This document shows, in pieces, positions 1 through 62,064 of a stretch of 62,064 nucleotides of DNA. Numbering within the stretch: position 1 is the stretch's first letter; each line of letters starts with the position of its first letter. The position numbers and the translations under genes are program-made. The DNA lies in IMG/VR virus record IMGVR_UViG_3300015360_000003, positions 1 to 62,064 of that record; one strand, 5' to 3'. The stretch comes from a virus (lineage: Duplodnaviria > Caudoviricetes). The notes below the pieces were generated by a model, which saw nothing but the letters and a program-made list of their open reading frames with translations, did not search any database and was not told where the DNA came from.

Positions 1-192
1 TCCCATGTGCGAGCCTTCGAGCGTGGCAGGTGGGTAATCATCGGTTAATCCCATGTGCGAGCCTTCGAGCGTGGCAGGTGGGTAAGCCTCGGTTACTCCC
101 ATGTGCGAGCCTTCGAGCGTGGCAGGTGGGTAATCATCGGTTAATCCCATGTGCGAGCCTTCGAGCGTGGCAGGTGGGTAAGCCTCGGTTAC
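1..192. repeat. 48-bp tandem repeat array, 4 units, continuing from the window end
   Basis: TCCCATGTGCGAGCCTTCGAGCGTGGCAGGTGGGTAA-(TCATCGGTTAA or GCCTCGGTTAC) at 1, 49, 97, 145; two variants alternate. Confidence 0.97.
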
Positions 193-242
193 TCCCTACG
201 CGGGTCGGGCGACTATCCGCAATGGGATAGTCGCCCGGTCGG

Positions 243-458
243 TTAACAGTGATGCAATGTACCGGCTTCTAAAATGTACAGTGTAGATAGGATCGTAGCT
301 AACGGAATACGAAACTTCCTATGCACGAGTTTGGCTACCCGTCGGATCGGATAGCCCTGTTCGACCACTAAGAAGTCAAGGATTCCTGCGGCTGCGAATG
401 AATCGTTATGCCCCAAGTCAATTAAGGCCAGTTCTACTGTTCGGCGCATTTTATTCAT
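243..458 (-). CDS. Hypothetical protein
   Basis: 71-aa ORF overlapping the stop of the upstream gene; GAGG upstream. Confidence 0.6.
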   Translation of the reverse strand: MNKMRRTVELALIDLGHNDSFAAAGILDFLVVEQGYPIRRVAKLVHRKFRIPLATILSTLYILEAGTLHHC

Positions 459-651
459 CCTCAGTTAAGGTTTTTTTACGGCCATCGGTGACACCGTGCC
501 AGAAGTCACCAAAGCCGCCGTTAAATGTGGATTGTGTCTGCTTTACGGCGTCGATGCGGGATACTTCCCCGCATACCTTTAGGCCCGCGCAGCCTGCCCC
601 GAATACGGCCACGAGGATAGCGGCGAGCATACCTAGAAGTACTTGAATCAT
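451..651 (-). CDS. Small putative lipoprotein/membrane protein
   Basis: Hydrophobic N-terminus ending FGAGC (lipobox-like). Confidence 0.55.
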   Translation of the reverse strand: MIQVLLGMLAAILVAVFGAGCAGLKVCGEVSRIDAVKQTQSTFNGGFGDFWHGVTDGRKKTLTEDE

Positions 652-758
652 GTTTTTCACCTAGTTTATAAAACCGCCCATCGTAATTAATGGGCGAATA
701 GTAAGACGACTATTCAATCGGCAACGATTCGATTTTACATAAGCGTAAATGTCTTATC

Positions 759-977
759 TTAGCCCTCTAATATTTTAAAATCGATAAAGGAGGATTCACC
801 TGATAGGATCTCCTGCCAATGATCCGCCCAACGCAGGGTATATTCCCCATTCGGGTGATGTATAAGCTGGCTGTACGAATCCCCTTTGATCTCGGCTAAT
901 GTTTTACCCTCATAAGAGCCGGGTATACTACTTCGACAGAGGCCGCGAACGACACATGATGGTTTGTATAAAGGCAT
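759..977 (-). CDS. Hypothetical protein
   Basis: ORF tightly packed in the minus-strand early operon. Confidence 0.6.
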   Translation of the reverse strand: MPLYKPSCVVRGLCRSSIPGSYEGKTLAEIKGDSYSQLIHHPNGEYTLRWADHWQEILSGESSFIDFKILEG

Positions 978-979
978 AT

Positions 980-1177
980 TTACCTGTTGTGCATGATAGG
1001 CGTTATTTTATGTGTGAGGGGGTCGTATTTACAAAGCCGTTTCTTCCAGCCCGGAGGTATGACGATCTCTTTAAAAAGTCGTATGACGTTCTCAAGTGTA
1101 TCGTTGTAAAGTTTTTCGTGGCGGGGCCGATAGCTTTCTTTTTTACCCGTGGCGAGCTGGATGATGTATGTTTCCAT
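980..1177 (-). CDS. Hypothetical protein
   Basis: ORF abutting neighbours on both sides. Confidence 0.6.
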   Translation of the reverse strand: METYIIQLATGKKESYRPRHEKLYNDTLENVIRLFKEIVIPPGWKKRLCKYDPLTHKITPIMHNR

Positions 1178-1471
1178 TTAGCCCACCATTTTCCATACGA
1201 CGCGCATAGCCATGGCTGGCCCTTTGCTATCCGCGATAGCCAAAAGCTTTACGCGGCCTTCTTCTGGTAGTAGGTCAAATATTTTTACAAATGCGGAAGC
1301 ACTAAAAGAGTCGATCATATCGCCGTGCCAACGTGCACACTGTTGTTCATTTAGTATTTTGCGGCAAACATCAATCATGCTCTTAGAGTTCTTACGTCGG
1401 GGAGCGGATCGAATCGTCGATAACACGTCGGCTAGTTCGGCGCGGTCGTTTGTATCTTCAGGTGTTTTCAT
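1178..1471 (-). CDS. Hypothetical phage protein (IDSFSASA motif)
   Basis: 97 aa; GGAAACAAAATG leader; follows hairpin 1. Confidence 0.8.
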   Translation of the reverse strand: MKTPEDTNDRAELADVLSTIRSAPRRKNSKSMIDVCRKILNEQQCARWHGDMIDSFSASAFVKIFDLLPEEGRVKLLAIADSKGPAMAMRVVWKMVG

Positions 1472-1508
1472 TTTGTTTCCAGTGTTTTCATTTTGTTTCC
1501 AGTGTTTT

Positions 1509-1558
1509 AAACGTTCAATCGATTCGCTATCTGCAAATAGCGAATCCGTTGAAAGTTT
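1509..1558 (-). repeat. Intergenic hairpin element, copy 1
   Basis: Top strand AAACGTTCAATCGATTCGCTAT-CTGCAA-ATAGCGAATCCGTTGAAAGTTT. Confidence 0.95.
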
Positions 1559-1592
1559 TACTCAGCTACTGTAGTTTTATACTCCTCAAAAG

Positions 1593-1967
1593 CTACGCGG
1601 TTATCAAACACTCGTTGTTTTCGCAGTCATTGCAGTTATTGCAGTCATTGCAGCGGGCGCAGTCATTGCAGTTATTGCAGTCATTGCAGCGGGCGCAGTC
1701 ATTGCAGTTATTGCAGTGGGTGCATTTGGTGCAGCGGGCGCAGTCATCGCAGTCATTGCAGGTATTGCAGTTATTGCAGTGGGTGCATTTGGTGCAGCGG
1801 GTGCAGTCATTGCAGTCAGCGCAATTGGTGCAGCCGAAGCACTCAACACAATCGTCACAGTGGTAGCAATTGTATAGCGTCGCAAGAGAAGCTCTCGCAA
1901 GCACTTCACTTCCCCATTTTTCAATCGAGGCTCGGTTTTTGTTTTTGTCAGTGATCCAGGTTTTCAT
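1593..1967 (-). CDS. Cys-rich CxxC repeat protein (family D)
   Basis: KTWITD..NRASIEKWGSE N-terminus, then Cys every third residue; paralogue of 2339-2833 and 53135-53737. Confidence 0.85.
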   Translation of the reverse strand: MKTWITDKNKNRASIEKWGSEVLARASLATLYNCYHCDDCVECFGCTNCADCNDCTRCTKCTHCNNCNTCNDCDDCARCTKCTHCNNCNDCARCNDCNNCNDCARCNDCNNCNDCENNECLITA

Positions 1968-2218
1968 TTTGTTTCCATTGTTTTAAACATTAAAAAATCG
2001 GGGGGGTAGATAGTCAGTATAAAATCTAAACAGGTGGTAAATTCGGACACGGATAGATCCATCTCGGTGCGGAAATGCATTTTGTATCCATCGATTTTCA
2101 TTCGCTGGATACAGGTCCCGAACCCTTTAATATGCAGGTGGTTTTTTGAGTACGAGTAGCCGCCTTTACTGCTACGGCGTAGTCGGTTGATCTCCGCGAT
2201 TATCTTGTCAGTGCCCAT
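1964..2218 (-). CDS. Hypothetical protein (family C)
   Basis: MGTDKIIAEINRLRRSSK...; paralogue of 6692-6922; C-terminus extended by an extra base in a G7 run. Confidence 0.8.
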   Translation of the reverse strand: MGTDKIIAEINRLRRSSKGGYSYSKNHLHIKGFGTCIQRMKIDGYKMHFRTEMDLSVSEFTTCLDFILTIYPPDFLMFKTMETK

Positions 2219-2236
2219 AATTGTTTCCAGTGGTTT

Positions 2237-2286
2237 AAACATTCAATCGATTCGCTATCTGCAAATAGCGAATCCGTTGAAAGTTT
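2237..2286 (-). repeat. Intergenic hairpin element, copy 2
   Basis: One substitution relative to copy 1. Confidence 0.95.
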
Positions 2287-2338
2287 TACTCGGTTACTGT
2301 AGTTTTATACTCCTCAAAAGCTACGCGGTTATCCACCA

Positions 2339-2833
2339 CTAGCTGTTTTCGCAGTCAACACAGTCATTGCAGTTATTGCAGTGGGTGCATTTGGTGCAGC
2401 GGGTGCAGTCATCGCAATCATTGCAGTGGGTACAATCATCACAATCATTGCAGTTATTACAATGGGGGCATTTGGCGCAGTCATTGCAGTTATTGCAATA
2501 AAGGCATTTGGTGCATCGGGTGCATTTGGCGCAGTCATTGCAGTTATTGCAATAAAGGCATTTGGTGCATCGGGTGCATTTGGCGCAGTCATTGCAGTTA
2601 TTGCAATAAAGGCATTTGGTGTATCGGGTGCATTTGGCGCAGCGGGCGCAGTCATCGCAGCGGGCGCAGTCATCGCAATTGGTGCAGCCGAAGCAATCAA
2701 CGCAATCGTCGCAATCGGCGCAATTTCGCAGCGTCACGAGTGAAGCTCTCGCAAGTGCCTCACTTCCCCATTTTTCAATCGAGGCGCGGTTTCTGTTTTC
2801 GTCGGTGATCCAAGTTTTGGGTTTAGTGTTCAT
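2339..2833 (-). CDS. Cys-rich CxxC repeat protein (family D)
   Basis: Same N-terminus as 1593-1967; 18-aa repeat CAKCTRCTKCLYCNNCND x3. Confidence 0.85.
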   Translation of the reverse strand: MNTKPKTWITDENRNRASIEKWGSEALARASLVTLRNCADCDDCVDCFGCTNCDDCARCDDCARCAKCTRYTKCLYCNNCNDCAKCTRCTKCLYCNNCNDCAKCTRCTKCLYCNNCNDCAKCPHCNNCNDCDDCTHCNDCDDCTRCTKCTHCNNCNDCVDCENS

Positions 2834-3021
2834 TCTGTTTCCTTTAAAAGTTTAACTAATACGGCTACGGTTTTTGTGGCGATGCGTCCAGCTTCCATTC
2901 CATCTCGGTATAATTCCGAACCTTGCGGATTTTGGGCATCGATTGTTTCGACGATAAAGTCGTATAAAGTTTCTGCGAATCCGGGCACGGTCACGAAGCG
3001 GTTTACATAGTCAGGGTTCAT
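2830..3021 (-). CDS. Hypothetical protein
   Basis: Likely start MNPDYV after a GAGAAATCAAATG leader; ATGA overlap with the next gene. Confidence 0.7.
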   Translation of the reverse strand: MNPDYVNRFVTVPGFAETLYDFIVETIDAQNPQGSELYRDGMEAGRIATKTVAVLVKLLKETE

Positions 3022-3031
3022 TTGATTTCTC

Positions 3032-3417
3032 GTTTGCGTAAAACTTGGCCGGTGGAAGTCCCGGCTTGGAAGTGGGAGGTTAAAGCCCGAAATCTTCCGG
3101 CTCTTCGCCACGATTCGGCGCGTAGTGATAAATCGCCTCATATTCAGCTTCGGACTCACAGATTATTTGCGCGCCGCGATCGGTGAGTAACACAGTAAAG
3201 CGCTCAGGCGGCAACGGGACTCCGTTCGCGTGTCGCGTAACTCTTATTAATTTGAGAGTTTCCAGCTCCCGAAGATTGGCCGCGCTGTACACGTCCGTAA
3301 AATGCTGGCCATGTTCGTTGCGGTCAATGATCTCGGAAAGGATTTCATGTTTCTGTTTAGTGTTCATTTTGTTTTCCTTGTTTGCGTAAAACTTGGCCGG
3401 TGGAAGTCCCGGCTTGG
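3032..3417. repeat. 38-bp perfect direct repeat (3032-3069 and 3380-3417) flanking one gene
   Basis: GTTTGCGTAAAACTTGGCCGGTGGAAGTCCCGGCTTGG twice; internal GCCGG/CCGGC stem. Confidence 0.95.
3080..3367 (-). CDS. Winged-helix-like small protein (family B)
   Basis: MNTKQK..RNEHGQHFTDVY..L.ELE..LI..LTDRG; paralogue of 6993-7259 and 8271-8489. Confidence 0.75.
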   Translation of the reverse strand: MNTKQKHEILSEIIDRNEHGQHFTDVYSAANLRELETLKLIRVTRHANGVPLPPERFTVLLTDRGAQIICESEAEYEAIYHYAPNRGEEPEDFGL

Positions 3418-3420
3418 GGG

Positions 3421-3687
3421 CTAGTCTTTGAACCATTCGTCGCCGATTTTTTCAAAGCAACCGTGGTCCGCTAGGTAGTAGTTGAACTCTTTATGATTGG
3501 AATCGAGCACAACAAACGCGCCAGGTACACAATGGTTGTCCTTTGCTAGTAGCTCCTTCTCGATCTCCTCTGTCGTGTAGCGCTCGATCTCGCAGTCTGC
3601 GATAGCTGCGGCTCTCGTTTCGCCCGCGCCGAACAGCCAATATCCGTATTGTACGACGGCGAATTTAATAGGGGTTTTAGTGTGCAT
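3421..3687 (-). CDS. Hypothetical protein (family A)
   Basis: KFAVVQYG..GAGETRA..EKIGDEWF; one of four paralogues. Confidence 0.85.
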   Translation of the reverse strand: MHTKTPIKFAVVQYGYWLFGAGETRAAAIADCEIERYTTEEIEKELLAKDNHCVPGAFVVLDSNHKEFNYYLADHGCFEKIGDEWFKD

Positions 3688-3704
3688 TTTGTTTCCATTG
3701 TTTT

Positions 3705-3724
3705 AAACATTCAATCGATTCGCT
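3705..3724 (-). repeat. Truncated half copy of the hairpin element
   Basis: AAACATTCAATCGATTCGCT with no partner arm. Confidence 0.85.
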
Positions 3725-3772
3725 TTATCGAGCCACCAGTTTTCATAATTCTTTTCCGGGCATAAAAATTTA

Positions 3773-4390
3773 TCAGGCTTCGGGACGTGGTGCGCGCATT
3801 GCCATGACGACGGCTTTGCAGTGTCCTTCGTCGTGTTCGATCAAAACTTGGCCGCCTTGATACCAGGAAATCGTAAAAATTCCTTCTCCTTCTTTATTTG
3901 CCGTAGCGTCGGTCAGGTACTCAAGATCTATGCAAGAAGATTGGGAATCGATAATAGACTGAATATCGCCTTTTACGTTGGCTATTCTGAGCGCGAATTT
4001 CAAATCAAATTGTTTCCCGTGTGACGCCCCGAACGAAATCTCTACGGCACCAAATTTACAAATAGTTACTCCCGGGCAGTAATTGTTTTTTAAAAACTTG
4101 GATGTGCCGATCAAAAATTTACGGTCATCTGCGGCTAAGAGCAGCGAGAAAGACGCAAGCAACCTATCCGAATTGTTCGGTAACACGTCACGCCACGACG
4201 GGAAATCGACATCCTCACCGGACAGTGAGAAACCCTTTTCGATTTTTTCACTCGAAACGATGTGGATTCGTTTCCCGTCGGTCGCCACTGTGTAGTCCGT
4301 GTCACGGTACGGCGCACGTAGATTTGGGTAGGCACGATCTTTCGACGTTGCCAGATTTAACCAGTCGGTCGGTGATGATATTTTCGTCAT
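3773..4390 (-). CDS. Sliding-clamp (DNA Pol III beta)-like protein, partial
   Basis: ATSKD..L....VATDGKR motif, FPSWRDVLP, C-terminal AVVMAMR resembling clamp VVMPMR; only 205 aa. Confidence 0.55.
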   Translation of the reverse strand: MTKISSPTDWLNLATSKDRAYPNLRAPYRDTDYTVATDGKRIHIVSSEKIEKGFSLSGEDVDFPSWRDVLPNNSDRLLASFSLLLAADDRKFLIGTSKFLKNNYCPGVTICKFGAVEISFGASHGKQFDLKFALRIANVKGDIQSIIDSQSSCIDLEYLTDATANKEGEGIFTISWYQGGQVLIEHDEGHCKAVVMAMRAPRPEA

Positions 4391-4406
4391 ATGTTTCCAT
4401 TGTTTT

Positions 4407-4458
4407 AAACGTTCAATCGATTCGCTAGTCTCGCGACTAGCGAATCCGGTGAAGGCTT
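4407..4458 (-). repeat. Intergenic hairpin element, copy 3
   Basis: GATTCGCTAGTC-TCGC-GACTAGCGAATC; GCGA (GNRA) loop on the coding strand. Confidence 0.95.
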
Positions 4459-4460
4459 AA

Positions 4461-5075
4461 TTAAGATTGGGTTTGAGTATGGATTGCCCGAAGCATTTTC
4501 AATACTTGAGGATCTTCAATTGCGTTCCAAAGAAAGTCATCTATATGATTGCTACATACCAAAGCTTCAGCTATGGATTTTTCCCATAGCTCGCCAACAT
4601 CGATGTATGAGTTTATGAATGCTTCGAGTAGCACGGCGATTTGGTTATGGTCCCAAGTCAAGACATTACTTGCCCAATCGGATAAGTCGCTGGAGTAAAA
4701 CGATAAGAAACCGGACCGGGACGTAAAGCATTTTTTAATTTGTCTACGCAGTAGTGCCGGATCTACTAGACTGAACACGCGCAAAACCTCCGCGTCTTCG
4801 ATGGTACAAAATATCTGGTCGGTTTGGAAATTGTACTCGCGTGGACTGATTAGTTTTTCAAACGAGATGGCTATGCTGAAGGTATGTGCGAATTGTTCGG
4901 TGTAGTTTTTTGCGTACTGAGAAAAAACCGCCGGCCAACAAATAGCCGCGAATATTACAGCAGAGTTTGGGCATGAGGTGTCCTCAGTACCTTTAATCAG
5001 GTGATCGTAGGCGGTATCCACGGCGTCGGCATGTTCAGTCTGGTAGAATCCTGCGAATGGTAATGTCGTCTTCAT
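4461..5075 (-). CDS. Hypothetical phage protein (PFAGFY/SPREYNF/SRSGFLSFY motifs)
   Basis: ~204-aa ORF between two hairpins; GGAAAAC leader. Confidence 0.85.
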   Translation of the reverse strand: MKTTLPFAGFYQTEHADAVDTAYDHLIKGTEDTSCPNSAVIFAAICWPAVFSQYAKNYTEQFAHTFSIAISFEKLISPREYNFQTDQIFCTIEDAEVLRVFSLVDPALLRRQIKKCFTSRSGFLSFYSSDLSDWASNVLTWDHNQIAVLLEAFINSYIDVGELWEKSIAEALVCSNHIDDFLWNAIEDPQVLKMLRAIHTQTQS

Positions 5076-5093
5076 AATGTTTTCCGTTTGTTT

Positions 5094-5143
5094 AAACAAT
5101 CAATTGATCCGCTATCTGCGACTAGCGAATCTGTTGAGGGTTT
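5094..5143 (-). repeat. Intergenic hairpin element, copy 4 (degenerate)
   Basis: AAACAATCAATTGATCCGCTA...TAGCGAATCTGTTGAGGGTTT. Confidence 0.8.
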
Positions 5144-5154
5144 ATAAACTCTTC

Positions 5155-5553
5155 TTATAGCCACCGGGATGTAAGAGCATAACCACCGTCGGGATCTCGC
5201 ACGTCCGCACCTAGTCCGTTTCTGCCATAGTCTTTACCGGCCTCTGCGGGAATATATCCCTGCGGGAATAGCGCACGCCCTAATGCGTAGATAGTATGAA
5301 ACCCCATGTCCATGCCACAGCCATTTATGCTTAGCGCAGGAGTGCCGCGCAGCGACACAAGACGCAGGCCAAGTACTGCTGCCATCGGGCAGGTAATTCC
5401 GGTTATTTCCCCGTCACGGAGAATAAAAAAACTGATTTTTCGATTCATGCCCGAACGACTCACGGATCGCAGAACGCAGTACACGGTATCGCCGGGCTTC
5501 AACACTGCGCATAGGTGATTACGGTCATCTTCGCGATCTTTTTGCTTTGTCAT
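5155..5553 (-). CDS. Hypothetical phage protein (SVSRSGM/GCGMDMGF motifs)
   Basis: ORF between hairpins; AGGAAAAC leader. Confidence 0.85.
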   Translation of the reverse strand: MTKQKDREDDRNHLCAVLKPGDTVYCVLRSVSRSGMNRKISFFILRDGEITGITCPMAAVLGLRLVSLRGTPALSINGCGMDMGFHTIYALGRALFPQGYIPAEAGKDYGRNGLGADVRDPDGGYALTSRWL

Positions 5554-5571
5554 AATTGTTTTCCTTGTTTT

Positions 5572-5624
5572 AAACATTCAATCGATTCGCTAGTCGCCGT
5601 GCCTAGCGAATCTGTTGAAAGTTT
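5572..5624 (-). repeat. Intergenic hairpin element, copy 5
   Basis: GATTCGCTAG...CTAGCGAATC; overlaps the TAA of 5623-5916. Confidence 0.95.
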
Positions 5625-5916
5625 AACAACCTAATTCCCCAATTTCGCGGTAGCAGTGAGTGCATTGAGCAGCTGACTCTTCCCCCACTTCTACGCCTAC
5701 CGCTTCATAAGCTTGCCCAATAATTTGCCATTCGTTCGCTTCTCGTAAAAGTGTAGCTTTGAGTACTAGTCGGATGTTGTCCTTAATACACGTAGCGCAT
5801 AGCAGGTCGCCGCAAACTGTGACTCCTAACCGATCATAGCAGCCGGGGAAAGTGCAAGGATGGCGGGTAATGCTTTTAACTATTTTGTTACCCGCAAAGT
5901 TTAGTGCTTTTTTCAT
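5623..5916 (-). CDS. Hypothetical protein with two CxxC pairs
   Basis: FPGCY..LCATC..CTHC; GGGAAAC leader. Confidence 0.8.
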   Translation of the reverse strand: MKKALNFAGNKIVKSITRHPCTFPGCYDRLGVTVCGDLLCATCIKDNIRLVLKATLLREANEWQIIGQAYEAVGVEVGEESAAQCTHCYREIGELGC

Positions 5917-5952
5917 AAGTGTTTCCCTTGTTTTAAAGTGTTAACGGCTTCG

Positions 5953-6315
5953 CTAGTCGGCTAAATAGTCAGCTGACAAGCCGTATGTTTTCACGCCGTC
6001 CACATGTACATTATCGAGATCTCCGGCTCCTGGCATACACGGAGAGCAAAACGCGCAATTGATAATGTGAGGCGATTTAAACACGAATAAAAAGTAAGAA
6101 TCGGTCGCGTAGTGACAAATCAAACCGTTTTTGTTGTACGAGAATCCCAATGGTTCGGCGAAGTCGTCGTCATCGGATAAACCTTCAGGATATTCCGCAT
6201 CGAAGTTTTGCAGCCAATCAGGATCGCAGGAGTTCAGCGAGATCACACCGTAGCGAATTCCCGTTTCTACGTCGATGTTAGCTTTGCCGTGTCCGTAGTC
6301 TATTCCGATGTACAT
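5953..6315 (-). CDS. Hypothetical phage protein (ETGIRYGVIS/CSPCMPGAGDL motifs)
   Basis: 120 aa, acidic; AGGAAAC leader after hairpin 6. Confidence 0.85.
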   Translation of the reverse strand: MYIGIDYGHGKANIDVETGIRYGVISLNSCDPDWLQNFDAEYPEGLSDDDDFAEPLGFSYNKNGLICHYATDSYFLFVFKSPHIINCAFCSPCMPGAGDLDNVHVDGVKTYGLSADYLAD

Positions 6316-6331
6316 GGGTTTCCTTTTTTTT

Positions 6332-6383
6332 AAACATTCAATCGATTCGCTAGTCGCGTGCCTAGCGAATCTGTTGAACGTTT
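6332..6383 (-). repeat. Intergenic hairpin element, copy 6
   Basis: Conserved arms; overlaps the TAA of 6382-6669. Confidence 0.95.
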
Positions 6384-6669
6384 AGGCCTCGAACCAAGCA
6401 CCACCGAATTTTTCGTAGCCTCCTTGATTCTGTAGGTAGTCGTCGAAGTCTCTGTGGTCGGATTCGAGTACTACGAATTTTCCGTCGGTCCCGAAATCGT
6501 GGTGATCGAGCAGCTCGCTCTCGATCTCCGCCGGAGTGAGAAGATCGCCGGAGCCGTCGCCGTTTTCAATTTGAGCGTTAGCGAGTGCTAACGCTCGCGT
6601 CTCGCCAGCACCGAACACGCAAGAGCCGAGTTCTATCAACGCGAATTTGAGCGGGTTCTTGTTTTTCAT
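6382..6669 (-). CDS. Hypothetical protein (family A)
   Basis: KFALIELG..GAGETRA..ESDHRDFDDYL..GGYEKFG..WF. Confidence 0.85.
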   Translation of the reverse strand: MKNKNPLKFALIELGSCVFGAGETRALALANAQIENGDGSGDLLTPAEIESELLDHHDFGTDGKFVVLESDHRDFDDYLQNQGGYEKFGGAWFEA

Positions 6670-6691
6670 TTTGTTTTCCTTTTGTTAAAAA

Positions 6692-6922
6692 TTAAAAAAT
6701 CGGTGGGTAGGTAGTCAGTATGGACGTTAAACGTGCGTTAAATTCGGACACGGATAGATCCATCATGGTGTCGAACTGTGTCTCGTATCCGTCGATCTTC
6801 ATACGCTGAATCCAAGTGCCGAATCCTTTAAGGTGTATATGGTTGTTCGAGTACCAATACCATCGGTTTTTACTGCTGCGTCGTAGCTGATTGATCTCCG
6901 CGATTATTTTGTCAGTGTTCAT
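6692..6922 (-). CDS. Hypothetical protein (family C)
   Basis: Paralogue of 1964-2218. Confidence 0.85.
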   Translation of the reverse strand: MNTDKIIAEINQLRRSSKNRWYWYSNNHIHLKGFGTWIQRMKIDGYETQFDTMMDLSVSEFNARLTSILTTYPPIF

Positions 6923-6944
6923 AATTGTTTCCTTGTGTGTGCGT

Positions 6945-6992
6945 AACCATTCAATCGATCACCTAGCCGCGACTAGGTGATCTGTTAAACGC
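6945..6992 (-). repeat. Intergenic hairpin element, copy 7
   Basis: TTCAATC-GATCACCTAG-CCGCGA-CTAGGTGATC-TGTT: different upper-stem sequence, pairing kept. Confidence 0.9.
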
Positions 6993-7259
6993 TCAGGCTT
7001 CGATCTCCTCCTCGAATTCCATCGGACTGGCCCAATCATCGGCGTACGCATCTTCGTCGTCGTCGGTGACATCCACAGTCCAATAATCCGGTCCGTATGG
7101 GATGCCAGTTTCGAGATGCACCGGACGATCAATCTCAATTGACCCCTCCGCTTCTAGCTCGATTAAATCAGCGTGATTGTAGAGGTCCGTAAAATGCTGG
7201 CCGCGCTCGTTGCGTGTCGTAATCTTCGAGATGATTTTGTGTTTCTGTTCATTGTTCAT
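6993..7259 (-). CDS. Winged-helix-like small protein with acidic tail (family B)
   Basis: RNERGQHFTDLY..L.ELEAEG.I; D/E-rich C-terminus. Confidence 0.8.
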   Translation of the reverse strand: MNNEQKHKIISKITTRNERGQHFTDLYNHADLIELEAEGSIEIDRPVHLETGIPYGPDYWTVDVTDDDEDAYADDWASPMEFEEEIEA

Positions 7260-7283
7260 TTTGTTGTCCTTTTAAAGTTAAAG

Positions 7284-7565
7284 CTACGCCTCGAACCAGT
7301 CATTACCGATTTTGTTATAATAGCCGTGATCAGCTAAATATCCGTCAAAATCTTCATGGTCGGATTCGAGCACAAAGAACGTAGCGTCTACACCGTAGCT
7401 ATACTCTTCGAGCAGCTCGCTCTCGATCTCAGCAGGAGTATAGCGCTTGCCGTTAATGCGCTCGATCTCGCAGTCCGCGACGGCTTCGGCTCTCGTTTCG
7501 CCAGTGCCGTGTACACAATAACCGTATTGGATAACGGCGAATTTGATGGGGGTTTTAGTGTGCAT
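7284..7565 (-). CDS. Hypothetical protein (family A)
   Basis: MHTKTPIKFAV N-terminus identical to 3421-3687. Confidence 0.85.
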   Translation of the reverse strand: MHTKTPIKFAVIQYGYCVHGTGETRAEAVADCEIERINGKRYTPAEIESELLEEYSYGVDATFFVLESDHEDFDGYLADHGYYNKIGNDWFEA

Positions 7566-7582
7566 TTTGGTTTCCTTTTTTT

Positions 7583-7632
7583 AAACGTTCAATCGATCAG
7601 CCAGGCGAACCTGGCCGATCCGTTGAAAGTTT
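7583..7632 (-). repeat. Intergenic hairpin element, copy 8
   Basis: GATCAGCCAGG-CGAA-CCTGGCCGATC; UUCG loop on the coding strand. Confidence 0.95.
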
Positions 7633-7744
7633 AGTCTCGGTCAAGCAGCAGGTTTAAAAAATTCTGTACGACAAAGAAAGCGAGCAGGAGGATTCCAGCG
7701 AGCAAGGATGCGAGAATGAAGTGACCGCAGATTAAGCCGAGCAT
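7631..7744 (-). CDS. 37-aa membrane peptide (below ORF-track cutoff)
   Basis: MLGLICGHFILASLLAGILLLAFFVVQNFLNLLLDRD; GGAAAAC leader; TAA overlaps hairpin 8. Confidence 0.75.
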   Translation of the reverse strand: MLGLICGHFILASLLAGILLLAFFVVQNFLNLLLDRD

Positions 7745-7767
7745 TGTGTTTTCCGGTTTTTAAACGA

Positions 7768-7887
7768 TTATCGCGTAGCGAGATATCGGATGGCTCGATC
7801 TAGTCGCGCCAGCAGATCGGCGTCGTCTAAATCGTAGCGTACGATAGTGTTGCGAGCCGTTTTCAGTGTGTGCAAGAGTGTGCGCAT
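7768..7887 (-). CDS. 39-aa peptide (below ORF-track cutoff)
   Basis: MRTLLHTLKTARNTIVRYDLDDADLLARLDRAIRYLATR; AGGAAC leader right after hairpin 9. Confidence 0.7.
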   Translation of the reverse strand: MRTLLHTLKTARNTIVRYDLDDADLLARLDRAIRYLATR

Positions 7888-7905
7888 AGCAGTTCCTTTT
7901 TTTGT

Positions 7906-7955
7906 AAACGTTCAATCGATCGGCCTGGCGAACCTGGCCGATCCGTTGAAAGTTT
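7906..7955 (-). repeat. Intergenic hairpin element, copy 9
   Basis: One mismatch to copy 10; overlaps the TAA of 7954-8202. Confidence 0.95.
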
Positions 7956-8202
7956 AAGCTTTGAACCAATCGTTGCCGATTTTTTCGTAGCCTCCTTGAT
8001 TTTTGAGGTATCCGTCAAAGTCGGCGTGATCGGATTCGAGCATCTTGAATTTGGCCGTGCCGTTTTCGTGGTGCGAGATCATCTCGTCAAGCCGTAGGAT
8101 CGTAGCGTCGATAGCAGCGTCGCGTGTTTCGCCAGCGCCAAAAACACAAACGCCGAGTTGGACGACTGCGAATTTGATAGGGTTTTGGTTGTTCGATTTC
8201 AT
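7954..8202 (-). CDS. Hypothetical protein (family A)
   Basis: KFAVVQLG..GAGETR..ESDHADFDGYL..GGYEKIGNDWF. Confidence 0.85.
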   Translation of the reverse strand: MKSNNQNPIKFAVVQLGVCVFGAGETRDAAIDATILRLDEMISHHENGTAKFKMLESDHADFDGYLKNQGGYEKIGNDWFKA

Positions 8203-8222
8203 TTTGATTTCCGGTTTAAATT

Positions 8223-8272
8223 AAACGTTCAATCGATCGGCCAGGCGAACCTGGCCGATCCGTTGAAAGTTT
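8223..8272 (-). repeat. Intergenic hairpin element, copy 10
   Basis: GATCGGCCAGG-CGAA-CCTGGCCGATC perfect upper stem; overlaps the TAA of 8271-8489. Confidence 0.95.
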
Positions 8273-8489
8273 AATCGTCGCTTTCAACGTTGACAAAAGA
8301 TTCGCCGTCTTCTGTCAAATTGCATTCCCAGTCACCGGGGCGTTCGGCACCAATCCGATGAATTCGCAGCAAACCTTCAGCTTCGAGCGCCAAGAGATCG
8401 GCCAGTTTGTACACGTCCGTAAAGTGCTCTCTGCGCTCGTTGTAATCCGTGATGTGCTCTAAGATCTGGCATTTTTGTTTATCGTTCAT
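8271..8489 (-). CDS. Winged-helix-like small protein (family B)
   Basis: HFTDVY..L.ALEAEGLLRI..LTEDG. Confidence 0.8.
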   Translation of the reverse strand: MNDKQKCQILEHITDYNERREHFTDVYKLADLLALEAEGLLRIHRIGAERPGDWECNLTEDGESFVNVESDD

Positions 8490-8513
8490 TTTGATTTCCT
8501 TTTTTTGGTTAAA

Positions 8514-8642
8514 CTAAAATCTGCGCGCTCGGCGCGCTACGTCGTTAGTCAGATACGCGATACCGACAGATATCGCGAGCACGACGAGTAAAGCGATCGC
8601 TGCGTAGATCTCAATGTCGATGTGGGGAAGTAAATTGAGCAT
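8514..8642 (-). CDS. 42-aa membrane peptide, first gene of the early operon
   Basis: MLNLLPHIDIEIYAAIALLVVLAISVGIAYLTNDVARRARRF; AGGAAC leader. Confidence 0.7.
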   Translation of the reverse strand: MLNLLPHIDIEIYAAIALLVVLAISVGIAYLTNDVARRARRF

Positions 8643-8670
8643 TTTGAGTTCCTTTTCTAGACCGCAATTC

Positions 8671-8731
8671 AGCATAACCTGATAGATGCGCGTCAGTCAA
8701 GCAAAAGGTGTATTTAATTTATTTTTTTTAA
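8671..8731 (-). promoter_or_regulatory. Sigma70-like early promoter with AT-rich UP element
   Basis: TTGACT (8700-8695), 18-nt spacer, TATGCT (8676-8671); A/T tract 8711-8731. Confidence 0.7.
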
Positions 8732-8834
8732 CTTGATATCGGCACAAAACGTATTCACGCGTAAAATCGAGTAGTTAATACGGCAAATGGTGTAGTCGCC
8801 GCACTGTATATATACAGTGCAATCGCGTCACGGA

Positions 8835-8907
8835 TGATCGCCGCTGCCCAAATTGATCGCCGCTGCCCAAATTGATCGCCGCTGCCCAAATGATCGTCGC
8901 TGCCCAA
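8835..8907. repeat. ~19-bp tandem repeat x4
   Basis: TGATCGCCGCTGCCCAAAT units at 8835, 8854, 8873, 8891. Confidence 0.9.
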
Positions 8908-9160
8908 GTAGATCGTCGTGCGTGTGGGTACGCGCATCGTTCGTTCGAGTGGATGCTTCGGACTCGGACGGATGATCGTGGATCGGACGTTGGGTTAGGG
9001 ACTAGTTTTGAACAACTGGTGAAGTAAGGCTTCGATTCGCAACTGAGTACTCTCTTTTCTGTGGCTAGGGATCGGTCACCGATTCGCCTAGACCCCCCCC
9101 CCTACGCCCAGGATCGATATAGATCGATTTTAAAAAAGTGTGCAGCGGCCGATGAAGAAA

Positions 9161-9210
9161 TACACCATATGGTTACACATACATGTACACCGTATGGTTA
9201 CCCATACATG
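9161..9210. repeat. 25-bp direct repeat x2
   Basis: TACACC(A/G)TATGGTTAC(A/C)CATACATG. Confidence 0.85.
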
Positions 9211-9244
9211 GGCAGCAGCCACCCTTCACAGCCAAGCAAAGGCT

Positions 9245-9273
9245 TTGACGAGCACGGCAAAACCCCGTACTCT
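9245..9273 (+). promoter_or_regulatory. Sigma70-like promoter, probably giving a leaderless transcript
   Basis: TTGACG-N17-TACTCT; ATG at 9280 with no SD. Confidence 0.6.
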
Positions 9274-9279
9274 ATATGT

Positions 9280-9621
9280 ATGGTGAAAAAGAAACTCGGC
9301 GGCGACACTTTACCGATACACGCGGAGACGAACACTCCAGAGTTCTTCAGTATCCACACAGTCTCAAACTATGAGCTGGAACAGTTCACGGCCATAGATG
9401 AAGGGCATACAGAGAAAGAGACGACGGTTGCCGACCTTCAGCATTTAAACAATCATCTGGCGATGTGTAATGGGGTGCTGCCCCAAATCAAAACCATTCA
9501 GTCACTCTGTATGATATCGAACACCGTGTGCAAATTAATCGAGACGCGCAGGAAAGTTAAGAAGTTGCCATTCGGGGACCCGAAAGGCGGCGGGGGCCAG
9601 ACGATTGAAATACTAGAGTAG
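9280..9621 (+). CDS. Hypothetical protein (terminase small subunit candidate by position only)
   Basis: 3' part of ORF 9061-9621 from MVKKK; converges on TerL. Confidence 0.55.
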   Translation: MVKKKLGGDTLPIHAETNTPEFFSIHTVSNYELEQFTAIDEGHTEKETTVADLQHLNNHLAMCNGVLPQIKTIQSLCMISNTVCKLIETRRKVKKLPFGDPKGGGGQTIEILE

Positions 9622-9626
9622 CGTCT

Positions 9627-11498
9627 TTAAAAAGACCGTTTCCCTAGTAAACTTCCAATCCCTTTAGAATAAGCAGCCCTTGGGTTGTAAGGGGCCTTTG
9701 GAGCCAACTGCTCTTGGTATGCTTTAAGAGCGACATCGTAATGCCTAGACTCTTCGTTCGCATAGCGCACCACTTCTAGTTCCTGCCCAGGGAAGAATCC
9801 GAAGTGCAGGATTGCGGACTGCAGACAGAGCATGGCGGCGTCCGCTTCATCAGGAGAGCGCCCTAAACTAGAATTGGCTTTCGACATCCGGCTTTTGTAT
9901 TCGGCTTTCTTCTCAAGTGCCTTCTTTCCGCCCTTATCGATAATATGTCTCGTGTGAAGCTGGCCGTAAGCCAACGGGTCGAGGCCGTGTATCTGCCTGT
10001 TCGTGATGAATTCTTTTCCGGTTGTCCACATCTCGTAAGAAGAAGTAGTAACGATGTCGGGGCTGTTTACTTTATGCTGCCCGATGTTTGTCGAATATAT
10101 TTTCGTTGGCGTAAAGCCTGTACCTGAACGCAGTTGAATCACGTCAGCCAGGCCACGACCCTGACCGGAAGCATCGATACACAAAACATTTAAAGGGATT
10201 TGGTATTGGATACAGATAGCAATTACCTGGTCGGCTATTTGAATCTCTGCCGACTTTCCAGTGTTCGGCAGGATCTTAATATGAAATACAAAGTGCGGAC
10301 CTCGATAATCTAAAACCATCCTGCCGTTTACATGATGACCGAGAACGGCTAGGCGCAGGATACATTTATCCCCGCCAGTAGAAAAAGCAGGATCTAATCC
10401 GGCAGTGATGTGTAGTGTATGGAGGCCCGAAAATTCTGCAGGGCGTGTTGGGTCGTAGTCTTTTAAGAACTCCTCAGTGACTATTTTCTTAGACTCTGTG
10501 GATCTCGCTTTCCAAAAACCCATCGTGAATCGCCAGAAGCCGTCAGAGTCTACGCCTTCATTCCGTTCCGACTCGATTAACTTCTCTTCTGTCATTAAGA
10601 AAACAGAGAGCGCTTTCTTTTTAACAGGGTCTGTTTCGTGTATGGCAGGGGAGTCATACGGATTAAAATAAAGACAGACGCCGTTAGGTTGGGTTGTGAC
10701 CCAACGGAAATCTTTTTTCGGATCGATGTTTCCCCAGCCCACGGCAGGGATAGATACAACACCGTGCAGGTCTTCAGTAGAGTTAGGGTTTCCGATAGCG
10801 ACTGCTTGAAAGCGATCCGCCAATCCCTTTTTAAGATTGGGTACGGCATTAAGAATAGCCATCGGCATCTCAGTAGCTTCGTCTAAGATAAGCATTAGAG
10901 CGCTCTTAGGATGCCGTCCGATAATGTTTTTAATCGTATCTTCCTCAGACCCCTGCTTAGCTGCGATGCCGTAGATGCCGTGGATGAAGTCAGGAGGTTC
11001 TAGAGCAATCGACGGCGGCGGCGTATTGTTTATCCGCAGGGGGTATTTGATTTTTGATTCTTTCAATGCTCGCAGCACGTAGCCGTAGATGCGGGATTTT
11101 AATGAATCAAGAGTTGTAGAGGTTACGATGACTGTATGTTTGTGCGGCAGGGACTGAAAGAAGATCGCCGCCACGTAGGCAATCGATTGTGTTTTTCCAA
11201 TACCACCCCCACCGGCGAGGGAGAAGAACTCAGTATCGTGATCGCAGTGTTCCCAAAAGATCCGCTCCATCCAGTAATTGTACGTGATGACTTGTTCAGG
11301 CCATTGGATTTCAAAGACGCGCTTCATAGCGTCGAAACGGGTTTGGTGCGATTCGTCCGTTCGATAGACTTTGTTATAGATTGCTAGTGGGTGGGTGAGC
11401 GGGAAGGATTTTCCAAAGGCCCAGACGTTGTTGCCGTCTACTTCCCACCCTTCAGCAATGCAGGCTTGTTCTTTCGTATAGCCAGGCGTGGACTTCAT
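9627..11498 (-). CDS. terL: Terminase large subunit
   Basis: Walker A GGGGIGKT, Walker B LILDEA, AIGNPN coupling motif, nuclease GLDPA/IDASG/SPDEADA. Confidence 0.92.
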   Translation of the reverse strand: MKSTPGYTKEQACIAEGWEVDGNNVWAFGKSFPLTHPLAIYNKVYRTDESHQTRFDAMKRVFEIQWPEQVITYNYWMERIFWEHCDHDTEFFSLAGGGGIGKTQSIAYVAAIFFQSLPHKHTVIVTSTTLDSLKSRIYGYVLRALKESKIKYPLRINNTPPPSIALEPPDFIHGIYGIAAKQGSEEDTIKNIIGRHPKSALMLILDEATEMPMAILNAVPNLKKGLADRFQAVAIGNPNSTEDLHGVVSIPAVGWGNIDPKKDFRWVTTQPNGVCLYFNPYDSPAIHETDPVKKKALSVFLMTEEKLIESERNEGVDSDGFWRFTMGFWKARSTESKKIVTEEFLKDYDPTRPAEFSGLHTLHITAGLDPAFSTGGDKCILRLAVLGHHVNGRMVLDYRGPHFVFHIKILPNTGKSAEIQIADQVIAICIQYQIPLNVLCIDASGQGRGLADVIQLRSGTGFTPTKIYSTNIGQHKVNSPDIVTTSSYEMWTTGKEFITNRQIHGLDPLAYGQLHTRHIIDKGGKKALEKKAEYKSRMSKANSSLGRSPDEADAAMLCLQSAILHFGFFPGQELEVVRYANEESRHYDVALKAYQEQLAPKAPYNPRAAYSKGIGSLLGKRSF

Positions 11499-11563
11499 AT
11501 GGTAATGTACCGACTATCCTGCATATACCTCTCAAGTATAGCAGAGTACTAATTGAGTGACCA

Positions 11564-12154
11564 ATGACATTTAGAAAATTCAAAGCTTTAGAGATTTCTC
11601 GCGTCGTCGAGTTTAAAGACCCTGATACTGGGTTGCTGTATACAGCAAAAAATCTCTCTGCGCTGTACGGAAAAATAGTCTCTTACCGCGTACAGAATCA
11701 ATTGGAAATGATCGACCACTTGGCGGAAGTAGTAGCAAATTACTTATGCGGCCTACCTGAAAACTGCAACAAATGTGAGCCGTTGAAAATGCACCGTTCT
11801 TGGTACACGACGGTTCAAGGTGGGATGCTTCTTTTAAAGAACATGTGGTTTAAGAAGCAGTGTTCTCAGAAGACAGCCGAGGCACGGGCGGCTCAATGTG
11901 TAACGTGCAAGTTCAACGTGTTCCCAGATAAAGGACCGTGGATGGCCTTTGCCGACAACATTGCGATTGGACAGGTAGGGGACAAGCATGTGTCAGTCGA
12001 GAAAGAGACTGGTTCTTGTTCGGTGTGTACCTGTGTAATACGGTCAAAAGTATTCTGGGGGGATACACTACCCGCGTTTCCAGATGACCAGGTATCTAAG
12101 TTTAGAGAAGTTTCGTGTTGGCAATTAAAGCTGAGTGGGCAAGATGCAAAATAA
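11564..12154 (+). CDS. Hypothetical Cys-rich (Zn-binding-like) protein
   Basis: CVTCKFN..CSVCTC..CW; first gene of the structural operon. Confidence 0.75.
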   Translation: MTFRKFKALEISRVVEFKDPDTGLLYTAKNLSALYGKIVSYRVQNQLEMIDHLAEVVANYLCGLPENCNKCEPLKMHRSWYTTVQGGMLLLKNMWFKKQCSQKTAEARAAQCVTCKFNVFPDKGPWMAFADNIAIGQVGDKHVSVEKETGSCSVCTCVIRSKVFWGDTLPAFPDDQVSKFREVSCWQLKLSGQDAK

Positions 12155-14606
12155 CAATATCTCTCCGTTCATGCGGGAAATGATTACGCAAAAACCCAAC
12201 GGTGATCTAGAGGCACCAGACAATATTTTAAAGACTGTTTCAGCAGCGTACCAGCAATACATATCGGTACGCGCAGGCGATATCGAGCGTATCGCCGTAC
12301 AGTCCGCAATCCTCGGTATGGTCGGCGGTAATCCTCCGTATGACCAGGATGAACTAGAGGCTAATGGCCTTGGGCATATTGCGAACTTTAATACTTTTAA
12401 AGGTCGGTCTTGGTATGAGAAAACCGCCCAGGGCTACTGGAACCTTATTAACTCTGCTGAAGTGTACGTCAAGGTAGAGGGCACACCTTCGGTTGCCCCA
12501 AATGTGCAGGACTGGTGCGACACGATGGCGCGTCACTACAGCGATGTGACAAAGATGTGGGAAGACTTCCAGCCGAATTTCAATCTGCTCGGCTCGCAGT
12601 TAACACTGTTCGGCATGTCCCCAATATTTTATCCGCATGAGGAGTCTCCACTTTGGGAAGTGGTAGACGTGAGCCGCTTTCATATTCCTGCACAAACGCA
12701 GGTCTTCATATCGAAGCTGTCAAACGTGTCGGTAGAGACTACGTACAGCATACAAGATCTGTACCAGATATATACAAAGTCAGATAAGTCAGGACCATGG
12801 AATAAAAAAGCCCTGGGCGATTACCTGTTGTTGTACGCCAACACGGTTTATCCAGAGACGATTAAGCAACCGTTTTCGATGGTAGAGCTTCAGCGCTTTG
12901 TCTCGAATAACGATTCCGCAGTGCAGCGGTACTTCACGGACACTGTTCGATTAGTAAATATGTACCAGAAAGAATACGACGGGAAGATATCCCACTACAT
13001 ATTCTCCCCTGATTTTTTTAGTTCCGCAGAGAAGAATACAGACTTAACAAGCGATTTCTTGTTCTTTAAAGACAGGCAGTACGAATCGATTGAAGAAGCA
13101 GTAATTATCTTCACAGCAAACCCTGGGGAGTGGACTATCCACGGCAATCTTGGACTGGGGCAAAAGATGTACGCAGCAGTCACGGCGATTAATATGCTCG
13201 ATTGCTCAATCTTAGATATGAGTAAGATGGCGTCTACGCCGCTTATTAAAACCCTTGCTACAGGCGGCAGGGAGTTTTCCGCAATTCGATTTACTCCAGG
13301 AGTAGCCACTGACATTGGGTCTGCGGAGTTTGTTCAAAATACGCTAGGAGTAAACATCCAACCAGCGGTCGTAGCCGCGCAGTACCTGACTCAAGGCATA
13401 GAATTAAACGCGGCGAACAGTGGCGATGACCCATCGTTTCCCGATAGAGCAACAGGATCTCTTGCTGCAGGAGAGGCTCGGAATAAAGCGATTAAGGAAT
13501 TCGGACCCCTTCGTAACGCAGTAGCGCATTTTTACAACACGTTCGATAAGCCAGTACGGACGACATTTATCCGGTTTTTAAAGATTGTAAAAGGCAGGTC
13601 GGATGTCCCCGGCTATGACTTAGCGGTTGAATGGCAGCGAAGATGTGTTGAAGACGGCGTACCGGACTTTATGTTCGATACGGTTAAGACCGGACTTCGG
13701 GGACTGCCGATACAGTTTAGAGACGTGCGAGCTACTAGGGCTGCAGGGGATGGATCAACGCTTGCCAGGATTATGGGCCTTGAGATGTTAACACCTGTCA
13801 TGGGCACGTTTGATGCCAAGGCGATTAATAACTACACGAAAGACTACGTGCTCGCGACAAACGGACCAGATTATGTTTCGCGGTACGTGTCTAACCAAGC
13901 GAATGATGAACTATCAGGCGGGGCATCATTAGCGCGTACAGAAGACAATCTGATGAAGCTCGGTCAGGAGCCGTTGTTTAGTGCAGACAATGATCAGGCA
14001 GCACACGGCGACGAGCACATGGGAACGGCCACGGCGGTTGTACAGGCTGTTGCACAGCAGCAGATGTCCCCGGTTGACGCGGATAAACTGATGGCGCTAA
14101 TGCTTCCGCATTTGACGGAGCACGTTCAGTTCATGTCGAAGTCTCCCCAGTTTTATCGGGACACTTTAAATGGGCTGATGGACCCGTATAAGCAGCTTGC
14201 ACAGTGGGCGCAGTTGAACCGTCGCAATGCCGAGGCAATGGTGCAGGCCGCGAAGCGTAAACAGCAAGAGGACGCCGCAGCCACTCAGCAGGTTATGGAC
14301 GACGCGCAGCGTAAAGATTTCGTCGCTAAGGCGGATGTGGCAAGGGCAGACGTTAAGGTGGCCGCGCAGAACGAGCGGGGCGATAGGGCGAACGATACCC
14401 GCGCACGTATCATGGAGAAAAAGGTAGACAGTGACGCAGATATAAAACGCAGGAAGGTAGAGCTTGAGGCGCAGATTAAGCAAGACGCCACAGCGATAGG
14501 CAGATCGCGAACAGAGTTAGCAGCAAAGAGCCAGGAAGAATTGTCAGCCCAGCTCTCTGGTATGATAGGCAGTACCCCATCAACTTCGGATTTTGAACCC
14601 CTATGA
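12144..14606 (+). CDS. Probable portal protein
   Basis: ~820 aa, GNPPY N-terminal motif, Q/A-rich helical C-terminus, upstream of scaffold and capsid genes. Confidence 0.72.
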   Translation: MQNNNISPFMREMITQKPNGDLEAPDNILKTVSAAYQQYISVRAGDIERIAVQSAILGMVGGNPPYDQDELEANGLGHIANFNTFKGRSWYEKTAQGYWNLINSAEVYVKVEGTPSVAPNVQDWCDTMARHYSDVTKMWEDFQPNFNLLGSQLTLFGMSPIFYPHEESPLWEVVDVSRFHIPAQTQVFISKLSNVSVETTYSIQDLYQIYTKSDKSGPWNKKALGDYLLLYANTVYPETIKQPFSMVELQRFVSNNDSAVQRYFTDTVRLVNMYQKEYDGKISHYIFSPDFFSSAEKNTDLTSDFLFFKDRQYESIEEAVIIFTANPGEWTIHGNLGLGQKMYAAVTAINMLDCSILDMSKMASTPLIKTLATGGREFSAIRFTPGVATDIGSAEFVQNTLGVNIQPAVVAAQYLTQGIELNAANSGDDPSFPDRATGSLAAGEARNKAIKEFGPLRNAVAHFYNTFDKPVRTTFIRFLKIVKGRSDVPGYDLAVEWQRRCVEDGVPDFMFDTVKTGLRGLPIQFRDVRATRAAGDGSTLARIMGLEMLTPVMGTFDAKAINNYTKDYVLATNGPDYVSRYVSNQANDELSGGASLARTEDNLMKLGQEPLFSADNDQAAHGDEHMGTATAVVQAVAQQQMSPVDADKLMALMLPHLTEHVQFMSKSPQFYRDTLNGLMDPYKQLAQWAQLNRRNAEAMVQAAKRKQQEDAAATQQVMDDAQRKDFVAKADVARADVKVAAQNERGDRANDTRARIMEKKVDSDADIKRRKVELEAQIKQDATAIGRSRTELAAKSQEELSAQLSGMIGSTPSTSDFEPL

Positions 14607-14956
14607 CGGCAATAGAGATTGAATTAAACAGGTTTCGTGGATCTACCGATGCGGTCAGATCATACACTGACGCTAAGAATGGACTGCTTAGGAGTGGTAT
14701 CTTAGGGATTCTGCGCCAGTTCGCCCGTCCGTTTACTCGTGACAATGGAGCGAATCCCTATTCCGCCGCGTATAGCGCAGGCGTGTCGGAAGGGTACAAC
14801 CGCTGTTTAGACGACCTTATCTATTTCGAGGAGATTTATCTCACTAATACTACAGGTAAGAAAAACGTATCCGCTAACTTCGGAGGCTACGCGCTGGCGG
14901 AAGCCCGTGGGGATTTAACAAAAGCTGAGACAGAGAGGTTAAAGGGTGGAAAATAA
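14603..14956 (+). CDS. Hypothetical protein
   Basis: ATGA-coupled to the portal gene. Confidence 0.75.
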   Translation: MTAIEIELNRFRGSTDAVRSYTDAKNGLLRSGILGILRQFARPFTRDNGANPYSAAYSAGVSEGYNRCLDDLIYFEEIYLTNTTGKKNVSANFGGYALAEARGDLTKAETERLKGGK

Positions 14957-16211
14957 TACCGTGTACAAGCCGAAAGCGAACAGGGCGTTTGATGTTTTAA
15001 AGCGAGTCCCTGGAGGAGACAAATTAGTTCCCATGTCTCCAGTAGACGAGCAGGTCGTACCCCCTGTCGAGCACGCTGCGCCTCCTGCCGAAGTAGTGAG
15101 CGCTCCTATTATCGAGACAGAATATGATATCGATCCCCCGGCAGGGGCAGATACCCTTCCTAAGAATGTTATTCCAGCAGAGTTTGTTCCTGAAGATGCT
15201 ACAGATGAAGTCGATCAATTAATCGATAAGAACGCATCTACAGGGGAGAACTTTAAGAAGCTCCGTACAAAACTCAAAGCTGTGACAAAAGAGCGGGCGG
15301 TTTTCTCAGAGGAGCTAGAAGGACTTCGTAAAAAGGTTAAAGAGTACGACGACGGATTGGCGGTTCCTGATGTTACACAAAGACAGACAGATCGAATTAC
15401 CGAGCTTGAGAAGTACGAGCGCATTTATAATTTAAAAGCGTCCCCTGTTTATCAAGAGAAGATTGCGACTCCTTTAACAAAAGAGAGCGATAATCTTCAG
15501 ACATTGGCTACCGATCACACTGTTGAGGTATCGGATCTCCATAAAGCGTTTGGAGCAGCGACAGATAAAGAAACGAACCAGATGCTGATGCAGGCATTTA
15601 AAGGAGATGAGGTCGCCGTACTAGATGCCAAGGTAATCTTTAAAAACATCAAACGTATTCAGAATGACTCTCGCGCACTAGAGTCCGATGCACAGACATC
15701 TTTTACACGGATGCAAGAAGACAATGATCGAATACTTGCTGAGAAGCAGCAAAAGGCAAACGCCTCAATCGTACACGCCTCGCGGGGGGCGTGGTCCGAC
15801 TCGTTGGCGGAATTACGCACGGACAGTAGGTTCAGAGAGATTCAATATGTAGAGGGGGACACAGAGCATAACGAAAGGTATGTGCGCCCAATCTTAACGA
15901 AAGCCGCACAGGAGTATGGTCGTACGATTAGTATCCTGGCTCAACACGGACTGACCGAACTACCAAAAGAACTAGCGATGAAGTTCGCACGAGCGGATCA
16001 GCTGGCGCATTACTCAGCTGTTCTACTGGTCGAAAAAAACAAACTCGCGGTAGAAAACACCGAGCTAAAGTCACTCCTTAAATTACGTGGATACCTCAAT
16101 AACCCCAGCATAAACGGCACTGGTGCTAGCTCCTCCTATAGCGAAAAGACGGGCGCTGTCGGAACGAAAAACGTAGGAGCCAAAGTGCTTGATCGCGTCA
16201 TGAATAAATAA
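14946..16211 (+). CDS. Probable capsid scaffolding protein
   Basis: Acidic P/E-rich N-terminus, long coiled coil, directly upstream of the capsid gene. Confidence 0.6.
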   Translation: MENNTVYKPKANRAFDVLKRVPGGDKLVPMSPVDEQVVPPVEHAAPPAEVVSAPIIETEYDIDPPAGADTLPKNVIPAEFVPEDATDEVDQLIDKNASTGENFKKLRTKLKAVTKERAVFSEELEGLRKKVKEYDDGLAVPDVTQRQTDRITELEKYERIYNLKASPVYQEKIATPLTKESDNLQTLATDHTVEVSDLHKAFGAATDKETNQMLMQAFKGDEVAVLDAKVIFKNIKRIQNDSRALESDAQTSFTRMQEDNDRILAEKQQKANASIVHASRGAWSDSLAELRTDSRFREIQYVEGDTEHNERYVRPILTKAAQEYGRTISILAQHGLTELPKELAMKFARADQLAHYSAVLLVEKNKLAVENTELKSLLKLRGYLNNPSINGTGASSSYSEKTGAVGTKNVGAKVLDRVMNK

Positions 16212-16252
16212 GCTTTACAAGCTATTCGTTTTCAGACAACAATACCTGTATC

Positions 16253-16367
16253 CAGGTACTCATCCCTGCGTATAAAGATTCTTCTCTCTTCGGGAACATC
16301 TAACTTGTTCCTGTGATTACGCAGATCCTCAATTTCCAAATACAAATCTTTAAGAGGTTTACTCTTT
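16253..16367 (+). promoter_or_regulatory. Structured 5' leader of the capsid gene
   Basis: Stems TACCTG/CAGGTA, CTGCGTA/TACGCAG, GGAACA/TGTTCC, TAAAGATT/AATCTTTA; SD AAGAGG. Confidence 0.5.
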
Positions 16368-18260
16368 ATGTCATCGTGTCAAAACACTACCGATACTTTC
16401 AACCAGGCGTTCCTCGCCGGTACACCGGACATCGCCGCCGAGATTCTTGATTACTCCTTCAACATGCCGATGTGGATGGCGGACTTGTGGGAAATCAAGC
16501 CTTGGACCGCTGCCGATAACGCTATGCAGCAGATTATCTTCCGAGGATCGCTGCCGGAAATCGAGCAGGGGTTTGATCGGTGGAAGAAGCTTGCCTCTTC
16601 GGCAGGCTGCGAGCCTTGCACAAATGACTGCTCTTATAACTTCACGACATTTGCCGGGCACGGATTCAGCCGTCAGATGGTCGCGCTCATGCGCCGTGAG
16701 TTCAAGACGGACCCTTACTGTGTAAACGAAATCAAGACGGCCCTGGAGTTCAGTTTCACGTTCGGAAAGATTATCGAGAACATCCAGAAGCAGGTTGCGT
16801 TCTTCAAAGACTTCAACATCGGCCAGAATTTCTTGACGGGTATCGCCAAGAAGCTCGTCGTTGATGGGGGCGGTCTTAAAGGTAACCCAGTTAACCCATA
16901 CGAGTATCGTTCAAAAGGTACCGCAACGCTGTCGAAGTTTAACTTCCGCATGTTGACCAAGATTTATGAGGGTATGCGCCGCCGCTCTGACGTAGTTCCG
17001 TTCATGATTCAGGACAGTAAGCCGCTCTATGCAGTGTCGGCCTCTGATGAATTGATGGACGCGCTCTATATCGAAGATGCCAATGCGCGTGCCGATCTTC
17101 GGTTTAGCTCAGGTTCGGATGCGCTACTTACGAAGTACAACTTCATGAGTTCCGTCCGTGGACAGTTCATGAACGTCCCGATCTTGTATCCGCGACGGTT
17201 TAACTGGGTATCAAGCGAATGGGTACAGGTTTACCCGTTCGTTAACGGTATCCCAGCAGAAGTCGGCGAGTTCTCCGATTTAAATCCGGCGTGGGAAGAT
17301 GCTGATTACGAAGAGGTTCTTGTTTACGGTAAATCACCGTTTGAAGTTCTCTATCGTGACCAGCTGACAACGATTGGCGAAGGAACGGAGTTCGGTCCTG
17401 AGCCTTCGTTTATGAATACGTGGCTCTGGGTTAATATCCAGACTGATTGTGACGTATTCCGTCGTAGCGGTTACTATGCCACTTCGATTGAGATGGCACT
17501 TTCGCAGCAGTATTCAGGAGGCATCTACGGAATCATGGTTCCGCGACCGTCCGACGCTCTGATTGCTTCGTACTATCCTGCGGCAGTATGTCCGCCGGAT
17601 GACGTTGATTGTGAAAACGAGGTACCGGCGATTACTGCGTGTCCGTGTCCGTTCGTCTTGACTGCTGTTGCCGATGCGTTTAACCCAGGTCGTTACACGA
17701 TGACCTTCGGGGTACCGATTGACGTAGCCCCAACGGACCCTATCTCGATTGCGATTGGCACTGGTGGGTATCTTACCGGCACTGTGTCTGCAATTACGAC
17801 AGACGGGACGACGCTATCGATTCAGTTTGCTGCAAATACTGTAATCAGTAATTGCACAGGCTTTACGGCAGTGTTCTGCGACGACACTCTTGGATGTACA
17901 TCGACGGTGCTTACTACCTGCGATTGTCGTGCTGGTGAAGTCGGAAGCTTCAAGGTCATCTTGGAGAATCCGATTAAAGCAGTCACGGCTGCGGATATCA
18001 TCACGGGATACATGGGTGATGGTACTACGCAGAACTTCGCGGTTGTGTCGGTCGATATGGTCAGCAACACCTGGGTGCTGGAATACGCGGCTGGATACGG
18101 TCCGACAGATGACGAAACGGGGGCAGGTAGTACTGGCCTTGAGACGGACATCGTGTGTGACCGTAACGGTATCGTACGGGTCTGTGTGCCAACGGCTACG
18201 GACGCTACATGCGGGGCATGTGGAAATGGTCCGGTAATCACGGCCTGCGTAGAGAGCTAA
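16368..18260 (+). CDS. Probable major capsid protein with C-terminal Cys-rich beta-domain extension
   Basis: Follows the scaffold gene, own SD and terminator, 630 aa. Confidence 0.72.
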   Translation: MSSCQNTTDTFNQAFLAGTPDIAAEILDYSFNMPMWMADLWEIKPWTAADNAMQQIIFRGSLPEIEQGFDRWKKLASSAGCEPCTNDCSYNFTTFAGHGFSRQMVALMRREFKTDPYCVNEIKTALEFSFTFGKIIENIQKQVAFFKDFNIGQNFLTGIAKKLVVDGGGLKGNPVNPYEYRSKGTATLSKFNFRMLTKIYEGMRRRSDVVPFMIQDSKPLYAVSASDELMDALYIEDANARADLRFSSGSDALLTKYNFMSSVRGQFMNVPILYPRRFNWVSSEWVQVYPFVNGIPAEVGEFSDLNPAWEDADYEEVLVYGKSPFEVLYRDQLTTIGEGTEFGPEPSFMNTWLWVNIQTDCDVFRRSGYYATSIEMALSQQYSGGIYGIMVPRPSDALIASYYPAAVCPPDDVDCENEVPAITACPCPFVLTAVADAFNPGRYTMTFGVPIDVAPTDPISIAIGTGGYLTGTVSAITTDGTTLSIQFAANTVISNCTGFTAVFCDDTLGCTSTVLTTCDCRAGEVGSFKVILENPIKAVTAADIITGYMGDGTTQNFAVVSVDMVSNTWVLEYAAGYGPTDDETGAGSTGLETDIVCDRNGIVRVCVPTATDATCGACGNGPVITACVES

Positions 18261-18266
18261 CGAATC

Positions 18267-18299
18267 TGAAGGGGGAGCTAAAGTCTCCCCCTTCATTTT
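18267..18299 (+). terminator. Rho-independent terminator
   Basis: TGAAGGGGGAG-ctaaagt-CTCCCCCTTCA-TTTT. Confidence 0.85.
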
Positions 18300-18319
18300 A
18301 CAATTTTTTAAGGAATAGC

Positions 18320-18742
18320 ATGTCTAAACATTATTACTTCTCAGACTACCGCGTTGTTGCAAAGCTCATTGGGGCGAACATGAACGTGACGACCGATCAG
18401 GCGCTGACGCTGCAGATTGCAGATACGGACGACGTGGTTGCGACAGGCGAAGGGGACTTCGTTTTGGAGCGCATCGTTGTACGAAACCCCAGTGTTTCTT
18501 TGACGACTGCAGCCGGAGGTGTCTACACAGCGGCAGCGAAAGGAGGATCGGCAGTCGTTGCAGCGGGGCAGGTATACACAGCTCTTACGGCAGCGACCAA
18601 GTATGTAGCTCTTACGCTCGCAAGTGTTGCGTTGACGGACGTGCTTAATACGTCCGCATTGTTTTTTTCGCTCACTACCGCACAAGGGGCTGCGGCAACT
18701 GCCGACATCTATGTCTATGCTCGACTGTTCCAGAAAAACTAA
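18320..18742 (+). CDS. Putative virion (decoration-type) protein
   Basis: Start MSKHYY after AAGGA; A/T/V-rich beta protein. Confidence 0.7.
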   Translation: MSKHYYFSDYRVVAKLIGANMNVTTDQALTLQIADTDDVVATGEGDFVLERIVVRNPSVSLTTAAGGVYTAAAKGGSAVVAAGQVYTALTAATKYVALTLASVALTDVLNTSALFFSLTTAQGAAATADIYVYARLFQKN

Positions 18743-18753
18743 AGGAATAACCA

Positions 18754-19905
18754 GTGGCATTTAATCCCTGCACACCTTGCGCTTGTGTACCTGGTAGTAT
18801 GGACGCTCAGTCATACTACCAGGCGTCACTCATTACGCTCTGTAGTATTTTAACAGAACTGAGTGTACCAGGCGGGGAAGACGTAAACATCGCTTCTTTC
18901 GGCGGCACATTGGTAACGCTTGGTCAGAAGTTGATGGCGGCGTCGATGCCGGTCGTTCTCGCTTCGGATCAAAGTAACCTACCGACTAATTTAGTACAGG
19001 TCGGGGGAGCCGCGATTGCGCTCGGCCAGGCAGCCTCAGCAGCTTCTCTGCCGGTAACGCTTGCAACGGCTTCAGCTACGGGACTGCTAAAGCTTGAGGA
19101 CGCAGCACACGCAACAGGCGATGCTGGGGTAGCGGCCTTATGCGTTGCAACAGCACCGGCAACCATCACAAGTTTCGCAGCAGACGGGGATTACATCAAT
19201 CCGCGTACGTGGGTGCAGGGTGCGATGCTGGTAGACATCAACACGACCGCACTGCCGTCCACTGCCGTTGCTACGTCTATTCTGAAGCAAGCAGATTCAG
19301 GTTCCAGCGTGTTTGCTGCAGGTATTGCTGGACCAGCTCTACTCGGCGTTAGAAATCAGAATCGAGCAGTACGAACTGCGACAGAGGATAGGTACCTACC
19401 TCTGGCCCTAGATGGCTACGGCGCAGTGTATATCGACCCTAACTGTATATTTCAATCTGGGCCGATCACTAACTACGTGGCAAGGCAGCCGGGAGATGCG
19501 GTAGCAAGCAACGCAGGATATTTTCAGCTAGCAGGAGCTGCTCGTGTAGACGTGCCAACAGCGGACATAACAACAGGATCTGGTCAGCCGTTAAAGAGCG
19601 ACGTATATGGAAATCTCTGGACTAAGATCGGCGGGTCACCGTTTACACGAATCGTTACTGCGACAACTACGACTGTTAAAAGTGGCGCAGGTACGTTACA
19701 CCGCATTGTGTGTAACACAGCAGTAGCGAACGCAGTGTTCACTATCTACGACAACACCGCAGGGTCGGGTACCGTCATCGGTATCATTACGGAGCCTGCT
19801 ACACTGTTGTCGAACAAGTGGACGCAAGACTACGGACTGCGTTTTGGAACAGGGCTTACAATTGTAAGCTCTTCGACTGAAGACATCACAGTTATTTACT
19901 CGTAA
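18754..19905 (+). CDS. Putative virion fibre/spike protein
   Basis: SMPVVLASDQ and EDAAHATGDAGV motifs; A/T/G-rich. Confidence 0.65.
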   Translation: MAFNPCTPCACVPGSMDAQSYYQASLITLCSILTELSVPGGEDVNIASFGGTLVTLGQKLMAASMPVVLASDQSNLPTNLVQVGGAAIALGQAASAASLPVTLATASATGLLKLEDAAHATGDAGVAALCVATAPATITSFAADGDYINPRTWVQGAMLVDINTTALPSTAVATSILKQADSGSSVFAAGIAGPALLGVRNQNRAVRTATEDRYLPLALDGYGAVYIDPNCIFQSGPITNYVARQPGDAVASNAGYFQLAGAARVDVPTADITTGSGQPLKSDVYGNLWTKIGGSPFTRIVTATTTTVKSGAGTLHRIVCNTAVANAVFTIYDNTAGSGTVIGIITEPATLLSNKWTQDYGLRFGTGLTIVSSSTEDITVIYS

Positions 19906-19914
19906 AGGATTAGC

Positions 19915-20538
19915 ATGGGAACTCGCGTAGGCATTTGGACGGATAATCCAGAGGGGCTTGATACCGACCTTAGGATGATTGGCGAGCCGGTATTTGGATC
20001 GGCACTTAATCCTGCTGGGACTATCTACACTCGTAATCTTGTGGTTGTTGACGGGACGACGCCGGAGGGCACTGTTACGGCAGAGGCTTTTCTACTTGAG
20101 GATGGCTCAGATAAAAACCATTCGCTAAGTGTGTATGCCGCAGGCACTGCTTATGCGTTGACTGCTACGTCAGCATTATTGGATTTTGGAACGACTGACC
20201 CAACGCTGGTTTTGAATAAAGCGGGGACGTACCTGCTGTTTGGACGAGTGCGGGTAGACTACGCAGCGGCAACATTTGCAGCGTCGAGAGCTGTTACGCT
20301 AAAACTTCGACGTACGAACAACACTGCGGCGGACATCTCAAACAGTGCGGCTGTGTTGGATACAGATATTATTACGACGAAGACCTACACATTCGGTGTA
20401 TTTAGCCTACCGCCGGTTTTGTACACGACCGCTCTTCTTACAGATAGCATCAGTATTTTTGGAGACGTTGCAGTAGTGCCATCGGCAGGCGCGTTAAACG
20501 CTGGGGCAGCTAGCATTGTGGCAATTAGACTGTATTAA
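19915..20538 (+). CDS. Putative virion structural protein
   Basis: Beta-rich; AAGGA SD; structural operon. Confidence 0.65.
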   Translation: MGTRVGIWTDNPEGLDTDLRMIGEPVFGSALNPAGTIYTRNLVVVDGTTPEGTVTAEAFLLEDGSDKNHSLSVYAAGTAYALTATSALLDFGTTDPTLVLNKAGTYLLFGRVRVDYAAATFAASRAVTLKLRRTNNTAADISNSAAVLDTDIITTKTYTFGVFSLPPVLYTTALLTDSISIFGDVAVVPSAGALNAGAASIVAIRLY

Positions 20539-20540
20539 AT

Positions 20541-21572
20541 GTGGCGACTAAAACAGTAAACTGGTGTACGGATAACTGCTGTCTTTGTGACGGGGCCGTT
20601 CCGTCTTCAGTAGATCTTGTAATTCCTGCTACTCTTTTAGAAATCATTCCTTCTACTGTATATGGACTTCTTGGTGCGACGTTAACAGGATCTCGACCAA
20701 GTACCTCGGCGGATTCTTGCGGAACTTGTAATTATGTTTATACGTTTTCGTATAACGACGAGAACCTGGTATCGGGGACAACTCTATTAGCCGCACACAT
20801 TTCCAATGTAATCTGCACGATGGGATCACTTGGACAAGACATTCCGGCTATAGATACGTCATGCGATGTTGTTAGGACTTGTTTAGGGGTAGAGGATACT
20901 ACCTCGATAGATCTTAATTACTTAAACGGGGTATTTTCTGCCGACCTCGTTGTGTCAACAGACGAAAACAATGCTCTTACTGTGCAACCAGATGGAGTCG
21001 CGGTTTTAGTTTCAACAGACGTAAACAATGCTCTTACTGTGCAACCAGATGGAGTCGCGGTTTTAGTTTCAACAGACGTAAACAATGCTCTTACTGTATT
21101 ATCAGATGGGGCTGCAGTTTTAGTTTCGAGTCAACCGGGAAACCGGATTCAGTTGTTATCAGATGGGCTTTTTGTTGGAGAGGATTGCGATATGGGATGC
21201 TGTGAAATTACGCCTTGGGTTGATTTTTCTTCGACGGCAGTTGTAACCGTGCCGGGAACGGGAACTCCTACTATATATGAAGCCAGATATAAAAGGGCAA
21301 ACGGCGTTGTCTTTTTAAAGTTTGTAATGACTGTTACCTTAGCAGGGACTACAGGAACTACTGTTAACCTAATACCCCCGATAGCGGGAGTACCTGATCA
21401 TGTTCAAGCGGGATACAATGTACGTGGACTAGTTAACAACGTGGAAGAGGATCTACAGTGGCGCTACGACCTAACAAGGGGGCAGCTTATTTTCTTCAGA
21501 GCGGGCGTAGCAACGATTACTAATGGCATATTCTGGGTTGTGATGAGCGACTTCTACGAAGAAGCAGTTTAA
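20541..21572 (+). CDS. Putative tail fibre-like protein
   Basis: Cys-rich N-terminus, 19-aa VSTDVNNALTVQPDGVAVL repeats, beta-sandwich-like C-terminus. Confidence 0.65.
   Translation: MATKTVNWCTDNCCLCDGAVPSSVDLVIPATLLEIIPSTVYGLLGATLTGSRPSTSADSCGTCNYVYTFSYNDENLVSGTTLLAAHISNVICTMGSLGQDIPAIDTSCDVVRTCLGVEDTTSIDLNYLNGVFSADLVVSTDENNALTVQPDGVAVLVSTDVNNALTVQPDGVAVLVSTDVNNALTVLSDGAAVLVSSQPGNRIQLLSDGLFVGEDCDMGCCEITPWVDFSSTAVVTVPGTGTPTIYEARYKRANGVVFLKFVMTVTLAGTTGTTVNLIPPIAGVPDHVQAGYNVRGLVNNVEEDLQWRYDLTRGQLIFFRAGVATITNGIFWVVMSDFYEEAV
20955..21126 (+). repeat. 57-bp intragenic tandem repeat x3
   Basis: TCAACAGAC at 20955, 21012, 21069. Confidence 0.9.
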
Positions 21573-21584
21573 AAGGATCTAATT

Positions 21585-22292
21585 ATGGGATGTGGATGCA
21601 CTAAAAAAACAACGTGTACATGTTCTTCATGTAGTCCATGCACGGTTGAATCGGCTTGCCCAGAGGCATCTGCGGCGCTTGTTATCCAGAACGCCTGGAA
21701 TATACCGTCGTGCGGTAATGCCGCATTGCTGTATATTCCGGGGCTTACTAATGTCGTCATCGGGACGTACATTAGTAATCCGACCTATGGAACATTTAAG
21801 ATCACAGCTTTTAATTCTGTAAATAGTCAGATCACTGTGCAGAATGATTGCTTCGCGGAAAACATGGCTCCAGGCACAGTTGTTCCGGCGTATACGTCTT
21901 TTGTTTTTTCAATGCCCCCGACGTTGACGACATATACAGATTGGACCCCTATACTGACTTCTCAAAACGCCACTGTTTTGTCTGATGTGATTTTTGATAC
22001 ATCGGAATATTTTACCATAGGTACAACTGTATTTTTTGACGTGATGTGTAGATATACATCTGCGTCGGTTGCCTCCTCAGCTATGTACATTAGTCTGCCT
22101 TTCACGGGAAAAGTTTTAGCAGGAACTGGTTTTATATGCGCTGTGCAGCCTAATGGGATTCCGTTAGGTACAGGGCGATGGAGAGTAAATAACACAGACC
22201 CTTCTCTTGCTGTTATCTTTACCCCAAATGCGAATATCCCACTTGGACCTAATTCTGAGATATCTATTCAAGGTCGATACGAGGTAGCCTAA
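21585..22292 (+). CDS. Putative tail fibre/receptor-binding protein
   Basis: MGCGC.. N-terminus; WNIPSCG domain shared with the next gene; YTDWTP module. Confidence 0.65.
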   Translation: MGCGCTKKTTCTCSSCSPCTVESACPEASAALVIQNAWNIPSCGNAALLYIPGLTNVVIGTYISNPTYGTFKITAFNSVNSQITVQNDCFAENMAPGTVVPAYTSFVFSMPPTLTTYTDWTPILTSQNATVLSDVIFDTSEYFTIGTTVFFDVMCRYTSASVASSAMYISLPFTGKVLAGTGFICAVQPNGIPLGTGRWRVNNTDPSLAVIFTPNANIPLGPNSEISIQGRYEVA

Positions 22293-22293
22293 T

Positions 22294-24000
22294 ATGGCGT
22301 GTTGCAACAAATGTGGATCTACCTCTTCGTGTGGATGCGCTACTGCGTACTATAATGATGCAGAAGTATGTGCCGAAGATAACTGTGCGAACATTTATCA
22401 GCCCCAGTTTTCTTTTGGTGTCTGTTCAAATAACGGCTGGAACATTCCGTCATGCGGACAGTCTGCTGTTTTAAACGTCGACGGGGTAATCGGGGCGTCT
22501 GTTGGGTCTTATCTGTGGGCTGAAACATACGGCTACTACAAAATTCAAAGTGTAGACGCAGAGCGCGGTCAGATTATTGTCATCAACACCTGTGAAGACG
22601 AAAACGCGAATCCGGGTACACAGGTTCCTCCATGTACGTGTTTTGTAGTTACTGTTCCGCCGCTTAGTACTACCACGGATACGACACAAGCGTGTGTTAA
22701 GATCGATTTTACCGCGCCTGCGGATGGTACGTGTATTGATATTATTCTATCAACTACACAGGGTATAACCGCATCCGACACTGTTCAGATTGGTACTGGA
22801 TTTTATTTCGTCGAAGCAATTAAGCCGAATGACATTATTACAATCTGTAACCACGGCGAAGGAATTTCCCCAGGGACTGCTGTTATCGCAAGAGGGGTCG
22901 ATGGACAATTTCAATACTGTCTCTCTACAATCTCTACGAATCCATGCAATAGGGACAACGTATCAGAAGGTACCTTACTAGTCTGCGACGAGGATGGAGT
23001 AACACGGCCTCTCGGTACGCCTTGTGAAGCGGGCTACGTTCCAGTCGCAACAGGTGATTGTACTGTGGAGATGCAGCCAGTAATCACTCCTGTGCTATGT
23101 ACTCATTTGAGCGAGCAGCTTCAGATTGTAAATGGGGATGCCACCTATAGTTTAGTTGTTGAGAGCACTACTGGGTACACCACAAGCGATATTCTTACTA
23201 TCAGTGGATTGCCTTCTGGTACTCGTGCAGATGTCACAGCTGTCCCAGATGCGACCCACATTGCCGTAACATTATCGCCTACCCCCGCTGCTGGTGTATT
23301 GCTGCCGGTGGGAACACTGGTTTGCACAATCGCGTGCTGTGAGGATATTCAGAACCAACTTGTAGTTATCGACACACAGATCGCAGATCTCGCAGATATC
23401 GACGTAGATCTACAGGGACAGATTGACGATTTAGTGACTAGTATTGATTGTGTTGCTCAAGGGACATCTCTAGCAATACCTGCTCAGATATACACTCAGA
23501 CTATCACAGTAGCGGCAAATACGTATGAAGTTACCCTGGATAGCGATGTCATACAATTTACAGCGCCATCAGATTGCCCAGGATCTACCTACGTTGTGCA
23601 GGCAATTGTAAATCTCACGGGGCTTGTTAATTTTACACCGCTTGTAGCAGGAGAAGCCGCCGTTCTTGGTAGTGAACTACAGATTGACTGGAGCAATAAT
23701 GTAGGCGTCGGAGGACGTGTAAATTGGACGCAGACAAGCGGGGATGGGGTGGATATTACAGGTGCATACCCCACAACCACACTTAATGCTATATGGGGAA
23801 TCTTACAGCTTCTTACTTATACATATCCAATAAATTATACGGGATCGTATGCTATAGCGTCTACTCTCGTAGCGTCTGGAGCAACAGTAACACTGAGACT
23901 TAATTATAAGTGTATCACGGGGGACAACGTTGAACCTACCAATGTGTATAGCGTAGGGGTGTACATGATAGGGAATCTCTTTATCACAAAGGTAATCTGA
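22294..24000 (+). CDS. Putative tail fibre/spike protein
   Basis: Cys-rich repeated beta domains, short coiled coil, C-terminal head. Confidence 0.65.
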   Translation: MACCNKCGSTSSCGCATAYYNDAEVCAEDNCANIYQPQFSFGVCSNNGWNIPSCGQSAVLNVDGVIGASVGSYLWAETYGYYKIQSVDAERGQIIVINTCEDENANPGTQVPPCTCFVVTVPPLSTTTDTTQACVKIDFTAPADGTCIDIILSTTQGITASDTVQIGTGFYFVEAIKPNDIITICNHGEGISPGTAVIARGVDGQFQYCLSTISTNPCNRDNVSEGTLLVCDEDGVTRPLGTPCEAGYVPVATGDCTVEMQPVITPVLCTHLSEQLQIVNGDATYSLVVESTTGYTTSDILTISGLPSGTRADVTAVPDATHIAVTLSPTPAAGVLLPVGTLVCTIACCEDIQNQLVVIDTQIADLADIDVDLQGQIDDLVTSIDCVAQGTSLAIPAQIYTQTITVAANTYEVTLDSDVIQFTAPSDCPGSTYVVQAIVNLTGLVNFTPLVAGEAAVLGSELQIDWSNNVGVGGRVNWTQTSGDGVDITGAYPTTTLNAIWGILQLLTYTYPINYTGSYAIASTLVASGATVTLRLNYKCITGDNVEPTNVYSVGVYMIGNLFITKVI

Positions 24001-24383
24001 TGCACTACACTATCCGTTATTTTAAATATATAGACCCTATTACCGGCACACTCACTAAAGGATACGGCTACACCACAGAAGGCAGTGTTACTAATCTAAA
24101 TGCGCGTGTGGAAGGGGATACGGTAGTGTTTAAAAAGCACGAGGTGCAGGAGGTCACATCTCACAGTATTCCTAAATACGAAGGCGTGACGGAGATTACT
24201 AAAGCAGACTTTGACGCACTTAGTACGGCGGGGGAAAGTTTAACTAACCAGTTGAACAGAGAACGCGCAATGATCCAGTTTGGCCGTATAGCTAAACGTA
24301 AACCAAAAGAAGTCCTCACTAAAGACGACCTAGAACAAAAGGTTACAGCCGCACTTATTAACCCAAGAAACCATGCGATCTGA
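24000..24383 (+). CDS. Hypothetical protein
   Basis: Coupled by TGATG overlaps on both sides. Confidence 0.75.
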   Translation: MHYTIRYFKYIDPITGTLTKGYGYTTEGSVTNLNARVEGDTVVFKKHEVQEVTSHSIPKYEGVTEITKADFDALSTAGESLTNQLNRERAMIQFGRIAKRKPKEVLTKDDLEQKVTAALINPRNHAI

Positions 24384-26233
24384 TGGCGGCAGACCAGATT
24401 GTTCCAGATGGTACTTTAGATTTCTCCGGCGGCCAGAACGCCGCGCTACATCCTGCTGGCATTTCTAGCAACCAGTATTTTATCGGTGTAAACGTATCCG
24501 CACAGACGGGTAATCTGTGCCCACGTTGGGCGCTTACAGATGTCGAATTAATTTTTACTGATACCGACAGGCATCGACGAGCCACAGGATTTGAAGTCTC
24601 TTACGAGAGTATTTTTAAATCAGGAAAGTTCCAAGCTATTATCCCCTACGGCATTGGTCCTGATAGGTATAAGATCTACATAGTTTCTGGATTTATATAC
24701 CTTATAAATCTAAGCACGAGCGAGGTGTCTGTTATCAATAAGACAGATCAAGTAAACGTGTATGCAGATCGAGTTAACTGGTCAAATGCAGGCGATTACT
24801 TAGTCATATTCGACTACCCAAATCGTCCCTTCATCTTAGAAGGTATAATGATTCGGCGATCTGACCCTACAAAAGACGAGGTACCTGTATCCGTACTAGG
24901 GACGTACAACCAGAATCGTCTATGTATAGCAAACGCCGGGATCGATTGGACGGCAGGAGATCCGTCGGGTTCACGAAACGCCCCAGATGCTCCTGTTACA
25001 TTCATCGAAATCCTACAACCCTCGACGGGATTTACAGCGGACGTGTATCAAATCCCAACGTCTAATATAAATAACGACTACATTACAGCGATGGGCTTTT
25101 TGCAGGTACTAGATACCTCTACAGGTATTGGTCCTCTACTAGTCGCCACAAACAACGCAATCTACTCATACAGAACAGACCAGCCGCGTTTACAGTGGCA
25201 GGGAGGATCAAATAGCGCAGTGTTCGGTTCCGTACTTTTAAAAAGCGCAGGAATTGTAGGACAACGCGCTCATGTAAACGTAGGGAGCGACCTCATTTTC
25301 TTAGGCTCAGACGGTCAGGTGTACGACCTTACAATGTCTAGAAATGCTCAATTTAAATGGAGCAACTCTCCTATATCTAGAGAGGTCGCGAATTTTTTAG
25401 ATTACATAGACCCATCATTAGCCGCTGTTGCCGCAGTCGCGTATTTTAAAAATAAGGTATTTATAACGTGTAAGCCGTACAGAGTGGATTGCTACAGCTC
25501 TGAGGGGGTTCTACAGACTGATTACGTCAGTCGAGGTGTTGTCGTTATCGAAGCGGATAATATGGCGAGCATGTCTAATGAATCCCCTCCCGCATGGGCG
25601 GGAGTATGGACAGGCGTGGACTTTATGGATTTTGCTCAAAGCGGCGACGTATTCTACACAGCAGCAAAGATTAACGGCGAGAATAAGTTATTTCAAATAG
25701 ATCCAGAGAAGACATACGACACTGTTAATGGAAAGACTCGGTATGTACGGTCAGTAGTGTACACGAAGGAGTATGTAAACGGGGATGCGACTATTAATAA
25801 AGAGGTACATTCTCTAGACCTGGGCTTACGCCTCATTGAAGAAAAATTAAAAGTTGCGGTAGAGTATAAAACGTCTACCTCCGAAATATTTAACTTTTGG
25901 AAAGAGCTAAACTACGACGCTCCGGTAGAGCAATGCGACGCCCTGCCTCCTTTTCCTAATGGGCTAGTGGCGCAGGGAATACGAGATTTAAACCTTGGAA
26001 GTGTAGACGAGACTCAGTGCGATCTTGCGAGCCGCGAAGTTTCTCATATATACAAAGGTATTCAATTACGTATCGTCCTCACAGGAAAGTATTGGGAGCT
26101 TGACTATGTAAAACTTAGAGGGAGAATTCTACCTGACTCCTTAATTGAACCATACTGTGATGCTAACAAGGGTGTACCGATTCCGGCCCAGTGTTTTGAT
26201 CTATGGTTTATACCAGAAGAGACTAACTGCTAA
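24383..26233 (+). CDS. Probable tail tubular/stabilisation protein (P22 gp10 / T7 gp12-like)
   Basis: DFSGGQN start, YNQNRL, SSPIS-like NSPISREV; 616-aa beta-propeller-like. Confidence 0.6.
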   Translation: MAADQIVPDGTLDFSGGQNAALHPAGISSNQYFIGVNVSAQTGNLCPRWALTDVELIFTDTDRHRRATGFEVSYESIFKSGKFQAIIPYGIGPDRYKIYIVSGFIYLINLSTSEVSVINKTDQVNVYADRVNWSNAGDYLVIFDYPNRPFILEGIMIRRSDPTKDEVPVSVLGTYNQNRLCIANAGIDWTAGDPSGSRNAPDAPVTFIEILQPSTGFTADVYQIPTSNINNDYITAMGFLQVLDTSTGIGPLLVATNNAIYSYRTDQPRLQWQGGSNSAVFGSVLLKSAGIVGQRAHVNVGSDLIFLGSDGQVYDLTMSRNAQFKWSNSPISREVANFLDYIDPSLAAVAAVAYFKNKVFITCKPYRVDCYSSEGVLQTDYVSRGVVVIEADNMASMSNESPPAWAGVWTGVDFMDFAQSGDVFYTAAKINGENKLFQIDPEKTYDTVNGKTRYVRSVVYTKEYVNGDATINKEVHSLDLGLRLIEEKLKVAVEYKTSTSEIFNFWKELNYDAPVEQCDALPPFPNGLVAQGIRDLNLGSVDETQCDLASREVSHIYKGIQLRIVLTGKYWELDYVKLRGRILPDSLIEPYCDANKGVPIPAQCFDLWFIPEETNC

Positions 26234-26239
26234 TTTATT

Positions 26240-26692
26240 ATGACAACACAAAGTTCAATTAAAGGCGTAATCAAAGTAAATGGTGTACCAGAGTCCGTGT
26301 GCTTTGATAATTTTACCGAGTTGCTAAAGTCTCTCGGCACGTATCTTACTGTCGAAATCAGTAATCAGACGTTCTCTAATATCGTCATATCAAACGTCCA
26401 GCCGGGACAAGCCGACAGGGATAAAATCTGGTGGAGGCTCTCTAACGGCGGAACTTTTATAGGTATCTTTTACTACGGCAACAGCATTTGGTATCAGGTT
26501 TTTCCTGCTCCCTTTGCTATATTTTGGCTGTATGGGGACAGTGCAAATCCCCCTCTAGGGTACAGGTTTTTAGACAACCTCAATCCCGTTATCTTTAGCG
26601 CCCCTGATTACGCGCAGCTCATTGCGCTAGCCATCCCTAACGGGGGACCAGCCCCGTACAGCTACTACCCTGCCATATTCACTGGCATCTAA
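26240..26692 (+). CDS. Putative structural protein
   Basis: 150-aa ORF in the structural operon. Confidence 0.7.
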   Translation: MTTQSSIKGVIKVNGVPESVCFDNFTELLKSLGTYLTVEISNQTFSNIVISNVQPGQADRDKIWWRLSNGGTFIGIFYYGNSIWYQVFPAPFAIFWLYGDSANPPLGYRFLDNLNPVIFSAPDYAQLIALAIPNGGPAPYSYYPAIFTGI

Positions 26693-26752
26693 ACATGCTT
26701 TTCAACAGCTCTTAGACCGTGTATATTTGAGTTAACCTTGACAGGAGATAAT

Positions 26753-26956
26753 ATGATTGAATTTTTGGATATGAAGAAGCAGTGGGCGAAGGTTCGCGCA
26801 GGCTTTAGCGGTGGCAAGCTCTATAAGAGTATCCCTCCGCAGCCAGCTCGCCGTTTTGTCGATGGGCGTGACCCGCTGACGGAACAGGCACAGATGTTTC
26901 AGAAGCCGACGCTTCCTGTGTTCGGTGGAAAAACTTTTAGTCAGCGAAAGAAATAA
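26753..26956 (+). CDS. Small basic hypothetical protein
   Basis: AGGAGA SD before ATG 26753. Confidence 0.7.
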   Translation: MIEFLDMKKQWAKVRAGFSGGKLYKSIPPQPARRFVDGRDPLTEQAQMFQKPTLPVFGGKTFSQRKK

Positions 26957-26965
26957 GGAGATTTT

Positions 26966-27211
26966 ATGGGATGTGTTCAGCTACTTCCACTTTGTTCTAC
27001 GCCCAAAGTTGTTACCCGTGAAGGGTTGACTGGTGCGTATGCGTACATGAACTTGATCGGCATCGGTCTTTGGTTCGCGAATGGTCAGACCATGACGTTC
27101 CCGAATTCTACGGCTGTACAGGATAAGTCGCGTACGTATCTCGGCACGGTTAAACCGGATACGTTTAGCAAGGGTTTTTCGTGCAGTGTTCCTGCGGCTT
27201 GCCCAGCTTGA
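26966..27211 (+). CDS. Hypothetical protein
   Basis: TAAGGAG SD. Confidence 0.75.
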   Translation: MGCVQLLPLCSTPKVVTREGLTGAYAYMNLIGIGLWFANGQTMTFPNSTAVQDKSRTYLGTVKPDTFSKGFSCSVPAACPA

Positions 27212-27223
27212 GAGTAGTATAAA

Positions 27224-27451
27224 ATGTGCAACTGCGGTGCTCCGACATATAGACGGCCCCAAGCTGCACGAGTAGGAGGGGTAGCACTTAGACGTGGTAC
27301 TCCTCCTACTGTTTCCCCTTCGGTAGACTCCGCTGGAAGTCCACCTGTAGACCAAACAGCACGAACTGTTCGCCGTGGATACAAACCTACATCACCGGCA
27401 GTAAGGTCTACAGATGATCAAATACTCCCAAGCGAAAAAGATATTGGCTAA
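27224..27451 (+). CDS. Hypothetical protein (MCNCG start)
   Basis: Fills the gap in the operon; overlaps the next gene by 38 bp. Confidence 0.5.
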   Translation: MCNCGAPTYRRPQAARVGGVALRRGTPPTVSPSVDSAGSPPVDQTARTVRRGYKPTSPAVRSTDDQILPSEKDIG

Positions 27452-28409
27452 ATACCAAGGCGTCGGGGGCAAGTGTCCTGACGCTGAGGGGGTCGATCTT
27501 TTTGTACAGCAAGTGCTTCAGTATCTGCTCCTCCACGGCACCTACGGCAACGAGCGTAAATTTACTCTGTGTGCTCAAAATGGATACATCACGCTTCCGA
27601 AAGAACTCGAAACCCCTCTTAAAATCAAAATCGGCAAAGCGGTCGGCTCCGTTTGGAATCGTTGGTTTGAGTACCATTATGGCAATACTATTGATGATTG
27701 CTGTCTTGCTGAGAAATCTCTTTTAGAAGAACCAAACCTCTACCCCACTGTGTACGATATTCCTACGTGTGGGGGATATCCCGCGACGTTTGGAACCTGC
27801 GAGGAGCTTCCCGACTCTCACATTGTAGTGAAGGGTAAAGATCTAACTGGTCGCACGATCTACTCGATGCACCAAGGAGAAAAAATCACAGGTGTGTATC
27901 TGTCGGTTAGAAAGGGACTTATCGTTAAGTCCGATGTCAAGTTCGGCGTCATAACAGAAGTATCTAAAACCCGAACGAATGGATACGTAAACTTTTTATC
28001 TCTTGATGAAAACAATATAGATAGAAAGTTTTTGGCCGACTACGAGCCATACGAAGAAACCCCCTCCTACCGCCGTGCCAAGCTTCTTATTCATCCGTGC
28101 CCTGATATCTGCTTCATATCTATCCTTGGGCGCATCCGACTTAAAGATCACTACGCCGACGATGACGTGATCCCCTTCGATAATCTCTTATTGCTATCCG
28201 TAGCAGGGCAGACGATTAACAGTATGTACAATACGGATGTACAGGTAGCCATTGCGCGTGACGCCTACGTGAAGGGGCTAATTGAGACGGAAGCAAATTA
28301 TAAACGAGTCAACAATGGGCAGCCGATTGAAGTCTATAGACCGCTTAGTGGTGGAGCAGTTCTCAATGCAAGAGCAGTCGGAAGACGCCTACGTGGGCGT
28401 AGAGTGTGA
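27414..28409 (+). CDS. Putative head-tail adaptor/tail tubular protein A-like
   Basis: 331 aa; ITLP.EL..NRWFEY; position in tail module. Confidence 0.5.
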   Translation: MIKYSQAKKILAKYQGVGGKCPDAEGVDLFVQQVLQYLLLHGTYGNERKFTLCAQNGYITLPKELETPLKIKIGKAVGSVWNRWFEYHYGNTIDDCCLAEKSLLEEPNLYPTVYDIPTCGGYPATFGTCEELPDSHIVVKGKDLTGRTIYSMHQGEKITGVYLSVRKGLIVKSDVKFGVITEVSKTRTNGYVNFLSLDENNIDRKFLADYEPYEETPSYRRAKLLIHPCPDICFISILGRIRLKDHYADDDVIPFDNLLLLSVAGQTINSMYNTDVQVAIARDAYVKGLIETEANYKRVNNGQPIEVYRPLSGGAVLNARAVGRRLRGRRV

Positions 28410-28410
28410 G

Positions 28411-28848
28411 ATGTCCGAGTATAAAAAGAATGGACAGTTAAAAGAAGATTTGATGTTGTCTCCCGAAACAATTGACAGGATTTATAATATGCACGAAATC
28501 CTTCAGGCTATTGAGCCTGTAATAACAGTGGGGATACCGCAGATGACTACGCTACTATCCTCTGTCGTAACGGCTCAATCTACGATAGCGGTTGCTGCAG
28601 AGAGTATGGCCGCTACATCTCGTAAAGCTGAAAATAGATACGAGAAACTAGAGGGAAGACTACAGAGCGCAAACGATAGAGCAGCGGGGCGAGGGCAGAT
28701 TCCTCTGTTAAGTCACTACATCGTATTAGTAGGAACGGTATTAACCGCTTTGTTGATCGTACTTTACGTCAACAAGCAAACGATTGAAGCGTCTTTAACT
28801 AGTGTAAAGATTCAACAGCATGTAGATGATGCGAAAGGTACGAAGTGA
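28411..28848 (+). CDS. Membrane protein with coiled coil (holin-like candidate)
   Basis: Start MSEYKK after the preceding stop; one TM segment YIVLVGTVLTALLIVLYV. Confidence 0.55.
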   Translation: MSEYKKNGQLKEDLMLSPETIDRIYNMHEILQAIEPVITVGIPQMTTLLSSVVTAQSTIAVAAESMAATSRKAENRYEKLEGRLQSANDRAAGRGQIPLLSHYIVLVGTVLTALLIVLYVNKQTIEASLTSVKIQQHVDDAKGTK

Positions 28849-28891
28849 GTATGCTTAAAGAAAAGTTTAGTACTGACCTGGAGATCAACTA

Positions 28892-30676
28892 GTGGCCTCC
28901 GCTATTTATAAACCGCAAACCTACAAAGGTCCGGTCGTACTTGTGCCCTCTTCTGAGCCACTCGGAACAGTCACAGTTACTACGTCCGATGGTCGCACCA
29001 TAGTCGGTAAATATCTAAACACCAATGAGGGGAGACACCAGTACGTATTTCCCAAGGAAATCACGGCTCTTAAAGATTTAAAGATTTCCTACAATGGGAA
29101 AACTGGCGCTATTCCAGACGGAGCAAAAGCATTAGAAGGTAGCGGTCCTGCAGACTGGAAACCCAGACCAGGGGGTAAAGGAGACATAGGAGATGCCGGC
29201 TCTACGGGCTTCGGCGACCTGGGCGGGGCGTCCCTCGTAGCAGGCTTCGGCGTTGCGCCGCAGTTTATCGGCGATCAGTTTCCAAAAGCGGCGCAGTCTA
29301 AGTACACCCCAATCGCCGGGGCCGCTAAAGATTACCAGTTCATAGACCCAATTAAATTCGGCAAGGAGTTTAACCCATATCAACGAGAGCAGATTGGGAC
29401 AAACTTTAAGCAAGCGGAAGGTTTTGCGCTTGACCAGCTTAATACAGAGTTAACAGGGCTTACTAATTTTGTACCCAAGTCAGCGGCACTGCGGCGAGAT
29501 CAGACCGCTCTCGACAACGTGTTCAACACTCAGCAGGCGACCGAAGATAATAACTTCAACAGATCTCAGGTAGCCTTAAACAATCCATTTAATCAGGCGC
29601 AGCGTACAGCCCAACTACAGACCGTAGTTCCCGACGTTTTAAGAGATCAAGACCAGCAAGCAGCAGACGCCCGTGCGTATGCAAGCGGCGAAGTTCCTAA
29701 TAGTGTAATCAATAACGCTCTAAGTATTGGCACAAGCTCCTCAGCTGCAGATATTGCGACGACCTCTGGTTTTGGTGCAGGAAGTTCCGCAGGACAGAAG
29801 CTCTCCAACTTAATGAACGCAAAAGAGCGTATTCAGCTTTCTCAATACGGTAATACCCTGCTCTCTCAAAGCCAGCAGGACCGCGTAAACTTACGCCTTG
29901 CCCCTACAGAATATAACCAAGCGCAGCGTGCTAACTCGCAGCAGTCAACCGTCGGCGGACAGATTCAGGTTAATCCGACCCTCTCTGCTAGCCAGCTGCA
30001 GGCTGGGAACTTTAGCGAGCTTAATAGCCAGATAAACTTGTCTGCAAATAGTGTTTATCAAAACGCTATTCAACAGTCACAATTTTTCAGTGGACTGCAG
30101 CAACAGACGGCGGAATTTAATGCGTCTAATACATTGCAAAACGATCAGTTCAACACGACAAACCTTAATAATTTTGCACTTTCATACTTTAATTATTTGA
30201 GTAGTTATGTGAACAGTGTGGCCGGTGCTGCAACAACGGGAGTCAATACGCAGATCGCAATTGAGGATCGAAATACCGCCACAGATATAGCGGCAGATAA
30301 TAAAGAAAATACCCAAGAGAATAACAACGATGGAGCGGTTGGACAGATTACAGGATTCGCAGGCGGGCTTGTTACTGGAGGGATAGTCGTGTCGGATTCT
30401 CGTCTCAAAGAAAACGTCAGTGAGTACACAACAGGACTAGACGACATAAACAAACTCGACACGGTTAACTACACTTATATACGTAAGACAGTAGCGGACG
30501 ACGGCGGTAGACATCATATCGGCGTAATGGCACAGGAGCTTATGAAGGTGTTTCCACACTCAGTCGGTAAACATGAATCGGGTTATTATCAGATCGACCC
30601 AAGCGAACTTATCTATGCACTTTTAAGCGCAGTAAAAACGCTTGATGCAAAAGTTAAACTATTAGAAGCGCGGTAA
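28892..30676 (+). CDS. Virion protein with C-terminal peptidase S74 intramolecular chaperone
   Basis: SDSRLKENV..GLDDINKL..IGVMAQEL..VFP..AVKTL; Q/N/S-rich body. Confidence 0.82.
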   Translation: MASAIYKPQTYKGPVVLVPSSEPLGTVTVTTSDGRTIVGKYLNTNEGRHQYVFPKEITALKDLKISYNGKTGAIPDGAKALEGSGPADWKPRPGGKGDIGDAGSTGFGDLGGASLVAGFGVAPQFIGDQFPKAAQSKYTPIAGAAKDYQFIDPIKFGKEFNPYQREQIGTNFKQAEGFALDQLNTELTGLTNFVPKSAALRRDQTALDNVFNTQQATEDNNFNRSQVALNNPFNQAQRTAQLQTVVPDVLRDQDQQAADARAYASGEVPNSVINNALSIGTSSSAADIATTSGFGAGSSAGQKLSNLMNAKERIQLSQYGNTLLSQSQQDRVNLRLAPTEYNQAQRANSQQSTVGGQIQVNPTLSASQLQAGNFSELNSQINLSANSVYQNAIQQSQFFSGLQQQTAEFNASNTLQNDQFNTTNLNNFALSYFNYLSSYVNSVAGAATTGVNTQIAIEDRNTATDIAADNKENTQENNNDGAVGQITGFAGGLVTGGIVVSDSRLKENVSEYTTGLDDINKLDTVNYTYIRKTVADDGGRHHIGVMAQELMKVFPHSVGKHESGYYQIDPSELIYALLSAVKTLDAKVKLLEAR

Positions 30677-30677
30677 G

Positions 30678-32315
30678 ATGGAAACAGCAAAAGACTTTGG
30701 ATTCAATGAGGGGTACACAGTCGATAACGGAGCAGAGATTCCATTTGGACACACTATCGTTGACTCTGGCACAGAGAAATCTCTTATCGTTCCGACGCAA
30801 TTACTCGACGAAGATCATGCCGAGTATGCTAATTCGTTAAGTGGCCGCAATCTTATCCCGCTTGATAGGTTTGGAAAAGCATACGGCACATCAAAAGCCG
30901 TGATGAATTCTGTTGGTATCTCAAAGTACCCCAACACTGGAACAGTTAAGACCGGAGTGGACTTTAAAGGTAATCCTATTTACTCAAATCCACAGCTTGC
31001 AAACAGTACAGATACTGGAACAGGTAAAAAGTTTACGGATGTGACAGGTATCGCACTTGGGGCGATGGGCGCATTTAGAGATCAAGACGAAGCTCGCTCA
31101 TATATGGCTGTTGGAGAAAGGGCCAATAACCCTGATTTTCATAATGAGCTGGATAGCTATAAGACTAATAAAGACCCGCATGGGTTTATTAAAGCCATCG
31201 GGAGCGCTAGCCCGGAGATTACAGACTACACAGGGTATAAGCTTTACGAAAACTGGAATAGCCTAAGCCCTGCTCAGAAATCTATCGGCATCGCAAACAC
31301 GGGTGCCCAAGGATATAAGTTCTCTGATGGTAGTACGTTTGATACTAAGCGCCTTACTCCAGATATTCCTGGTGTGCCTTCGTTAATGGCTGCACAGGGG
31401 TTAGACCTCGCCGGAAAAGGGGTAAATGTTTCTCCCGCAACTCGCCATTGGAACCAAATAGCGACAATTCAAGATACCTTTTACACGCCTAAAAATGCGT
31501 CTGATGTTGTAACAAACGCAAATATACTAGGTCTGCTTGGACATGGCCCAGAGGGACAGGCCGTTCCTTTGACTGCAGATACCCTGTCACAGAGTAATGC
31601 CCAGCTTGCCCCGCAGTACGGAGTGGGGGCGGTTACAATCCCCCAAGGCACGGGAGTACCGCAGGGGTATACAACGGTTAAGGATCTCAAGGGTGTAACT
31701 GTTGTCATTCCTACCGCCAACCGATCTACGTCGGTAATCGATACCCCCGACGTGGCAACAAAGTCAGCTGCCGACATCTATACGAAATGGGACGCAGGAG
31801 ACAAGCCTGCTAAGCAAGACCAGGGAGTTATTGGAGGGTCGGCACTTGTCGGCGGTCTGCATCAGATGTCGAATACCAATCCATATAGCCTCGGCGCGGT
31901 CATGACACAGACTTCATTCGAGCATCTTGGAAAGCCTGCTCCGAGAGACGACCTACAGAGTACGACCGAGATGATCGGCATTACTCTTTCTCGTCTTTTA
32001 AAAGGGCAGGCTAATGCCGATGTAGACAAGAGCGGCTTAGTACACGGGCGTCCCGGCGCGTTAACAGAAGAGGCGTATAATAAAAGCATAAAAGAAATGC
32101 GCGGTGAGTTCTCTCGACAGGGGATCTCTAGTAAAGAGATAGGATACCAACTGGCAAACCAGGGATTTTCAGAGCGGCGATTTAATGCTTCGCAAGTAAC
32201 GACACTACATAAAAATCTAGATATGGTTTTTGACGACAATAGTTATGTACTCGCTCAGAAGCTAAACACCGGGAAAAATAAAGGTATGGAAATCTTGGAG
32301 CGTCGTAATGGCTGA
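30678..32315 (+). CDS. Putative internal virion (ejection) protein
   Basis: 545 aa, G/T/A-rich; position. Confidence 0.6.
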   Translation: METAKDFGFNEGYTVDNGAEIPFGHTIVDSGTEKSLIVPTQLLDEDHAEYANSLSGRNLIPLDRFGKAYGTSKAVMNSVGISKYPNTGTVKTGVDFKGNPIYSNPQLANSTDTGTGKKFTDVTGIALGAMGAFRDQDEARSYMAVGERANNPDFHNELDSYKTNKDPHGFIKAIGSASPEITDYTGYKLYENWNSLSPAQKSIGIANTGAQGYKFSDGSTFDTKRLTPDIPGVPSLMAAQGLDLAGKGVNVSPATRHWNQIATIQDTFYTPKNASDVVTNANILGLLGHGPEGQAVPLTADTLSQSNAQLAPQYGVGAVTIPQGTGVPQGYTTVKDLKGVTVVIPTANRSTSVIDTPDVATKSAADIYTKWDAGDKPAKQDQGVIGGSALVGGLHQMSNTNPYSLGAVMTQTSFEHLGKPAPRDDLQSTTEMIGITLSRLLKGQANADVDKSGLVHGRPGALTEEAYNKSIKEMRGEFSRQGISSKEIGYQLANQGFSERRFNASQVTTLHKNLDMVFDDNSYVLAQKLNTGKNKGMEILERRNG

Positions 32316-34005
32316 GCGATATGAGTCCTTCCAAGGACGCGAGCCTAATATAGATGTTAACCTGTTTACAAACGCAGCATCGGCAGGCATTAACCAAGGC
32401 AACGCACAAAAGACGAGTCTACAGGCAAAGGTATCGGGCTTTATCGGCGGGGTAAAGGATGGCCTTTCAATTGTCTCAGGCGCACAGACTATCGCGTCTA
32501 ACGCTGAGACAATTAAACAGCAGCGGACACAGAACGAGATCAACAGCGAGCCTGCGGTCGTGCAGGCGCGTAAAGATCAGATAGTAAGCGACGCGGCGAT
32601 AGCCCAGGCAAAGGCCAAAGAGTACGAGGACGGAACAGCCGCGCTAACTCGTAAAGCAGAGGATACGTTTAAACTTGCAAAAGCCGTACAGGGCTACGAG
32701 GACATCACTAATATAACCGCTGTTAACAAAGCTTTAGATGATCCAGCAACCCCGCCTGAAAAGATAAAAGAGATCTTATCACAGTCGTATGGAACATTGT
32801 CACGGGATAATGCTTTTGCACAACAAGCACTGGCGCGTAGCCAAGGACGAGTAGACCCTGTTTTTTTAGATACCTACACTAAAGGAGTAGACGCAGTTGA
32901 AATCGACAAGAAAAGAGGTCAACTTGCCCAAGCTAATGAAAAGTCTATACAGCAGCAGGCCCTTAAGCAGCAGGAACAAATTGCAGAAGCAACTGCGACA
33001 CTGCAGCTATCTCCCAGAGTTAAAGATGTCATGGAAAACGGTCTAAATGGACAAGCATACGATCCTGCAAAATTAGATGTCGTAAGAGCTGGGAATGTAG
33101 ACGTTGATCCTAAAACTAAACTTCCTAAATTTGACGCCGCAGGAAAACCAATTATTTCAGCGTCTACTAATCCCGACGATAAACGGTACTATGCAACGTA
33201 TGATGGAGAGGTAATAGATACGTTCGACGAGGACAATGGAAAAGAAATGTCGAAGAGTCACACTAAAAGCAAGCTTGGTACAGCTGCAATTCTTGGGAGA
33301 ACAAAACTCACTCCAGAAGAAGTGAAGAAACAGGTAAGTGTACTTGAAACAGATAGGGCAGGACTTGCTGCTAATAGTAGCAGTATTGATCGACGAATCG
33401 CAGCCGCGTATCCCACAGACATGTCGAAAACGCCTACGATTTCTCCTTCTGTTTTAGAAGGTAAAAGCCCGGCACAGCAAGAATCGCTGGTTGCTAGGTT
33501 TAATCAACAAATACAAAAGCTGCAGAGTGCCCCTAAAGAATTTAGAGCAATAGTGGCAAGAGTAAACAGTAATCCTTTATTAGCAGGACAGTCGCCTATA
33601 ATTAAAGCTGTAGCCTCTGTAGAGAGTGGAGGTAATCCACTTGCTGTATCTCCTACAAACGTACAGGGTGTAATGCAGGTTACATCTGACACCTTTGATT
33701 ACGTTAAAAGAAAGTACCCTACTGTAATGGGAAAGGCGGACAAGTATTCTCCAGAAGGCTCTCTACTAGCTGGAAAGCTGTACATGATAGATATGCTAAA
33801 CCTTACAGGAGATATGGAACTATCACTTGCTGCGTACAATGCGGGGCCAGCGCCTATTATGGCCGCTAAAAGAGACGCAGGAAGAAATGCTACCTGGGCT
33901 ACTATAAAGCCTTTTGTAGCAAAGTACGTATCAGCGGCTAAGTACAAAGAGGTAGAGAGCTATCCTGAGCGAGTTTTAAAATTCTATAGTTTCTACAATG
34001 GCTGA
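32308..34005 (+). CDS. Internal virion protein with C-terminal lytic transglycosylase domain
   Basis: VESGGNPLAVS, GVMQV, AAYNAGP motifs. Confidence 0.85.
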   Translation: MAERYESFQGREPNIDVNLFTNAASAGINQGNAQKTSLQAKVSGFIGGVKDGLSIVSGAQTIASNAETIKQQRTQNEINSEPAVVQARKDQIVSDAAIAQAKAKEYEDGTAALTRKAEDTFKLAKAVQGYEDITNITAVNKALDDPATPPEKIKEILSQSYGTLSRDNAFAQQALARSQGRVDPVFLDTYTKGVDAVEIDKKRGQLAQANEKSIQQQALKQQEQIAEATATLQLSPRVKDVMENGLNGQAYDPAKLDVVRAGNVDVDPKTKLPKFDAAGKPIISASTNPDDKRYYATYDGEVIDTFDEDNGKEMSKSHTKSKLGTAAILGRTKLTPEEVKKQVSVLETDRAGLAANSSSIDRRIAAAYPTDMSKTPTISPSVLEGKSPAQQESLVARFNQQIQKLQSAPKEFRAIVARVNSNPLLAGQSPIIKAVASVESGGNPLAVSPTNVQGVMQVTSDTFDYVKRKYPTVMGKADKYSPEGSLLAGKLYMIDMLNLTGDMELSLAAYNAGPAPIMAAKRDAGRNATWATIKPFVAKYVSAAKYKEVESYPERVLKFYSFYNG

Positions 34006-37000
34006 TGATCAAGAAGACCTGTATACCGGAGAAGCTAGTCTAGCAGATCAGTATACCGCAAACACTGGGGAAGCTAGTTTAGCAGATCAGTATACCTCGA
34101 ATACCGGAGAAGCTAGTTTAGCAGATCAGTATACCTCGAATACCGGAGAAGCTAGTTTAGCAGATCAGTATACCTCGAATACCGGAGAAGCTTTTGTATC
34201 CTCCGCGCCCGACCCTGTAGATGAGATTAAGGAGTCTGCCGAGTCTTTCATAGGAGAGGCAGAGGCCGTCCTGGCCGTCAGCAATAACGCTGATGACGGT
34301 ATCTTTGATTTAGTAGACGCCTACAAATCTCGTACTTGGGACAATCCAGGGAAAGCTCTCCAGATCGTAGAGACGTACGCAAATAAACTACGTGAAAAAA
34401 ATCCAGGGGAACAGAATTTATTAACCGCAGAGGAAACTTTAAACATTGCTCCTGTAAAAACGGGAGACGTTGACGGTTATATCCAAAGCTGGGAAGCGCA
34501 GAACCTCGCTAAGATAAAAAATAGTAACGACCCCTTAGTTCGCGCATACAACGATACCTTAGCGGGGGCAATTGAGCAGGTAGCAACAGGTGCTATCCAA
34601 GCCAATAATAACGAAGAGGTATCTGTCTTTAGCGATAAGATGGCCCGAATTACGTTGGGCGCTTTGCCAGGATTGGCAAAGCTCACAGGGACGGAGAAGT
34701 ATCTAGAACGCTCTCTTAGAGCGGATAGTAACGACACTCTGGCTTCGGCAGTAAGTTCAGGCGTCGGATCTATACTCAGTCTTCCTTTGGCGGTGTTGAA
34801 TCTTCCTTTAAACGCCGAAGAGTTTGGACGAGAGCAGTACAACAAATCACGCGCTGCAGGAGCAGACGTAGGCACCGCTCTTTTTTCAGGAGGAATAGAA
34901 GGGGTAAACCAAGCCGCAGACGTACTGCTTGATAAAGTATTACTCGGTACCAAAGCACGGAAATCAGCAGGCTTTGTAGCAACAGGATTGAAAAAAGCCT
35001 TGGGGGAGGGAACACAAGAATTCGCCCAGGATAAAGTATCAGACGCCGCCTCTGTAGTAGGGCTAAGTAAGAATGAGTTAGACGCAGTGTTTACGGATAG
35101 CGCTGCGATGTCCTTTGCCGCTGGCGCGATAGTGGGCGGAGGAGCACAGGTTGTAATGCCTAATGCAGCCCGCCCATCTCCATCTACACCGGACACGGGT
35201 TTGTCTGAGATGTTTAGTGGGATCGAACAGGATCAGGATCTAGTGATCCCTTTCCCAGAAACCGCTCCGATGAGGTCTGTCGCTGTCGTCGGGGAGCCTG
35301 CCTATGGAGGAACTAATTTTACACTTGTAGAGGACGCGTCTACAGGAGACGTAGACGTTAAAGAGTCGGCTGCCCCTATAGCGGAATCGGACGCGGACGA
35401 AGTATTTATTCTAGCTCCTGACGGGACTATCACCCGTGTTGTGCAGGGAGAACAAAAGCAGGCTCATACAGGGGCGGTATTTGTGTCTCCTGAAAATGCT
35501 CAAAAGATTGCCGCCCTACAGGCGAGTGAACCAGGTGGAGAGCCTGTCATCATAAAACAAGATGACCTTGGGCGACCGTATGTCGAACATCCAAACGTGG
35601 GCAATGACCTAGAGGTACACGACGATATTGTAGATAATGATCCTGTACTGATCCCCGAAGAAACAGCTGGACATGTTCTTCAGTTTTCAGAGAGACAGAA
35701 CGAGTTAGATAGTGTCGAGCATAGCGCTACTGTTAGTAACGGCACCGCTAATACTGTATCTACAGTAGGCGCTCAAAAAGTTGCCGAGTCGTCTATTGCC
35801 GATAAACTCCGGGCCTCTAACAACCTTAACCCTGTTGTCCGCGATCTTTTAGGATTAAACGACGATTTTGCGACTAATCTTACGTATCTTCCAAACTCAA
35901 ACGTGGGAACCCGTGGGCAAGTAGACGAGACGTTTGCTCAGTTCGATAATAACTACGTTCTTTTTGCCAATGATCTTTTGGCAAAAGATTACGATGATCT
36001 TACTTCAATAGAAGGAGTCGCGGCGGCAATCGCGGGTACCGCCCTGTCTGCAAAAGGAAATAGTGTTAGAGCCACTGATCCTGTCGCGGCGGCGAAGTAT
36101 GATACGCTCGCGGTTAACCTCTGGATCGCCTCTCAAAAAGTAGGAACCCCCGCAGGTCAAGAACTCCAGCAACGTACCCAGATTCCTATGACTGGGGAAA
36201 ATATAATTGTATCGGTTAAGTCCGATGTCTCCGCTATGGCTACAGCGAAAGTAGCCCAACAGACCGGACGCTCAATTCAGAGTATCGAAGGCATTATCGA
36301 GGAGAATACGCAGCTTGATAACCTGTCCACAGGTTTAAACGAAAGAGAAACGATAATCACTGAGACAGCTAGGGTAGCTGAAGAGCGTCACGACGCGCCT
36401 GATAAACAGGTAGCCGACATAGAAAAAGAGATTCAAACTCTCGAAAACGATGCTTCTCCAGAAGTTACTGCCGCTCAAAAAGATCTAAACACGGTCGAAC
36501 AACGTGTTGCCGAAGTCGAGAGATCCGCTGCAGCCCTTGAAAAAGAAGCGGACGACATAGACATAGACACAGCACAAGAGGGAGTAAGCGATAACGTACA
36601 AACCCTGTCTAAAAAAGTCGAAGAACTACAGGCTAAGCCTATAGACGTAGATAGGTCAAAGCTCGATGCCCTAAAGGCTAAAAGAGTAAAATCGGAAGAC
36701 CAGAGCAGTGACCCGGATACCCAGGCAGCCGCCATAGAAAAAGAGATTCAAACTCTCGAAAACGATGCTTCTCCAGAAGTTACTGCCGCTCAAGAAGATC
36801 TGAACACTGTTGAAAACCGTGTTGTCGAAGTCGAGAGATCCGCTGCCGCCCTTGAGAAAGAAGCGGACGACATAGATACAGTGCAAGAGGAAGTAAGCGA
36901 TAACGTAAAAACCCTGTCTAAAAAAGTCGAAGACCTGCAGGCTAAACCTATAGAAGTAGATAGCTCAAAGCTCGATGCACTAAAGGTCAGAAGGACAAGA

Positions 37001-40000
37001 GGGGAGCAAGAAGGTTCTCAGGTAAAGGCGGCCAGAGAAAAAGTTACCACTGCAAAAGGGGAACAAAAAGCGGCGGCTAGACTAGAACTTACTAAAGCAA
37101 TCAATGAAGAAAAGCTCCGAGGACAAAAAGAAAGAGCTGCTTTAGAGGCCGAGATTAAACTCGCAGAGGAAGCACAGCAAGAAAAGCGAAACATTGCACA
37201 GGAAGAAAAGGCGCGAGAGATCAAGGCTCTTAAAGAGCAGATTGCTCAGGATAAATCAGCGGCGTCTGCATCTAAAAAGGCAGAGGCTTTAGCAAAAAGA
37301 AAACAGGCCAACGAATTACGGGCTGAGAGTAAACGACTACGCGCAGAAAAACAGGCGGCGTTAGTAGAGGCACGTAAAGTACGGGCGGCTGAAAATGTAG
37401 AGCGTAAAAAGGATCTAAAAGAAAAACTAGCCGCTGTTAGGTTAGACCGTACTAAAGCGACCAATGAAGAAAAGCTCCGAGGACAAAAAGAAAGAGCTGC
37501 TTTAGAGGCCGAAATTAAACTCGCAGCGGAAGAACACCAGGAAGAACGAAAGTTCGCACAGGAAGAAAAGGCACGAGAGATCAAGGCTCTTAAAGACCAG
37601 ATTGCTCAGGATAAATCAGCGGCGTCCGCATCTAAAAAGGCAGACGCTTTAGCAAAAAGAAAACAGGCCAACGAATTGCGTGCTGAGAGTAAACGGTTAC
37701 GCGCAGAAAAACAGACTGCGTTAGTAGAGGCACGCAAGGTGCGGGCGACTGACACGGCAGAACGTAAAAAGGCTTTAAAAGAGAAGCTTAGTCTAGCAAA
37801 GGAAGAACGCGCCGCTACGAGACAGATTCGTAAAGAGCAGCTCGCTATAGAAAAAGAAAAAATCAAGGCCGCTAAAGAAGCGTTAAACCAAGACAGAGAG
37901 AGAATAAACACTCGGAAAGAGGCCAACAGACAAATCACTGAAGCTGTAGATAAATATAAAAGCGATTTTGCCGCTAAGCTTACTCCTGAGGAAGTTAAGA
38001 GAATTAGTGATCTTGTCCAGCTGATTAAGACTCAGACTGGGATAACAAGGAAAAATGCGCTAGACGAGCTAGGTCGCACTATTGCCCGTATAAAAGGTAT
38101 CAAGATCCTCCCTGGGGCGGACCCTCTGTCTACGTTCTGGCAAGCAAACGTGCTATCTAGCGTCTCGACCAACACTGCAAATATTGTGGGTAACTTTGTT
38201 ACCCCAGTACGACAGGTCATTATTGATCTAGCTACCGCAAGTCCGAATAAGGCGTATCGCTTTATCAGAGGATGGGCGAGCGCCCTGTTTAGCAAAAGAA
38301 CATTGGCCGACGTGGGCGCAGGGTTTAGAGGAGAGCTGCCTTCTAGATCGACCGAGGAAGTAAATGCAGGTACTTTAAACGATTTAACATCGGGTACATT
38401 TGTTGCCCAGGAACGCGACCCTGTTAGGCTTCTCCAGGCATACTTTGGAAAAGGTTTGTTTGGTAAATTTCTATCCTATCCTGCTGTAACCCTGCGACTC
38501 CTTGGCGCGATGGACGCGGTGTTTTCTCGTGCCAGTAAAGAAGGCAGGATTGCTAGAGATGACACTGCATACGCACAGTACCTGGCCTTAAAAGCATCTG
38601 AGTATAACCAACACGCTACTCAAGCCAGAAACGAGCAGGCACAGTTAGAAAGTCTTGGGGTAGCTACCGCTAAGAATTTTGTGAACATGCGGGCAGACGA
38701 GCTTTCGTATGCTGCGCGTCCTGAAGTACAGAGAAATAAGATTACCCGTGCGTCTAACAAGGACGTGTTTCAAGAGGAGGGCGGTCCACGCGGGCTTATC
38801 GGGAGTGCCGTTGGCAAGGTTCTAAACGCTATAGCCAACGTACCAATATCAGGAGGTAGGTACAAAGACCTCAACGCTAAAAAAACAGTGGCATCAGCCC
38901 TTGGTTTTGCCAACAAGACGGCACGAGACAATGTAAGTATAGACGAGATCTACCCTCTAGTAGTGCAGGGGCTGGCGCAAGGTAAGACCCTGGTAATTAA
39001 CGGAGCTGAAATCACCGGCGGTAACACCAAACAACTATTAGGATCTCTGCTTCAAGCAGTGACGAATAAACAAGTCATTAGTTTAAAGGGAGACTCAATC
39101 CGCCCTTTCAAATACGCCGTAGGAATGTTCGTTAATACAGGTTCTCAGATTCTTGACATAAGTATAGAGACTTTGCCAGGCATCGGTTTTCTAGATAAAC
39201 GATTAGGGGGCAAGTGGCGAGAGTACACAGCGGATGAAAAAGCGGAGCTGTACGGAACACAGGTAGCTTCTACTATCTTAACAGGTTCTTTATTAGCAAC
39301 ATTCCTGCCGAATATGGACGATGAGGACAGCGCATACTTCTACGTGTACGGCGGGATGCGAGACGAAAAACTTAGAAAAAGCTACGAGGCAAAAGGCATC
39401 CGTCCGTTCTCTTTCAGAGTCGGGAAAACAGTAATCTCTTACAAAGACATCCCAGGAATAAACCTCATACTTGGCGGTATCGGGGACTTATCCGATACGC
39501 ACATGGTGGCAAAACGTACTCCTGATCGCCCTATAACAGTCGGATCATCCATGCAGGCCGTAGCGGTGGGGGCGATGTATGCCGCTACTCAGCTTAGTCT
39601 TCTTAAGAACATAGGTACGATGGCCGACCTGCTGGCTTTACAAGATACGCAGTCAGCTACGTCTGCTCTAGATGTATTGAGTAACATTGCGAGTGGCTAC
39701 GTTCCGTGGGCCGGGGCAGGAAGAGAACTAGAACGCTTCGCGTATGGCGATCTTTCACGCCCTAAAAATATTACCAACCGAATGATTCAAGGTATACCCT
39801 TTGCCAAATTCGTAAGTGATAACAAGCCTGCTCTTAATATGTTCGGGGAAGAGCTTCGCCCCCATGTGTACCCTGGTATCAGTCGGTTTGTAGGGGAGTC
39901 TACTAATTCGTATGAATTAGATTGGGTACTTCGCAACGGGTATTCTGTATCACTCCCCAAGGCGGGGAACGCGCTTACTAAGAAGCAACTTGAGGGCTAT

Positions 40001-40222
40001 ACGCAGATGCAGGAGTCGGAAGACCCTGACAATTTTGAGCCGTATCTCACTGAAGACGATCAGCGGGCGTACATATTGGCAGTGGGGCCGGAGCTAAAAA
40101 ATATTCTGGGCGACTTTGCTAACAGTGATCCGCAAGGCTACGATGAAAAGGTTCAGCGCAAGCTGAATGATAAAGTTAAAAAGATGAAAGCCCGATTCAA
40201 GAAACAGATATTGAATCAATAG
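33998..40222 (+). CDS. Very large internal virion/DNA ejection protein (2074 aa)
   Basis: EGTQEF..SFAAGAIVGG motif, coiled-coil core, last gene of the structural operon. Confidence 0.7.
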   Translation: MADDQEDLYTGEASLADQYTANTGEASLADQYTSNTGEASLADQYTSNTGEASLADQYTSNTGEAFVSSAPDPVDEIKESAESFIGEAEAVLAVSNNADDGIFDLVDAYKSRTWDNPGKALQIVETYANKLREKNPGEQNLLTAEETLNIAPVKTGDVDGYIQSWEAQNLAKIKNSNDPLVRAYNDTLAGAIEQVATGAIQANNNEEVSVFSDKMARITLGALPGLAKLTGTEKYLERSLRADSNDTLASAVSSGVGSILSLPLAVLNLPLNAEEFGREQYNKSRAAGADVGTALFSGGIEGVNQAADVLLDKVLLGTKARKSAGFVATGLKKALGEGTQEFAQDKVSDAASVVGLSKNELDAVFTDSAAMSFAAGAIVGGGAQVVMPNAARPSPSTPDTGLSEMFSGIEQDQDLVIPFPETAPMRSVAVVGEPAYGGTNFTLVEDASTGDVDVKESAAPIAESDADEVFILAPDGTITRVVQGEQKQAHTGAVFVSPENAQKIAALQASEPGGEPVIIKQDDLGRPYVEHPNVGNDLEVHDDIVDNDPVLIPEETAGHVLQFSERQNELDSVEHSATVSNGTANTVSTVGAQKVAESSIADKLRASNNLNPVVRDLLGLNDDFATNLTYLPNSNVGTRGQVDETFAQFDNNYVLFANDLLAKDYDDLTSIEGVAAAIAGTALSAKGNSVRATDPVAAAKYDTLAVNLWIASQKVGTPAGQELQQRTQIPMTGENIIVSVKSDVSAMATAKVAQQTGRSIQSIEGIIEENTQLDNLSTGLNERETIITETARVAEERHDAPDKQVADIEKEIQTLENDASPEVTAAQKDLNTVEQRVAEVERSAAALEKEADDIDIDTAQEGVSDNVQTLSKKVEELQAKPIDVDRSKLDALKAKRVKSEDQSSDPDTQAAAIEKEIQTLENDASPEVTAAQEDLNTVENRVVEVERSAAALEKEADDIDTVQEEVSDNVKTLSKKVEDLQAKPIEVDSSKLDALKVRRTRGEQEGSQVKAAREKVTTAKGEQKAAARLELTKAINEEKLRGQKERAALEAEIKLAEEAQQEKRNIAQEEKAREIKALKEQIAQDKSAASASKKAEALAKRKQANELRAESKRLRAEKQAALVEARKVRAAENVERKKDLKEKLAAVRLDRTKATNEEKLRGQKERAALEAEIKLAAEEHQEERKFAQEEKAREIKALKDQIAQDKSAASASKKADALAKRKQANELRAESKRLRAEKQTALVEARKVRATDTAERKKALKEKLSLAKEERAATRQIRKEQLAIEKEKIKAAKEALNQDRERINTRKEANRQITEAVDKYKSDFAAKLTPEEVKRISDLVQLIKTQTGITRKNALDELGRTIARIKGIKILPGADPLSTFWQANVLSSVSTNTANIVGNFVTPVRQVIIDLATASPNKAYRFIRGWASALFSKRTLADVGAGFRGELPSRSTEEVNAGTLNDLTSGTFVAQERDPVRLLQAYFGKGLFGKFLSYPAVTLRLLGAMDAVFSRASKEGRIARDDTAYAQYLALKASEYNQHATQARNEQAQLESLGVATAKNFVNMRADELSYAARPEVQRNKITRASNKDVFQEEGGPRGLIGSAVGKVLNAIANVPISGGRYKDLNAKKTVASALGFANKTARDNVSIDEIYPLVVQGLAQGKTLVINGAEITGGNTKQLLGSLLQAVTNKQVISLKGDSIRPFKYAVGMFVNTGSQILDISIETLPGIGFLDKRLGGKWREYTADEKAELYGTQVASTILTGSLLATFLPNMDDEDSAYFYVYGGMRDEKLRKSYEAKGIRPFSFRVGKTVISYKDIPGINLILGGIGDLSDTHMVAKRTPDRPITVGSSMQAVAVGAMYAATQLSLLKNIGTMADLLALQDTQSATSALDVLSNIASGYVPWAGAGRELERFAYGDLSRPKNITNRMIQGIPFAKFVSDNKPALNMFGEELRPHVYPGISRFVGESTNSYELDWVLRNGYSVSLPKAGNALTKKQLEGYTQMQESEDPDNFEPYLTEDDQRAYILAVGPELKNILGDFANSDPQGYDEKVQRKLNDKVKKMKARFKKQILNQ
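34022..34192 (+). repeat. 39-bp intragenic tandem repeat x4
   Basis: Encodes TGEASLADQYT(A/S)N. Confidence 0.92.
36418..37750 (+). repeat. Two intragenic duplications (periods 315 and 360 bp)
   Basis: 36418 vs 36733 (IEKEIQTLENDASPEV..); 37091 vs 37451 (TKA.NEEKLRGQKERAALEAEIK..). Confidence 0.9.
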
Positions 40223-40601
40223 ATTGATCGGTGATCAGCCCCTCTACTTTTTTCACCGCATCAGAACTGTTGTACCCAAACGCTTTATTGTATACGTGTT
40301 TAAAACATGTACAGGGAGCAATGCACCCCGATAGTTGTGATACAATATTTGCGCTGTGTATCCTTATCCCGGTTCTTTTGGGAACGCTTAAAAGCTCGTA
40401 GGTATATTTTTTAAACGAGGGGGAGTGTGTGTACTTTAGTCTGTACACCCCTGTGGGTATACACGAGATAAAAGGGCCGTTATCTACCCAGGGAAGTTCT
40501 ATAGTATAGCAAACGATTTCGTTATTATAGATAAGTACTCCGGGTGTTACCCCTAGTAACTCTGGATGCCGAATTAGTTTTAATACCTGTTTATCGGGCA
40601 C
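40197..40601 (-). CDS. DUF5675-type putative endolysin (L,D-transpeptidase-like fold)
   Basis: CYTIELPW.DN..SCIPTG.Y..VPKRTGIRIHSAN..L.GCI. Confidence 0.75.
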   Translation of the reverse strand: MPDKQVLKLIRHPELLGVTPGVLIYNNEIVCYTIELPWVDNGPFISCIPTGVYRLKYTHSPSFKKYTYELLSVPKRTGIRIHSANIVSQLSGCIAPCTCFKHVYNKAFGYNSSDAVKKVEGLITDQSIDSISVS

Positions 40602-40893
40602 TGCGGTACCTCTTACTACGTGTTGAGATATTACTACTTTCTCCTGCGAACATCTTTGATATCGAGCGTGTCCACAACGCCGGCAAGTCGCAGATTTCTT
40701 TTATGTCGTCGTAGCTGTAGCCGTCAGGGAAAACACATCCTGGCGTAGTAAACCAAATAGTAGCGATCTGTTTTTTTCTTATGTCCTCTTCTAGATCGCG
40801 AAGTGCTCTTGCGAATACTGCTAAGGCTAACCTGCGCTCCGGTATTATTTCCGAGGTGCTCTCTATGGCCCGTGCTAATGAAGATAGGTTCAT
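40591..40893 (-). CDS. Hypothetical phage protein
   Basis: PERRLALAVFARALRDL..WF motif. Confidence 0.75.
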   Translation of the reverse strand: MNLSSLARAIESTSEIIPERRLALAVFARALRDLEEDIRKKQIATIWFTTPGCVFPDGYSYDDIKEICDLPALWTRSISKMFAGESSNISTRSKRYRSAR

Positions 40894-40899
40894 AGGGGT

Positions 40900-41448
40900 T
40901 TAGATGCTGTCTGCGTTACACTCTGTTGTACCAAGTTTGTACAATTCATCCGATTCGTGCAGGAGTCTAAGGTACCGTGCGATGTTAACGGCGTCAGTTA
41001 CATCGTGCGATGGGAAGCGGACTTTAGGAAAGGCGACCGTCGCCGCTCGAAAGCTCTCCATCTTGATCGTATCCTTATGGAGCTTCTTAGCCTTACGTGC
41101 ATCAGAGATTGGCAGGCCCTTGACGATAGGGCGCACTGGCATATCTACCGTGTTTTTCTGCCAGTCCACCGTCTTAATGTGGCCGTAGACAATCCCTAAA
41201 TACTGCAGCACCCCGTCCCAAAAGCCCCACCGTGCCCCCAGGGAGAACGTCGCGGCAGCCGACACTCCCCATATCGCATGTAGCGATTCAACCCCTACAA
41301 TGTATTTTGTAGGGCATAGCTTAGTCAGGGAGAGAAGCAGATCAAAAGCGTCCTTACTGTTGTTCGCAGTCAGGACAGTCTCTTTCCCTGTGATAAGGGC
41401 AATACCTGGTTTATCCCCTGGGTCGATCCCGCAGTAGTAGAAGGTCAT
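40900..41448 (-). CDS. ruvC: RuvC-like Holliday junction resolvase
   Basis: GIDPG, VE, SAAATFSLG..G, WQK, DVTDAV. Confidence 0.85.
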   Translation of the reverse strand: MTFYYCGIDPGDKPGIALITGKETVLTANNSKDAFDLLLSLTKLCPTKYIVGVESLHAIWGVSAAATFSLGARWGFWDGVLQYLGIVYGHIKTVDWQKNTVDMPVRPIVKGLPISDARKAKKLHKDTIKMESFRAATVAFPKVRFPSHDVTDAVNIARYLRLLHESDELYKLGTTECNADSI

Positions 41449-41723
41449 TCCTCTTCCACATAAAGAACCGAGGACATGTCACAACAGTAAATGTCTACTG
41501 TGTTCTCAATCCTGATCGCTGTTTTGGATAGGTATACGATCACGTCTCCGGCACTAAAGGCGGTGGTAAATTCTCGGCCCCCGTCTATATAGCGATCAAC
41601 TGCAGAGATAACGCGACCGCGCTCTGTGGACGCTTCTTTTGGACTGGCTAAAAATAAACCTCCCGCTGTTTTCTTTTCAGTCGGGAGTTTTTGCACCAAT
41701 ACCTTAGACCCTACGGCTCTCAT
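41445..41723 (-). CDS. groES: GroES-like co-chaperonin
   Basis: KVLV..EKKTAGGLFL..GRVISA..GDVIVY. Confidence 0.85.
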   Translation of the reverse strand: MRAVGSKVLVQKLPTEKKTAGGLFLASPKEASTERGRVISAVDRYIDGGREFTTAFSAGDVIVYLSKTAIRIENTVDIYCCDMSSVLYVEEE

Positions 41724-41926
41724 TTCGCGACCTGCTGCGGCGGGATCTTGTTCTCACCAAACGACTCGCGGGTATCTCTAAATACGTACGTGGTCCCATC
41801 AGGGTTCATACTGATGCTGTACCCAAGGGAAGCAATCCTTTGTCCTACTGAGCTAAACGAAGCGTATGCTTTTTCAAGTTCTTCTTTTAGGTCTACGATC
41901 TCTACCTTAATGCTTTTCTTTTTCAT
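41720..41926 (-). CDS. Hypothetical protein
   Basis: ATGA overlaps on both sides. Confidence 0.7.
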   Translation of the reverse strand: MKKKSIKVEIVDLKEELEKAYASFSSVGQRIASLGYSISMNPDGTTYVFRDTRESFGENKIPPQQVAK

Positions 41927-43062
41927 TGTCTGAATCCTGGATTAACCGTTCCAATTTTATTGTTACCTGCCCACACTTCAAGCACGGAAACACCTGCAAT
42001 CTGTGTAATGCGGAAACCATACACACCGAAGTAGTATCGTCTCCTACCGTCCGCAAACGGCTGTGAATCCTCGCTCTCGATGATCTTCTTACCGGCTGCC
42101 CGAAGCTCGATACGCCTAGCAGAAATCGGGAAAATAAAAACAGGCTTTAACGCACGCGACTCTGGCGGGACCGTATGCTGGTCCGACTTCGGCTTCACGA
42201 GGTACCTGCTATTTGGCAGGCGCACGTCCCCTTGAAAGGTGGATAGAAACGCTTCTGCCTTTAAAAGATTCTGGGTAGGCCATGCCCGTCTCTTCGGTCG
42301 TGGTGTCGCATCATTTCGGTTGAACCGTCCGTTATTCTGCGATGTCCAGAAAAAGAAGAGGGCCGCATCTTTGAACCGCTGCTTGAGCGTCTCAGTATTG
42401 TAATCAAAACAGTCGGAGCCATCGTAGTTAAAAACATACTTCCCGCCGATGTTCGGAGGCCGTGCGTCTGCACCGTGGACCTCGTTCCAGATACGAGAAT
42501 TCGGTTTAATGAAAGCTCCCTTCCCTACCCATGGATTATTTATATACACGCAGCGTTCTGGAATTACAGCGAGCACTAGGTTTGCTAGGTCCGTTGCGTC
42601 GGTAACCTTTAGCTGGTGCTCAGTCATGCCGGAAAAACCACATCCGACGTTCGGGTACTTTGCTGCTAGTTTCGCGTACTTCCTCGCTTCGGTGACAATA
42701 GCAGGGAAGTCCCTTCGCGATACGCTATGTGTGTCCGACCAGCGGAGGTTATAAATCTGAAACGGGACTTTCCCGGTGCCGAGCAGAGCGTCGATTGAGC
42801 TGTAGGCATCCCCGAAAGTGTTTGTAAATTGTGAGTTCGCAAACCCCGGAGGATGCGCCTTCACCATTATCGCTTTGTATTTCGCGCCCCCCAGATTCGC
42901 GATACCCCACAACGGAGTCGGTACGGCTACACGAATCAGCGGCAGCGTACTCTCCTGGTCTTTGGGCGGTATGTTCTCGCCCAGGTCTGGAGGTAGTGGT
43001 GCCTTAGACGTGCAGGATACTAAGAGGAGAAAGAGAAGGCTTTTTTTCCAGTGGCTACACAT
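41923..43062 (-). CDS. Putative lipoprotein
   Basis: KKSLLFLLLVSC lipobox-like signal and Pro-rich linker. Confidence 0.7.
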   Translation of the reverse strand: MCSHWKKSLLFLLLVSCTSKAPLPPDLGENIPPKDQESTLPLIRVAVPTPLWGIANLGGAKYKAIMVKAHPPGFANSQFTNTFGDAYSSIDALLGTGKVPFQIYNLRWSDTHSVSRRDFPAIVTEARKYAKLAAKYPNVGCGFSGMTEHQLKVTDATDLANLVLAVIPERCVYINNPWVGKGAFIKPNSRIWNEVHGADARPPNIGGKYVFNYDGSDCFDYNTETLKQRFKDAALFFFWTSQNNGRFNRNDATPRPKRRAWPTQNLLKAEAFLSTFQGDVRLPNSRYLVKPKSDQHTVPPESRALKPVFIFPISARRIELRAAGKKIIESEDSQPFADGRRRYYFGVYGFRITQIAGVSVLEVWAGNNKIGTVNPGFRQ

Positions 43063-43685
43063 GCTTCACCTTGCTGCTTTAAAAGAGTTGAGAGATCGTC
43101 GTAGGAAATAATACATTTTCCATCCACCCCCCAGGTCTTACCCCAGCTGTTGTGTAGCTCTATGTACTTATCGTTAACGTCCACACCTGTCGCGAGCAGG
43201 GCGTGTCCGCCGACAAGAGCGCCGGTAGGTTTAATGAAGCCGTAGTCTGTCGGCTTAAACATATCGCTGTACCAGTTAATCCCAAGTGTCACGGGACCCA
43301 CCTGCCCAAGCGCTATGATTAAATCATCAAGTCCGAACGCCCAATGATAAGACTGTATCGCGTTGGGGTACTGTCTGCGGACGGCTTTAATACCTGCTAA
43401 AACCGACGTGCCTTCGTACTCAGTACCAGGGATGGCATCTAGGCGCTGTGCTAATTGGTATGTAGCGACCGCTTCTTTCTCCGTAAGCCCCGTGGATGCT
43501 TCAGGGTCTGCTAGCAGGAAGTGGGTCCAAGAAAAACCGACGCAGGCCGATAGTAAACCCTGGTCTAGATAGGTGCTGCAGTCCCAAAACTTTGTAACAG
43601 GAAACGGGGAACCGACCAGATTTCGTACTGAGAACGACCGGCTATGGTTGTCGAACTTTGGTATACGGCCAAGTTTAAGTGCCAT
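43020..43685 (-). CDS. Papain-like (C1) cysteine peptidase
   Basis: DQG..SACVGFS, GGHA, NSWG..WG catalytic motifs. Confidence 0.88.
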   Translation of the reverse strand: MALKLGRIPKFDNHSRSFSVRNLVGSPFPVTKFWDCSTYLDQGLLSACVGFSWTHFLLADPEASTGLTEKEAVATYQLAQRLDAIPGTEYEGTSVLAGIKAVRRQYPNAIQSYHWAFGLDDLIIALGQVGPVTLGINWYSDMFKPTDYGFIKPTGALVGGHALLATGVDVNDKYIELHNSWGKTWGVDGKCIISYDDLSTLLKQQGEACVATGKKAFSFSS

Positions 43686-43698
43686 GTGTGCCCTATTT

Positions 43699-43730
43699 AA
43701 AAAGGGAGAAGCTAAACAAGCCTTCTCCCT
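43699..43730 (-). terminator. Rho-independent terminator
   Basis: Minus strand AGGGAGAAG-gcttgtttag-CTTCTCCCT-TTT. Confidence 0.7.
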
Positions 43731-43736
43731 CCCCTA

Positions 43737-43985
43737 CTACTCAGACTTTAGCGAACTATCCGTCTCTTCGGGCTGCGCCGACTCTTCGGCCTGCAGCTTC
43801 GCTGCGTACTGCGCCTCCTCTTCGGCCTGCAGCTTCGCTGCGTACTGCGCCTCCTCTTCGGCCTGCAGCTTCGCGGCGTACTGCGCCTCCTCTTCGGTCT
43901 GCTCCTGATCGGTACGGAGGAGGTGCAACGTCTTAACTTCTACAAGCTCGGCAGTGTCGCTCTCTTTTACTTGGTCATCGTTCAT
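43737..43985 (-). CDS. Acidic hypothetical protein with a 12-aa repeat
   Basis: EEEAQYAAKLQA x3 (36-bp repeat, ~43782-43895). Confidence 0.75.
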   Translation of the reverse strand: MNDDQVKESDTAELVEVKTLHLLRTDQEQTEEEAQYAAKLQAEEEAQYAAKLQAEEEAQYAAKLQAEESAQPEETDSSLKSE

Positions 43986-43986
43986 G

Positions 43987-44382
43987 TCAGTCCTTTATAT
44001 GTTTATCTAGTAGGCGAATAAATTTCACAGGGTCTTTGATATGCACACCTTTGATTATGTATCGCTTATCTTCTTCATTGAAAAATTCACTCAGTCCGAG
44101 GATACCACTATACACAGGGGTATTTTTACCCCCTTTGTAGGCAGTCAAAAACGACTCGTAATCTAATAGCTCAGGGGCTACGGCATGTTTACGCGCCAGG
44201 TACCCGACGTATTTTGCAGGTAGTGGACGGCTGCCGGTAAGGAAGTTTCCCATTGCCGCCGCAGAAAACCCAAGGTCAGCCGCCATAGCTGCCAAGGTGC
44301 CGTACGATTTCTTAGCGAGGAGGTACAGCGCCCGCCCTTCGGCTCGCTTGTACGAGGATTTATAAATGCCTTCATCAATCAT
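43987..44382 (-). CDS. XRE-like HTH DNA-binding protein
   Basis: TLAAMAADLGFSAAAMGNFLTGSRPLP. Confidence 0.7.
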   Translation of the reverse strand: MIDEGIYKSSYKRAEGRALYLLAKKSYGTLAAMAADLGFSAAAMGNFLTGSRPLPAKYVGYLARKHAVAPELLDYESFLTAYKGGKNTPVYSGILGLSEFFNEEDKRYIIKGVHIKDPVKFIRLLDKHIKD

Positions 44383-44385
44383 GGT

Positions 44386-44643
44386 TTACTCTGGTAATAT
44401 AAGAGGTGATTCAGGTTTCGTCATCTCTCTAATTTTTGATGCTTGTTTGTCGTTTAAGCTTATGAGTTTTAAAAGCTCGGTCTTAAGGCCGTTCACCCAT
44501 TCTGAATAACCCTGGATAACGTCTAAGCAGTTCCCAATAATAAAACGGGCGAGGTCTTGATCCTCTGGGAGCTTTGAAAAATCATCTTGAATCTTATTGA
44601 TTGTCCCCATCAAACTTGCCTGGGTCATTATTGGGTCGTTCAA
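44386..44643 (-). CDS. Hypothetical protein
   Basis: Coupled ORF. Confidence 0.65.
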   Translation of the reverse strand: MNDPIMTQASLMGTINKIQDDFSKLPEDQDLARFIIGNCLDVIQGYSEWVNGLKTELLKLISLNDKQASKIREMTKPESPLILPE

Positions 44644-44858
44644 TTTAGTAACTCCTTTGTGTACGCGTTAAGTTCTTCCAACATCTGATCTAGTACTCTG
44701 CATCCTTCATCCTCTGAAAGAGCGGTGAGTGATGTATTCACACTGAGCATGTGTGCTACCCCACAATAGAAATACTTACGACACTCTGCTCTCTGAATAG
44801 CTGATGCTGTGTTTGGTATAGCTAGAGCCTCTAATAACTTCCACGCTTTCTCTATCAT
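44640..44858 (-). CDS. Hypothetical phage protein
   Basis: Q..E.RK.FY.G motif; ATGA-coupled to polA. Confidence 0.7.
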   Translation of the reverse strand: MIEKAWKLLEALAIPNTASAIQRAECRKYFYCGVAHMLSVNTSLTALSEDEGCRVLDQMLEELNAYTKELLN

Positions 44859-46729
44859 AACTCGGCCTTAATATCGCCCCATTTTAATCCGCAGGCAGCG
44901 TCGGCCACCTCATGTGATACGGCGTTAGGGAACAGCTCCTTCATAGCATCATTCATAGACGCTGCCAATATATCTTTTGCCTTATCAGCGTGCTTCTTGT
45001 GAACGTGTAAGAGGATTTCATCGTGTACCGTGGCAATAAGTACGCCGATCCCGTGTATTCGTTTATGACAAATAACGAGTGCTCTCATCATAAGCTCGGC
45101 GGCAGAACCTTGGATGACCGTGTTCGGTCCCCGTGTGTACAACTCCGTCTCGGTTAATTTCCTGCGCTTCCCTAGAAGAGTTTCGATGTAGCCAAGCTGC
45201 TCTGTTCGTTTTCTGATCTTGTTGCACCAGCTAGAATAGACGCGGAACATACTATGGTACGTCTTATGCGCCTTCTGAAAGAATTCAAAAGGCTTAATGA
45301 TGCCTACGTTTGCACAGTATTGTTGAAACTTCGCTGGCCCCATTCCGTATCCGAGCGCCAACATACAAATCTTCCCTGAAAAACGCTCCGCTAGATCTTT
45401 TTTTGTAATTGGCCTGCCAAATAGGGACGACCCCAGCGTACAGTAAATGTCCTCTTTATCCCTGTAGGCCGCGCACATCACAGGGTCGCGAGAAAATTCT
45501 GCCTGTAGCCTCAACTCAATCTGAGAGAAGTCGCTCACTACTAGTACGTGATCTTTATCGGCTACGAACATGTTACGGAAAGCTTTATCACGAGGAAAAT
45601 TTTGATTGTTAGGATTACGCGATGATAATCGACTCGTCCTCGTTTCCCCAATCGTATACGACGTATGCAGTCGCCCGGTAATCGGGTGCTTCTTTTCAAT
45701 TAGCGACTGGCCGTAGGTGTCGATGAGTTTACTATACTGCTTGTATTCAAGTAGCGCTGCAATAGAAGGGAGGTGGGCGTATGCCGTGATTACATTCTTA
45801 CCAAAAGCAAACTGCCCTTTCTTTGTCTTCGGCCAGGCAAGTAAATCTTTTGGAGAATCCTTAAGATATACTTTAAGCCACTCGTTCATTTGCTTACCAC
45901 TCTTCATGTTGGTATCACCAAAGAACGGCTTGCATTTTTCTAACGCGAGGGCTGACTGCTTCTCCCACCCAGCGATTAAGTTTTTATGGTACTTCCAATC
46001 GATAGGTAAACCTTCAAGCTGCATCCTCGCAACAACATGCTGTATTTCTTTTTGCTGTTGATACGCTTTAGTCATCTTATACTCGACGATCTTTTTAGAC
46101 AGTACGAGTGCTGCCTCATAAGTGAGCAGAGCATCTAGAGCTGCGTACACTATTTGATCCTGCGACAAAACTTTCGCTGCCCAATCCGATACCTGCTGCG
46201 TCTTAGATACCTTCACCCCAAATAGTCTCTGTGTAACAGCATCTAGGCTGTGGCCGCCGCGAGTTCTGTACTGAGCCAAACCTGTTTTATCTTCGTCGTC
46301 TTCCTCGTCTGGTTCGTATGGGGAGTACTCTGCCCCTTCTAGTAACTGCGACAGGAGCATAGAACAGCCGCAATTAATATCTAAAATCCCTGCGTGTGTA
46401 AGATGCACGATTTCAAAGACTGCACAATGAGCAACGAACCTGCCTTTCGATAAGAAAGGCGCTAGAAGTTTTATAGGAATCTTAAACAAGTCGAACACGT
46501 AGATATTACGGTCAGGAGTATGAACTTGTAGGAGTCGTATGTTTGAAAGCCGGGGATCTAGTCCTGCCTGAGTATGCTCAACATATTCAGGCTTCTTAGC
46601 TGTCTCGATATCAAGACCGCAGAGTTTATCGACAGGTATCTTTTTTAATATCCCAGGAACTTCGTCTTTGTCCGTAACGTAGTGAGCTTTAAAGGTCCAG
46701 GTATGAAACTTATTTTTCGTTGTTTTCAA
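44855..46729 (-). CDS. polA: DNA polymerase family A with 3'-5' exonuclease
   Basis: DIET ExoI, YAALD ExoIII, DFSQIELR motif A, K...L...YG motif B, VHDEI motif C. Confidence 0.96.
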   Translation of the reverse strand: MKTTKNKFHTWTFKAHYVTDKDEVPGILKKIPVDKLCGLDIETAKKPEYVEHTQAGLDPRLSNIRLLQVHTPDRNIYVFDLFKIPIKLLAPFLSKGRFVAHCAVFEIVHLTHAGILDINCGCSMLLSQLLEGAEYSPYEPDEEDDEDKTGLAQYRTRGGHSLDAVTQRLFGVKVSKTQQVSDWAAKVLSQDQIVYAALDALLTYEAALVLSKKIVEYKMTKAYQQQKEIQHVVARMQLEGLPIDWKYHKNLIAGWEKQSALALEKCKPFFGDTNMKSGKQMNEWLKVYLKDSPKDLLAWPKTKKGQFAFGKNVITAYAHLPSIAALLEYKQYSKLIDTYGQSLIEKKHPITGRLHTSYTIGETRTSRLSSRNPNNQNFPRDKAFRNMFVADKDHVLVVSDFSQIELRLQAEFSRDPVMCAAYRDKEDIYCTLGSSLFGRPITKKDLAERFSGKICMLALGYGMGPAKFQQYCANVGIIKPFEFFQKAHKTYHSMFRVYSSWCNKIRKRTEQLGYIETLLGKRRKLTETELYTRGPNTVIQGSAAELMMRALVICHKRIHGIGVLIATVHDEILLHVHKKHADKAKDILAASMNDAMKELFPNAVSHEVADAACGLKWGDIKAEL

Positions 46730-47538
46730 TGTATAGTTAGTGAAATTTCGCCAAAGTCTGCGGCATCCCCGCCGACATACTCAGGACTCATTTTTATATA
46801 TGTATACGAAAACTTATAGTCTCCGTACTCAAGGCTAATACCTGCCCGACCTTCTGCTACAAACGGATACTTATCAACCGACCGCGAATCTTTAAAAGTG
46901 TTGCCGTCTAAGAAGATATTTCTGGCTACTCCTCGCCCGTACACTCCTGCGAAAAATCCTATGTTTAGTCCTTCTCTTAATCTAATCCGTGGGTACAGGC
47001 CATCAGGAGCATCCTTGTAAAGTACACCAATTGTAACCTGATCGAACATGTTCCCAACATCAAATCGTACGTCGGTTAGGATATTTCCGGCGACTCTATC
47101 TTGCAGCTGTCTTGAAATATTGATGCCGGGTTCATCTCGAAGCTGGTAGTCCCATCCTTGGGGGAACGATTGTCCCAGGAATCTATGCACGGTGCGCTGC
47201 GTTTGCTCGCTAAAAGAGCTTGGTCCAACAACACCGAATTCATAGCCCCATACACGTCTCGTGTGATCTTCTCCAATGTCGGTCTGGGTGAATCCCGCAA
47301 GAAGCGCTCCTGCGTATGGACGCTCGTTAGATAGTGGTATGTGTAGTCTTTTGTGATTTGGGGTGTAAAAAATTTGTCTGGCATAGTATCGATCACCCGC
47401 CTCACCAGCTTCTGCACCCGTGCTAACTTGTAATCCTTGAGTGAAATTACGGTCGTTATTTTGGGTGGGTTTAAAGATGTCATTCGCCTCCGTTATTGTA
47501 CATCCGCATAGAAATAGACTTAGTAAAGTACGTCTCAT
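46726..47538 (-). CDS. lpxR: Lipid A deacylase LpxR-family outer-membrane protein
   Basis: DRNFTQG, QIFYTP, RPYAG, GVVGPSS.SE.TQ..VH, PQGW.YQL, RNIFLDGNTF.DS; signal peptide. Confidence 0.85.
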   Translation of the reverse strand: MRRTLLSLFLCGCTITEANDIFKPTQNNDRNFTQGLQVSTGAEAGEAGDRYYARQIFYTPNHKRLHIPLSNERPYAGALLAGFTQTDIGEDHTRRVWGYEFGVVGPSSFSEQTQRTVHRFLGQSFPQGWDYQLRDEPGINISRQLQDRVAGNILTDVRFDVGNMFDQVTIGVLYKDAPDGLYPRIRLREGLNIGFFAGVYGRGVARNIFLDGNTFKDSRSVDKYPFVAEGRAGISLEYGDYKFSYTYIKMSPEYVGGDAADFGEISLTIH

Positions 47539-47897
47539 TCCACCATCTTAAAAAGCTCTCCCATCATGTACCCGACGTATGTAGCAACAAACTCCTCTCC
47601 TTCTATCGGGTCGATACCGAGTACCTTAGCAACATACAAGGCGCAGTGCGTACACTCGTGCGCCCAGGTGCTGTACACTGACGGCATCGCTAACCTGAGT
47701 ACACCCTGATAGCGGTGTATGCTGTTACTGGTAAAAGATCCTACGGAATCCCCGACTAGGTGCCCCCCAATCTGGGGAATACAGAACTTCTTAGAGGCCC
47801 AATTAATAGCTTCTAGTTCAGTACCACCGAGGACGATTGCCCAACTGAAATTTTGTACGGGGTCTTTAATTATCTTCTTTATCAATTGTTTTTTCAT
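47535..47897 (-). CDS. HExxH-containing phage protein
   Basis: WAHECTH..EEFVATY. Confidence 0.7.
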   Translation of the reverse strand: MKKQLIKKIIKDPVQNFSWAIVLGGTELEAINWASKKFCIPQIGGHLVGDSVGSFTSNSIHRYQGVLRLAMPSVYSTWAHECTHCALYVAKVLGIDPIEGEEFVATYVGYMMGELFKMVE

Positions 47898-48640
47898 CGT
47901 GCGTTATTGTTTAACCATCGAAGTGCCGCACGAACAGAGTTTCGGCGTCCAAGAAAACTGACTCCTGTGTACGGCCTGTCGTATACGGCTAAAATAATAC
48001 TGAGTCGCGAGCTTGTAAAATCTCCTGATTTCATCAGCTCTGTAACGGCTGATTTAATCGCGTACTCGTACCGACTGGTGCCTGGGTACGGGGGCAGCAG
48101 CACGGAACATTGCTTATTCGCGTCTAGAACTTCCCGTATCCCGCGTCGGATGTTCGTGTTCTGCACATTCTCAGAGCTTGGGTTAAGTTCAAAAATAATC
48201 CCGCGCACGTCGGGACGTTTAATTGCCTGGCGCACGAGATTTTTAGTGTCCTGGTAATCTGTGAATGACCGAGACAAGAGCATCACTGGATACCCCAATG
48301 TCTGCGCGGCCAGCCCGATGTCTGCGGAATCGAGCATCGTTCGTGGGTACTCCACGTACACGAGTGACGAATCAACACGTAGTCCCGCCGCCTCTGCTAT
48401 CTTTACGTTGACGCTGATTCGCGGTGGAGGTGGGTAGGTAGGCGCTTGGAACAACCAGTTGCGATCAATGCCCCCTTCTTCCGTAATAAAAAGCGTGTCG
48501 TTCATTCTAAGGATAGGCTTCCAGTTAATTACGTCAGGAGAATTTTCCGCTATAAAATGCACCCCGTTACAAACTAGCTCGTCTGCGCGATTTACTTCTG
48601 CCTGAAGTATTTGGTTTGTCGAGATGAAGAATTTAGCCAT
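47894..48640 (-). CDS. Hypothetical protein
   Basis: ~248 aa from MAKFF. Confidence 0.75.
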   Translation of the reverse strand: MAKFFISTNQILQAEVNRADELVCNGVHFIAENSPDVINWKPILRMNDTLFITEEGGIDRNWLFQAPTYPPPPRISVNVKIAEAAGLRVDSSLVYVEYPRTMLDSADIGLAAQTLGYPVMLLSRSFTDYQDTKNLVRQAIKRPDVRGIIFELNPSSENVQNTNIRRGIREVLDANKQCSVLLPPYPGTSRYEYAIKSAVTELMKSGDFTSSRLSIILAVYDRPYTGVSFLGRRNSVRAALRWLNNNAR

Positions 48641-48656
48641 TGTGCCCCCGGATAAA

Positions 48657-48783
48657 AACACTGTCCTACGATGCTGGGCCTAAATCACCCGCGCAAACTA
48701 ATGGTGTACTCTTTAACAAGAGTCCCCCCGTAAGCTAACAGGCAAAGTGCGATGCCCCCGCCTTCACACCGCAGGACAGTGCC
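48657..48783 (-). ncRNA. Candidate structured RNA
   Basis: 17-bp closing stem GGCACUGUCCUGCGGUG/CAUCGUAGGACAGUGUU with G-U pairs; internal ACUCUU/AAGAGU hairpin; U tract. Confidence 0.5.
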
Positions 48784-48787
48784 AAAA

Positions 48788-49270
48788 CTATACACTTAAA
48801 TCTTTATAATTAACATAAAATATATTTGCCTGCGTCTTTTTAGTATACAGTCGCGGCTTGCATACCATCACAGCGGAAGGAAAATTAGCGCAGTTGTCGG
48901 CACCGTTAAACTTTATCCTGTGTGAGACGATCCGAATCTCGTCCATTTCTGCAGCGGCTAATACCCCGTGCTTAGTGGAGGGGTCATACTTAGTGACAAA
49001 CACGGTAGTTGCCCCGTTCTGATCTCGCTCCTCTATAGCCTTCGTATACCAAGGCAAGATGTTGGAGTAGGGAGGATTACAAAAGTTAACCTTACCCCAA
49101 CCGTGTTTTAAGCCGTCATGCTTTTCTGTGAGGTACTCAGGGCGTTTATGATTCTTTCTAGACGCACATACATCCAGATTAAACTTAAACTCATCATGTA
49201 GTATTTTAAACATCCACTGTGGTGTTGCCTGTTCATCGCTATCCGGCTCTGTAGATCGTTTAAACTTCAT
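48788..49270 (-). CDS. dam: Phage DNA N6-adenine methyltransferase (Dam-like)
   Basis: TPQWMF..EF.F.LDVCA, NPPYS, RIKF..FPS. Confidence 0.88.
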   Translation of the reverse strand: MKFKRSTEPDSDEQATPQWMFKILHDEFKFNLDVCASRKNHKRPEYLTEKHDGLKHGWGKVNFCNPPYSNILPWYTKAIEERDQNGATTVFVTKYDPSTKHGVLAAAEMDEIRIVSHRIKFNGADNCANFPSAVMVCKPRLYTKKTQANIFYVNYKDLSV

Positions 49271-49494
49271 ACATTACGGCCCTTAAACGGCTTAGGTTCT
49301 GGGATATTCCACGTTGGGTTGCCACAGATTCGGATCTCCTCGCTCACTATATGCTTTACTTCCCCCGTCGCGACAACCTGAACGAGCCATATCGTGTTCA
49401 GCTCCGGCGACAGGTCGAATAGACCGAGCGCTAGACAGTCGCCGAGAGGTGTAATACACGGGCGTGGATACCGGAATTCAGTTAAGTTACTCAT
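49267..49494 (-). CDS. Hypothetical protein
   Basis: TPLGD..W..TGE..GNPT; ATGA-coupled. Confidence 0.7.
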   Translation of the reverse strand: MSNLTEFRYPRPCITPLGDCLALGLFDLSPELNTIWLVQVVATGEVKHIVSEEIRICGNPTWNIPEPKPFKGRNV

Positions 49495-49670
49495 TCGCCA
49501 GCCTGCTTTTTTTCAACATCTAAATAACGACACAGCGCGTTTAAAACATCTAGTTCTAAGAGGATAGTATTTGAAGCGGCTGCGCCATTCTCCGTCGTGA
49601 GCACTAGCATCCTCGCGCCGTCAACCCACTCAACGTAAACACTGTCGCCTAAATATTGTTTTGATTTCAT
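49491..49670 (-). CDS. Hypothetical protein (YLGDSVY motif)
   Basis: Start MKSKQ, ATGA-coupled. Confidence 0.7.
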   Translation of the reverse strand: MKSKQYLGDSVYVEWVDGARMLVLTTENGAAASNTILLELDVLNALCRYLDVEKKQAGE

Positions 49671-50308
49671 TTTTCCCCCTCTGTTGCAAGGATCGCGTCG
49701 GCTTCGTTCCAATAACCTTCTGCCACATTAAATTTGGTGGACTGTCGAATCGCGCAAACGAGATCACGCCGAAACTGTTTATCGAGTTTCGCCTGCTCTT
49801 GTACGTCCGTCGCTTTCAAACGGTTCGCTTCGCCGATCTCAATACCACGCCGAAGAATCTTTCCGTGGAATCCTGCCTCTTTCATGAGCGGCGTATCCAT
49901 GTACTCTTCAGTGAGCCGCGTGATCTCTTTTCTAAAATCTTCGTTAGTCATCTCCCCTTCTCCCTCTCGTCTCGCAGCGTCGGCGTTGGCTTCGGTCATG
50001 CGCCATGCGACAGCAATTGCCTCTGCCCCATCTGTAAAGTCTTTAAAAATCGCTTTCGCAGCGGATGCGTTGGCATCGCTGATCCCAAGCGCAACACCGG
50101 CAGTCTCTGCATCGTCTATACACTCGTTCCGATTCGCTTCGCCCATCTCAAACCCGCGCTTAAAAACCGCTACGCTGTATCTGCACAGCGACATATCCGA
50201 ACTGACGTAGCAATCCGTAATCGCTGCAATCGCTGCCTGTATCTCTCGGTTATTCATTTTGTTATCCGTCGTCGCTGCAATCGCTGCCTGTATCTCTTCG
50301 TTTTTCAT
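49667..50308 (-). CDS. Hypothetical protein with internal duplication
   Basis: EIQAAIAA x2; RG.E.GEANR x2. Confidence 0.7.
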   Translation of the reverse strand: MKNEEIQAAIAATTDNKMNNREIQAAIAAITDCYVSSDMSLCRYSVAVFKRGFEMGEANRNECIDDAETAGVALGISDANASAAKAIFKDFTDGAEAIAVAWRMTEANADAARREGEGEMTNEDFRKEITRLTEEYMDTPLMKEAGFHGKILRRGIEIGEANRLKATDVQEQAKLDKQFRRDLVCAIRQSTKFNVAEGYWNEADAILATEGEK

Positions 50309-50556
50309 TTTTCTCCTAGTTGTCCGGTCAGTAGCCGGTACGCCCCTTCGAGTTCCGTAGCCACTAATACCTGGATCTGTTCCTGACTCAGCGCCGCGAT
50401 TTTTTCACCGAACCACGCCCGCAAAATCGCCGGGTCGTTTAACGCGAAGATCGCGCCTTTCGTGAACGCCCACTCCTGTCCTTCTTTTTCTTTCTTAAAT
50501 GCACGAGGAGTGTTCTCGTCGGCGGCGGATGCGATTAGGTCCAGTAGATTCGTCAT
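50305..50556 (-). CDS. Hypothetical protein
   Basis: ATGA-coupled. Confidence 0.7.
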   Translation of the reverse strand: MTNLLDLIASAADENTPRAFKKEKEGQEWAFTKGAIFALNDPAILRAWFGEKIAALSQEQIQVLVATELEGAYRLLTGQLGEK

Positions 50557-50729
50557 TTCGTATCATCCTCAAATCGCTGCCCTGCCGACACTCCTGCTTC
50601 TATGTCGTTCTTCGTAACGCTATCTGGATTGATGCCCTGCCGTCTCAACGCTGCGGCGATCCTATTCGCCTCCCGTAGCTGCCGCCGATCAATCTCGGCG
50701 GCTGTCAGATCAGTCCCGCTTTTTTTCAT
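50553..50729 (-). CDS. 58-aa hypothetical protein (below ORF-track cutoff)
   Basis: MKKSGTDLTAAEIDRRQLREAN..FEDDTK; GGAGG SD; ATGA overlaps on both sides. Confidence 0.7.
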   Translation of the reverse strand: MKKSGTDLTAAEIDRRQLREANRIAAALRRQGINPDSVTKNDIEAGVSAGQRFEDDTK

Positions 50730-50947
50730 TCTAGTTCCTCCTTTATTTCGGTGAGTGTAGCGGCGAGCTTATGTAACGTGTTCGCCGCGCCATTATACCA
50801 AGCGGCCCTAGTTGGGTCTTTTACAGTGAGCCACAACTCTGTGCTATGCCGCAGTCGCTCTAGCTCAGTCTCTAATTCCGCAATCACCTGCGCCGCCTCG
50901 CTCATGAGATCCTCGGCTACCAGAGCGGCTCCGCTTTTTATCATCAT
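50726..50947 (-). CDS. Hypothetical protein, tandem paralogue
   Basis: ERLRHS..WLT..DPTRAAWYNG shared with 50944-51237. Confidence 0.75.
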   Translation of the reverse strand: MMIKSGAALVAEDLMSEAAQVIAELETELERLRHSTELWLTVKDPTRAAWYNGAANTLHKLAATLTEIKEELE

Positions 50948-51237
50948 TCTAGTTCCTCCTCTATTCCGGTGAGCGTAGCGGCGAGATCATGTAACGTGCT
51001 CGCCCCGCCATTATACCAAGCGGCCCTAGTTGGGTCTGGCGCCGTGAGCCACTGCTGTCTGCTATGCCGCAGCCGCTCTATCTCCGTCTCTATTCCCGCA
51101 ATCACCTGCGCCATCGCGCTCGCTCGACCCGCGTCAAAATGCTCCTTCGCACTGATCAGTAGTAGCGGAATCGGGATGCCACGAGTCCACCGTGTGCGCT
51201 CAAATTCTGCTGCGTACGCCTCACCTTCTTTGCTCAT
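50944..51237 (-). CDS. Hypothetical protein, tandem paralogue
   Basis: Shares its C-terminal ~55 aa with 50726-50947. Confidence 0.75.
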   Translation of the reverse strand: MSKEGEAYAAEFERTRWTRGIPIPLLLISAKEHFDAGRASAMAQVIAGIETEIERLRHSRQQWLTAPDPTRAAWYNGGASTLHDLAATLTGIEEELE

Positions 51238-51521
51238 TTTCTAATGCTCCTAGCTAAATCATCTCGCCACGCTGTTAATTCTTCGATCTCATCGAGCAGT
51301 AAACGTCGTGCGTGGTTCTTCTCATAGTCGCTCCGCACAGAATGTGTTTCATGATCTCGAAAATCTGAGATTGTCAGGAGTAGGGCATACACGGTTATCC
51401 CGTCGAAGTGCATGTCCGACATAGCGCTCACCGAAGCGCCGCCGAGTTGGAAGCGGCAGTGCGCCTCTAGATCACTCATTCCTGCGGCATCGTAGGTCGG
51501 TGGCCGATATGTGTTGCTCAT
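51234..51521 (-). CDS. Hypothetical protein
   Basis: Start MSNTY, ATGA-coupled. Confidence 0.65.
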   Translation of the reverse strand: MSNTYRPPTYDAAGMSDLEAHCRFQLGGASVSAMSDMHFDGITVYALLLTISDFRDHETHSVRSDYEKNHARRLLLDEIEELTAWRDDLARSIRK

Positions 51522-51832
51522 AGTTCCTTCTCCGTGATTTGATCTTTTGCAATCTGTTCTAAAGTCTTCTCCTCGTCGCATATTGAGCAGCGTCGCCGAT
51601 TCTCGTAGTAAGAAGGCATCCATTTGGCCAACTTCAAAGCAACCCAATCGTGCGCCGAATCGTTTAAGCAATCCGCTTTGCGCGAATAGTACTCAATGCA
51701 GTGCTCCAACGTGAAAACATACCGACGATCACAGTGAGGACATTGGTGTTGATAGGTCGTCTCGGTGTTCGCGCACTCCTCTGGGTCTGGCGGTCTTGAT
51801 TCTTTTTTACAGTACGGGCATCCGATGCTCAT
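51518..51832 (-). CDS. Zn-finger protein
   Basis: CPYC..CPHC..C..HDW..CSIC. Confidence 0.75.
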   Translation of the reverse strand: MSIGCPYCKKESRPPDPEECANTETTYQHQCPHCDRRYVFTLEHCIEYYSRKADCLNDSAHDWVALKLAKWMPSYYENRRRCSICDEEKTLEQIAKDQITEKEL

Positions 51833-52545
51833 TTCAACCTCGCCATAACGCACACTCGCATGTCTACAACACTGCGCTGGCTGAATCGTGGGACTTTACC
51901 GATCTGACTAGCGCAGGTCATTACATCGATCTGCATTATGTTGCACTTACCTTCCGCCGTGTGGAACGCACCGAGCTGATGCGCCACTTCGTGCATGACT
52001 AGCACGGTCTGCGGTATCCACCACGCAGCCCGGCCCCGCCATAAATTCACAACCACTACCGCGTTGTCGCTGCCGACCTGGCATTTCGAATTCGAAATTC
52101 CACCGAGAAACATGCCATCCTGAGAGCGTAATGGCCCGGTCGCGACTATAGTCACTCCTCCGCGCAACGTGGATTTGCCATCTCGCAATGCGTTGGTCCA
52201 GCTATCTAATTGCAGCACACGAGATTCGTAGTCGACAGCCGAATTAGGAAACGCATCGGCGTACCAGAGCGTTTTTTCGCGGTATACGTGGATGCCTTTT
52301 AGTCGCGAGAGCAGCGCAGCCGCAGCGTCAACGAGTCTCTCAGTTTCAGGTACGCCGATATTATCCGGTGAATCTACGTAAATGATACGTAGTGGTATAC
52401 CAATCTCGCCACGCGGCGCTGCTGATGCGTCACGTACCATTACGACGAGCATCACGATTACAATCCAAAAGATGCACGCGAGCGAGATGACCACCCAGGC
52501 TGCCCATGGTGCAGGTAGTGTACTTTTTTCGTATTTGTTTTTCAT
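51829..52545 (-). CDS. Membrane-anchored metzincin zinc metalloprotease
   Basis: N-terminal TM helix; HEVAHQLGAFH (HExxHxxGxxH) and Met-turn CNIM. Confidence 0.82.
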   Translation of the reverse strand: MKNKYEKSTLPAPWAAWVVISLACIFWIVIVMLVVMVRDASAAPRGEIGIPLRIIYVDSPDNIGVPETERLVDAAAALLSRLKGIHVYREKTLWYADAFPNSAVDYESRVLQLDSWTNALRDGKSTLRGGVTIVATGPLRSQDGMFLGGISNSKCQVGSDNAVVVVNLWRGRAAWWIPQTVLVMHEVAHQLGAFHTAEGKCNIMQIDVMTCASQIGKVPRFSQRSVVDMRVCVMARLK

Positions 52546-52593
52546 ATATATCCCTGTTAAACAAGAGCCGCCCGTACTGGCGCGGCTGTCGTT

Positions 52594-52860
52594 TTAAAGC
52601 TTTAAACCATCAGCGGTTGGATCAACGATTGTGTTTTCTGGGTTGTACGAGTTTGGGTATGGATTACTGCTGCCCAACGCTTTTAAATCCATACCGAGCC
52701 ACATGATCGCCTCTTCGATTCTTGTCACGGCTAACGAGCGCTCGCGACTCTTTCGCTGAGATTCTTTAATAACCTGCAAAATGTTATCGAGTCCAACTCG
52801 AAATGTTTTTGTTTCTATAATGGGCGTGGGCGGTGCGATTGCGTCTAGTAGGTCTTCCAT
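52594..52860 (-). CDS. Acb2/Tad1 hairpin-like protein (candidate immune-signal sponge)
   Basis: SRERSLAVTRIEEAIMWL resembles the Tad1-family RE..A.TKLEEA.MWL helix. Confidence 0.6.
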   Translation of the reverse strand: MEDLLDAIAPPTPIIETKTFRVGLDNILQVIKESQRKSRERSLAVTRIEEAIMWLGMDLKALGSSNPYPNSYNPENTIVDPTADGLKL

Positions 52861-52944
52861 TTCTCTTCTCCAAGTACTGCACACTTTCGGAGTCGCGAAT
52901 TCGACCCTTTGCGCGTGCTATAAACTCTTTCAGTGCGGCTGCTG

Positions 52945-53130
52945 TTAACGCGGAAATTCGCTTAATATCTGGTCTACTACTTCCATCCAGGCAGCGCGTT
53001 GCTTCTTTTTTGTCTCATCACGAGAAAACTCCGGCCAGAGCGGAAGCGGATCGCCATTGAAAGCTACGCCGCCGACCGCTTTTAGGTATCGCTCATACAG
53101 CCGAGACGCTAATGCTTCTTTGTCGTCCAT
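52945..53130 (-). CDS. Hypothetical phage protein
   Basis: Y..AVGG..FNGDPLP.W..Q.AAW. Confidence 0.7.
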   Translation of the reverse strand: MDDKEALASRLYERYLKAVGGVAFNGDPLPLWPEFSRDETKKKQRAAWMEVVDQILSEFPR

Positions 53131-53134
53131 TTTA

Positions 53135-53737
53135 TTACTCAGCCTCCGCCAGTCGCATCATGTCCGCCAGCGCAACCTCGTTGGAGTCGAAAAACCGTGT
53201 GGGCGAAATCTCGTAGCCGCTAGCCCTGTAAATCTGCATTGCCGCGAATAATGGGGATGTTCTCGCTTCGAGATCGTAACCGGACGGGCCTGCGAGGTGA
53301 ACAGCCCAGCCCGCACGACAGTGGGTCGTCTCGCACACATGCCACCGCTGCATATCGAACGAATCAGGCGTGGCCATCGCCGCAGCAAGCACTGCTTTAT
53401 GAATATCGGGGATGATCGGAATCTTTATTTTTTCGCTTTTTTCGTCGTCGCAGCGGTAGCAGCGGTCCACGCAGTGGTAGCAGCGGGAGCAGCGGGAGCA
53501 GTCATTGCAGTCGTCGCAGTCGTCGCAGTCATCGCAGTCATTGCAGCGGTCACAGTTGGAACAGTTGGAGCAGTCGAGGCAATCAACACAACCGACACAC
53601 TCGACACAATCTCGGCAATCGAAACACTCCATCAGCGTCGCGAGTGAAGCCCGCGCAAGCGCTTCACTTCCCCATTTTTCAATCGATGCTCGGTTGCCGC
53701 TGCCATCGTCGGAGGTTATCCAAGTTTTGCTTTCCAC
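53135..53737 (-). CDS. Cys-rich repeat protein (family D) with extra C-terminal domain
   Basis: NRASIEKWGSEALARASL, CxxC repeats, then FDM..WH.CETTHCRAGW. Confidence 0.85.
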   Translation of the reverse strand: MESKTWITSDDGSGNRASIEKWGSEALARASLATLMECFDCRDCVECVGCVDCLDCSNCSNCDRCNDCDDCDDCDDCNDCSRCSRCYHCVDRCYRCDDEKSEKIKIPIIPDIHKAVLAAAMATPDSFDMQRWHVCETTHCRAGWAVHLAGPSGYDLEARTSPLFAAMQIYRASGYEISPTRFFDSNEVALADMMRLAEAE

Positions 53738-53994
53738 TTTTTTCCTTCTTGGGTTTTAAATTCTTCCGCTTGCTTTAGGAGATCGGCCCCGACTGACTTC
53801 ATGTTTTTGTATACCTCCTCTCCGTCCGCCGGGTATCGGTACAAAGACCCTGCATATATTATCGCAAATTTATCGATAGCGAGGGTTACGTAGTAATATG
53901 ATCCTGTATCAGCTCGCATCTTTATATGTCCCAGTTGAGGAAGATTGCCGACTTCCCAAAACCAGACGCGCTCTGAAGTAGTAAAAGTCTTCAT
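53716..53994 (-). CDS. Hypothetical protein
   Basis: 92-aa ORF. Confidence 0.6.
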   Translation of the reverse strand: MKTFTTSERVWFWEVGNLPQLGHIKMRADTGSYYYVTLAIDKFAIIYAGSLYRYPADGEEVYKNMKSVGADLLKQAEEFKTQEGKKWKAKLG

Positions 53995-54152
53995 CCGAAC
54001 CGAGAGTGTATCATATTAATCTTTTGGTGTACATAACTCTTCTAATCTTTTTTGCATCCGCTGTAGACGAATGACTAGTTTAGCTCTGCGACCTAGCGTT
54101 CCGCATAGCTCCAATGCCTTTGCATCGTGGGCTATGCGGAACCTCAACCTTT

Positions 54153-54422
54153 CTATCGGTAGAAAACGTGCCATATGAAAAAAGGCCCCTCTTGAACAGT
54201 GCTTAAATAGGTGTATCCGTGCAACGAGTACTTCTCGTCTGACCATCCGGTGCCCACGACAAGAACATCCCAGACAGCCGTAGGAACGTCGGGGGAATCG
54301 TCAACTTTAGCCCACACCCATAATGCGTCGTTATAGTATTTTGCGGTTAAGAAAATCGCGTTCAGCGGCCAGCTAATCTGCTGCGTACCCACCGTCAGGG
54401 ATTGTTTCCCCACGACTATCAT
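54153..54422 (-). CDS. Hypothetical phage protein
   Basis: LWVWAKVD..VVGTGW..YLSTVQ..IWHVF. Confidence 0.75.
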   Translation of the reverse strand: MIVVGKQSLTVGTQQISWPLNAIFLTAKYYNDALWVWAKVDDSPDVPTAVWDVLVVGTGWSDEKYSLHGYTYLSTVQEGPFFIWHVFYR

Positions 54423-54617
54423 TTACTTTGCCCTGATATACATTTGAATTTTTTTATACCCCAAACCTTTCAGCAGCCGTTTGGATATATACCCTCTATA
54501 CGCGGTGGATATCTCTGATTGTAAAGCTTTAAACTTTTTAGCCACTGTTATGCCGTTTGACTTGGCAACTAGAGCTTTTAAATCCTGCCGAACTTCTTCT
54601 TGTGTAAAATACTTCAT
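54423..54617 (-). CDS. Small HTH-like protein
   Basis: VAKKF..QSEIS..ISKRLLKGLGY. Confidence 0.6.
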   Translation of the reverse strand: MKYFTQEEVRQDLKALVAKSNGITVAKKFKALQSEISTAYRGYISKRLLKGLGYKKIQMYIRAK

Positions 54618-54660
54618 ACAATTCCTTAAATGGGTGGGGTCTGCAGTCCCCCACGATTAA

Positions 54661-55317
54661 CTAAACGATACTGTCCTCGTCGCCGTCTTCTACTTCTGGC
54701 GCGTTGCCTACGTCTTCCAACTCTTCCTCGATTTCCTCAATCGTCGAATAGAGCGCTGCATTACCCTGTCCATACCCTTCGCCGACCTTAGCAAACTGCA
54801 CTCCGCGAAGTGAGAAACTCACGCCCGGAACGATCTGCTTGTTGCCGTCGTACGGATAGACTGCAACATGTAAACGTCCCCAATCGCCGCCTTTGATCTC
54901 GCCGACTTCTTCTTTCGTCAAAACCGGAAACACGCCATTGACCTTCCGAGGTCCAAGGACAGTCGGAGGACGATTTTTAGGGTCGTCCTTCTTACCGGCC
55001 TTAGCTCGCATCATGATGCAGTTTTTCTGCGCCTCCATCGCCACGTCGTCGTCTTTATCGGTATCCTTAAGCGGGATGCGATACTTAGCGGACGTGAGCT
55101 TAAAGTCAGTGCCGAAATGGTCCCGTCCGACCTGCAAAACTGCTTCCTGAAGCGCTTTGCCCTTATCCTTAAAGATCGCCTTCGGAGTGAACAGGTCCGT
55201 CTTAAACTGTCCGTCACTGTACTGTCTGCCCCTATCAGGCTCGGCGAAATACGGAAAACTAAACTGTCCAAGCGGTGTCCAAATCAGCACCTGCGGCTTC
55301 TTCTCTTTTGTTGCCAT
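54661..55317 (-). CDS. ssb: Single-stranded DNA-binding protein (T7 gp2.5/DUF2815-like)
   Basis: TPLGQFSFPYFAEP, GVSFSLRGVQ..GE, acidic C-terminal tail. Confidence 0.82.
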   Translation of the reverse strand: MATKEKKPQVLIWTPLGQFSFPYFAEPDRGRQYSDGQFKTDLFTPKAIFKDKGKALQEAVLQVGRDHFGTDFKLTSAKYRIPLKDTDKDDDVAMEAQKNCIMMRAKAGKKDDPKNRPPTVLGPRKVNGVFPVLTKEEVGEIKGGDWGRLHVAVYPYDGNKQIVPGVSFSLRGVQFAKVGEGYGQGNAALYSTIEEIEEELEDVGNAPEVEDGDEDSIV

Positions 55318-55387
55318 TTTATCCTTTGTTTAAACTGCCCGTTTATTAAAGTTTACCGATGGGCAGTCGGCAAACCGTTTTCGCTAC

Positions 55388-56590
55388 TTACGAAACTTCT
55401 ACAAATTCGTCGGGTTCTGAGCAGGTAATGGCGTCGCGTGGGTCGGCAGACGACACCAGCTCCTGCTTTCCGGTTCCAAGCTGTACCAACGCTTTCGGAA
55501 TATTTCCTTTGCCTAAAAGCTTTTCGATTTCCCCAATCCCGACGAGTTTTTTATTGTACATGTCTTTTTCCTTAACGCCTTTCTTCTTAAGCGCCGATAC
55601 TATTCTCTCTTCTTTCTTAATCCAGCCACGTCGCCCTGCAGTACGCACTACTTTAATATCCTTATGCGACGCTCCGTTTTGCAAAGCGGCCATGAGATTA
55701 ATGGATACAGCGTTTAAGATGTCTTCGATGTAAGTCTTTTTCTTGAACAGTTCTACTTGTTCATCAAGCGTCATCGCTCGGATCTTTTCGATGATTGGGG
55801 CATCGTCTATTTCATCCGGCAGTGTGCTCTGCATCGTGTTCATGACTTCTTCTTCCTGCGCTTTGCAGTTTCCGTCCGCTCTACAAAACTTACAATGCGC
55901 CCCCGCAGATAGCCGCATCGATACTTTGCCCTCGTATGTAGCTTTTGCGAGACTGACGATAGTGACAATCTCGTCTTCCCATTTTTGTAACTCGGTCCCA
56001 GCGACGACATAGTTATTTTTTTCCCATTCGTCATCTACCCGCACTTGCGCGACGATAACCATGAGCTTTCCGATCTCAGAAAACGGCAGCTTAAGCGTCT
56101 TAACTGCGCCGATGCCGTACGCGATACCCTGCAGATTTTCATTAGCGTACACGCGTATCCCGGCTCCATACTTGTAGTCGAGTACGATCACATCCGTTTT
56201 CTTAGTCTTCTTACTAAGCCCTGTAAAAATCACGTCTGAGGTGCCGAATGTATCGTCATCAATGGCTACCTGCATCTCGTACGCGACGCTGCAGTTATTA
56301 TGCTTTTCGCAAAACGAGTCCCACAACGCGGCCACCTTCTCCGCCGTAGCGGTGACATGGGCCGCCATATCTGGATAATTCTTCGGTCCGACGTAGGGCT
56401 TAATAGACTTCTCGGTTAAGGCTTTCGGTAGATACGTTTCCATCTCATCGTGAAATACATCACCTTCTACCGAGTAGGTTGTCGACGGCAACGCAGGCAT
56501 GTCTTTAGTATATGCAAGTACGCCAGGACATTCCTTTAAGCGCTTTAAAGAGGACGGAGAGCCGAATTTAGCGTGTGTTTTTTTCTTCAT
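55388..56590 (-). CDS. Cas4-like PD-(D/E)xK nuclease (DUF2800-type)
   Basis: SPSS..R..CPG, EG..FH, FGTSD..DYKYGAG, N.Q..Y, HCKFCRA..C. Confidence 0.85.
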   Translation of the reverse strand: MKKKTHAKFGSPSSLKRLKECPGVLAYTKDMPALPSTTYSVEGDVFHDEMETYLPKALTEKSIKPYVGPKNYPDMAAHVTATAEKVAALWDSFCEKHNNCSVAYEMQVAIDDDTFGTSDVIFTGLSKKTKKTDVIVLDYKYGAGIRVYANENLQGIAYGIGAVKTLKLPFSEIGKLMVIVAQVRVDDEWEKNNYVVAGTELQKWEDEIVTIVSLAKATYEGKVSMRLSAGAHCKFCRADGNCKAQEEEVMNTMQSTLPDEIDDAPIIEKIRAMTLDEQVELFKKKTYIEDILNAVSINLMAALQNGASHKDIKVVRTAGRRGWIKKEERIVSALKKKGVKEKDMYNKKLVGIGEIEKLLGKGNIPKALVQLGTGKQELVSSADPRDAITCSEPDEFVEVS

Positions 56591-56729
56591 CTGTTCTTTC
56601 GTTATCTTTGTCCGTGTATGCGTCGAGAAGCATAACGATCTCGTCCCGCGCTTCGATAGGATTGTAATTATCGTTATAAAAAGCGTCTAAAATATCGTCA
56701 ATCTCTACGATCAGGTCTGTTTTAGTCAT
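56568..56729 (-). CDS. 53-aa acidic protein (below ORF-track cutoff)
   Basis: MTKTDLIVEIDDILDAFYNDNYNPIEARDEIV..; ATGA-coupled to the helicase stop. Confidence 0.65.
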   Translation of the reverse strand: MTKTDLIVEIDDILDAFYNDNYNPIEARDEIVMLLDAYTDKDNERTDEEKNTR

Positions 56730-58015
56730 TGCCACAGGTCATCTCCCATTACATCTTTCATAAAGGTGCTCTTTTCCTTTAACACTTCCAAAATATCCTC
56801 GTCAATGGTGTCATATCCGATCATATTGGTGATATGGATACACGTCGCCTTTTGACCGATTCTATCAACCCGCCCATATGCCTGCTCTACTACGGCAGGC
56901 GACCAGCATTGCTCCACCATCAACATATGCGATGCTCTGGTCAGGGTAATCCCTTCACCACCTGCTTGAATATTGCATAGGATGACATCTAGCACCCCGC
57001 GCTGAAAATCAACCTCCGCCCTGTTTTTTTCTTCTCTGCTATCCTGCCCTGTCACCGAGGCACAACGACGGCCAGACGTTTCCAGCGCCACCTTAATCTG
57101 CCGTAGCACCTCAGTATGGGTACAGAACACTACAAGCGGTTCCTCGACACCTAAGCAGTACTCTACGGCGGCGTCGATCTTGGCAACGCCTACATCGTTT
57201 AACAGCTTTGCGATGTGTTTAGGCACTACCGCGCCGTTTTTGTCGATGGCAAACCGAATCTCGACAGGGCTTATACGTTCCCCAGCCGCCGAGAGGTGCA
57301 CTCTTAAATTCTTTACAACTATCGGCGGCAGCTCAGCTAATACAGCGGTTTTAATTCGGCGAAGTGTGATCTTGGCAAACGCAGCGCGTAGGATCTTACG
57401 CCTATCCTGGCGCACTCCTTTATATCTCTTCCCGCCGCTCCACCAATCAACTTCCACGTCGCAGAAGTACTCAGAGAACCCGCTATAAGTGCCCCATTTC
57501 CCTGGCTGCGCGATATGTAGGTATGAATAGTAATCCTGCCCGCTCGAAGTCGCCGGCGTTGCCGTCATCATCCATATTTTACCTGTGGTTGCGTCGGCGA
57601 GTTTACAAAAGGCTCTACAGGTTAAGGATTTAAAGTTTTTTATCTTATGCGCTTCGTCGGCGATTATGCAGCTCCACTTCACTTTAAGTAGTCGCGCTAA
57701 TTGTTTTTTCTTATGTAGGAATTGAAAGGAAACAACTATAAAGCGCAGCCGCCCGGACAAGGGCACCTTTTCCTTGATCTGCCGAAGCTGTAGCACGGTG
57801 TACTCTTCTCCCGATAGGAACTTATCTATTGCCTGGCCCCACATGAGGGTTAACGAGGCCGGACATACAATGAGTACGTTGCCGCCGAGTTTATGCGCTG
57901 CGAAAATTGCTTGAGGACTTTTTCCTAGTCCGGTTTGATCGGCGAGTAAGCAGCGAGAGTTAGAAAGTAGAAACTCTACACCATCAGATTGAAAAGGAAG
58001 GGGTTTAAATTTCAT
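56726..58015 (-). CDS. SNF2-family (SF2) helicase
   Basis: LADQTGLGKS, DEAH, TATP, GEGITLT, QAYGRVDRIGQ. Confidence 0.93.
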   Translation of the reverse strand: MKFKPLPFQSDGVEFLLSNSRCLLADQTGLGKSPQAIFAAHKLGGNVLIVCPASLTLMWGQAIDKFLSGEEYTVLQLRQIKEKVPLSGRLRFIVVSFQFLHKKKQLARLLKVKWSCIIADEAHKIKNFKSLTCRAFCKLADATTGKIWMMTATPATSSGQDYYSYLHIAQPGKWGTYSGFSEYFCDVEVDWWSGGKRYKGVRQDRRKILRAAFAKITLRRIKTAVLAELPPIVVKNLRVHLSAAGERISPVEIRFAIDKNGAVVPKHIAKLLNDVGVAKIDAAVEYCLGVEEPLVVFCTHTEVLRQIKVALETSGRRCASVTGQDSREEKNRAEVDFQRGVLDVILCNIQAGGEGITLTRASHMLMVEQCWSPAVVEQAYGRVDRIGQKATCIHITNMIGYDTIDEDILEVLKEKSTFMKDVMGDDLWQ

Positions 58016-58091
58016 TCTTGTATTCAATGTGTACATTGTATACCTTGTATACATTGTCCATCTTGTTTCCGGCCTGGTACTGTATACCCCG
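58016..58091. promoter_or_regulatory. Divergent promoter/operator region
   Basis: Palindromes CAATGTgtACATTG and TGTATACcttGTATACA; TTGTCC-N18-TACTGT with extended TG. Confidence 0.55.
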
Positions 58092-58247
58092 ATGACTAAC
58101 CCCGAACAACCACAATCTTTCAGCGTAACGGCGCGTGTTTCACACAGGCTTTACAAAAAACTTAAATCGGAGTCTAAATACCGTGACCGCACGATTTCCC
58201 GCTTAATAGCTAAAATACTAGGTAAACATTTTAAATGTTCCTTATAG
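58092..58247 (+). CDS. Ribbon-helix-helix DNA-binding protein
   Basis: FSVTARVSHRLYKKL..RTISRLIAKIL. Confidence 0.7.
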   Translation: MTNPEQPQSFSVTARVSHRLYKKLKSESKYRDRTISRLIAKILGKHFKCSL

Positions 58248-58543
58248 CCCCTATTCCTGTCGCCTGGTTCAACGACGACTTATCGAAAAAAGCCTGCGTC
58301 CGTTTCGAGATCCGACTCATCAAAGCAAAAGACTGGATTGCGTTAGAGACGCTGGCCGGTTTAATTCTTCCTATCGATTTCGACCTGCGGCAGTACTTGT
58401 CGAAAAACATGCTCCACGCCATTTACTTCAAAACGGATACCAGCAATGTCCTCATTCACCCGGACGCGCTCCTTAAACTCTGCAAAAGAACTATTAAGCA
58501 ACGAATCAAGCGAGAGCGAGTTTCTCCTAGAAGATTGCACTGA
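58235..58543 (+). CDS. Hypothetical protein
   Basis: 102 aa between RHH and primase; overlaps the latter. Confidence 0.5.
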   Translation: MFLIAPIPVAWFNDDLSKKACVRFEIRLIKAKDWIALETLAGLILPIDFDLRQYLSKNMLHAIYFKTDTSNVLIHPDALLKLCKRTIKQRIKRERVSPRRLH

Positions 58544-60836
58544 TCATACGGCGGCAGCGAAAGAAGGAATCGATTTTCTTTTCGACTCCTTCCCGTACGC
58601 TATCCACACCTTTCAATATATTAAAAAATCGGAATCGGCCAAGCTTGTAACTCCGGTCCGCACGTACACCGATAAAGCCGCCGCTTGTAAAGATGCGTTG
58701 CTCTATAATCAAAGAGGCTACGACGTTTTTTTCATGGTTAATGAAGGCGACGGCGTTATTCACGACGGAAAACAAACGCCGCGTTCGCAACTATCGGTCC
58801 AATACCTGTCGAAGTGTTTTATCGACACTGATAACTGCCCGATTGCTAAAGTCGAGGCGTATCTCAACGATATCGGGCTGACTCCTCACATCAAAATATG
58901 CTCTTCGCCTAATCGATATCACCTGTACTTCGACTTCTCCCCTGTTCCGAAAACCGATGCCTCTGTTTTTAAATGGAACACGATACAAAACATGCTGCAT
59001 CGGCTAGGCGATCCATCGATTAAAAATCCCACGCAAAAGCTGGGGATGGATAAGACGATGCGCGATCACTCAAAGATCCTGCGCGTCCCTGGCTTCTCAC
59101 ACATTAAAAAACTAGCCCTCGTCGCTGTATCCGAGATCTCTACCGTCCCGCCGTATACACTCGATCAGATCTTTGAATTGACAGACGCCCAATCATATCT
59201 CGACTACAATGTGCAAACCTACGGAACCGCCGAGCCGTCAAACGTCCCCGATCTGGCCGATACCTCTATCCTGCCTGCGGGCGAACGCTTTTCAGCCCTG
59301 CAATCCCTGTCGCTCCACTTAGCTAATACCGAATCGGACCGCGAAACGGCGTACTCTCTATTTGATAACTTCGTCCGCAACCGACTAGATAATACCGACA
59401 GTGTTTACTACACGGACAAGTTAACGCCTAAATCGCTCGCTCTATTCAGCTCCGCGTTCGACAAGGTAAAAGCCGAGAACTTACACATCGTACAGTCCTT
59501 TCCGCTCGACGACGGAAGCACTCCTGCCCCGTGGCATCTCCCTGACTCTTTTTACCTGTCGGCCCCGAACGGATTCGGGGACATTGTAAAACAGGTGATG
59601 GATAACTCTTTATATCCCTGCGCTGCCTTGGCTTTCGGCACCTTCCTAGCGGGCCTCTCGATACTAAAATCAAAGACTCACTTAACCCCTAAAGGTTCGT
59701 CGCCTGCCCTGTACATTATCAACGTGGCGATCAGCGGCTACGGCAAGAACGATCCGATGACTTTCCTGCAAAACACTCTTTGGCACTACGGCTATGGTAA
59801 GTTAATCGGAAACGAGATCCGGTCTGATCGCGGCGTCTACGAGCATCTGGCCGCCAATGATGGGTTGGGGTTTTTTCTACTCGACGAAATCGGTCCCCTG
59901 CTTAGTTCCATCCAGGAGGAATCGGCCTCTACTCACCTGGCCTATATCGCGAAGGCGTTTTTACAGCTCTATTCCTCCGGGGCCATGCGGGGAATATCGT
60001 TTGGGAAGACGGCCAAGGCCAACTCTAAGAAAGGCGAGCCGGAACTCGTTCTCGATAACCCAATGGCGGCTATTTGCGGATATACGGTGCCGTCGAAATT
60101 CGCCACCCTTTTTAACGCCGATTCGGTCAATCAGGGCCTGTTCCAACGCTTCATTCCGATAGTTCCTGAAATCTTGCGGGTGCCTGAAAACGACAACGCC
60201 AACAAGTTTGCAATTATCACCTCTCCTCTCTTTGTTCACGCGTCTATTCCTGTTGAACTCGACTCAGAGGGGAACGCGGTTGAGGCTATACAATCCCTGC
60301 CTCGTGTCTCAATCGCATACACCCCTGACGCTCTAAAGGAGTTTAAGCGGCTATCTGACCATTATAGGGATCTCTTGATTAGCTCCGCCAACGATGCCGA
60401 GAAGGCCCCGTATTCGGGCCTCTATAGCCGCCTGGCCGAGCAGATTGAGAGGGTTGCCACTGTACTATCGGCGACCGTGATAGACCTGCCCACGCTAAAC
60501 TACGCGGCGGAGTTTATCGAGTCCCGTCACAGGGCAATTATGGCGCTCGCCGATTCAACGGTTCTCAAGACCAAGGGCAGCGAGAATATTCAGAATGAGG
60601 CCCTTATTCTGAATACGATTGCCCTGATGGCGCGTGAGCTCGAAACCCCGGTCATTTTTAAGACCGAGCTATACCGGCGTGTGCGGCGTAGTTTTGCCAC
60701 GATGAAGCAGTTTGATACCGCGTTGGCCGACGCCGCCGAGCTGCGGCGTATCGTTATGGTTCCAAACTACAAGCGATCTATGGTTAAAGGCGCTCGCCCT
60801 GGGTTGGGAGTAATGTTGGGCGACCTGCTCGACTAA
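58446..60836 (+). CDS. Primase-helicase (RepB-type primase plus DUF3987-like P-loop domain)
   Basis: VFFMVN, FIDTD, SSPNRYHLYF, LRVPGF; SGYGKN Walker A-like, LLDEIG, GLFQRF. Confidence 0.85.
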   Translation: MSSFTRTRSLNSAKELLSNESSESEFLLEDCTDHTAAAKEGIDFLFDSFPYAIHTFQYIKKSESAKLVTPVRTYTDKAAACKDALLYNQRGYDVFFMVNEGDGVIHDGKQTPRSQLSVQYLSKCFIDTDNCPIAKVEAYLNDIGLTPHIKICSSPNRYHLYFDFSPVPKTDASVFKWNTIQNMLHRLGDPSIKNPTQKLGMDKTMRDHSKILRVPGFSHIKKLALVAVSEISTVPPYTLDQIFELTDAQSYLDYNVQTYGTAEPSNVPDLADTSILPAGERFSALQSLSLHLANTESDRETAYSLFDNFVRNRLDNTDSVYYTDKLTPKSLALFSSAFDKVKAENLHIVQSFPLDDGSTPAPWHLPDSFYLSAPNGFGDIVKQVMDNSLYPCAALAFGTFLAGLSILKSKTHLTPKGSSPALYIINVAISGYGKNDPMTFLQNTLWHYGYGKLIGNEIRSDRGVYEHLAANDGLGFFLLDEIGPLLSSIQEESASTHLAYIAKAFLQLYSSGAMRGISFGKTAKANSKKGEPELVLDNPMAAICGYTVPSKFATLFNADSVNQGLFQRFIPIVPEILRVPENDNANKFAIITSPLFVHASIPVELDSEGNAVEAIQSLPRVSIAYTPDALKEFKRLSDHYRDLLISSANDAEKAPYSGLYSRLAEQIERVATVLSATVIDLPTLNYAAEFIESRHRAIMALADSTVLKTKGSENIQNEALILNTIALMARELETPVIFKTELYRRVRRSFATMKQFDTALADAAELRRIVMVPNYKRSMVKGARPGLGVMLGDLLD

Positions 60837-60876
60837 AAAACCTGTCCTTTCCTGTCTTTTCTGACATTTTCAAACG

Positions 60877-61235
60877 TCCAAAATAGAACAACTGGAAAAC
60901 AAGCGTGTACAGAAGGACTGTTTTTGTACACTCTTGATTTCTTGATACACTCTTGATTCGGAACAAAGCCATAGTATCATTAAGAAAAATCAAGAGTGTA
61001 CAAAATCAAGAGTGTACGGGGGGTATGAGTGTTTCTCTCCCAAAAGGAGAAGAAAGTAAAAACTTTCTGAAAAACGCGACACTCTTGTTTTTTGATTTTC
61101 ATTTATTTATAAATATATGATATTATTATATATATGTATATATAAGAGGGAATCAAGAGTGTATCAAGAGTGTATCAAGAGTGTACAGAAACACTGTTTC
61201 TGTACACTCTTGATTTCCAGGTGTTCTATTTTGGA
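60877..61235. other. Candidate replication origin
   Basis: Multiple TCAAGAGTGTA boxes in both orientations, ~85-bp inverted arms, AT-rich core, next to primase. Confidence 0.65.
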
Positions 61236-61250
61236 AAAAACCAGGTGTTT

Positions 61251-61841
61251 TCAAGTGTTTGCGGATTCCGCCATTTTTGTCATGACGCGGACGACGTAGG
61301 CTTCTGATTCTGGAAACTGCCTTTTCAGAGCCTTCGGGCCGCCGTTGTAGACGCGAAGGGCGTTTCCTATGGTCGCTTGGGAGGCTAGTTCCTGCGAAAG
61401 TATAAGTGCCCCGCAGTCTATGTTCGTGGCCTCGTCCCAAAGCTTCCCGGCGTGTGAGAGGCCGCACCTTTTGTAGTTCGCAGGCATTATTTGCAGCAGC
61501 CCAATCGCCCCTTTGAGGCTTAATGCAGTCGGATTTTTCTGGGACTCGGTGCTCGCTAGGGCATGAAGGAGCGGACGCCGGATGCCGTATTTATCAGCCG
61601 CACGATCAATCAGGCTATCAATCGAGGTCGGGGATGGAATCGGCTGAAGTCCTACAGACTGCAACAGGTAGTAGCCCGCCTCATACGTCTTACTGACCAT
61701 AATATTTTCTGCGTGGATGTAGCCTGCCGATCCGTAGTGAAGCACGAACGGCAAAGCGGCGAGACTAGCTAGGATAATACTGCGGCTGCGAATCATAGTC
61801 GTACCTCGTTTGGGCGTATTTACTTCGTCAATTGTCGTCAT
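61251..61841 (-). CDS. Soluble lytic transglycosylase with N-terminal hydrophobic signal
   Basis: TES..NPTALS.KGAIGLLQIMP, NI..GA..L, YNGGP, YV.RV; AAGGAG SD. Confidence 0.9.
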   Translation of the reverse strand: MTTIDEVNTPKRGTTMIRSRSIILASLAALPFVLHYGSAGYIHAENIMVSKTYEAGYYLLQSVGLQPIPSPTSIDSLIDRAADKYGIRRPLLHALASTESQKNPTALSLKGAIGLLQIMPANYKRCGLSHAGKLWDEATNIDCGALILSQELASQATIGNALRVYNGGPKALKRQFPESEAYVVRVMTKMAESANT

Positions 61842-61860
61842 GTTTTCTCCTTTAAAATGT

Positions 61861-62064
61861 GAGAGCGGGGGACAGGGGCGAGAGGGGGACAGGGGCGAGC
61901 GTGGCAGGTGGGTAATCATCGGTTAATCCCATGTGCGAGAGGGGGACAGGTGGGTAATCATCGGTTACTGCCATGTGCGAGCCTTCGAGCGTGGCAGGTG
62001 GGTAATCATCGGTTAATCCCATGTGCGAGCCTTCGAGCGTGGCAGGTGGGTAATCATCGGTTAA
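61861..62064. repeat. G-rich lead-in and 48-bp tandem array continuing into base 1
   Basis: GGGGGACAGGGGCGAG x2; hybrid 42-bp unit 61927-61968; full units 61969-62016 and 62017-62064. Confidence 0.95.

Follow-up and report, generated by a model that had tools for sequence, protein, structure and literature searches.

REP/BIME palindromes of enterobacteria lie between the cistrons of operons, can shield upstream mRNA from 3′ exonucleases, and are hot spots of recombination; they are chromosomal, shorter than the hairpins described here, present in hundreds of copies, and associated with a RAYT transposase. The early RNase III sites of phage T7 are R0.3, R0.5, R1, R1.1, and R1.3. Host RNA polymerase makes a T7 early precursor of ~7,000 nt, which RNase III cuts at five sites to yield mono- and dicistronic mRNAs (PMC4858673, in excerpt). 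PeSL elements combine a σ70 promoter with a terminator stem-loop (PMC2839356, in excerpt), and integron attC sites act as the bottom strand (PMC5027507, in excerpt).

The window, a stretch of 62,064 nucleotides, is the complete genome of an uncultured phage whose small early genes are separated by ten copies of one hairpin; these most likely form a new sequence family of familiar design, not an integron-like system. An earlier note on this DNA had described ~23 small genes on one strand, headed by a σ70-like promoter, with ten copies of an element and with paralogous units in shuffled order. All of this was borne out: we counted 23 genes, found all ten elements, each on the minus (coding) strand, located the promoter as the sole intergenic promoter match on that strand, and found paralog families A to D to be real and their order shuffled. 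A third copy of family D lies far from the array (53444-53740). The early genes, for which the earlier note proposed a possible host-takeover or anti-defence role, are ORFans; g1-g23 gave no informative family match. The features of the array are listed below.

759..8642, minus strand: 23 small co-oriented genes, g1-g23 (37 to 205 aa), including paralog families A (four copies), B (three), C (two), and D (two)
8671..8700, minus strand: σ70-like early promoter, TTGACT-18-TATGCT, heading the array (promoter scan)
8487..8513, minus strand: early-gene leader without hairpin, between g1 and g2 (leader pattern match)
8217..8275, minus strand: hairpin e8237, between g2 and g3, with a UUCG loop and stop codon TAA in the outer helix (80.9 bits; −33.1 kcal/mol, z −7.4)
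7900..7958, minus strand: hairpin e7920, between g3 and g4 (78.7 bits; −26.6 kcal/mol, z −6.2)
7577..7635, minus strand: hairpin e7597, between g5 and g6, with one G·U in the inner stem (82 bits; −29.8 kcal/mol, z −8.2)
6939..6997, minus strand: hairpin e6959, between g7 and g8, with the most divergent stem, GATCACCTAG, and stop codon TGA in the outer helix (66.6 bits; −26.1 kcal/mol, z −5.0)
6326..6386, minus strand: hairpin e6346, between g9 and g10 (78.2 bits; −29.2 kcal/mol, z −8.6)
5917..5959, minus strand: probable degenerate right-arm remnant (CGACTAGCGAA plus leader), a weak match, 80% to e5586 over 51 nt
5566..5627, minus strand: hairpin e5586, between g11 and g12 (78.3 bits; −25.4 kcal/mol, z −7.4)
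5088..5146, minus strand: hairpin e5108, between g12 and g13, an apparent stem chimera (70.7 bits; −18.6 kcal/mol, z −5.2)
4401..4461, minus strand: hairpin e4421, between g13 and g14, with a 12-bp inner stem and GCGA loop (70.8 bits; −28.4 kcal/mol, z −6.4)
3685..3745, minus strand: half copy limited to the right arm and its leader, with a further leader and an 11-codon ORF stub ahead of it (16.2 bits, E 0.76)
2231..2289, minus strand: hairpin e2251, between g18 and g19 (79.3 bits; −22.8 kcal/mol, z −6.1)
1503..1561, minus strand: hairpin e1523, between g20 and g21, followed by a 20-nt tandem leader duplication at 1464-1508 (79.7 bits; −22.4 kcal/mol, z −6.0)
674..697, minus strand: terminator-like hairpin and U-run after g23, where early transcription probably ends (−13.4 kcal/mol, z −3.1)

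Of the 20 junctions from g1 to g21, just 10 have the hairpin, so that the stretches from one hairpin to the next comprise one, two, or up to five genes (three one-gene, six two-gene, one three-gene, and one five-gene block). This corrects the proposal that each unit is a leader, an ORF, and a hairpin; with half of the junctions lacking it, the element is not required by every gene for expression.

Searching with the flank pattern gave seven exact matches versus 0.00 expected (100 shuffles), and a looser right-flank search recovered the remaining three elements plus one half copy at 3719. A covariance model built from the ten copies scored them at E values of 1e-13 to 1e-17. On alignment of the copies, the layout given earlier, stop-AC-TTTCAAC(G/A)GAT-[stem-loop]-ATCGATTGAA(C/T)GTTTAAAA-GGAAAC-ATG, is correct. 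Its reading as an ~50-nt element, a short stem-loop between unpaired flanks, is not: the conserved flanks are base-paired, and the element is therefore a three-helix hairpin of ~57 nt. The common fold contains 21 to 23 bp: an outer helix (TAAAC/GTTTA), a middle helix (TTCAA/TTGAA), and an inner helix of 9 to 12 bp that is free in sequence, separated by an invariant 1×1 mismatch and an invariant 2×2 internal loop, C(G/A)/GA, next to which the GAT/ATC pairs are also invariant. The hairpin starts at or just past the upstream stop codon and ends 15 to 21 nt before the next ATG. Five copies include the upstream TAA in the element, as claimed, and one TGA occupies the same columns; the stop codon thus lies inside the outer helix in six of the ten copies.

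By MFE, every copy adopts this one architecture (−18.6 to −33.1 kcal/mol, z −5.0 to −8.6), with zero or one of 200 shuffles as stable; the half copy at 3685..3745 has no stable fold (z +1.4). The conserved half-sites, counted by eye on the alignment, are 28 to 31 nt apart, a spacing that varies with the upper stem, so the geometry is constant only when folded. Directly 3′ of the hairpin lies a leader found in early genes only (TTTAAAAC-AAGGAAAC). The leader pattern TTTAA..GGAA..ATG matched 14 times versus 0.58 expected, in all 14 cases on the minus strand within 1489-8513; besides the one between g1 and g2, leaders without a hairpin lie at 7742-7764, 6667-6689, 5914-5937, and 1965-1987. The g10 stop codon falls within the right-arm remnant.

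Pairing is maintained across copies: 95.7% of 210 cells are paired, slid partners pair in ≤44% of cells, and the covariation score was reached by none of 500 shuffles. Six of 21 pairs are altered on both sides (17 cells), and the 18 non-Watson-Crick cells include nine G·U and no A·C on the sense strand, counts that rest on an estimated ∼5 independent stem variants and ∼8 independent wobble events because the copies share descent and gene conversion. An A·C on the sense strand would be a G·U on the antisense strand; the presence of G·U and absence of A·C on the sense strand therefore point to RNA. The sense fold is the stabler in nine of ten copies (the antisense fold of e6959 reaches only −17.2 kcal/mol), and the covariance model gave 66.6 to 82 bits on the minus strand versus 30.3 to 55.8 bits on the plus strand. 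Sense-strand bias would also be expected of a hairpin formed by the nontemplate strand of the DNA.

No complete promoter match lies inside any of the ten elements. A match at 8296-8268 overlaps e8237 with its second hexamer only, which forms the start of the hairpin, the first hexamer being in the upstream gene; the whole region has 7 promoter-like matches versus 12.4 expected. The hairpin-plus-T-run consensus is found in a single element (5131-5106), and in the nine that lack the T-run the sequence 3′ of the hairpin is ATCGATTGAAYGTTTAAAA. With complete promoters in 0 of 10 and terminator-like structures in 1 of 10, we rejected membership in the PeSL class. The earlier PeSL comparison survives only in evolutionary terms, in that repeats border ORFans within a hypervariable region; the σ70 promoter and the terminator are both missing. 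It is very doubtful that the elements act as noncanonical attenuators or terminators grading transcription along the operon. They are stable GC-rich hairpins immediately past stop codons, one carries a T-run, and PeSL stem-loops do function as terminators (PMC2839356, in excerpt), but ten terminators in series behind a single promoter would shut off the distal genes, nine copies lack the T-run, and the array already ends at a conventional terminator-like hairpin (697-674).

The earlier note had stated that no recombinase is encoded; profile searches of the complete 62-kb genome likewise found no tyrosine (Phage_integrase) or serine (Resolvase) recombinase and no Y1_Tnp at E ≤0.1, while the controls matched in 14, 13, and 7 of 14 genomes, respectively. 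This argues against the cassette platform proposed there, in which a dedicated host or phage recombinase would move the elements as attC-like single-stranded DNA recombination sites or as a REP/MITE-like selfish palindrome, and which we regard as extremely improbable. The hairpins do overlap stop codons, AAC...GTT is present in the outer helix (8 and 9 of the ten copies), matching the conserved triplet of attC R boxes (PMC5027507, in excerpt), and the cassette-like organization and half copies would fit. However, no copy has an extrahelical base or a 5- to 6-nt unpaired spacer, the loops being 1×1 and 2×2; the bias is toward the top (coding) strand; and there are no direct target duplications at the elements. 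The search for the element beyond this genome found it in no other IMG/VR contig and in none of four related records. The attC membership test failed on four of five features, and we rejected both that identity and the integron comparison.

Identity between copies forms a discrete block, running from 5 to 8 nt before TTCAAC to 15 to 36 nt past ATCGATTGAA, i.e., from stop codon to ATG, outside which the flanking genes are unrelated except for paralogs. Neighboring copies have identical stems (8237/7920/7597, 6346/5586, and 2251/1523) even though stem sequence is free, which implies recent copying or gene conversion. The left arm of e5108 matches the e4421 type at 12 of 12 aligned letters and its right arm the e2251 type at 13 of 14, with a crossover that falls in the loop and leaves a G·A mismatch; two half copies and the 20-nt leader duplication are further traces. 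The nearest complete relative has 2 of 25 early genes in common, with syntenic flanking core genes. Being repeats, the elements apparently double as crossover points, and the platform for acquiring and duplicating genes is likely a by-product of repeat-mediated recombination and nothing beyond that.

The same traces, with the shuffled paralogs, would suit modules that are mainly recombination joints, PeSL-like dispersed repeats selected for homologous recombination that duplicates, deletes, swaps, or imports small early genes, any RNA role being secondary. The phage also encodes a PD-(D/E)XK nuclease and a single-stranded-DNA-binding protein, and recombination at the RB49 PeSL was mapped to the loop (PMC2839356, in excerpt). 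Nevertheless, we consider this unlikely: any 60- to 80-nt repeat recombines, hence the traces are no sign of selection for that role; whole-gene indels end in intergenic DNA in any case; and joints need no hairpin, covariation, sense-strand G·U bias, or invariant internal loops. In the contigs of the single (DNA) run that holds the region, where rare forms drop out, a check for excised circles or alternative junctions turned up neither excision products nor rearrangements.

Conservation is concentrated in the lower helices and in the two internal loops, whereas the upper stem and its terminal loop vary freely, as recognition of the lower part would produce. Relative L129 has its own two-copy hairpin family at equivalent junctions, different in sequence, with a strand bias stronger than that seen here (sense, −29.5 and −38.5; antisense, −21.7 and −24.2); one of its hairpins has the same CA/GA 2×2 loop. 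The recurrence of this loop in an otherwise different hairpin, the invariance of the 2×2 loop, GAT/ATC pairs, and TTCAA/TTGAA helix, and the restriction of the adjoining leader to early genes could reflect a site for a specific phage or host RNA-binding protein, not a general RNase, that regulates the early messages jointly through their translation or decay, as, for instance, in early shut-off. T4 RegA and RegB are precedents for control specific to early mRNA. We think this quite unlikely, since no candidate protein emerged, the early genes have no informative family matches, half of the g1-g21 junctions lack the hairpin, and an RNase III-type enzyme would contact the same conserved lower part.

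We judge it somewhat probable that the elements punctuate an ∼8-kb polycistronic early mRNA as processing and stability signals, with T7-style cleavage by a host RNase. Host RNA polymerase would transcribe a single unit, which we infer, from the σ70-type promoter at 8700-8671 to near the 697-674 hairpin, ∼8 kb and 23 genes downstream. Read by eye, the early regions of relatives are headed by TTGACA-17-TAGAAT (L129) and TTGACA-17-TAAGAT (L131); a search of the phage for a T7-type RNA polymerase gave no match, yet the control for that search also matched nowhere. RNase III has no match in the complete genome. Cleavage by a host endoribonuclease would occur at every element: an enzyme of the RNase III type could act within the conserved lower helices, or one of the RNase E type within the A/U-rich leader next to the hairpin. 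Left at the 3′ end as a cap, the hairpin may shield the cistrons upstream of it, and the precursor would thereby yield mono- and dicistronic mRNAs whose stability and translation are set individually, as in T7 early mRNA. As a secondary consequence, homologous recombination between the 65- to 80-nt hairpin-plus-leader modules, which are dispersed repeats, may have produced duplications, losses, and new orders of the small genes.

Like REP/BIME sequences, the elements are imperfect intercistronic palindromes in an operon, but the family is limited to one phage operon, and no Y1 transposase was found in the genome. Like integron attC sites, they are imperfect hairpins that lie at the 3′ side of promoterless, co-oriented ORFs arrayed behind one promoter, with a stem base carrying AAC...GTT; they differ in having no integrase, extrahelical bases, or 5- to 6-nt unpaired central spacer and in favoring the coding rather than the bottom strand (PMC5027507, in excerpt). 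Like the PeSLs of T4-type phages, they are conserved intergenic modules around ORFans in a hypervariable early region, with recombination traces between copies, including a loop crossover, and no dedicated recombinase (PMC2839356 and PMC4122927, in excerpt); unlike PeSLs, the module pairs a hairpin with a translation leader within what is predicted to be one transcription unit.

Of the three comparisons drawn in the earlier note, the T7 RNase III hairpins are the best fit. There is no sequence similarity, and there are ten copies here versus five in T7. T7 RNase III sites have a larger internal loop, whereas the loops here are small and symmetric (1×1 and 2×2); the outer helix here takes in the stop codon, a fixed early-gene leader comes after the hairpin, and cleavage is only predicted. 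Both systems have related, irregular hairpins of ∼50 to 60 nt between small early genes on one host-polymerase precursor (here, a predicted single unit), with a conserved lower and a freer upper part. They also share a strand bias: the T7 intergenic hairpins, folded here, are stabler on the sense strand by 4 to 11 kcal/mol.

The ten copies of the hairpin element sit between cistrons of what we infer, from sequence, to be one polycistronic transcript made by host RNA polymerase. The early region is laid out as follows:

8700-8671, minus strand: sigma70-like promoter, TTGACT-18-TATGCT, a consensus match heading the array
8642-759, minus strand: 23 co-oriented small genes, g1 to g23
697-674, minus strand: terminator-like hairpin with a U-run, of the conventional type, after the gene array

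The promoter is the sole intergenic promoter match on the minus strand, in agreement with the earlier note, which had placed one sigma70-like promoter at the head of the array. The ten elements also lie where that note had put them: a flank pattern gave seven exact matches, on the minus strand only (0.00 expected), a looser search added the remaining three copies and a half copy at 3719, and repeat families D2, D3, and D6 recovered the same set. Gaps between the co-oriented genes range from 22 to 121 nt, and at two junctions the genes overlap by 4 nt. A hairpin is present at 10 of the 20 junctions between g1 and g21; seven of these junctions are 65-70 nt long and the other three 79, 120, and 121 nt. 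Plain junctions consist of 22-24 nt (n = 4) or a 4-nt overlap (n = 2), and the other junctions without a hairpin carry a different motif (n = 2) or half or degenerate copies (n = 2). The hairpins delimit blocks of one gene (three blocks), two genes (six blocks), five genes (one block), and, in the final block, three genes.

A second intergenic motif, CCAAGCCGGGACTTCCACCGGCCAAGTTTTACGCAAAC, occurs at two junctions (3375-3420 and 3020-3066, minus strand); its 5-bp hairpin is weak and not significant (z = −1.4 and −0.6). An 11-mer of this motif, CCACCGGCCAA, also precedes a gene in the related contig L129 (~4300-4325). Just upstream of the early promoter, 8799-8918 contains four direct repeats of 18-19 bp (GATCA(A)TTTGGGCAGCGGC) as well as a palindrome of 20 bp, GCACTGTATATATACAGTGC; these resemble an operator or origin, and different repeats occupy the equivalent place in relatives (by eye, 3790-3880 in a second related contig, L131).

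All ten copies share an identical three-helix fold, with 21-23 bp in total and 1x1 and 2x2 loops:

outer helix: TAAAC/GTTTA
1x1 mismatch: between outer and middle helices
middle helix: TTCAA/TTGAA
invariant 2x2 loop: C(G/A) opposite GA, between middle and inner helices
inner helix: 9-12 bp, the first pairs invariant (GAT/ATC) and the remainder free
terminal loop: 4-9 nt, UUCG in three copies and GCGA in one

The conserved flanks that the earlier note drew on either side of a stem-loop are present, but they are not single-stranded, being themselves paired within the hairpin. As claimed, the upstream stop codon of five copies is a TAA in the outer helix; an additional TGA brings the copies containing a stop codon to 6 of 10. 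The invariant base of the inner stem includes GATC or GANTC, and ATCGAT, and the phage also encodes a Dam methyltransferase.

Folding energies range from −18.6 to −33.1 kcal/mol (z = −5.0 to −8.6), with 0 or 1 of 200 shuffles as stable. Standard pairs fill 95.7% of the 210 pair cells when all ten copies are aligned, and sliding the partners leaves at most 44% of cells paired. Both sides have changed in 6 of the 21 pairs (17 cells), and the covariation score was reached by 0 of 500 shuffles; because the copies are not independent and represent about five stem variants, the covariation is good, not overwhelming. Non-Watson-Crick cells (n = 18) include nine G·U on the sense strand and no A·C, a bias that by our estimate reflects ~8 independent events. 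In nine of the ten copies the sense fold exceeds the antisense fold in stability, with a difference of up to 8.9 kcal/mol, and a covariance model of the ten copies, all co-oriented, scores 66.6-82 bits on the minus strand versus 30.3-55.8 bits on the plus strand. The G·U bias, fold stability, and model scores point to the transcribed sense strand.

The conserved half-sites are 28-31 nt apart, varying with the upper stem (counted by eye on the alignment), which argues for recognition of the folded form over a rigid double-stranded DNA operator; for this variable spacing we dropped a dimeric DNA operator. By sequence the elements are not promoters, since the promoter scan found a complete match in 0 of the 10 elements. 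One match (8296-8268) touches an element, its second hexamer forming the start of copy e8237 and its first lying in the upstream gene; the region has 7 promoter-like matches versus 12.4 expected by shuffling, and right-arm TTGAAC as a promoter part would, by eye, place the −10 hexamer over the start codon. By consensus they are not canonical terminators either, the test for a hairpin plus T-run being satisfied by 1 of 10 elements; the 3' flank of the hairpin reads AUCGAUUGAAYGUUUAAAA. Rfam gave no family at gathering score across the whole window, and CRISPR-repeat mimics were dropped on that result.

A leader, TTTAAAAC-AAGGAAAC-N3-5-ATG, follows every hairpin and is found at most plain junctions; the hairpin 3' end lies 15-21 nt upstream of the ATG. 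The pattern TTTAA..GGAA..ATG yielded 14 matches, all on the minus strand within 1489-8513, versus 0.58 expected; thus, the leader is early-gene-specific and not the general ribosome-binding site of the genome. This restriction suggests that translation or decay may be controlled specifically for the early class. Next to plain junctions, the hairpin appears to be a discrete block of 42-50 nt, with the stop codon on one side and CGTTTAAAA on the other. Comparison of the two kinds of junction revealed no direct target duplication at this block, and a MITE was dropped for want of one.

Because the layout is that of the T7 early region, and because T7 hairpins share the sense-strand bias, we read the elements, with modest confidence, as probable processing and stability punctuation of the early message. 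The ~8-kb early operon would be transcribed by the host and split by the hairpins into one- and two-gene blocks. A host RNase III-type enzyme could cut within the conserved lower helices; alternatively, an RNase E-type host enzyme could cut the A/U-rich leader adjoining the hairpin. The hairpin left behind would then act as a protective 3' cap. Cleavage, enzyme, and stabilizing effect are all steps that we infer, and RNase III specifically as the cutting enzyme is possible but doubtful. It would have to be the host enzyme, because the phage encodes no RNase III domain. Conservation is confined to the lower part of the hairpin, the upper part being free.

The hairpins might instead serve as promoters for a virion RNA polymerase of the N4 type. 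We dropped this reading because stems and loops vary, and a near-consensus sigma70 promoter at the head of the early region, in the window and in both relatives, also counts against it. An RNA polymerase domain search of the phage gave no match, as did that search's control, and a virion polymerase undetectable by sequence could conceivably reside in a 2074-aa protein. This protein (33998-40222, plus strand) is encoded behind an SLT-domain protein, where the structural module ends; Pfam, PHROG, and PDB sequence searches matched nothing, and it could conceivably be a virion-injected enzyme.

The early genes are ORFans in a hypervariable region. Pfam matched none of 10 early proteins and PHROGs matched 4 of 10, three to families of unknown function and the fourth weakly to a family labeled "DNA ligase" (E = 0.0015). 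A PDB sequence search with g14 gave no match. Paralogous units do recur in shuffled order, as the earlier note had described: family A has four members, B three, C two, and D two plus a copy at 53444-53740. The profile of paralog family A matched five proteins, four of them the window's own, and its AlphaFold model has a mean pLDDT of 48.7. Family D proteins (1593-1967 and 2339-2833, minus strand) are Cys-rich, consisting mostly of tandem C-x2-C-x2-C repeats that are visible as 9-72-nt DNA periodicities, and match phrog_15341, of unknown function. The third family D paralog (53444-53740, minus strand) belongs to the replication module; it is located outside the hairpin array and lacks the early leader.

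The phage has no close cultured relative: neither the 8-kb region (megablast) nor a 623-aa terminase-like protein (tblastn) matched any of 50,697 GenBank phage records. The window is the entire IMG/VR virus record (62,064 bp), whose "direct terminal repeat" coincides exactly with a single unit of a tandem repeat 48 bp long, so what looks like two termini may instead be overlap from assembly. This 48-bp repeat occurs four to five times, at 1-240 and 62017-62064. Between the primase gene and the last minus-strand gene lie a 41-nt perfect palindrome with a 19-bp stem (61174-61214) and a related hairpin with TGTACA (60905-60931). The phage encodes a family A DNA polymerase, helicase, primase, and exonuclease, as well as the following:

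46726-47538, 48788-49270, and 54661-56590, minus strand: spans holding an LpxR-like outer-membrane lipid A deacylase (first span; E = 4e−51), a phage Dam methyltransferase, and a DUF2800 PD-(D/E)XK nuclease plus Enc34-type ssDNA-binding protein

This gene set, including the LpxR-like outer-membrane protein, makes a Gram-negative host likely.

Queries with an 823-aa protein and with terminase returned the same four related contigs in IMG/VR, one of which was returned again by a metagenome scan; a genome_contigs scan and a query with g14 found no relatives. The paralog family A profile led to two GC-rich contigs without the element, and the DNA polymerase query to one distant contig. Only two relatives, L129 and L131, include the early region; their terminases are 67-68% identical to that of the window, too distant for breakpoint mapping. 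L129 (68%) is the sole complete relative (64,776 bp) and shows synteny around the region (terminase, small gene, early region, primase, helicase), with a variable region of ~5.3 kb versus ~10.3 kb in the window. It has 2 of 25 early genes in common with the window (g10 and g13); L131 has none. Neither finding that would have spoken against the earlier note was obtained: gene content differs widely between the relatives and the window, and the element corresponds to no motif described so far.

L129 has its own hairpin family, with two copies genome-wide, one on each side of the g10 homolog; their stem differs from that of the window element, and their sense-strand bias is strong. In a further L129 hairpin, TTGA-CA-[stem]-GA-TCAA, the 2x2 loop is identical to that of the window element. 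The g10-g13 interval of the window contains two extra, hairpin-bounded genes relative to L129; these are compatible with cassette gain or loss but do not discriminate, because whole-gene indels necessarily end in intergenic DNA. The earlier note had suggested searching with a covariance model; such a model found no copies in 7 loci that are related or share genes, nor in 4 related records taken whole. In IMG/VR, a specific pattern matched no stretch, the window's own record possibly lying outside the set searched, and a loose flank pattern matched at least 118 stretches, nearly all single chance matches among those listed and thus uninformative.

The hairpin-plus-leader modules behave as recombining repeats. 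Identity among copies forms a discrete block from stop codon to ATG, and the flanking genes are unrelated unless they are paralogs. Neighboring copies have identical stems although stem sequence is unconstrained, implying that copying or gene conversion occurred recently. Copy e5108 is chimeric: the left arm agrees with e4421 at 12 of 12 aligned letters, and its right arm with e2251 and e1523 at 13 of 14 but with e4421 at only 9 of 14; its G·A mismatch is as expected from a crossover in the loop. Partial and duplicated copies are as follows:

3685-3745, minus strand: right-arm-only half copy, after an 11-codon ORF stub; does not fold
5917-5959, minus strand: weaker right-arm remnant containing the g10 stop codon
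1464-1508: 20-nt tandem duplication of the leader, giving g21 two in-phase start contexts

Inside the duplicated leader, contigs from X1, a DNA run and the only run of any kind listed as containing the region, have 1-nt indel variants at 1480-1485. The recombination traces fit PeSL-like shuffling by general recombination, to which the encoded nuclease and ssDNA-binding protein are relevant, and such traces are expected from any dispersed repeat. The rearranged or excised forms for which the earlier note had suggested looking did not appear: X1 contigs show no joints, no ends, and no alternative arrangement, and X1 contig breaks coincide with repeats.

We consider it unlikely, if worth stating, that the module is a dual-purpose cassette boundary, combining RNA-level control of the early message with a DNA-level, recombinase-independent crossover site. 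At the RNA level, a dedicated factor (a phage early-mRNA nuclease or binding protein, or host RNase III used unusually) would read the invariant C(G/A)/GA loop and lower helices and so govern the fate of every early message. At the DNA level, crossovers at the module would expand and reshuffle the early ORFan repertoire of the lineage; the window has ten copies and 25 genes, whereas its nearest relative has two copies and a region roughly half as long. If true, genes would be shuffled in a PeSL-like manner, but with a processing signal taking the place of the promoter-terminator.

Judged by its sequence, the element, from an unknown phage lineage, is an unusually regular and well-supported candidate RNA element. 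Phages seem to make widespread use of hairpins repeated between early genes, a poorly catalogued gene-expression device studied experimentally, to our knowledge, only at T7 sites and T4-type PeSLs. The present case, with its ten copies, clear covariation, RNA-pointing strand bias, invariant loops, and early-only leader, is a clean model in which to study the defining features of such signals and a possible coupling of expression punctuation to gene shuffling. Recognizing the element, a compact RNA module and candidate insulator between cistrons, should also improve gene calling and operon prediction in uncultured phages.

The likeness to integron cassette sites proposed in the earlier note was not borne out. 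PMC5027507 describes attC sites as dependent on extrahelical bases, an unpaired spacer of 5-6 nt, and the bottom strand. In that account, two or three extrahelical bases protrude from one arm, whereas 0 of 10 window copies have a bulge and all interruptions are symmetric; each attC arm has an unpaired 5-6-nt central spacer between R and L boxes, whereas the window element has 1x1 and 2x2 loops only; and the folded, active attC strand is the bottom one, whereas the window element favors the coding (top) strand. The R box AAC paired to GTT has a counterpart at the stem base (AAC in 8 of 10 copies, GTT in 9 of 10), but this match carries little weight because the motif is short and the leader A/T-rich. 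At E ≤ 0.1, the complete 62-kb genome gave no matches to Phage_integrase (PF00589; control matched 14 of 14 reference genomes), Resolvase (13 of 14), or Y1_Tnp (7 of 14), consistent with the statement that no recombinase is encoded in the window; the PF00589 search covers the phage genome, and a host-encoded integrase would lie outside its scope.

PeSLs combine a sigma70 promoter with a terminator stem-loop (PMC2839356, PMC4122927), and mapping of a PeSL crossover in RB49 placed it in the loop (PMC2839356). Each PeSL has a sigma70-type early promoter, whereas the window element has none (0 of 10 complete matches); the PeSL stem-loop is a transcription terminator, whereas 1 of 10 window elements qualifies by hairpin-plus-T-run consensus. 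We rejected PeSL membership because promoter and terminator are both absent as defining parts. PeSLs flank ORFans in a hyperplastic region, where recombination among PeSL copies produces indels or mini-circles, and the window likewise has ORFans and a hypervariable region. As for PeSL-type recombination, chimeric and half copies are present, X1 contigs contain no joints, and relatives are too distant for breakpoints.

The T7 early region has the same arrangement, an early operon divided by related irregular hairpins. Like the T7 RNase III signals, the window element lies between cistrons of a (putative) polycistronic transcript and folds into irregular double-stranded RNA that spans about two helical turns and contains an internal loop, although the internal loops of T7 sites are unlike its symmetric 1x1 and 2x2 loops. 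When we folded five T7 early intergenic regions, picked by the established site positions, as RNase III features are missing from the RefSeq table, the sense strand was more stable than the antisense by 4-11 kcal/mol, as in the window element; there was no visible sequence similarity between the element and these five hairpins. The comparison with T7, which the earlier note had also drawn, is therefore the best functional likeness by arrangement, fold, and strand bias. What emerges is not the new recombination system or cassette platform envisaged there but an element that is closest to a T7-type design. It is not attC, and by sequence or defining parts it is a member of neither the T7 signals nor the PeSLs; by analogy, it would work most like the T7 early RNase III signals, with an evolutionary behavior that appears to resemble that of PeSLs.

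Follow-up and report, generated by a model that had tools for sequence, protein, structure and literature searches.

Results

Ten Copies of One Hairpin in the Early Region

Ten copies of one roughly 21-bp RNA hairpin separate many small early genes of this uncultured phage, and by analogy with the RNase III sites of T7 they are probably cutting or stabilizing signals for a long early message. The DNA analyzed, referred to here as the window, is a stretch of 62,064 bases (viral record IMGVR_UViG_3300015360_000003). The ten full, two-armed copies of about 50 nt lie at positions 1509–8272, all in a single orientation (Table 1). A search with the pattern TTCAAYNGAT-N10-30-ATCGATTGAA returned seven matches, all on the minus strand, as compared with none in 100 shuffles, and a search that allowed up to four substitutions per arm recovered the remaining three copies and no further two-armed copies elsewhere in the window. 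The copies are not all independent: copies 1 and 2 share a 728-bp tandem duplication and copies 8–10 have almost the same sequence, so that only about 4–5 independent stem types are represented.

Table 1. Hairpin copies and associated elements of the early region
Feature	Position	Strand	Description
Hairpin copy 10	8223–8272	-	UUCG loop; CGGCCAGG-type upper stem; 5' base formed by the UAA stop of the preceding gene
Hairpin copy 9	7906–7955	-	UUCG loop; single A.A mismatch in upper stem; stop codon within 5' base
Hairpin copy 8	7583–7632	-	UUCG loop; single G.U in upper stem; stop codon within 5' base
Hairpin copy 7	6945–6996	-	Upper stem CACCUAG; 4 G.U pairs; stop codon UGA within 5' base
Hairpin copy 6	6332–6383	-	8-nt loop; stop codon within 5' base; upstream of conserved 120-aa gene
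Hairpin copy 5	5572–5624	-	9-nt loop; stop codon within 5' base
Hairpin copy 4	5094–5143	-	Most diverged copy; 9-bp upper stem; 8-nt loop
Hairpin copy 3	4407–4458	-	GCGA loop; 3x3 internal loop below a 12-bp upper stem
Hairpin copy 2	2237–2286	-	One base different from copy 1; inside the 728-bp tandem duplication
Hairpin copy 1	1509–1558	-	Inside the 728-bp tandem duplication
Putative promoter	8671–8700	-	Sigma-70-like, TTGACT-18-TATGCT (consensus match only); preceded by A/T-rich stretch
Intrinsic terminator	674–697	-	Canonical; 9-bp stem then UUUUAUAAA; downstream of last hairpin
Half copy	3705–3725	-	3' arm, leader and ribosome-binding site kept; 5' arm replaced by unrelated sequence
Degenerate 3' arm	5931–5960	-	With leader and ribosome-binding site; stop codon of upstream gene inside
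Leader module	7745–7767	-	CGUUUAAAAACCGGAAAAC, leader and ribosome-binding site, hairpin-less
Leader module	1972–1988	-	GUUUAAAACAAUGGAAA, leader and ribosome-binding site, hairpin-less

Fold, Covariation, and Strand Preference

Each of the 10 copies in the window folds into 18–21 pairs that are arranged in tiers: from the bottom, a base of 4–5 bp, a 1x1 mismatch, 5 bp, a 2x2 internal loop, an upper stem of 9–12 bp, and a terminal loop of 4–9 nt. The lower part of the hairpin comprises AAAC/GUUU, the 1x1 mismatch, UUCAA/UUGAA, and the internal loop, CG/GA or CA/GA, which is 2x2 in nine copies and 3x3 in copy 3. Invariant G-C, A-U, and U-A pairs stand directly above the internal loop and lead into a variable upper stem. 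Across the 10 copies the lower stem, the internal loop, and these first three upper pairs (GAU/AUC) are almost invariant, and the remainder of the upper stem covaries. On the minus strand 201 of 210 cells pair (95.7%), as compared with 91.4% on the plus strand, and compensatory changes on both sides are present at 6 of the 21 pairs (17 cells). The covariation score, 0.267 as against 0.122 in shuffles, was reached by none of 500 shuffles, and in slid controls merely 21–44% of the cells pair. The hairpin structure is under selection. These values bear out the covariation claimed in the first-pass annotation, and the terminal loops that it listed, UUCG in copies 8–10 and GCGA in copy 3, were found as described. 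The G-U pairs that it had placed opposite plus-strand A-C mismatches in copies 1, 2, 3, and 8 are indeed there and are also present in copies 4, 6, and 7.

The same annotation had held that the hairpins fold better on the mRNA strand, which is true but modest in extent: the minus strand has the better fold in 9 of the 10 copies, with a mean difference of 2.15 kcal/mol. Copy 7 folds at −24.6 on the minus strand and −16.1 on the plus strand, and RNAalifold, the check proposed for both strands, gave −28.49 and −24.97, respectively. The plus strand in turn gains a pair, because the C.A that is invariant in the sense-strand 2x2 loop becomes U.G there in all 10 copies. The sense-strand bias of the window itself is small.

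Gene Junctions and Leader Modules

The hairpins fall between the sigma-70-like promoter (8700–8671) and the U-tract terminator (697–674), and on sequence criteria the early transcript probably starts at the promoter-like site. The upstream stop codon lies within the 5' base in six copies and abuts the base in one more. A ribosome-binding site is found 5–10 nt past the 3' base, and the start codon follows the base by 16–22 nt with GGAA between them. The hairpins are intercistronic and leave the ribosome-binding site unobstructed, in agreement with the exposed site proposed in the first-pass annotation. The interval from each hairpin to its start codon is too short for a promoter and contains none of the promoter-like sites in 1–12500.

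The leader and ribosome-binding-site module GUUUAAAM-N4-GGAAA has 21 matches in the whole window, as compared with 3.97 expected, and occurs 12 times on the minus strand of 1496–7765. Seven of these 12 come after full hairpins (copies 1–6 and 8), and the other five are at junctions that have no hairpin or only a remnant arm. The 3' arm is therefore retained as an independent leader.

Hairpins of the Same Shape in Related Phages

Four other phage lineages (L043, L040, L051, and L052) have hairpins of the same shape, with sequences unrelated to those of the window, at comparable gene junctions; shape and position are conserved and sequence is not. Among 14 junction hairpins of the relatives, which were selected visually in scans with many further coding-region matches on both strands, the sense strand is favored by >1 kcal/mol in 12, two are neutral, and none favors the antisense strand. 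Seven of them together contain 21 G.U pairs and two A.C oppositions; all seven have 19–24 pairs and an interruption that is 1x1, 2x2, or 1x2. In the three hairpins evaluated with DNA energy parameters, the strand asymmetry drops to 1.5–3.2 kcal/mol. In all 17 hairpins from the window and the relatives, the upper stem is 9–12 bp long, most often 11 (counted in copy 9 across its A.A mismatch), and is then interrupted, and the terminal loops are of 3–9 nt and varied sequence. The products of the 120-aa gene share 57% identity in the window and L043, and hairpins of mutually unrelated sequence flank the gene in the window, L043, L051, and L052. Flanking hairpins are absent from three lineages with a homolog of this gene (L049, L050, and L054), and two distant loci (L045 and L046) have no such flanking hairpins. 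For a reading at the RNA level, the relatives are much stronger evidence than the window alone.

Discussion

The ten elements probably act in cis as hairpins of a long early mRNA, polycistronic and transcribed from the minus strand. Of the readings considered we favor, at about even odds, that they are processing and 3'-stabilizer sites for RNase III in the style of T7. The proposal of cleavage or protein-binding sites in the first-pass annotation is thus supported in part. One early mRNA would run from the promoter-like site to the terminator, and host RNase III would bind the two-turn helix of each hairpin and nick it at the 2x2 loop in its center. This would leave the upstream message ending in the 11-bp upper hairpin just past its stop codon, where the hairpin would block 3' exonucleases. 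The downstream message would begin with the A/U-rich 3' arm, continue through GGAAAC to the start codon, and have its ribosome-binding site free.

In two published studies, RNase III substrates are described as helices of about two turns (~20–22 bp) in which at least ~11 bp separate the cut site from a tetraloop, the loop sequence being irrelevant, and an internal loop is said to restrict cleavage to one strand (PMC1540722, PMC3867540). The present hairpins have a helix of this length in the 10 copies of the window and in 7 of 7 hairpins from the relatives, and an internal loop or mismatch at the presumed target in the window copies and in the same seven. If the internal loop is taken as the target, all 17 have about 11 bp between target and loop. 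The sense strand gives the favored fold, and the hairpins separate the cistrons of a transcript that is predicted from sequence. This geometry matches the published substrates, and an RNase III reading fits; cleavage is predicted. Over the internal loop, A-U and U-A in second and third place would fit the box rules for the Escherichia coli enzyme, in a register that presupposes a cut site. According to the same rules, a G-C pair at position 4 of the proximal box is a catalytic antideterminant (PMC1540722). The invariant G-C beside the 2x2 loop would be an antideterminant only if it occupied that position, and the host is probably a species other than E. coli. Neither an RNase III domain nor a dsRBD was detected in the phage proteins, and no T7-type RNA polymerase domain was detected in a search whose control was also silent, which makes that absence weak. 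Since none of these domains was found in the phage, the host enzyme would be the simplest reader.

The hairpins might instead be structural punctuation that is never cut, acting by a block to 3'-5' exonucleases after other cleavages, exclusion of Rho from untranslated gaps, insulation of each ribosome-binding site against upstream folding, or re-initiation by terminating ribosomes that the 5'-base stop codon brings near the next ribosome-binding site, which we regard as unlikely. Stop codons in or at the 5' base of 7 of the 10 copies with the ribosome-binding site close behind the 3' base, the same layout of stop codon, hairpin, and ribosome-binding site in the relatives, and the leader module retained at junctions that lack a full hairpin would all be accommodated, but the regular two tiers, with ~11 bp over a central interruption, are left unexplained because a simple clamp needs no interruption. 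The sequence conservation exceeds the known need of RNase III and could indicate a sequence-specific reader. Binding or cutting by a phage RNA-binding protein or endoribonuclease that co-evolves with the hairpin family of each lineage would account for a lower stem, 2x2 loop, and GAU/AUC that are invariant across the genome next to a drifting upper stem, and for the complete replacement of sequence between lineages with shape and position kept. In its favor, the early region is rich in proteins outside known families: of the 10 scanned, 9 had no Pfam match and the tenth had one match below the cut-off. We nevertheless think this less likely still, as searches for RNase III, dsRBD, and other RNA-binding domains yielded no candidate, the model of the 120-aa protein is of low confidence (pLDDT 65.6) and has no fold match with E <0.9, and the conservation of the base may also be attributed to the stop codon that overlaps it and to the use of the 3' arm as a leader.

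The other explanations we consider improbable to various degrees. The elements could be DNA-level repeats that act as crossover points for shuffling, duplicating, or losing early gene cassettes, like the PeSL elements of T4-like phages, which are described as cassettes of stem-loop, promoter, and Shine-Dalgarno sequence that mediate exchanges (PMC4122927). Several paralog families and the 728-bp tandem duplication lie between copies, breakpoints fall within the element in the half copy and the degenerate one, and the early region is about 8 kb long here as compared with about 4.7 kb in L043; among the genomes compared, none was close enough to the window to map the ends of indels. Recombination, however, requires sequence identity rather than pairing, the compensatory changes and sense-strand G.U pairs indicate selection on an RNA fold, and the interval from stem-loop to Shine-Dalgarno sequence lacks a promoter, so that we hold crossover to be an improbable function and cassette shuffling more likely a side effect. 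A role as leaky terminators, attenuators, or pause sites that lack a canonical U tract is slightly more doubtful still. The hairpins are stable and stand at gene ends, the base has a moderate enrichment of U in its 3' arm (GUUUA in the window; in relatives, UUUUUAA and GGUUUUAC), and copy 4 was scored as terminator-like, but 9 of the 10 copies failed the terminator scan, which agrees with the earlier remark that a poly-U tail is missing. The U residues are paired in the lower stem, and textbook terminators occur elsewhere, as at 697–674 and at 43690–43746 on the minus strand, where a hairpin is followed by UUUUU. Assignment as an intrinsic terminator, with a G+C-rich stem and a direct U tract, was rejected, given the single copy that passed and the A-rich tract that follows the base. 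Finally, it is highly improbable that the elements act as single-stranded DNA or cruciforms, whether as hairpin promoters of the N4 kind, priming sites, or protein-binding palindromes. Near-palindromes of ~50 bp could extrude, and 9 of the 10 copies have a palindrome, either AATCGATT or ATCGAT, in the 3' arm. The bias toward the non-template, mRNA-sense strand rests on G.U pairs, which are minor under DNA parameters, and a dimeric DNA-binding site is expected to conserve its sequence and not to covary. N4 promoters have stems of 5–7 bp and loops of 3 nt, unlike the helices of about 21 bp found here, and the failure to recognize an RNA polymerase gene in the phage is weak evidence in the same direction.

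Comparison with Known Systems

No Rfam 15 family matched region 1–9000. Six matches at E ≤1, to microRNA models and RAGATH-25, were all far under their gathering scores, and the best score on a hairpin was 22.5 bits as compared with a gathering score of 90. The ESAS/SAS elements of Cluster K mycobacteriophages are imperfect inverted repeats with 17-bp arms and a 4–13-bp spacer, placed immediately upstream of a conserved ribosome-binding-site motif at a subset of non-structural genes in one orientation, with a consensus that varies by sub-lineage and a position conserved by gene family (PMC3203893, PMC12699233). The window hairpins share this arrangement, but their arms are of 22–24 nt, the phage lineages are unrelated, and the 13-bp SAS consensus GGGATAGGAGCCC, located at start codons in those phages, has one match with two mismatches in the window (224–236, outside the region) as compared with 0.81 expected. 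The resemblance is an analogy of layout only.

The PeSLs, or promoter-early stem-loops, of T4-like phages also place a repeated stem-loop, a Shine-Dalgarno sequence, and a start codon around small variable early genes, and the degraded half copies and traces of cassette duplication and loss are common to both systems; in the window the half copies and paralog duplications adjoin hairpin copies, where PeSLs would mark the end points of indels or duplications. In PeSLs a sigma-70 promoter lies between stem-loop and Shine-Dalgarno sequence (PMC4122927; see also PMC2839356 for the cassettes). The hairpin-to-start interval here contains no such site, and the PeSL stems are short and terminator-like, whereas the helix in the window is about 21 bp long with an internal loop.

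A close likeness in design is also seen with the early RNase III signals of T7. The T7 sites R0.3, R0.5, R1, R1.1, and R1.3, like the hairpins of the window, are intercistronic hairpins in an early transcript of the host polymerase, a transcript that is predicted in the present case. Both sets consist of several related copies per genome that have about two helical turns, ~11 bp from terminal to internal loop, and no requirement as to loop sequence, and in both the expected products are an upstream mRNA with a 3' hairpin cap and a downstream one whose ribosome-binding site is exposed. The two sets are not similar in sequence. The internal loop of T7 R1.1 is larger and asymmetric, whereas that of the window hairpins is a small symmetric 2x2 loop, and in the window the 5' base incorporates the stop codon and ten copies occur in about 7 kb. 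The presumed design is a familiar, T7-like one, and the sequence family is new.

Structure and Covariation of the Hairpins

The family comprises ten two-armed copies in a single orientation, numbered by rising plus-strand coordinate (see the table). A strict two-arm pattern matched seven of these and had no match in 100 shuffles; with up to four substitutions allowed per arm, the remaining three were found, and no two-armed copy appeared elsewhere in the genome. As RNA of the minus strand, which is the sense strand, each copy forms 18-21 pairs. The base consists of (U)AAAC paired with GUUU(A), followed by a 1x1 mismatch and then by UUCAA paired with UUGAA, and leads to a 2x2 internal loop (CG/GA or CA/GA) that is enlarged to 3x3 in copy 3. 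Above this loop, invariant G-C, A-U, and U-A pairs begin an upper stem that is variable thereafter and has 9-12 bp in total. The terminal loops are of 4-9 nt and include the UUCG of copies 8-10 and the GCGA of copy 3, both as described in the first-pass annotation.

When the ten copies are aligned on the minus strand, 201 of 210 cells are paired, and compensatory changes on both sides are found in 6 of the 21 pairs (17 cells). The covariation score was reached by none of 500 shuffles, a control that takes no account of relatedness, and pairing drops to 21-44% when the partner is displaced by 1-3 columns. Not all copies are independent: copies 1 and 2 lie inside a tandem duplication of 728 bp and copies 8-10 hardly differ, which leaves just four or five separate stem types. 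The covariation claimed at first reading is nevertheless present, and all of the specific statements made there about the hairpins were found to be correct.

The preference for the mRNA strand within the window is genuine yet small. Nine of the ten copies fold better on the minus strand, with a mean difference of 2.15 kcal/mol. RNAalifold gives -28.49 kcal/mol for this strand (covariation term, -1.86) as compared with -24.97 kcal/mol for the plus strand (covariation term, -0.28), so that the better folding on the mRNA strand that had been proposed holds, with unequal support and a small margin. Paired cells amount to 95.7% on the minus strand versus 91.4% on the plus strand; the difference of nine cells consists of G.U pairs that become A.C on the plus strand, where no variable pair shows a one-sided wobble change. 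As evidence to the contrary, the C.A opposition that is invariant in the 2x2 loop on the sense strand is a U.G pair on the plus strand in all ten copies.

Positions of features in the window (plus-strand coordinates)
Feature	Position	Strand
Hairpin copy 1	1509-1558	-
Hairpin copy 2	2237-2286	-
Hairpin copy 3	4407-4458	-
Hairpin copy 4	5094-5143	-
Hairpin copy 5	5572-5624	-
Hairpin copy 6	6332-6383	-
Hairpin copy 7	6945-6996	-
Hairpin copy 8	7583-7632	-
Hairpin copy 9	7906-7955	-
Hairpin copy 10	8223-8272	-
Leader module, hairpin absent or remnant arm only	1972-1988	-
Leader module, hairpin absent or remnant arm only	3692-3708	-
Leader module, hairpin absent or remnant arm only	5922-5938	-
Leader module, hairpin absent or remnant arm only	6675-6691	-
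Leader module, hairpin absent or remnant arm only	7749-7765	-
Sigma-70-like promoter, A/T-rich stretch upstream	8700-8671	-
U-tract terminator of textbook type	697-674	-
CxxCxxC-repeat protein	1593-1967	-
CxxCxxC-repeat protein	2339-2833	-
CCAAGCCGGGACUUCCACCGGCCAAGUUUUACGCAAAC element	3030-3069	-
CCAAGCCGGGACUUCCACCGGCCAAGUUUUACGCAAAC element	3375-3420	-
82-95-aa family protein	3421-3687	-
82-95-aa family protein	6382-6669	-
82-95-aa family protein	7284-7565	-
82-95-aa family protein	7954-8202	-
120-aa early protein	5953-6315	-
20-bp palindrome GCACTGTATATATACAGTGC	8801-8820	
Four direct repeats, TTTGGGCAGCGGCGATCA-like units	about 8835-8908	
Run of ten G	9093-9102	-
623-aa protein	9627-11498	-
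Hairpin sharing the core of the perfect palindrome	60894-60942	
Perfect palindrome after the primase gene	61174-61214	
48-bp tandem repeats, left end	1-240	
48-bp tandem repeats, right end	61981-62040	

Genome and Early Region

The IMG/VR record of 62,064 bases, estimated to be complete, is assigned to the class with direct terminal repeats. Tandem repeats of 48 bp (at least four units) occupy the left end and recur at the right end, and the direct-terminal-repeat call may rest on this array. DNA polymerase, helicase, primase, and exonuclease are encoded on one side of the window, and a long plus-strand block holds a tail-fibre chaperone domain and a lytic tail protein. Most of the large proteins, including a virion protein of 2074 aa, have no match in Pfam, PHROGs, or PDB sequences, which leaves room for a virion RNA polymerase among them. 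No cultured phage resembles the window in its DNA or in the 623-aa protein, which also lacks a match in Pfam, PHROGs, and the PDB; from our reading of its GGGCGKT Walker A motif, this protein is probably a large terminase that has diverged strongly.

About 27 small minus-strand ORFs run from 8,700 to about 700, and the hairpins lie within this stretch. The layout of promoter, ORFs, and terminator suggests that these are early genes carried on one transcript. Upstream of the promoter, the direct repeats are followed by a palindrome (8801-8908 as a whole). The palindrome that follows the primase gene has perfect 20-bp arms (ATCAAGAGTGTACAGAAACA / TGTTTCTGTACACTCTTGAT) and shares a GTGTACAGAA...TGTACACTCTTGAT core with a second hairpin, and a possible role is that of operator or origin.

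Several early proteins are paralogous. Two consist mostly of CxxCxxC repeats (e.g., CNNCNDCAKCTRCTKC), and their genes account for the 9-nt-periodic DNA repeats (family D1) and for weak, spurious Rfam microRNA hits. A four-member family of 82-95 aa has invariant P-x-KFA and G-x-GETR motifs and distant homologs (32-34% identity) in two other IMG/VR contigs, and two more small families, of three and two members, have the N termini MNxxQKxxI and TDKIIAEIN. A second repeated intergenic element, CCAAGCCGGGACUUCCACCGGCCAAGUUUUACGCAAAC, precedes two genes and includes a short GCCGG/CCGGC hairpin; its CCACCGGCCAA core is also found behind a junction hairpin of the related locus L043, at about 15030-15050.

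Conserved Base and Leader Module

The lower stem, the internal loop, and the three lowest pairs of the upper stem are nearly invariant among the copies, and the other pairs of the upper stem vary freely. The conservation of the base can be explained in part without a specific protein because its 5' side provides the stop codon and the 3' arm has a separate role as leader. The leader module, GUUUAAAM-N4-GGAAA, has 21 matches across the whole window versus 3.97 expected. Twelve are on the minus strand of 1496-7765, and seven of these come after complete hairpins (those of copies 1-6 and 8); the table lists the remaining five. The 3' arm is thus maintained for its leader function independently of the hairpin, and the remnant junctions show that hairpins have been lost through breaks within the element and are dispensable at some junctions.

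Hairpins of the Same Build in Related Phages

No genome with the same motif was found. A scan of IMG/VR for the 16-nt core gave 32 loci, which we regard as chance hits because the second arm is absent from all of them. Searches of cultured phages by megablast and tblastn gave nothing, or one Xanthomonas jumbo-phage match at 27% identity, and a scan of metagenomes gave the L040 contig alone. Protein queries gave the following. (i) The 623-aa protein identified the relatives L040-L043, with 58-68% identity. (ii) The 120-aa early protein identified more distant relatives, L049-L054. (iii) The DNA polymerase identified one locus that is 24% identical and was left out of the comparison.

Four of these lineages (L043, L040, L051, and L052) have hairpins of the same build but unrelated sequence at junctions between small sense-strand genes; those of L053 are identical to those of L052 and at equal coordinates. 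The junction hairpins, which were picked by eye from ORF maps, have 19-25 pairs and, where measured, a 1x1, 2x2, or 1x2 interruption beneath an upper stem of 10-12 bp. The stop codon of the preceding gene falls within the 5' arm or no more than 17 nt ahead of it, and a Shine-Dalgarno sequence and start codon are located 14-35 nt beyond the 3' arm. One L043 hairpin (14976-15027) has a CA/GA loop closed by G-C, as in the window copies. The 120-aa proteins of the window and L043 share 57% identity. A hairpin stands on each side of their gene in L043, L051, and L052; in the window, the upstream hairpin is copy 6 and the downstream one is a decayed copy. Hairpins likewise flank another ortholog pair, of 32% identity, in both the window and L043. 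Flanking hairpins of this type are absent from L049, L050, and L054, which have a homolog of the 120-aa protein, and from L045 and L046, which were found via another early protein family. In L049, a 98-kb contig, TTACTAGCTAGTA recurs directly after hairpins (about 268-290, 951-975, 3100-3115, 3807-3825, and 5905-5920) and is a possible promoter or processing motif specific to the phage.

Generic energy-threshold scans of the whole genome, and of the relatives on both strands, were too unspecific to serve as a null, with many coding-region hits on both strands at the same energy threshold; therefore only junction hairpins were used. Of the 14 junction hairpins in the relatives, 12 fold better on the sense strand, with margins of 1.2 to 14 kcal/mol; the other two are neutral, and the antisense strand is favored in none. 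Seven contain 21 G.U pairs versus two A.C oppositions. With DNA parameters, the strand asymmetry of the three hairpins tested shrinks from 8.5-14.8 to 1.5-3.2 kcal/mol, which points to RNA rather than to single-stranded DNA of the same sense.

Function of the Hairpins

The hairpins very probably act at the RNA level, as signals that govern how the early message is processed, stabilized, or translated. They are unlikely to be terminators: only one of the ten copies passed a terminator scan, their U residues are paired within the base and an A-rich tract follows, and canonical terminators are present elsewhere in the phage. Promoter cassettes of the PeSL type are not accommodated by the gap between hairpin and start codon, which is just 16-22 nt and holds no promoter-like site. 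A promoter inside the element, formed by TTGAAC/TTGAAT of the 3' arm and CAAAAT-like hexamers 17-18 nt farther on, was rejected: it would be weak, and its transcripts would begin within the ORF. Rfam holds no near-threshold match for the hairpins, and the sequencing runs searched for the window sequence yielded one DNA run, from a microbial mat metagenome, and no RNA run.

Among RNA-level signals, each lineage might run its own mRNA punctuation, in which a hairpin family specific to the lineage, homogenized across the genome by concerted evolution, would be recognized by a phage-encoded RNA-binding or RNA-cutting protein that evolves along with it, instead of by host RNase III. We consider this quite unlikely, and only if the reader proved to be a phage protein would a new kind of biology be involved. 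One candidate reader is the 120-aa early protein, whose GIDYG and CSPC-PGAG motifs are invariant and which is hairpin-flanked in four lineages. Its N-terminal motif is reminiscent of RNase H-fold nucleases; the structural model (pLDDT 65.6) has the conserved motifs in low-confidence segments, and neither it nor the fold search is significant, the best PDB match being at E 0.9 and RNase HIII at E about 2. The profile gave E 0.26 or worse against PDB sequences. The protein occurs in at least seven phage lineages (the window, L043, and L049-L054) with invariant GIDYGxG, SP, and CSPCxPGA motifs and is without a Pfam or PDB match. Ten early proteins gave nothing above cut-off in Pfam (nine no hit, the tenth one sub-cut-off hit). 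No RNase III, dsRBD, or T7-type RNA polymerase domain was recognizable in the phage proteins searched, the absence of the polymerase being weak because that search was positive in no control genome.

Reading by an RNase III-type enzyme draws on published E. coli substrates. Such substrates typically comprise two helical turns, good reactivity needs a minimum of 11 bp from cut site to tetraloop, the cut is not set by loop sequence or position, internal loops or mismatches in the target limit cleavage to one strand, and a single cut gives a 3' hairpin that shields the upstream RNA from exonucleases (PMC3867540, PMC1540722). The window elements fit every one of these structural points, and our prediction that they are T7-style RNase III processing and stabilizing sites is evenly balanced. 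The layout is also functionally sensible: cleavage would leave the upstream cistron with the 11-bp upper hairpin as its 3' end, right behind the stop codon, and the downstream cistron would start with the A/U-rich 3' arm, followed by the GGAAAC ribosome-binding site. A G-C pair at proximal-box position 4 is described as a catalytic antideterminant in E. coli (PMC1540722). The invariant G-C beside the internal loop would be one if it occupied that position, although the sequence rules for the proximal and distal boxes need a cut site to set their register, and this leaves room for binding without cleavage.

Comparison with Known Systems

No description of this hairpin family was found in Rfam, in phage records, or in general literature searches on RNase III sites, ESAS, and PeSLs, where an uncultured contig is unlikely to be indexed. 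The new and most useful point is the conservation of shape across lineages despite complete sequence turnover: hairpins at the same junctions in related phages agree in shape and position and have wholly replaced sequences, with the copies within a genome alike. The features kept are a stop codon in the 5' base, an upper stem of ~11 bp, a central interruption, and a ribosome-binding site just past the hairpin. This pattern is a sequence-free signature for early operons and cistron boundaries in metagenomic phages, and the hairpins may also offer natural insulator parts.

With the PeSLs of T4-like phages (PMC4122927), the hairpins have a cassette-like context in common, but PeSLs have a promoter and the window hairpins do not. 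The closest descriptive analogue is the ESAS/SAS arrangement of Cluster K mycobacteriophages: its inverted repeats, spaced by 4-13 bp, lie immediately ahead of a conserved motif with the ribosome-binding site and share one orientation; their conservation follows the gene family, the consensus varies among subclusters, and the function is still unknown (PMC3203893, PMC12699233). The SAS consensus is absent from the window, and stem and loop details of ESAS may bear on the likeness. The closest functional analogue would be the early RNase III sites of T7. The observation is solid, and the mechanism is plausible and familiar; if it is true, an uncultured lineage with almost no recognizable genes uses a device known from T7, in which a long early message is chopped or capped at repeated two-turn hairpins.
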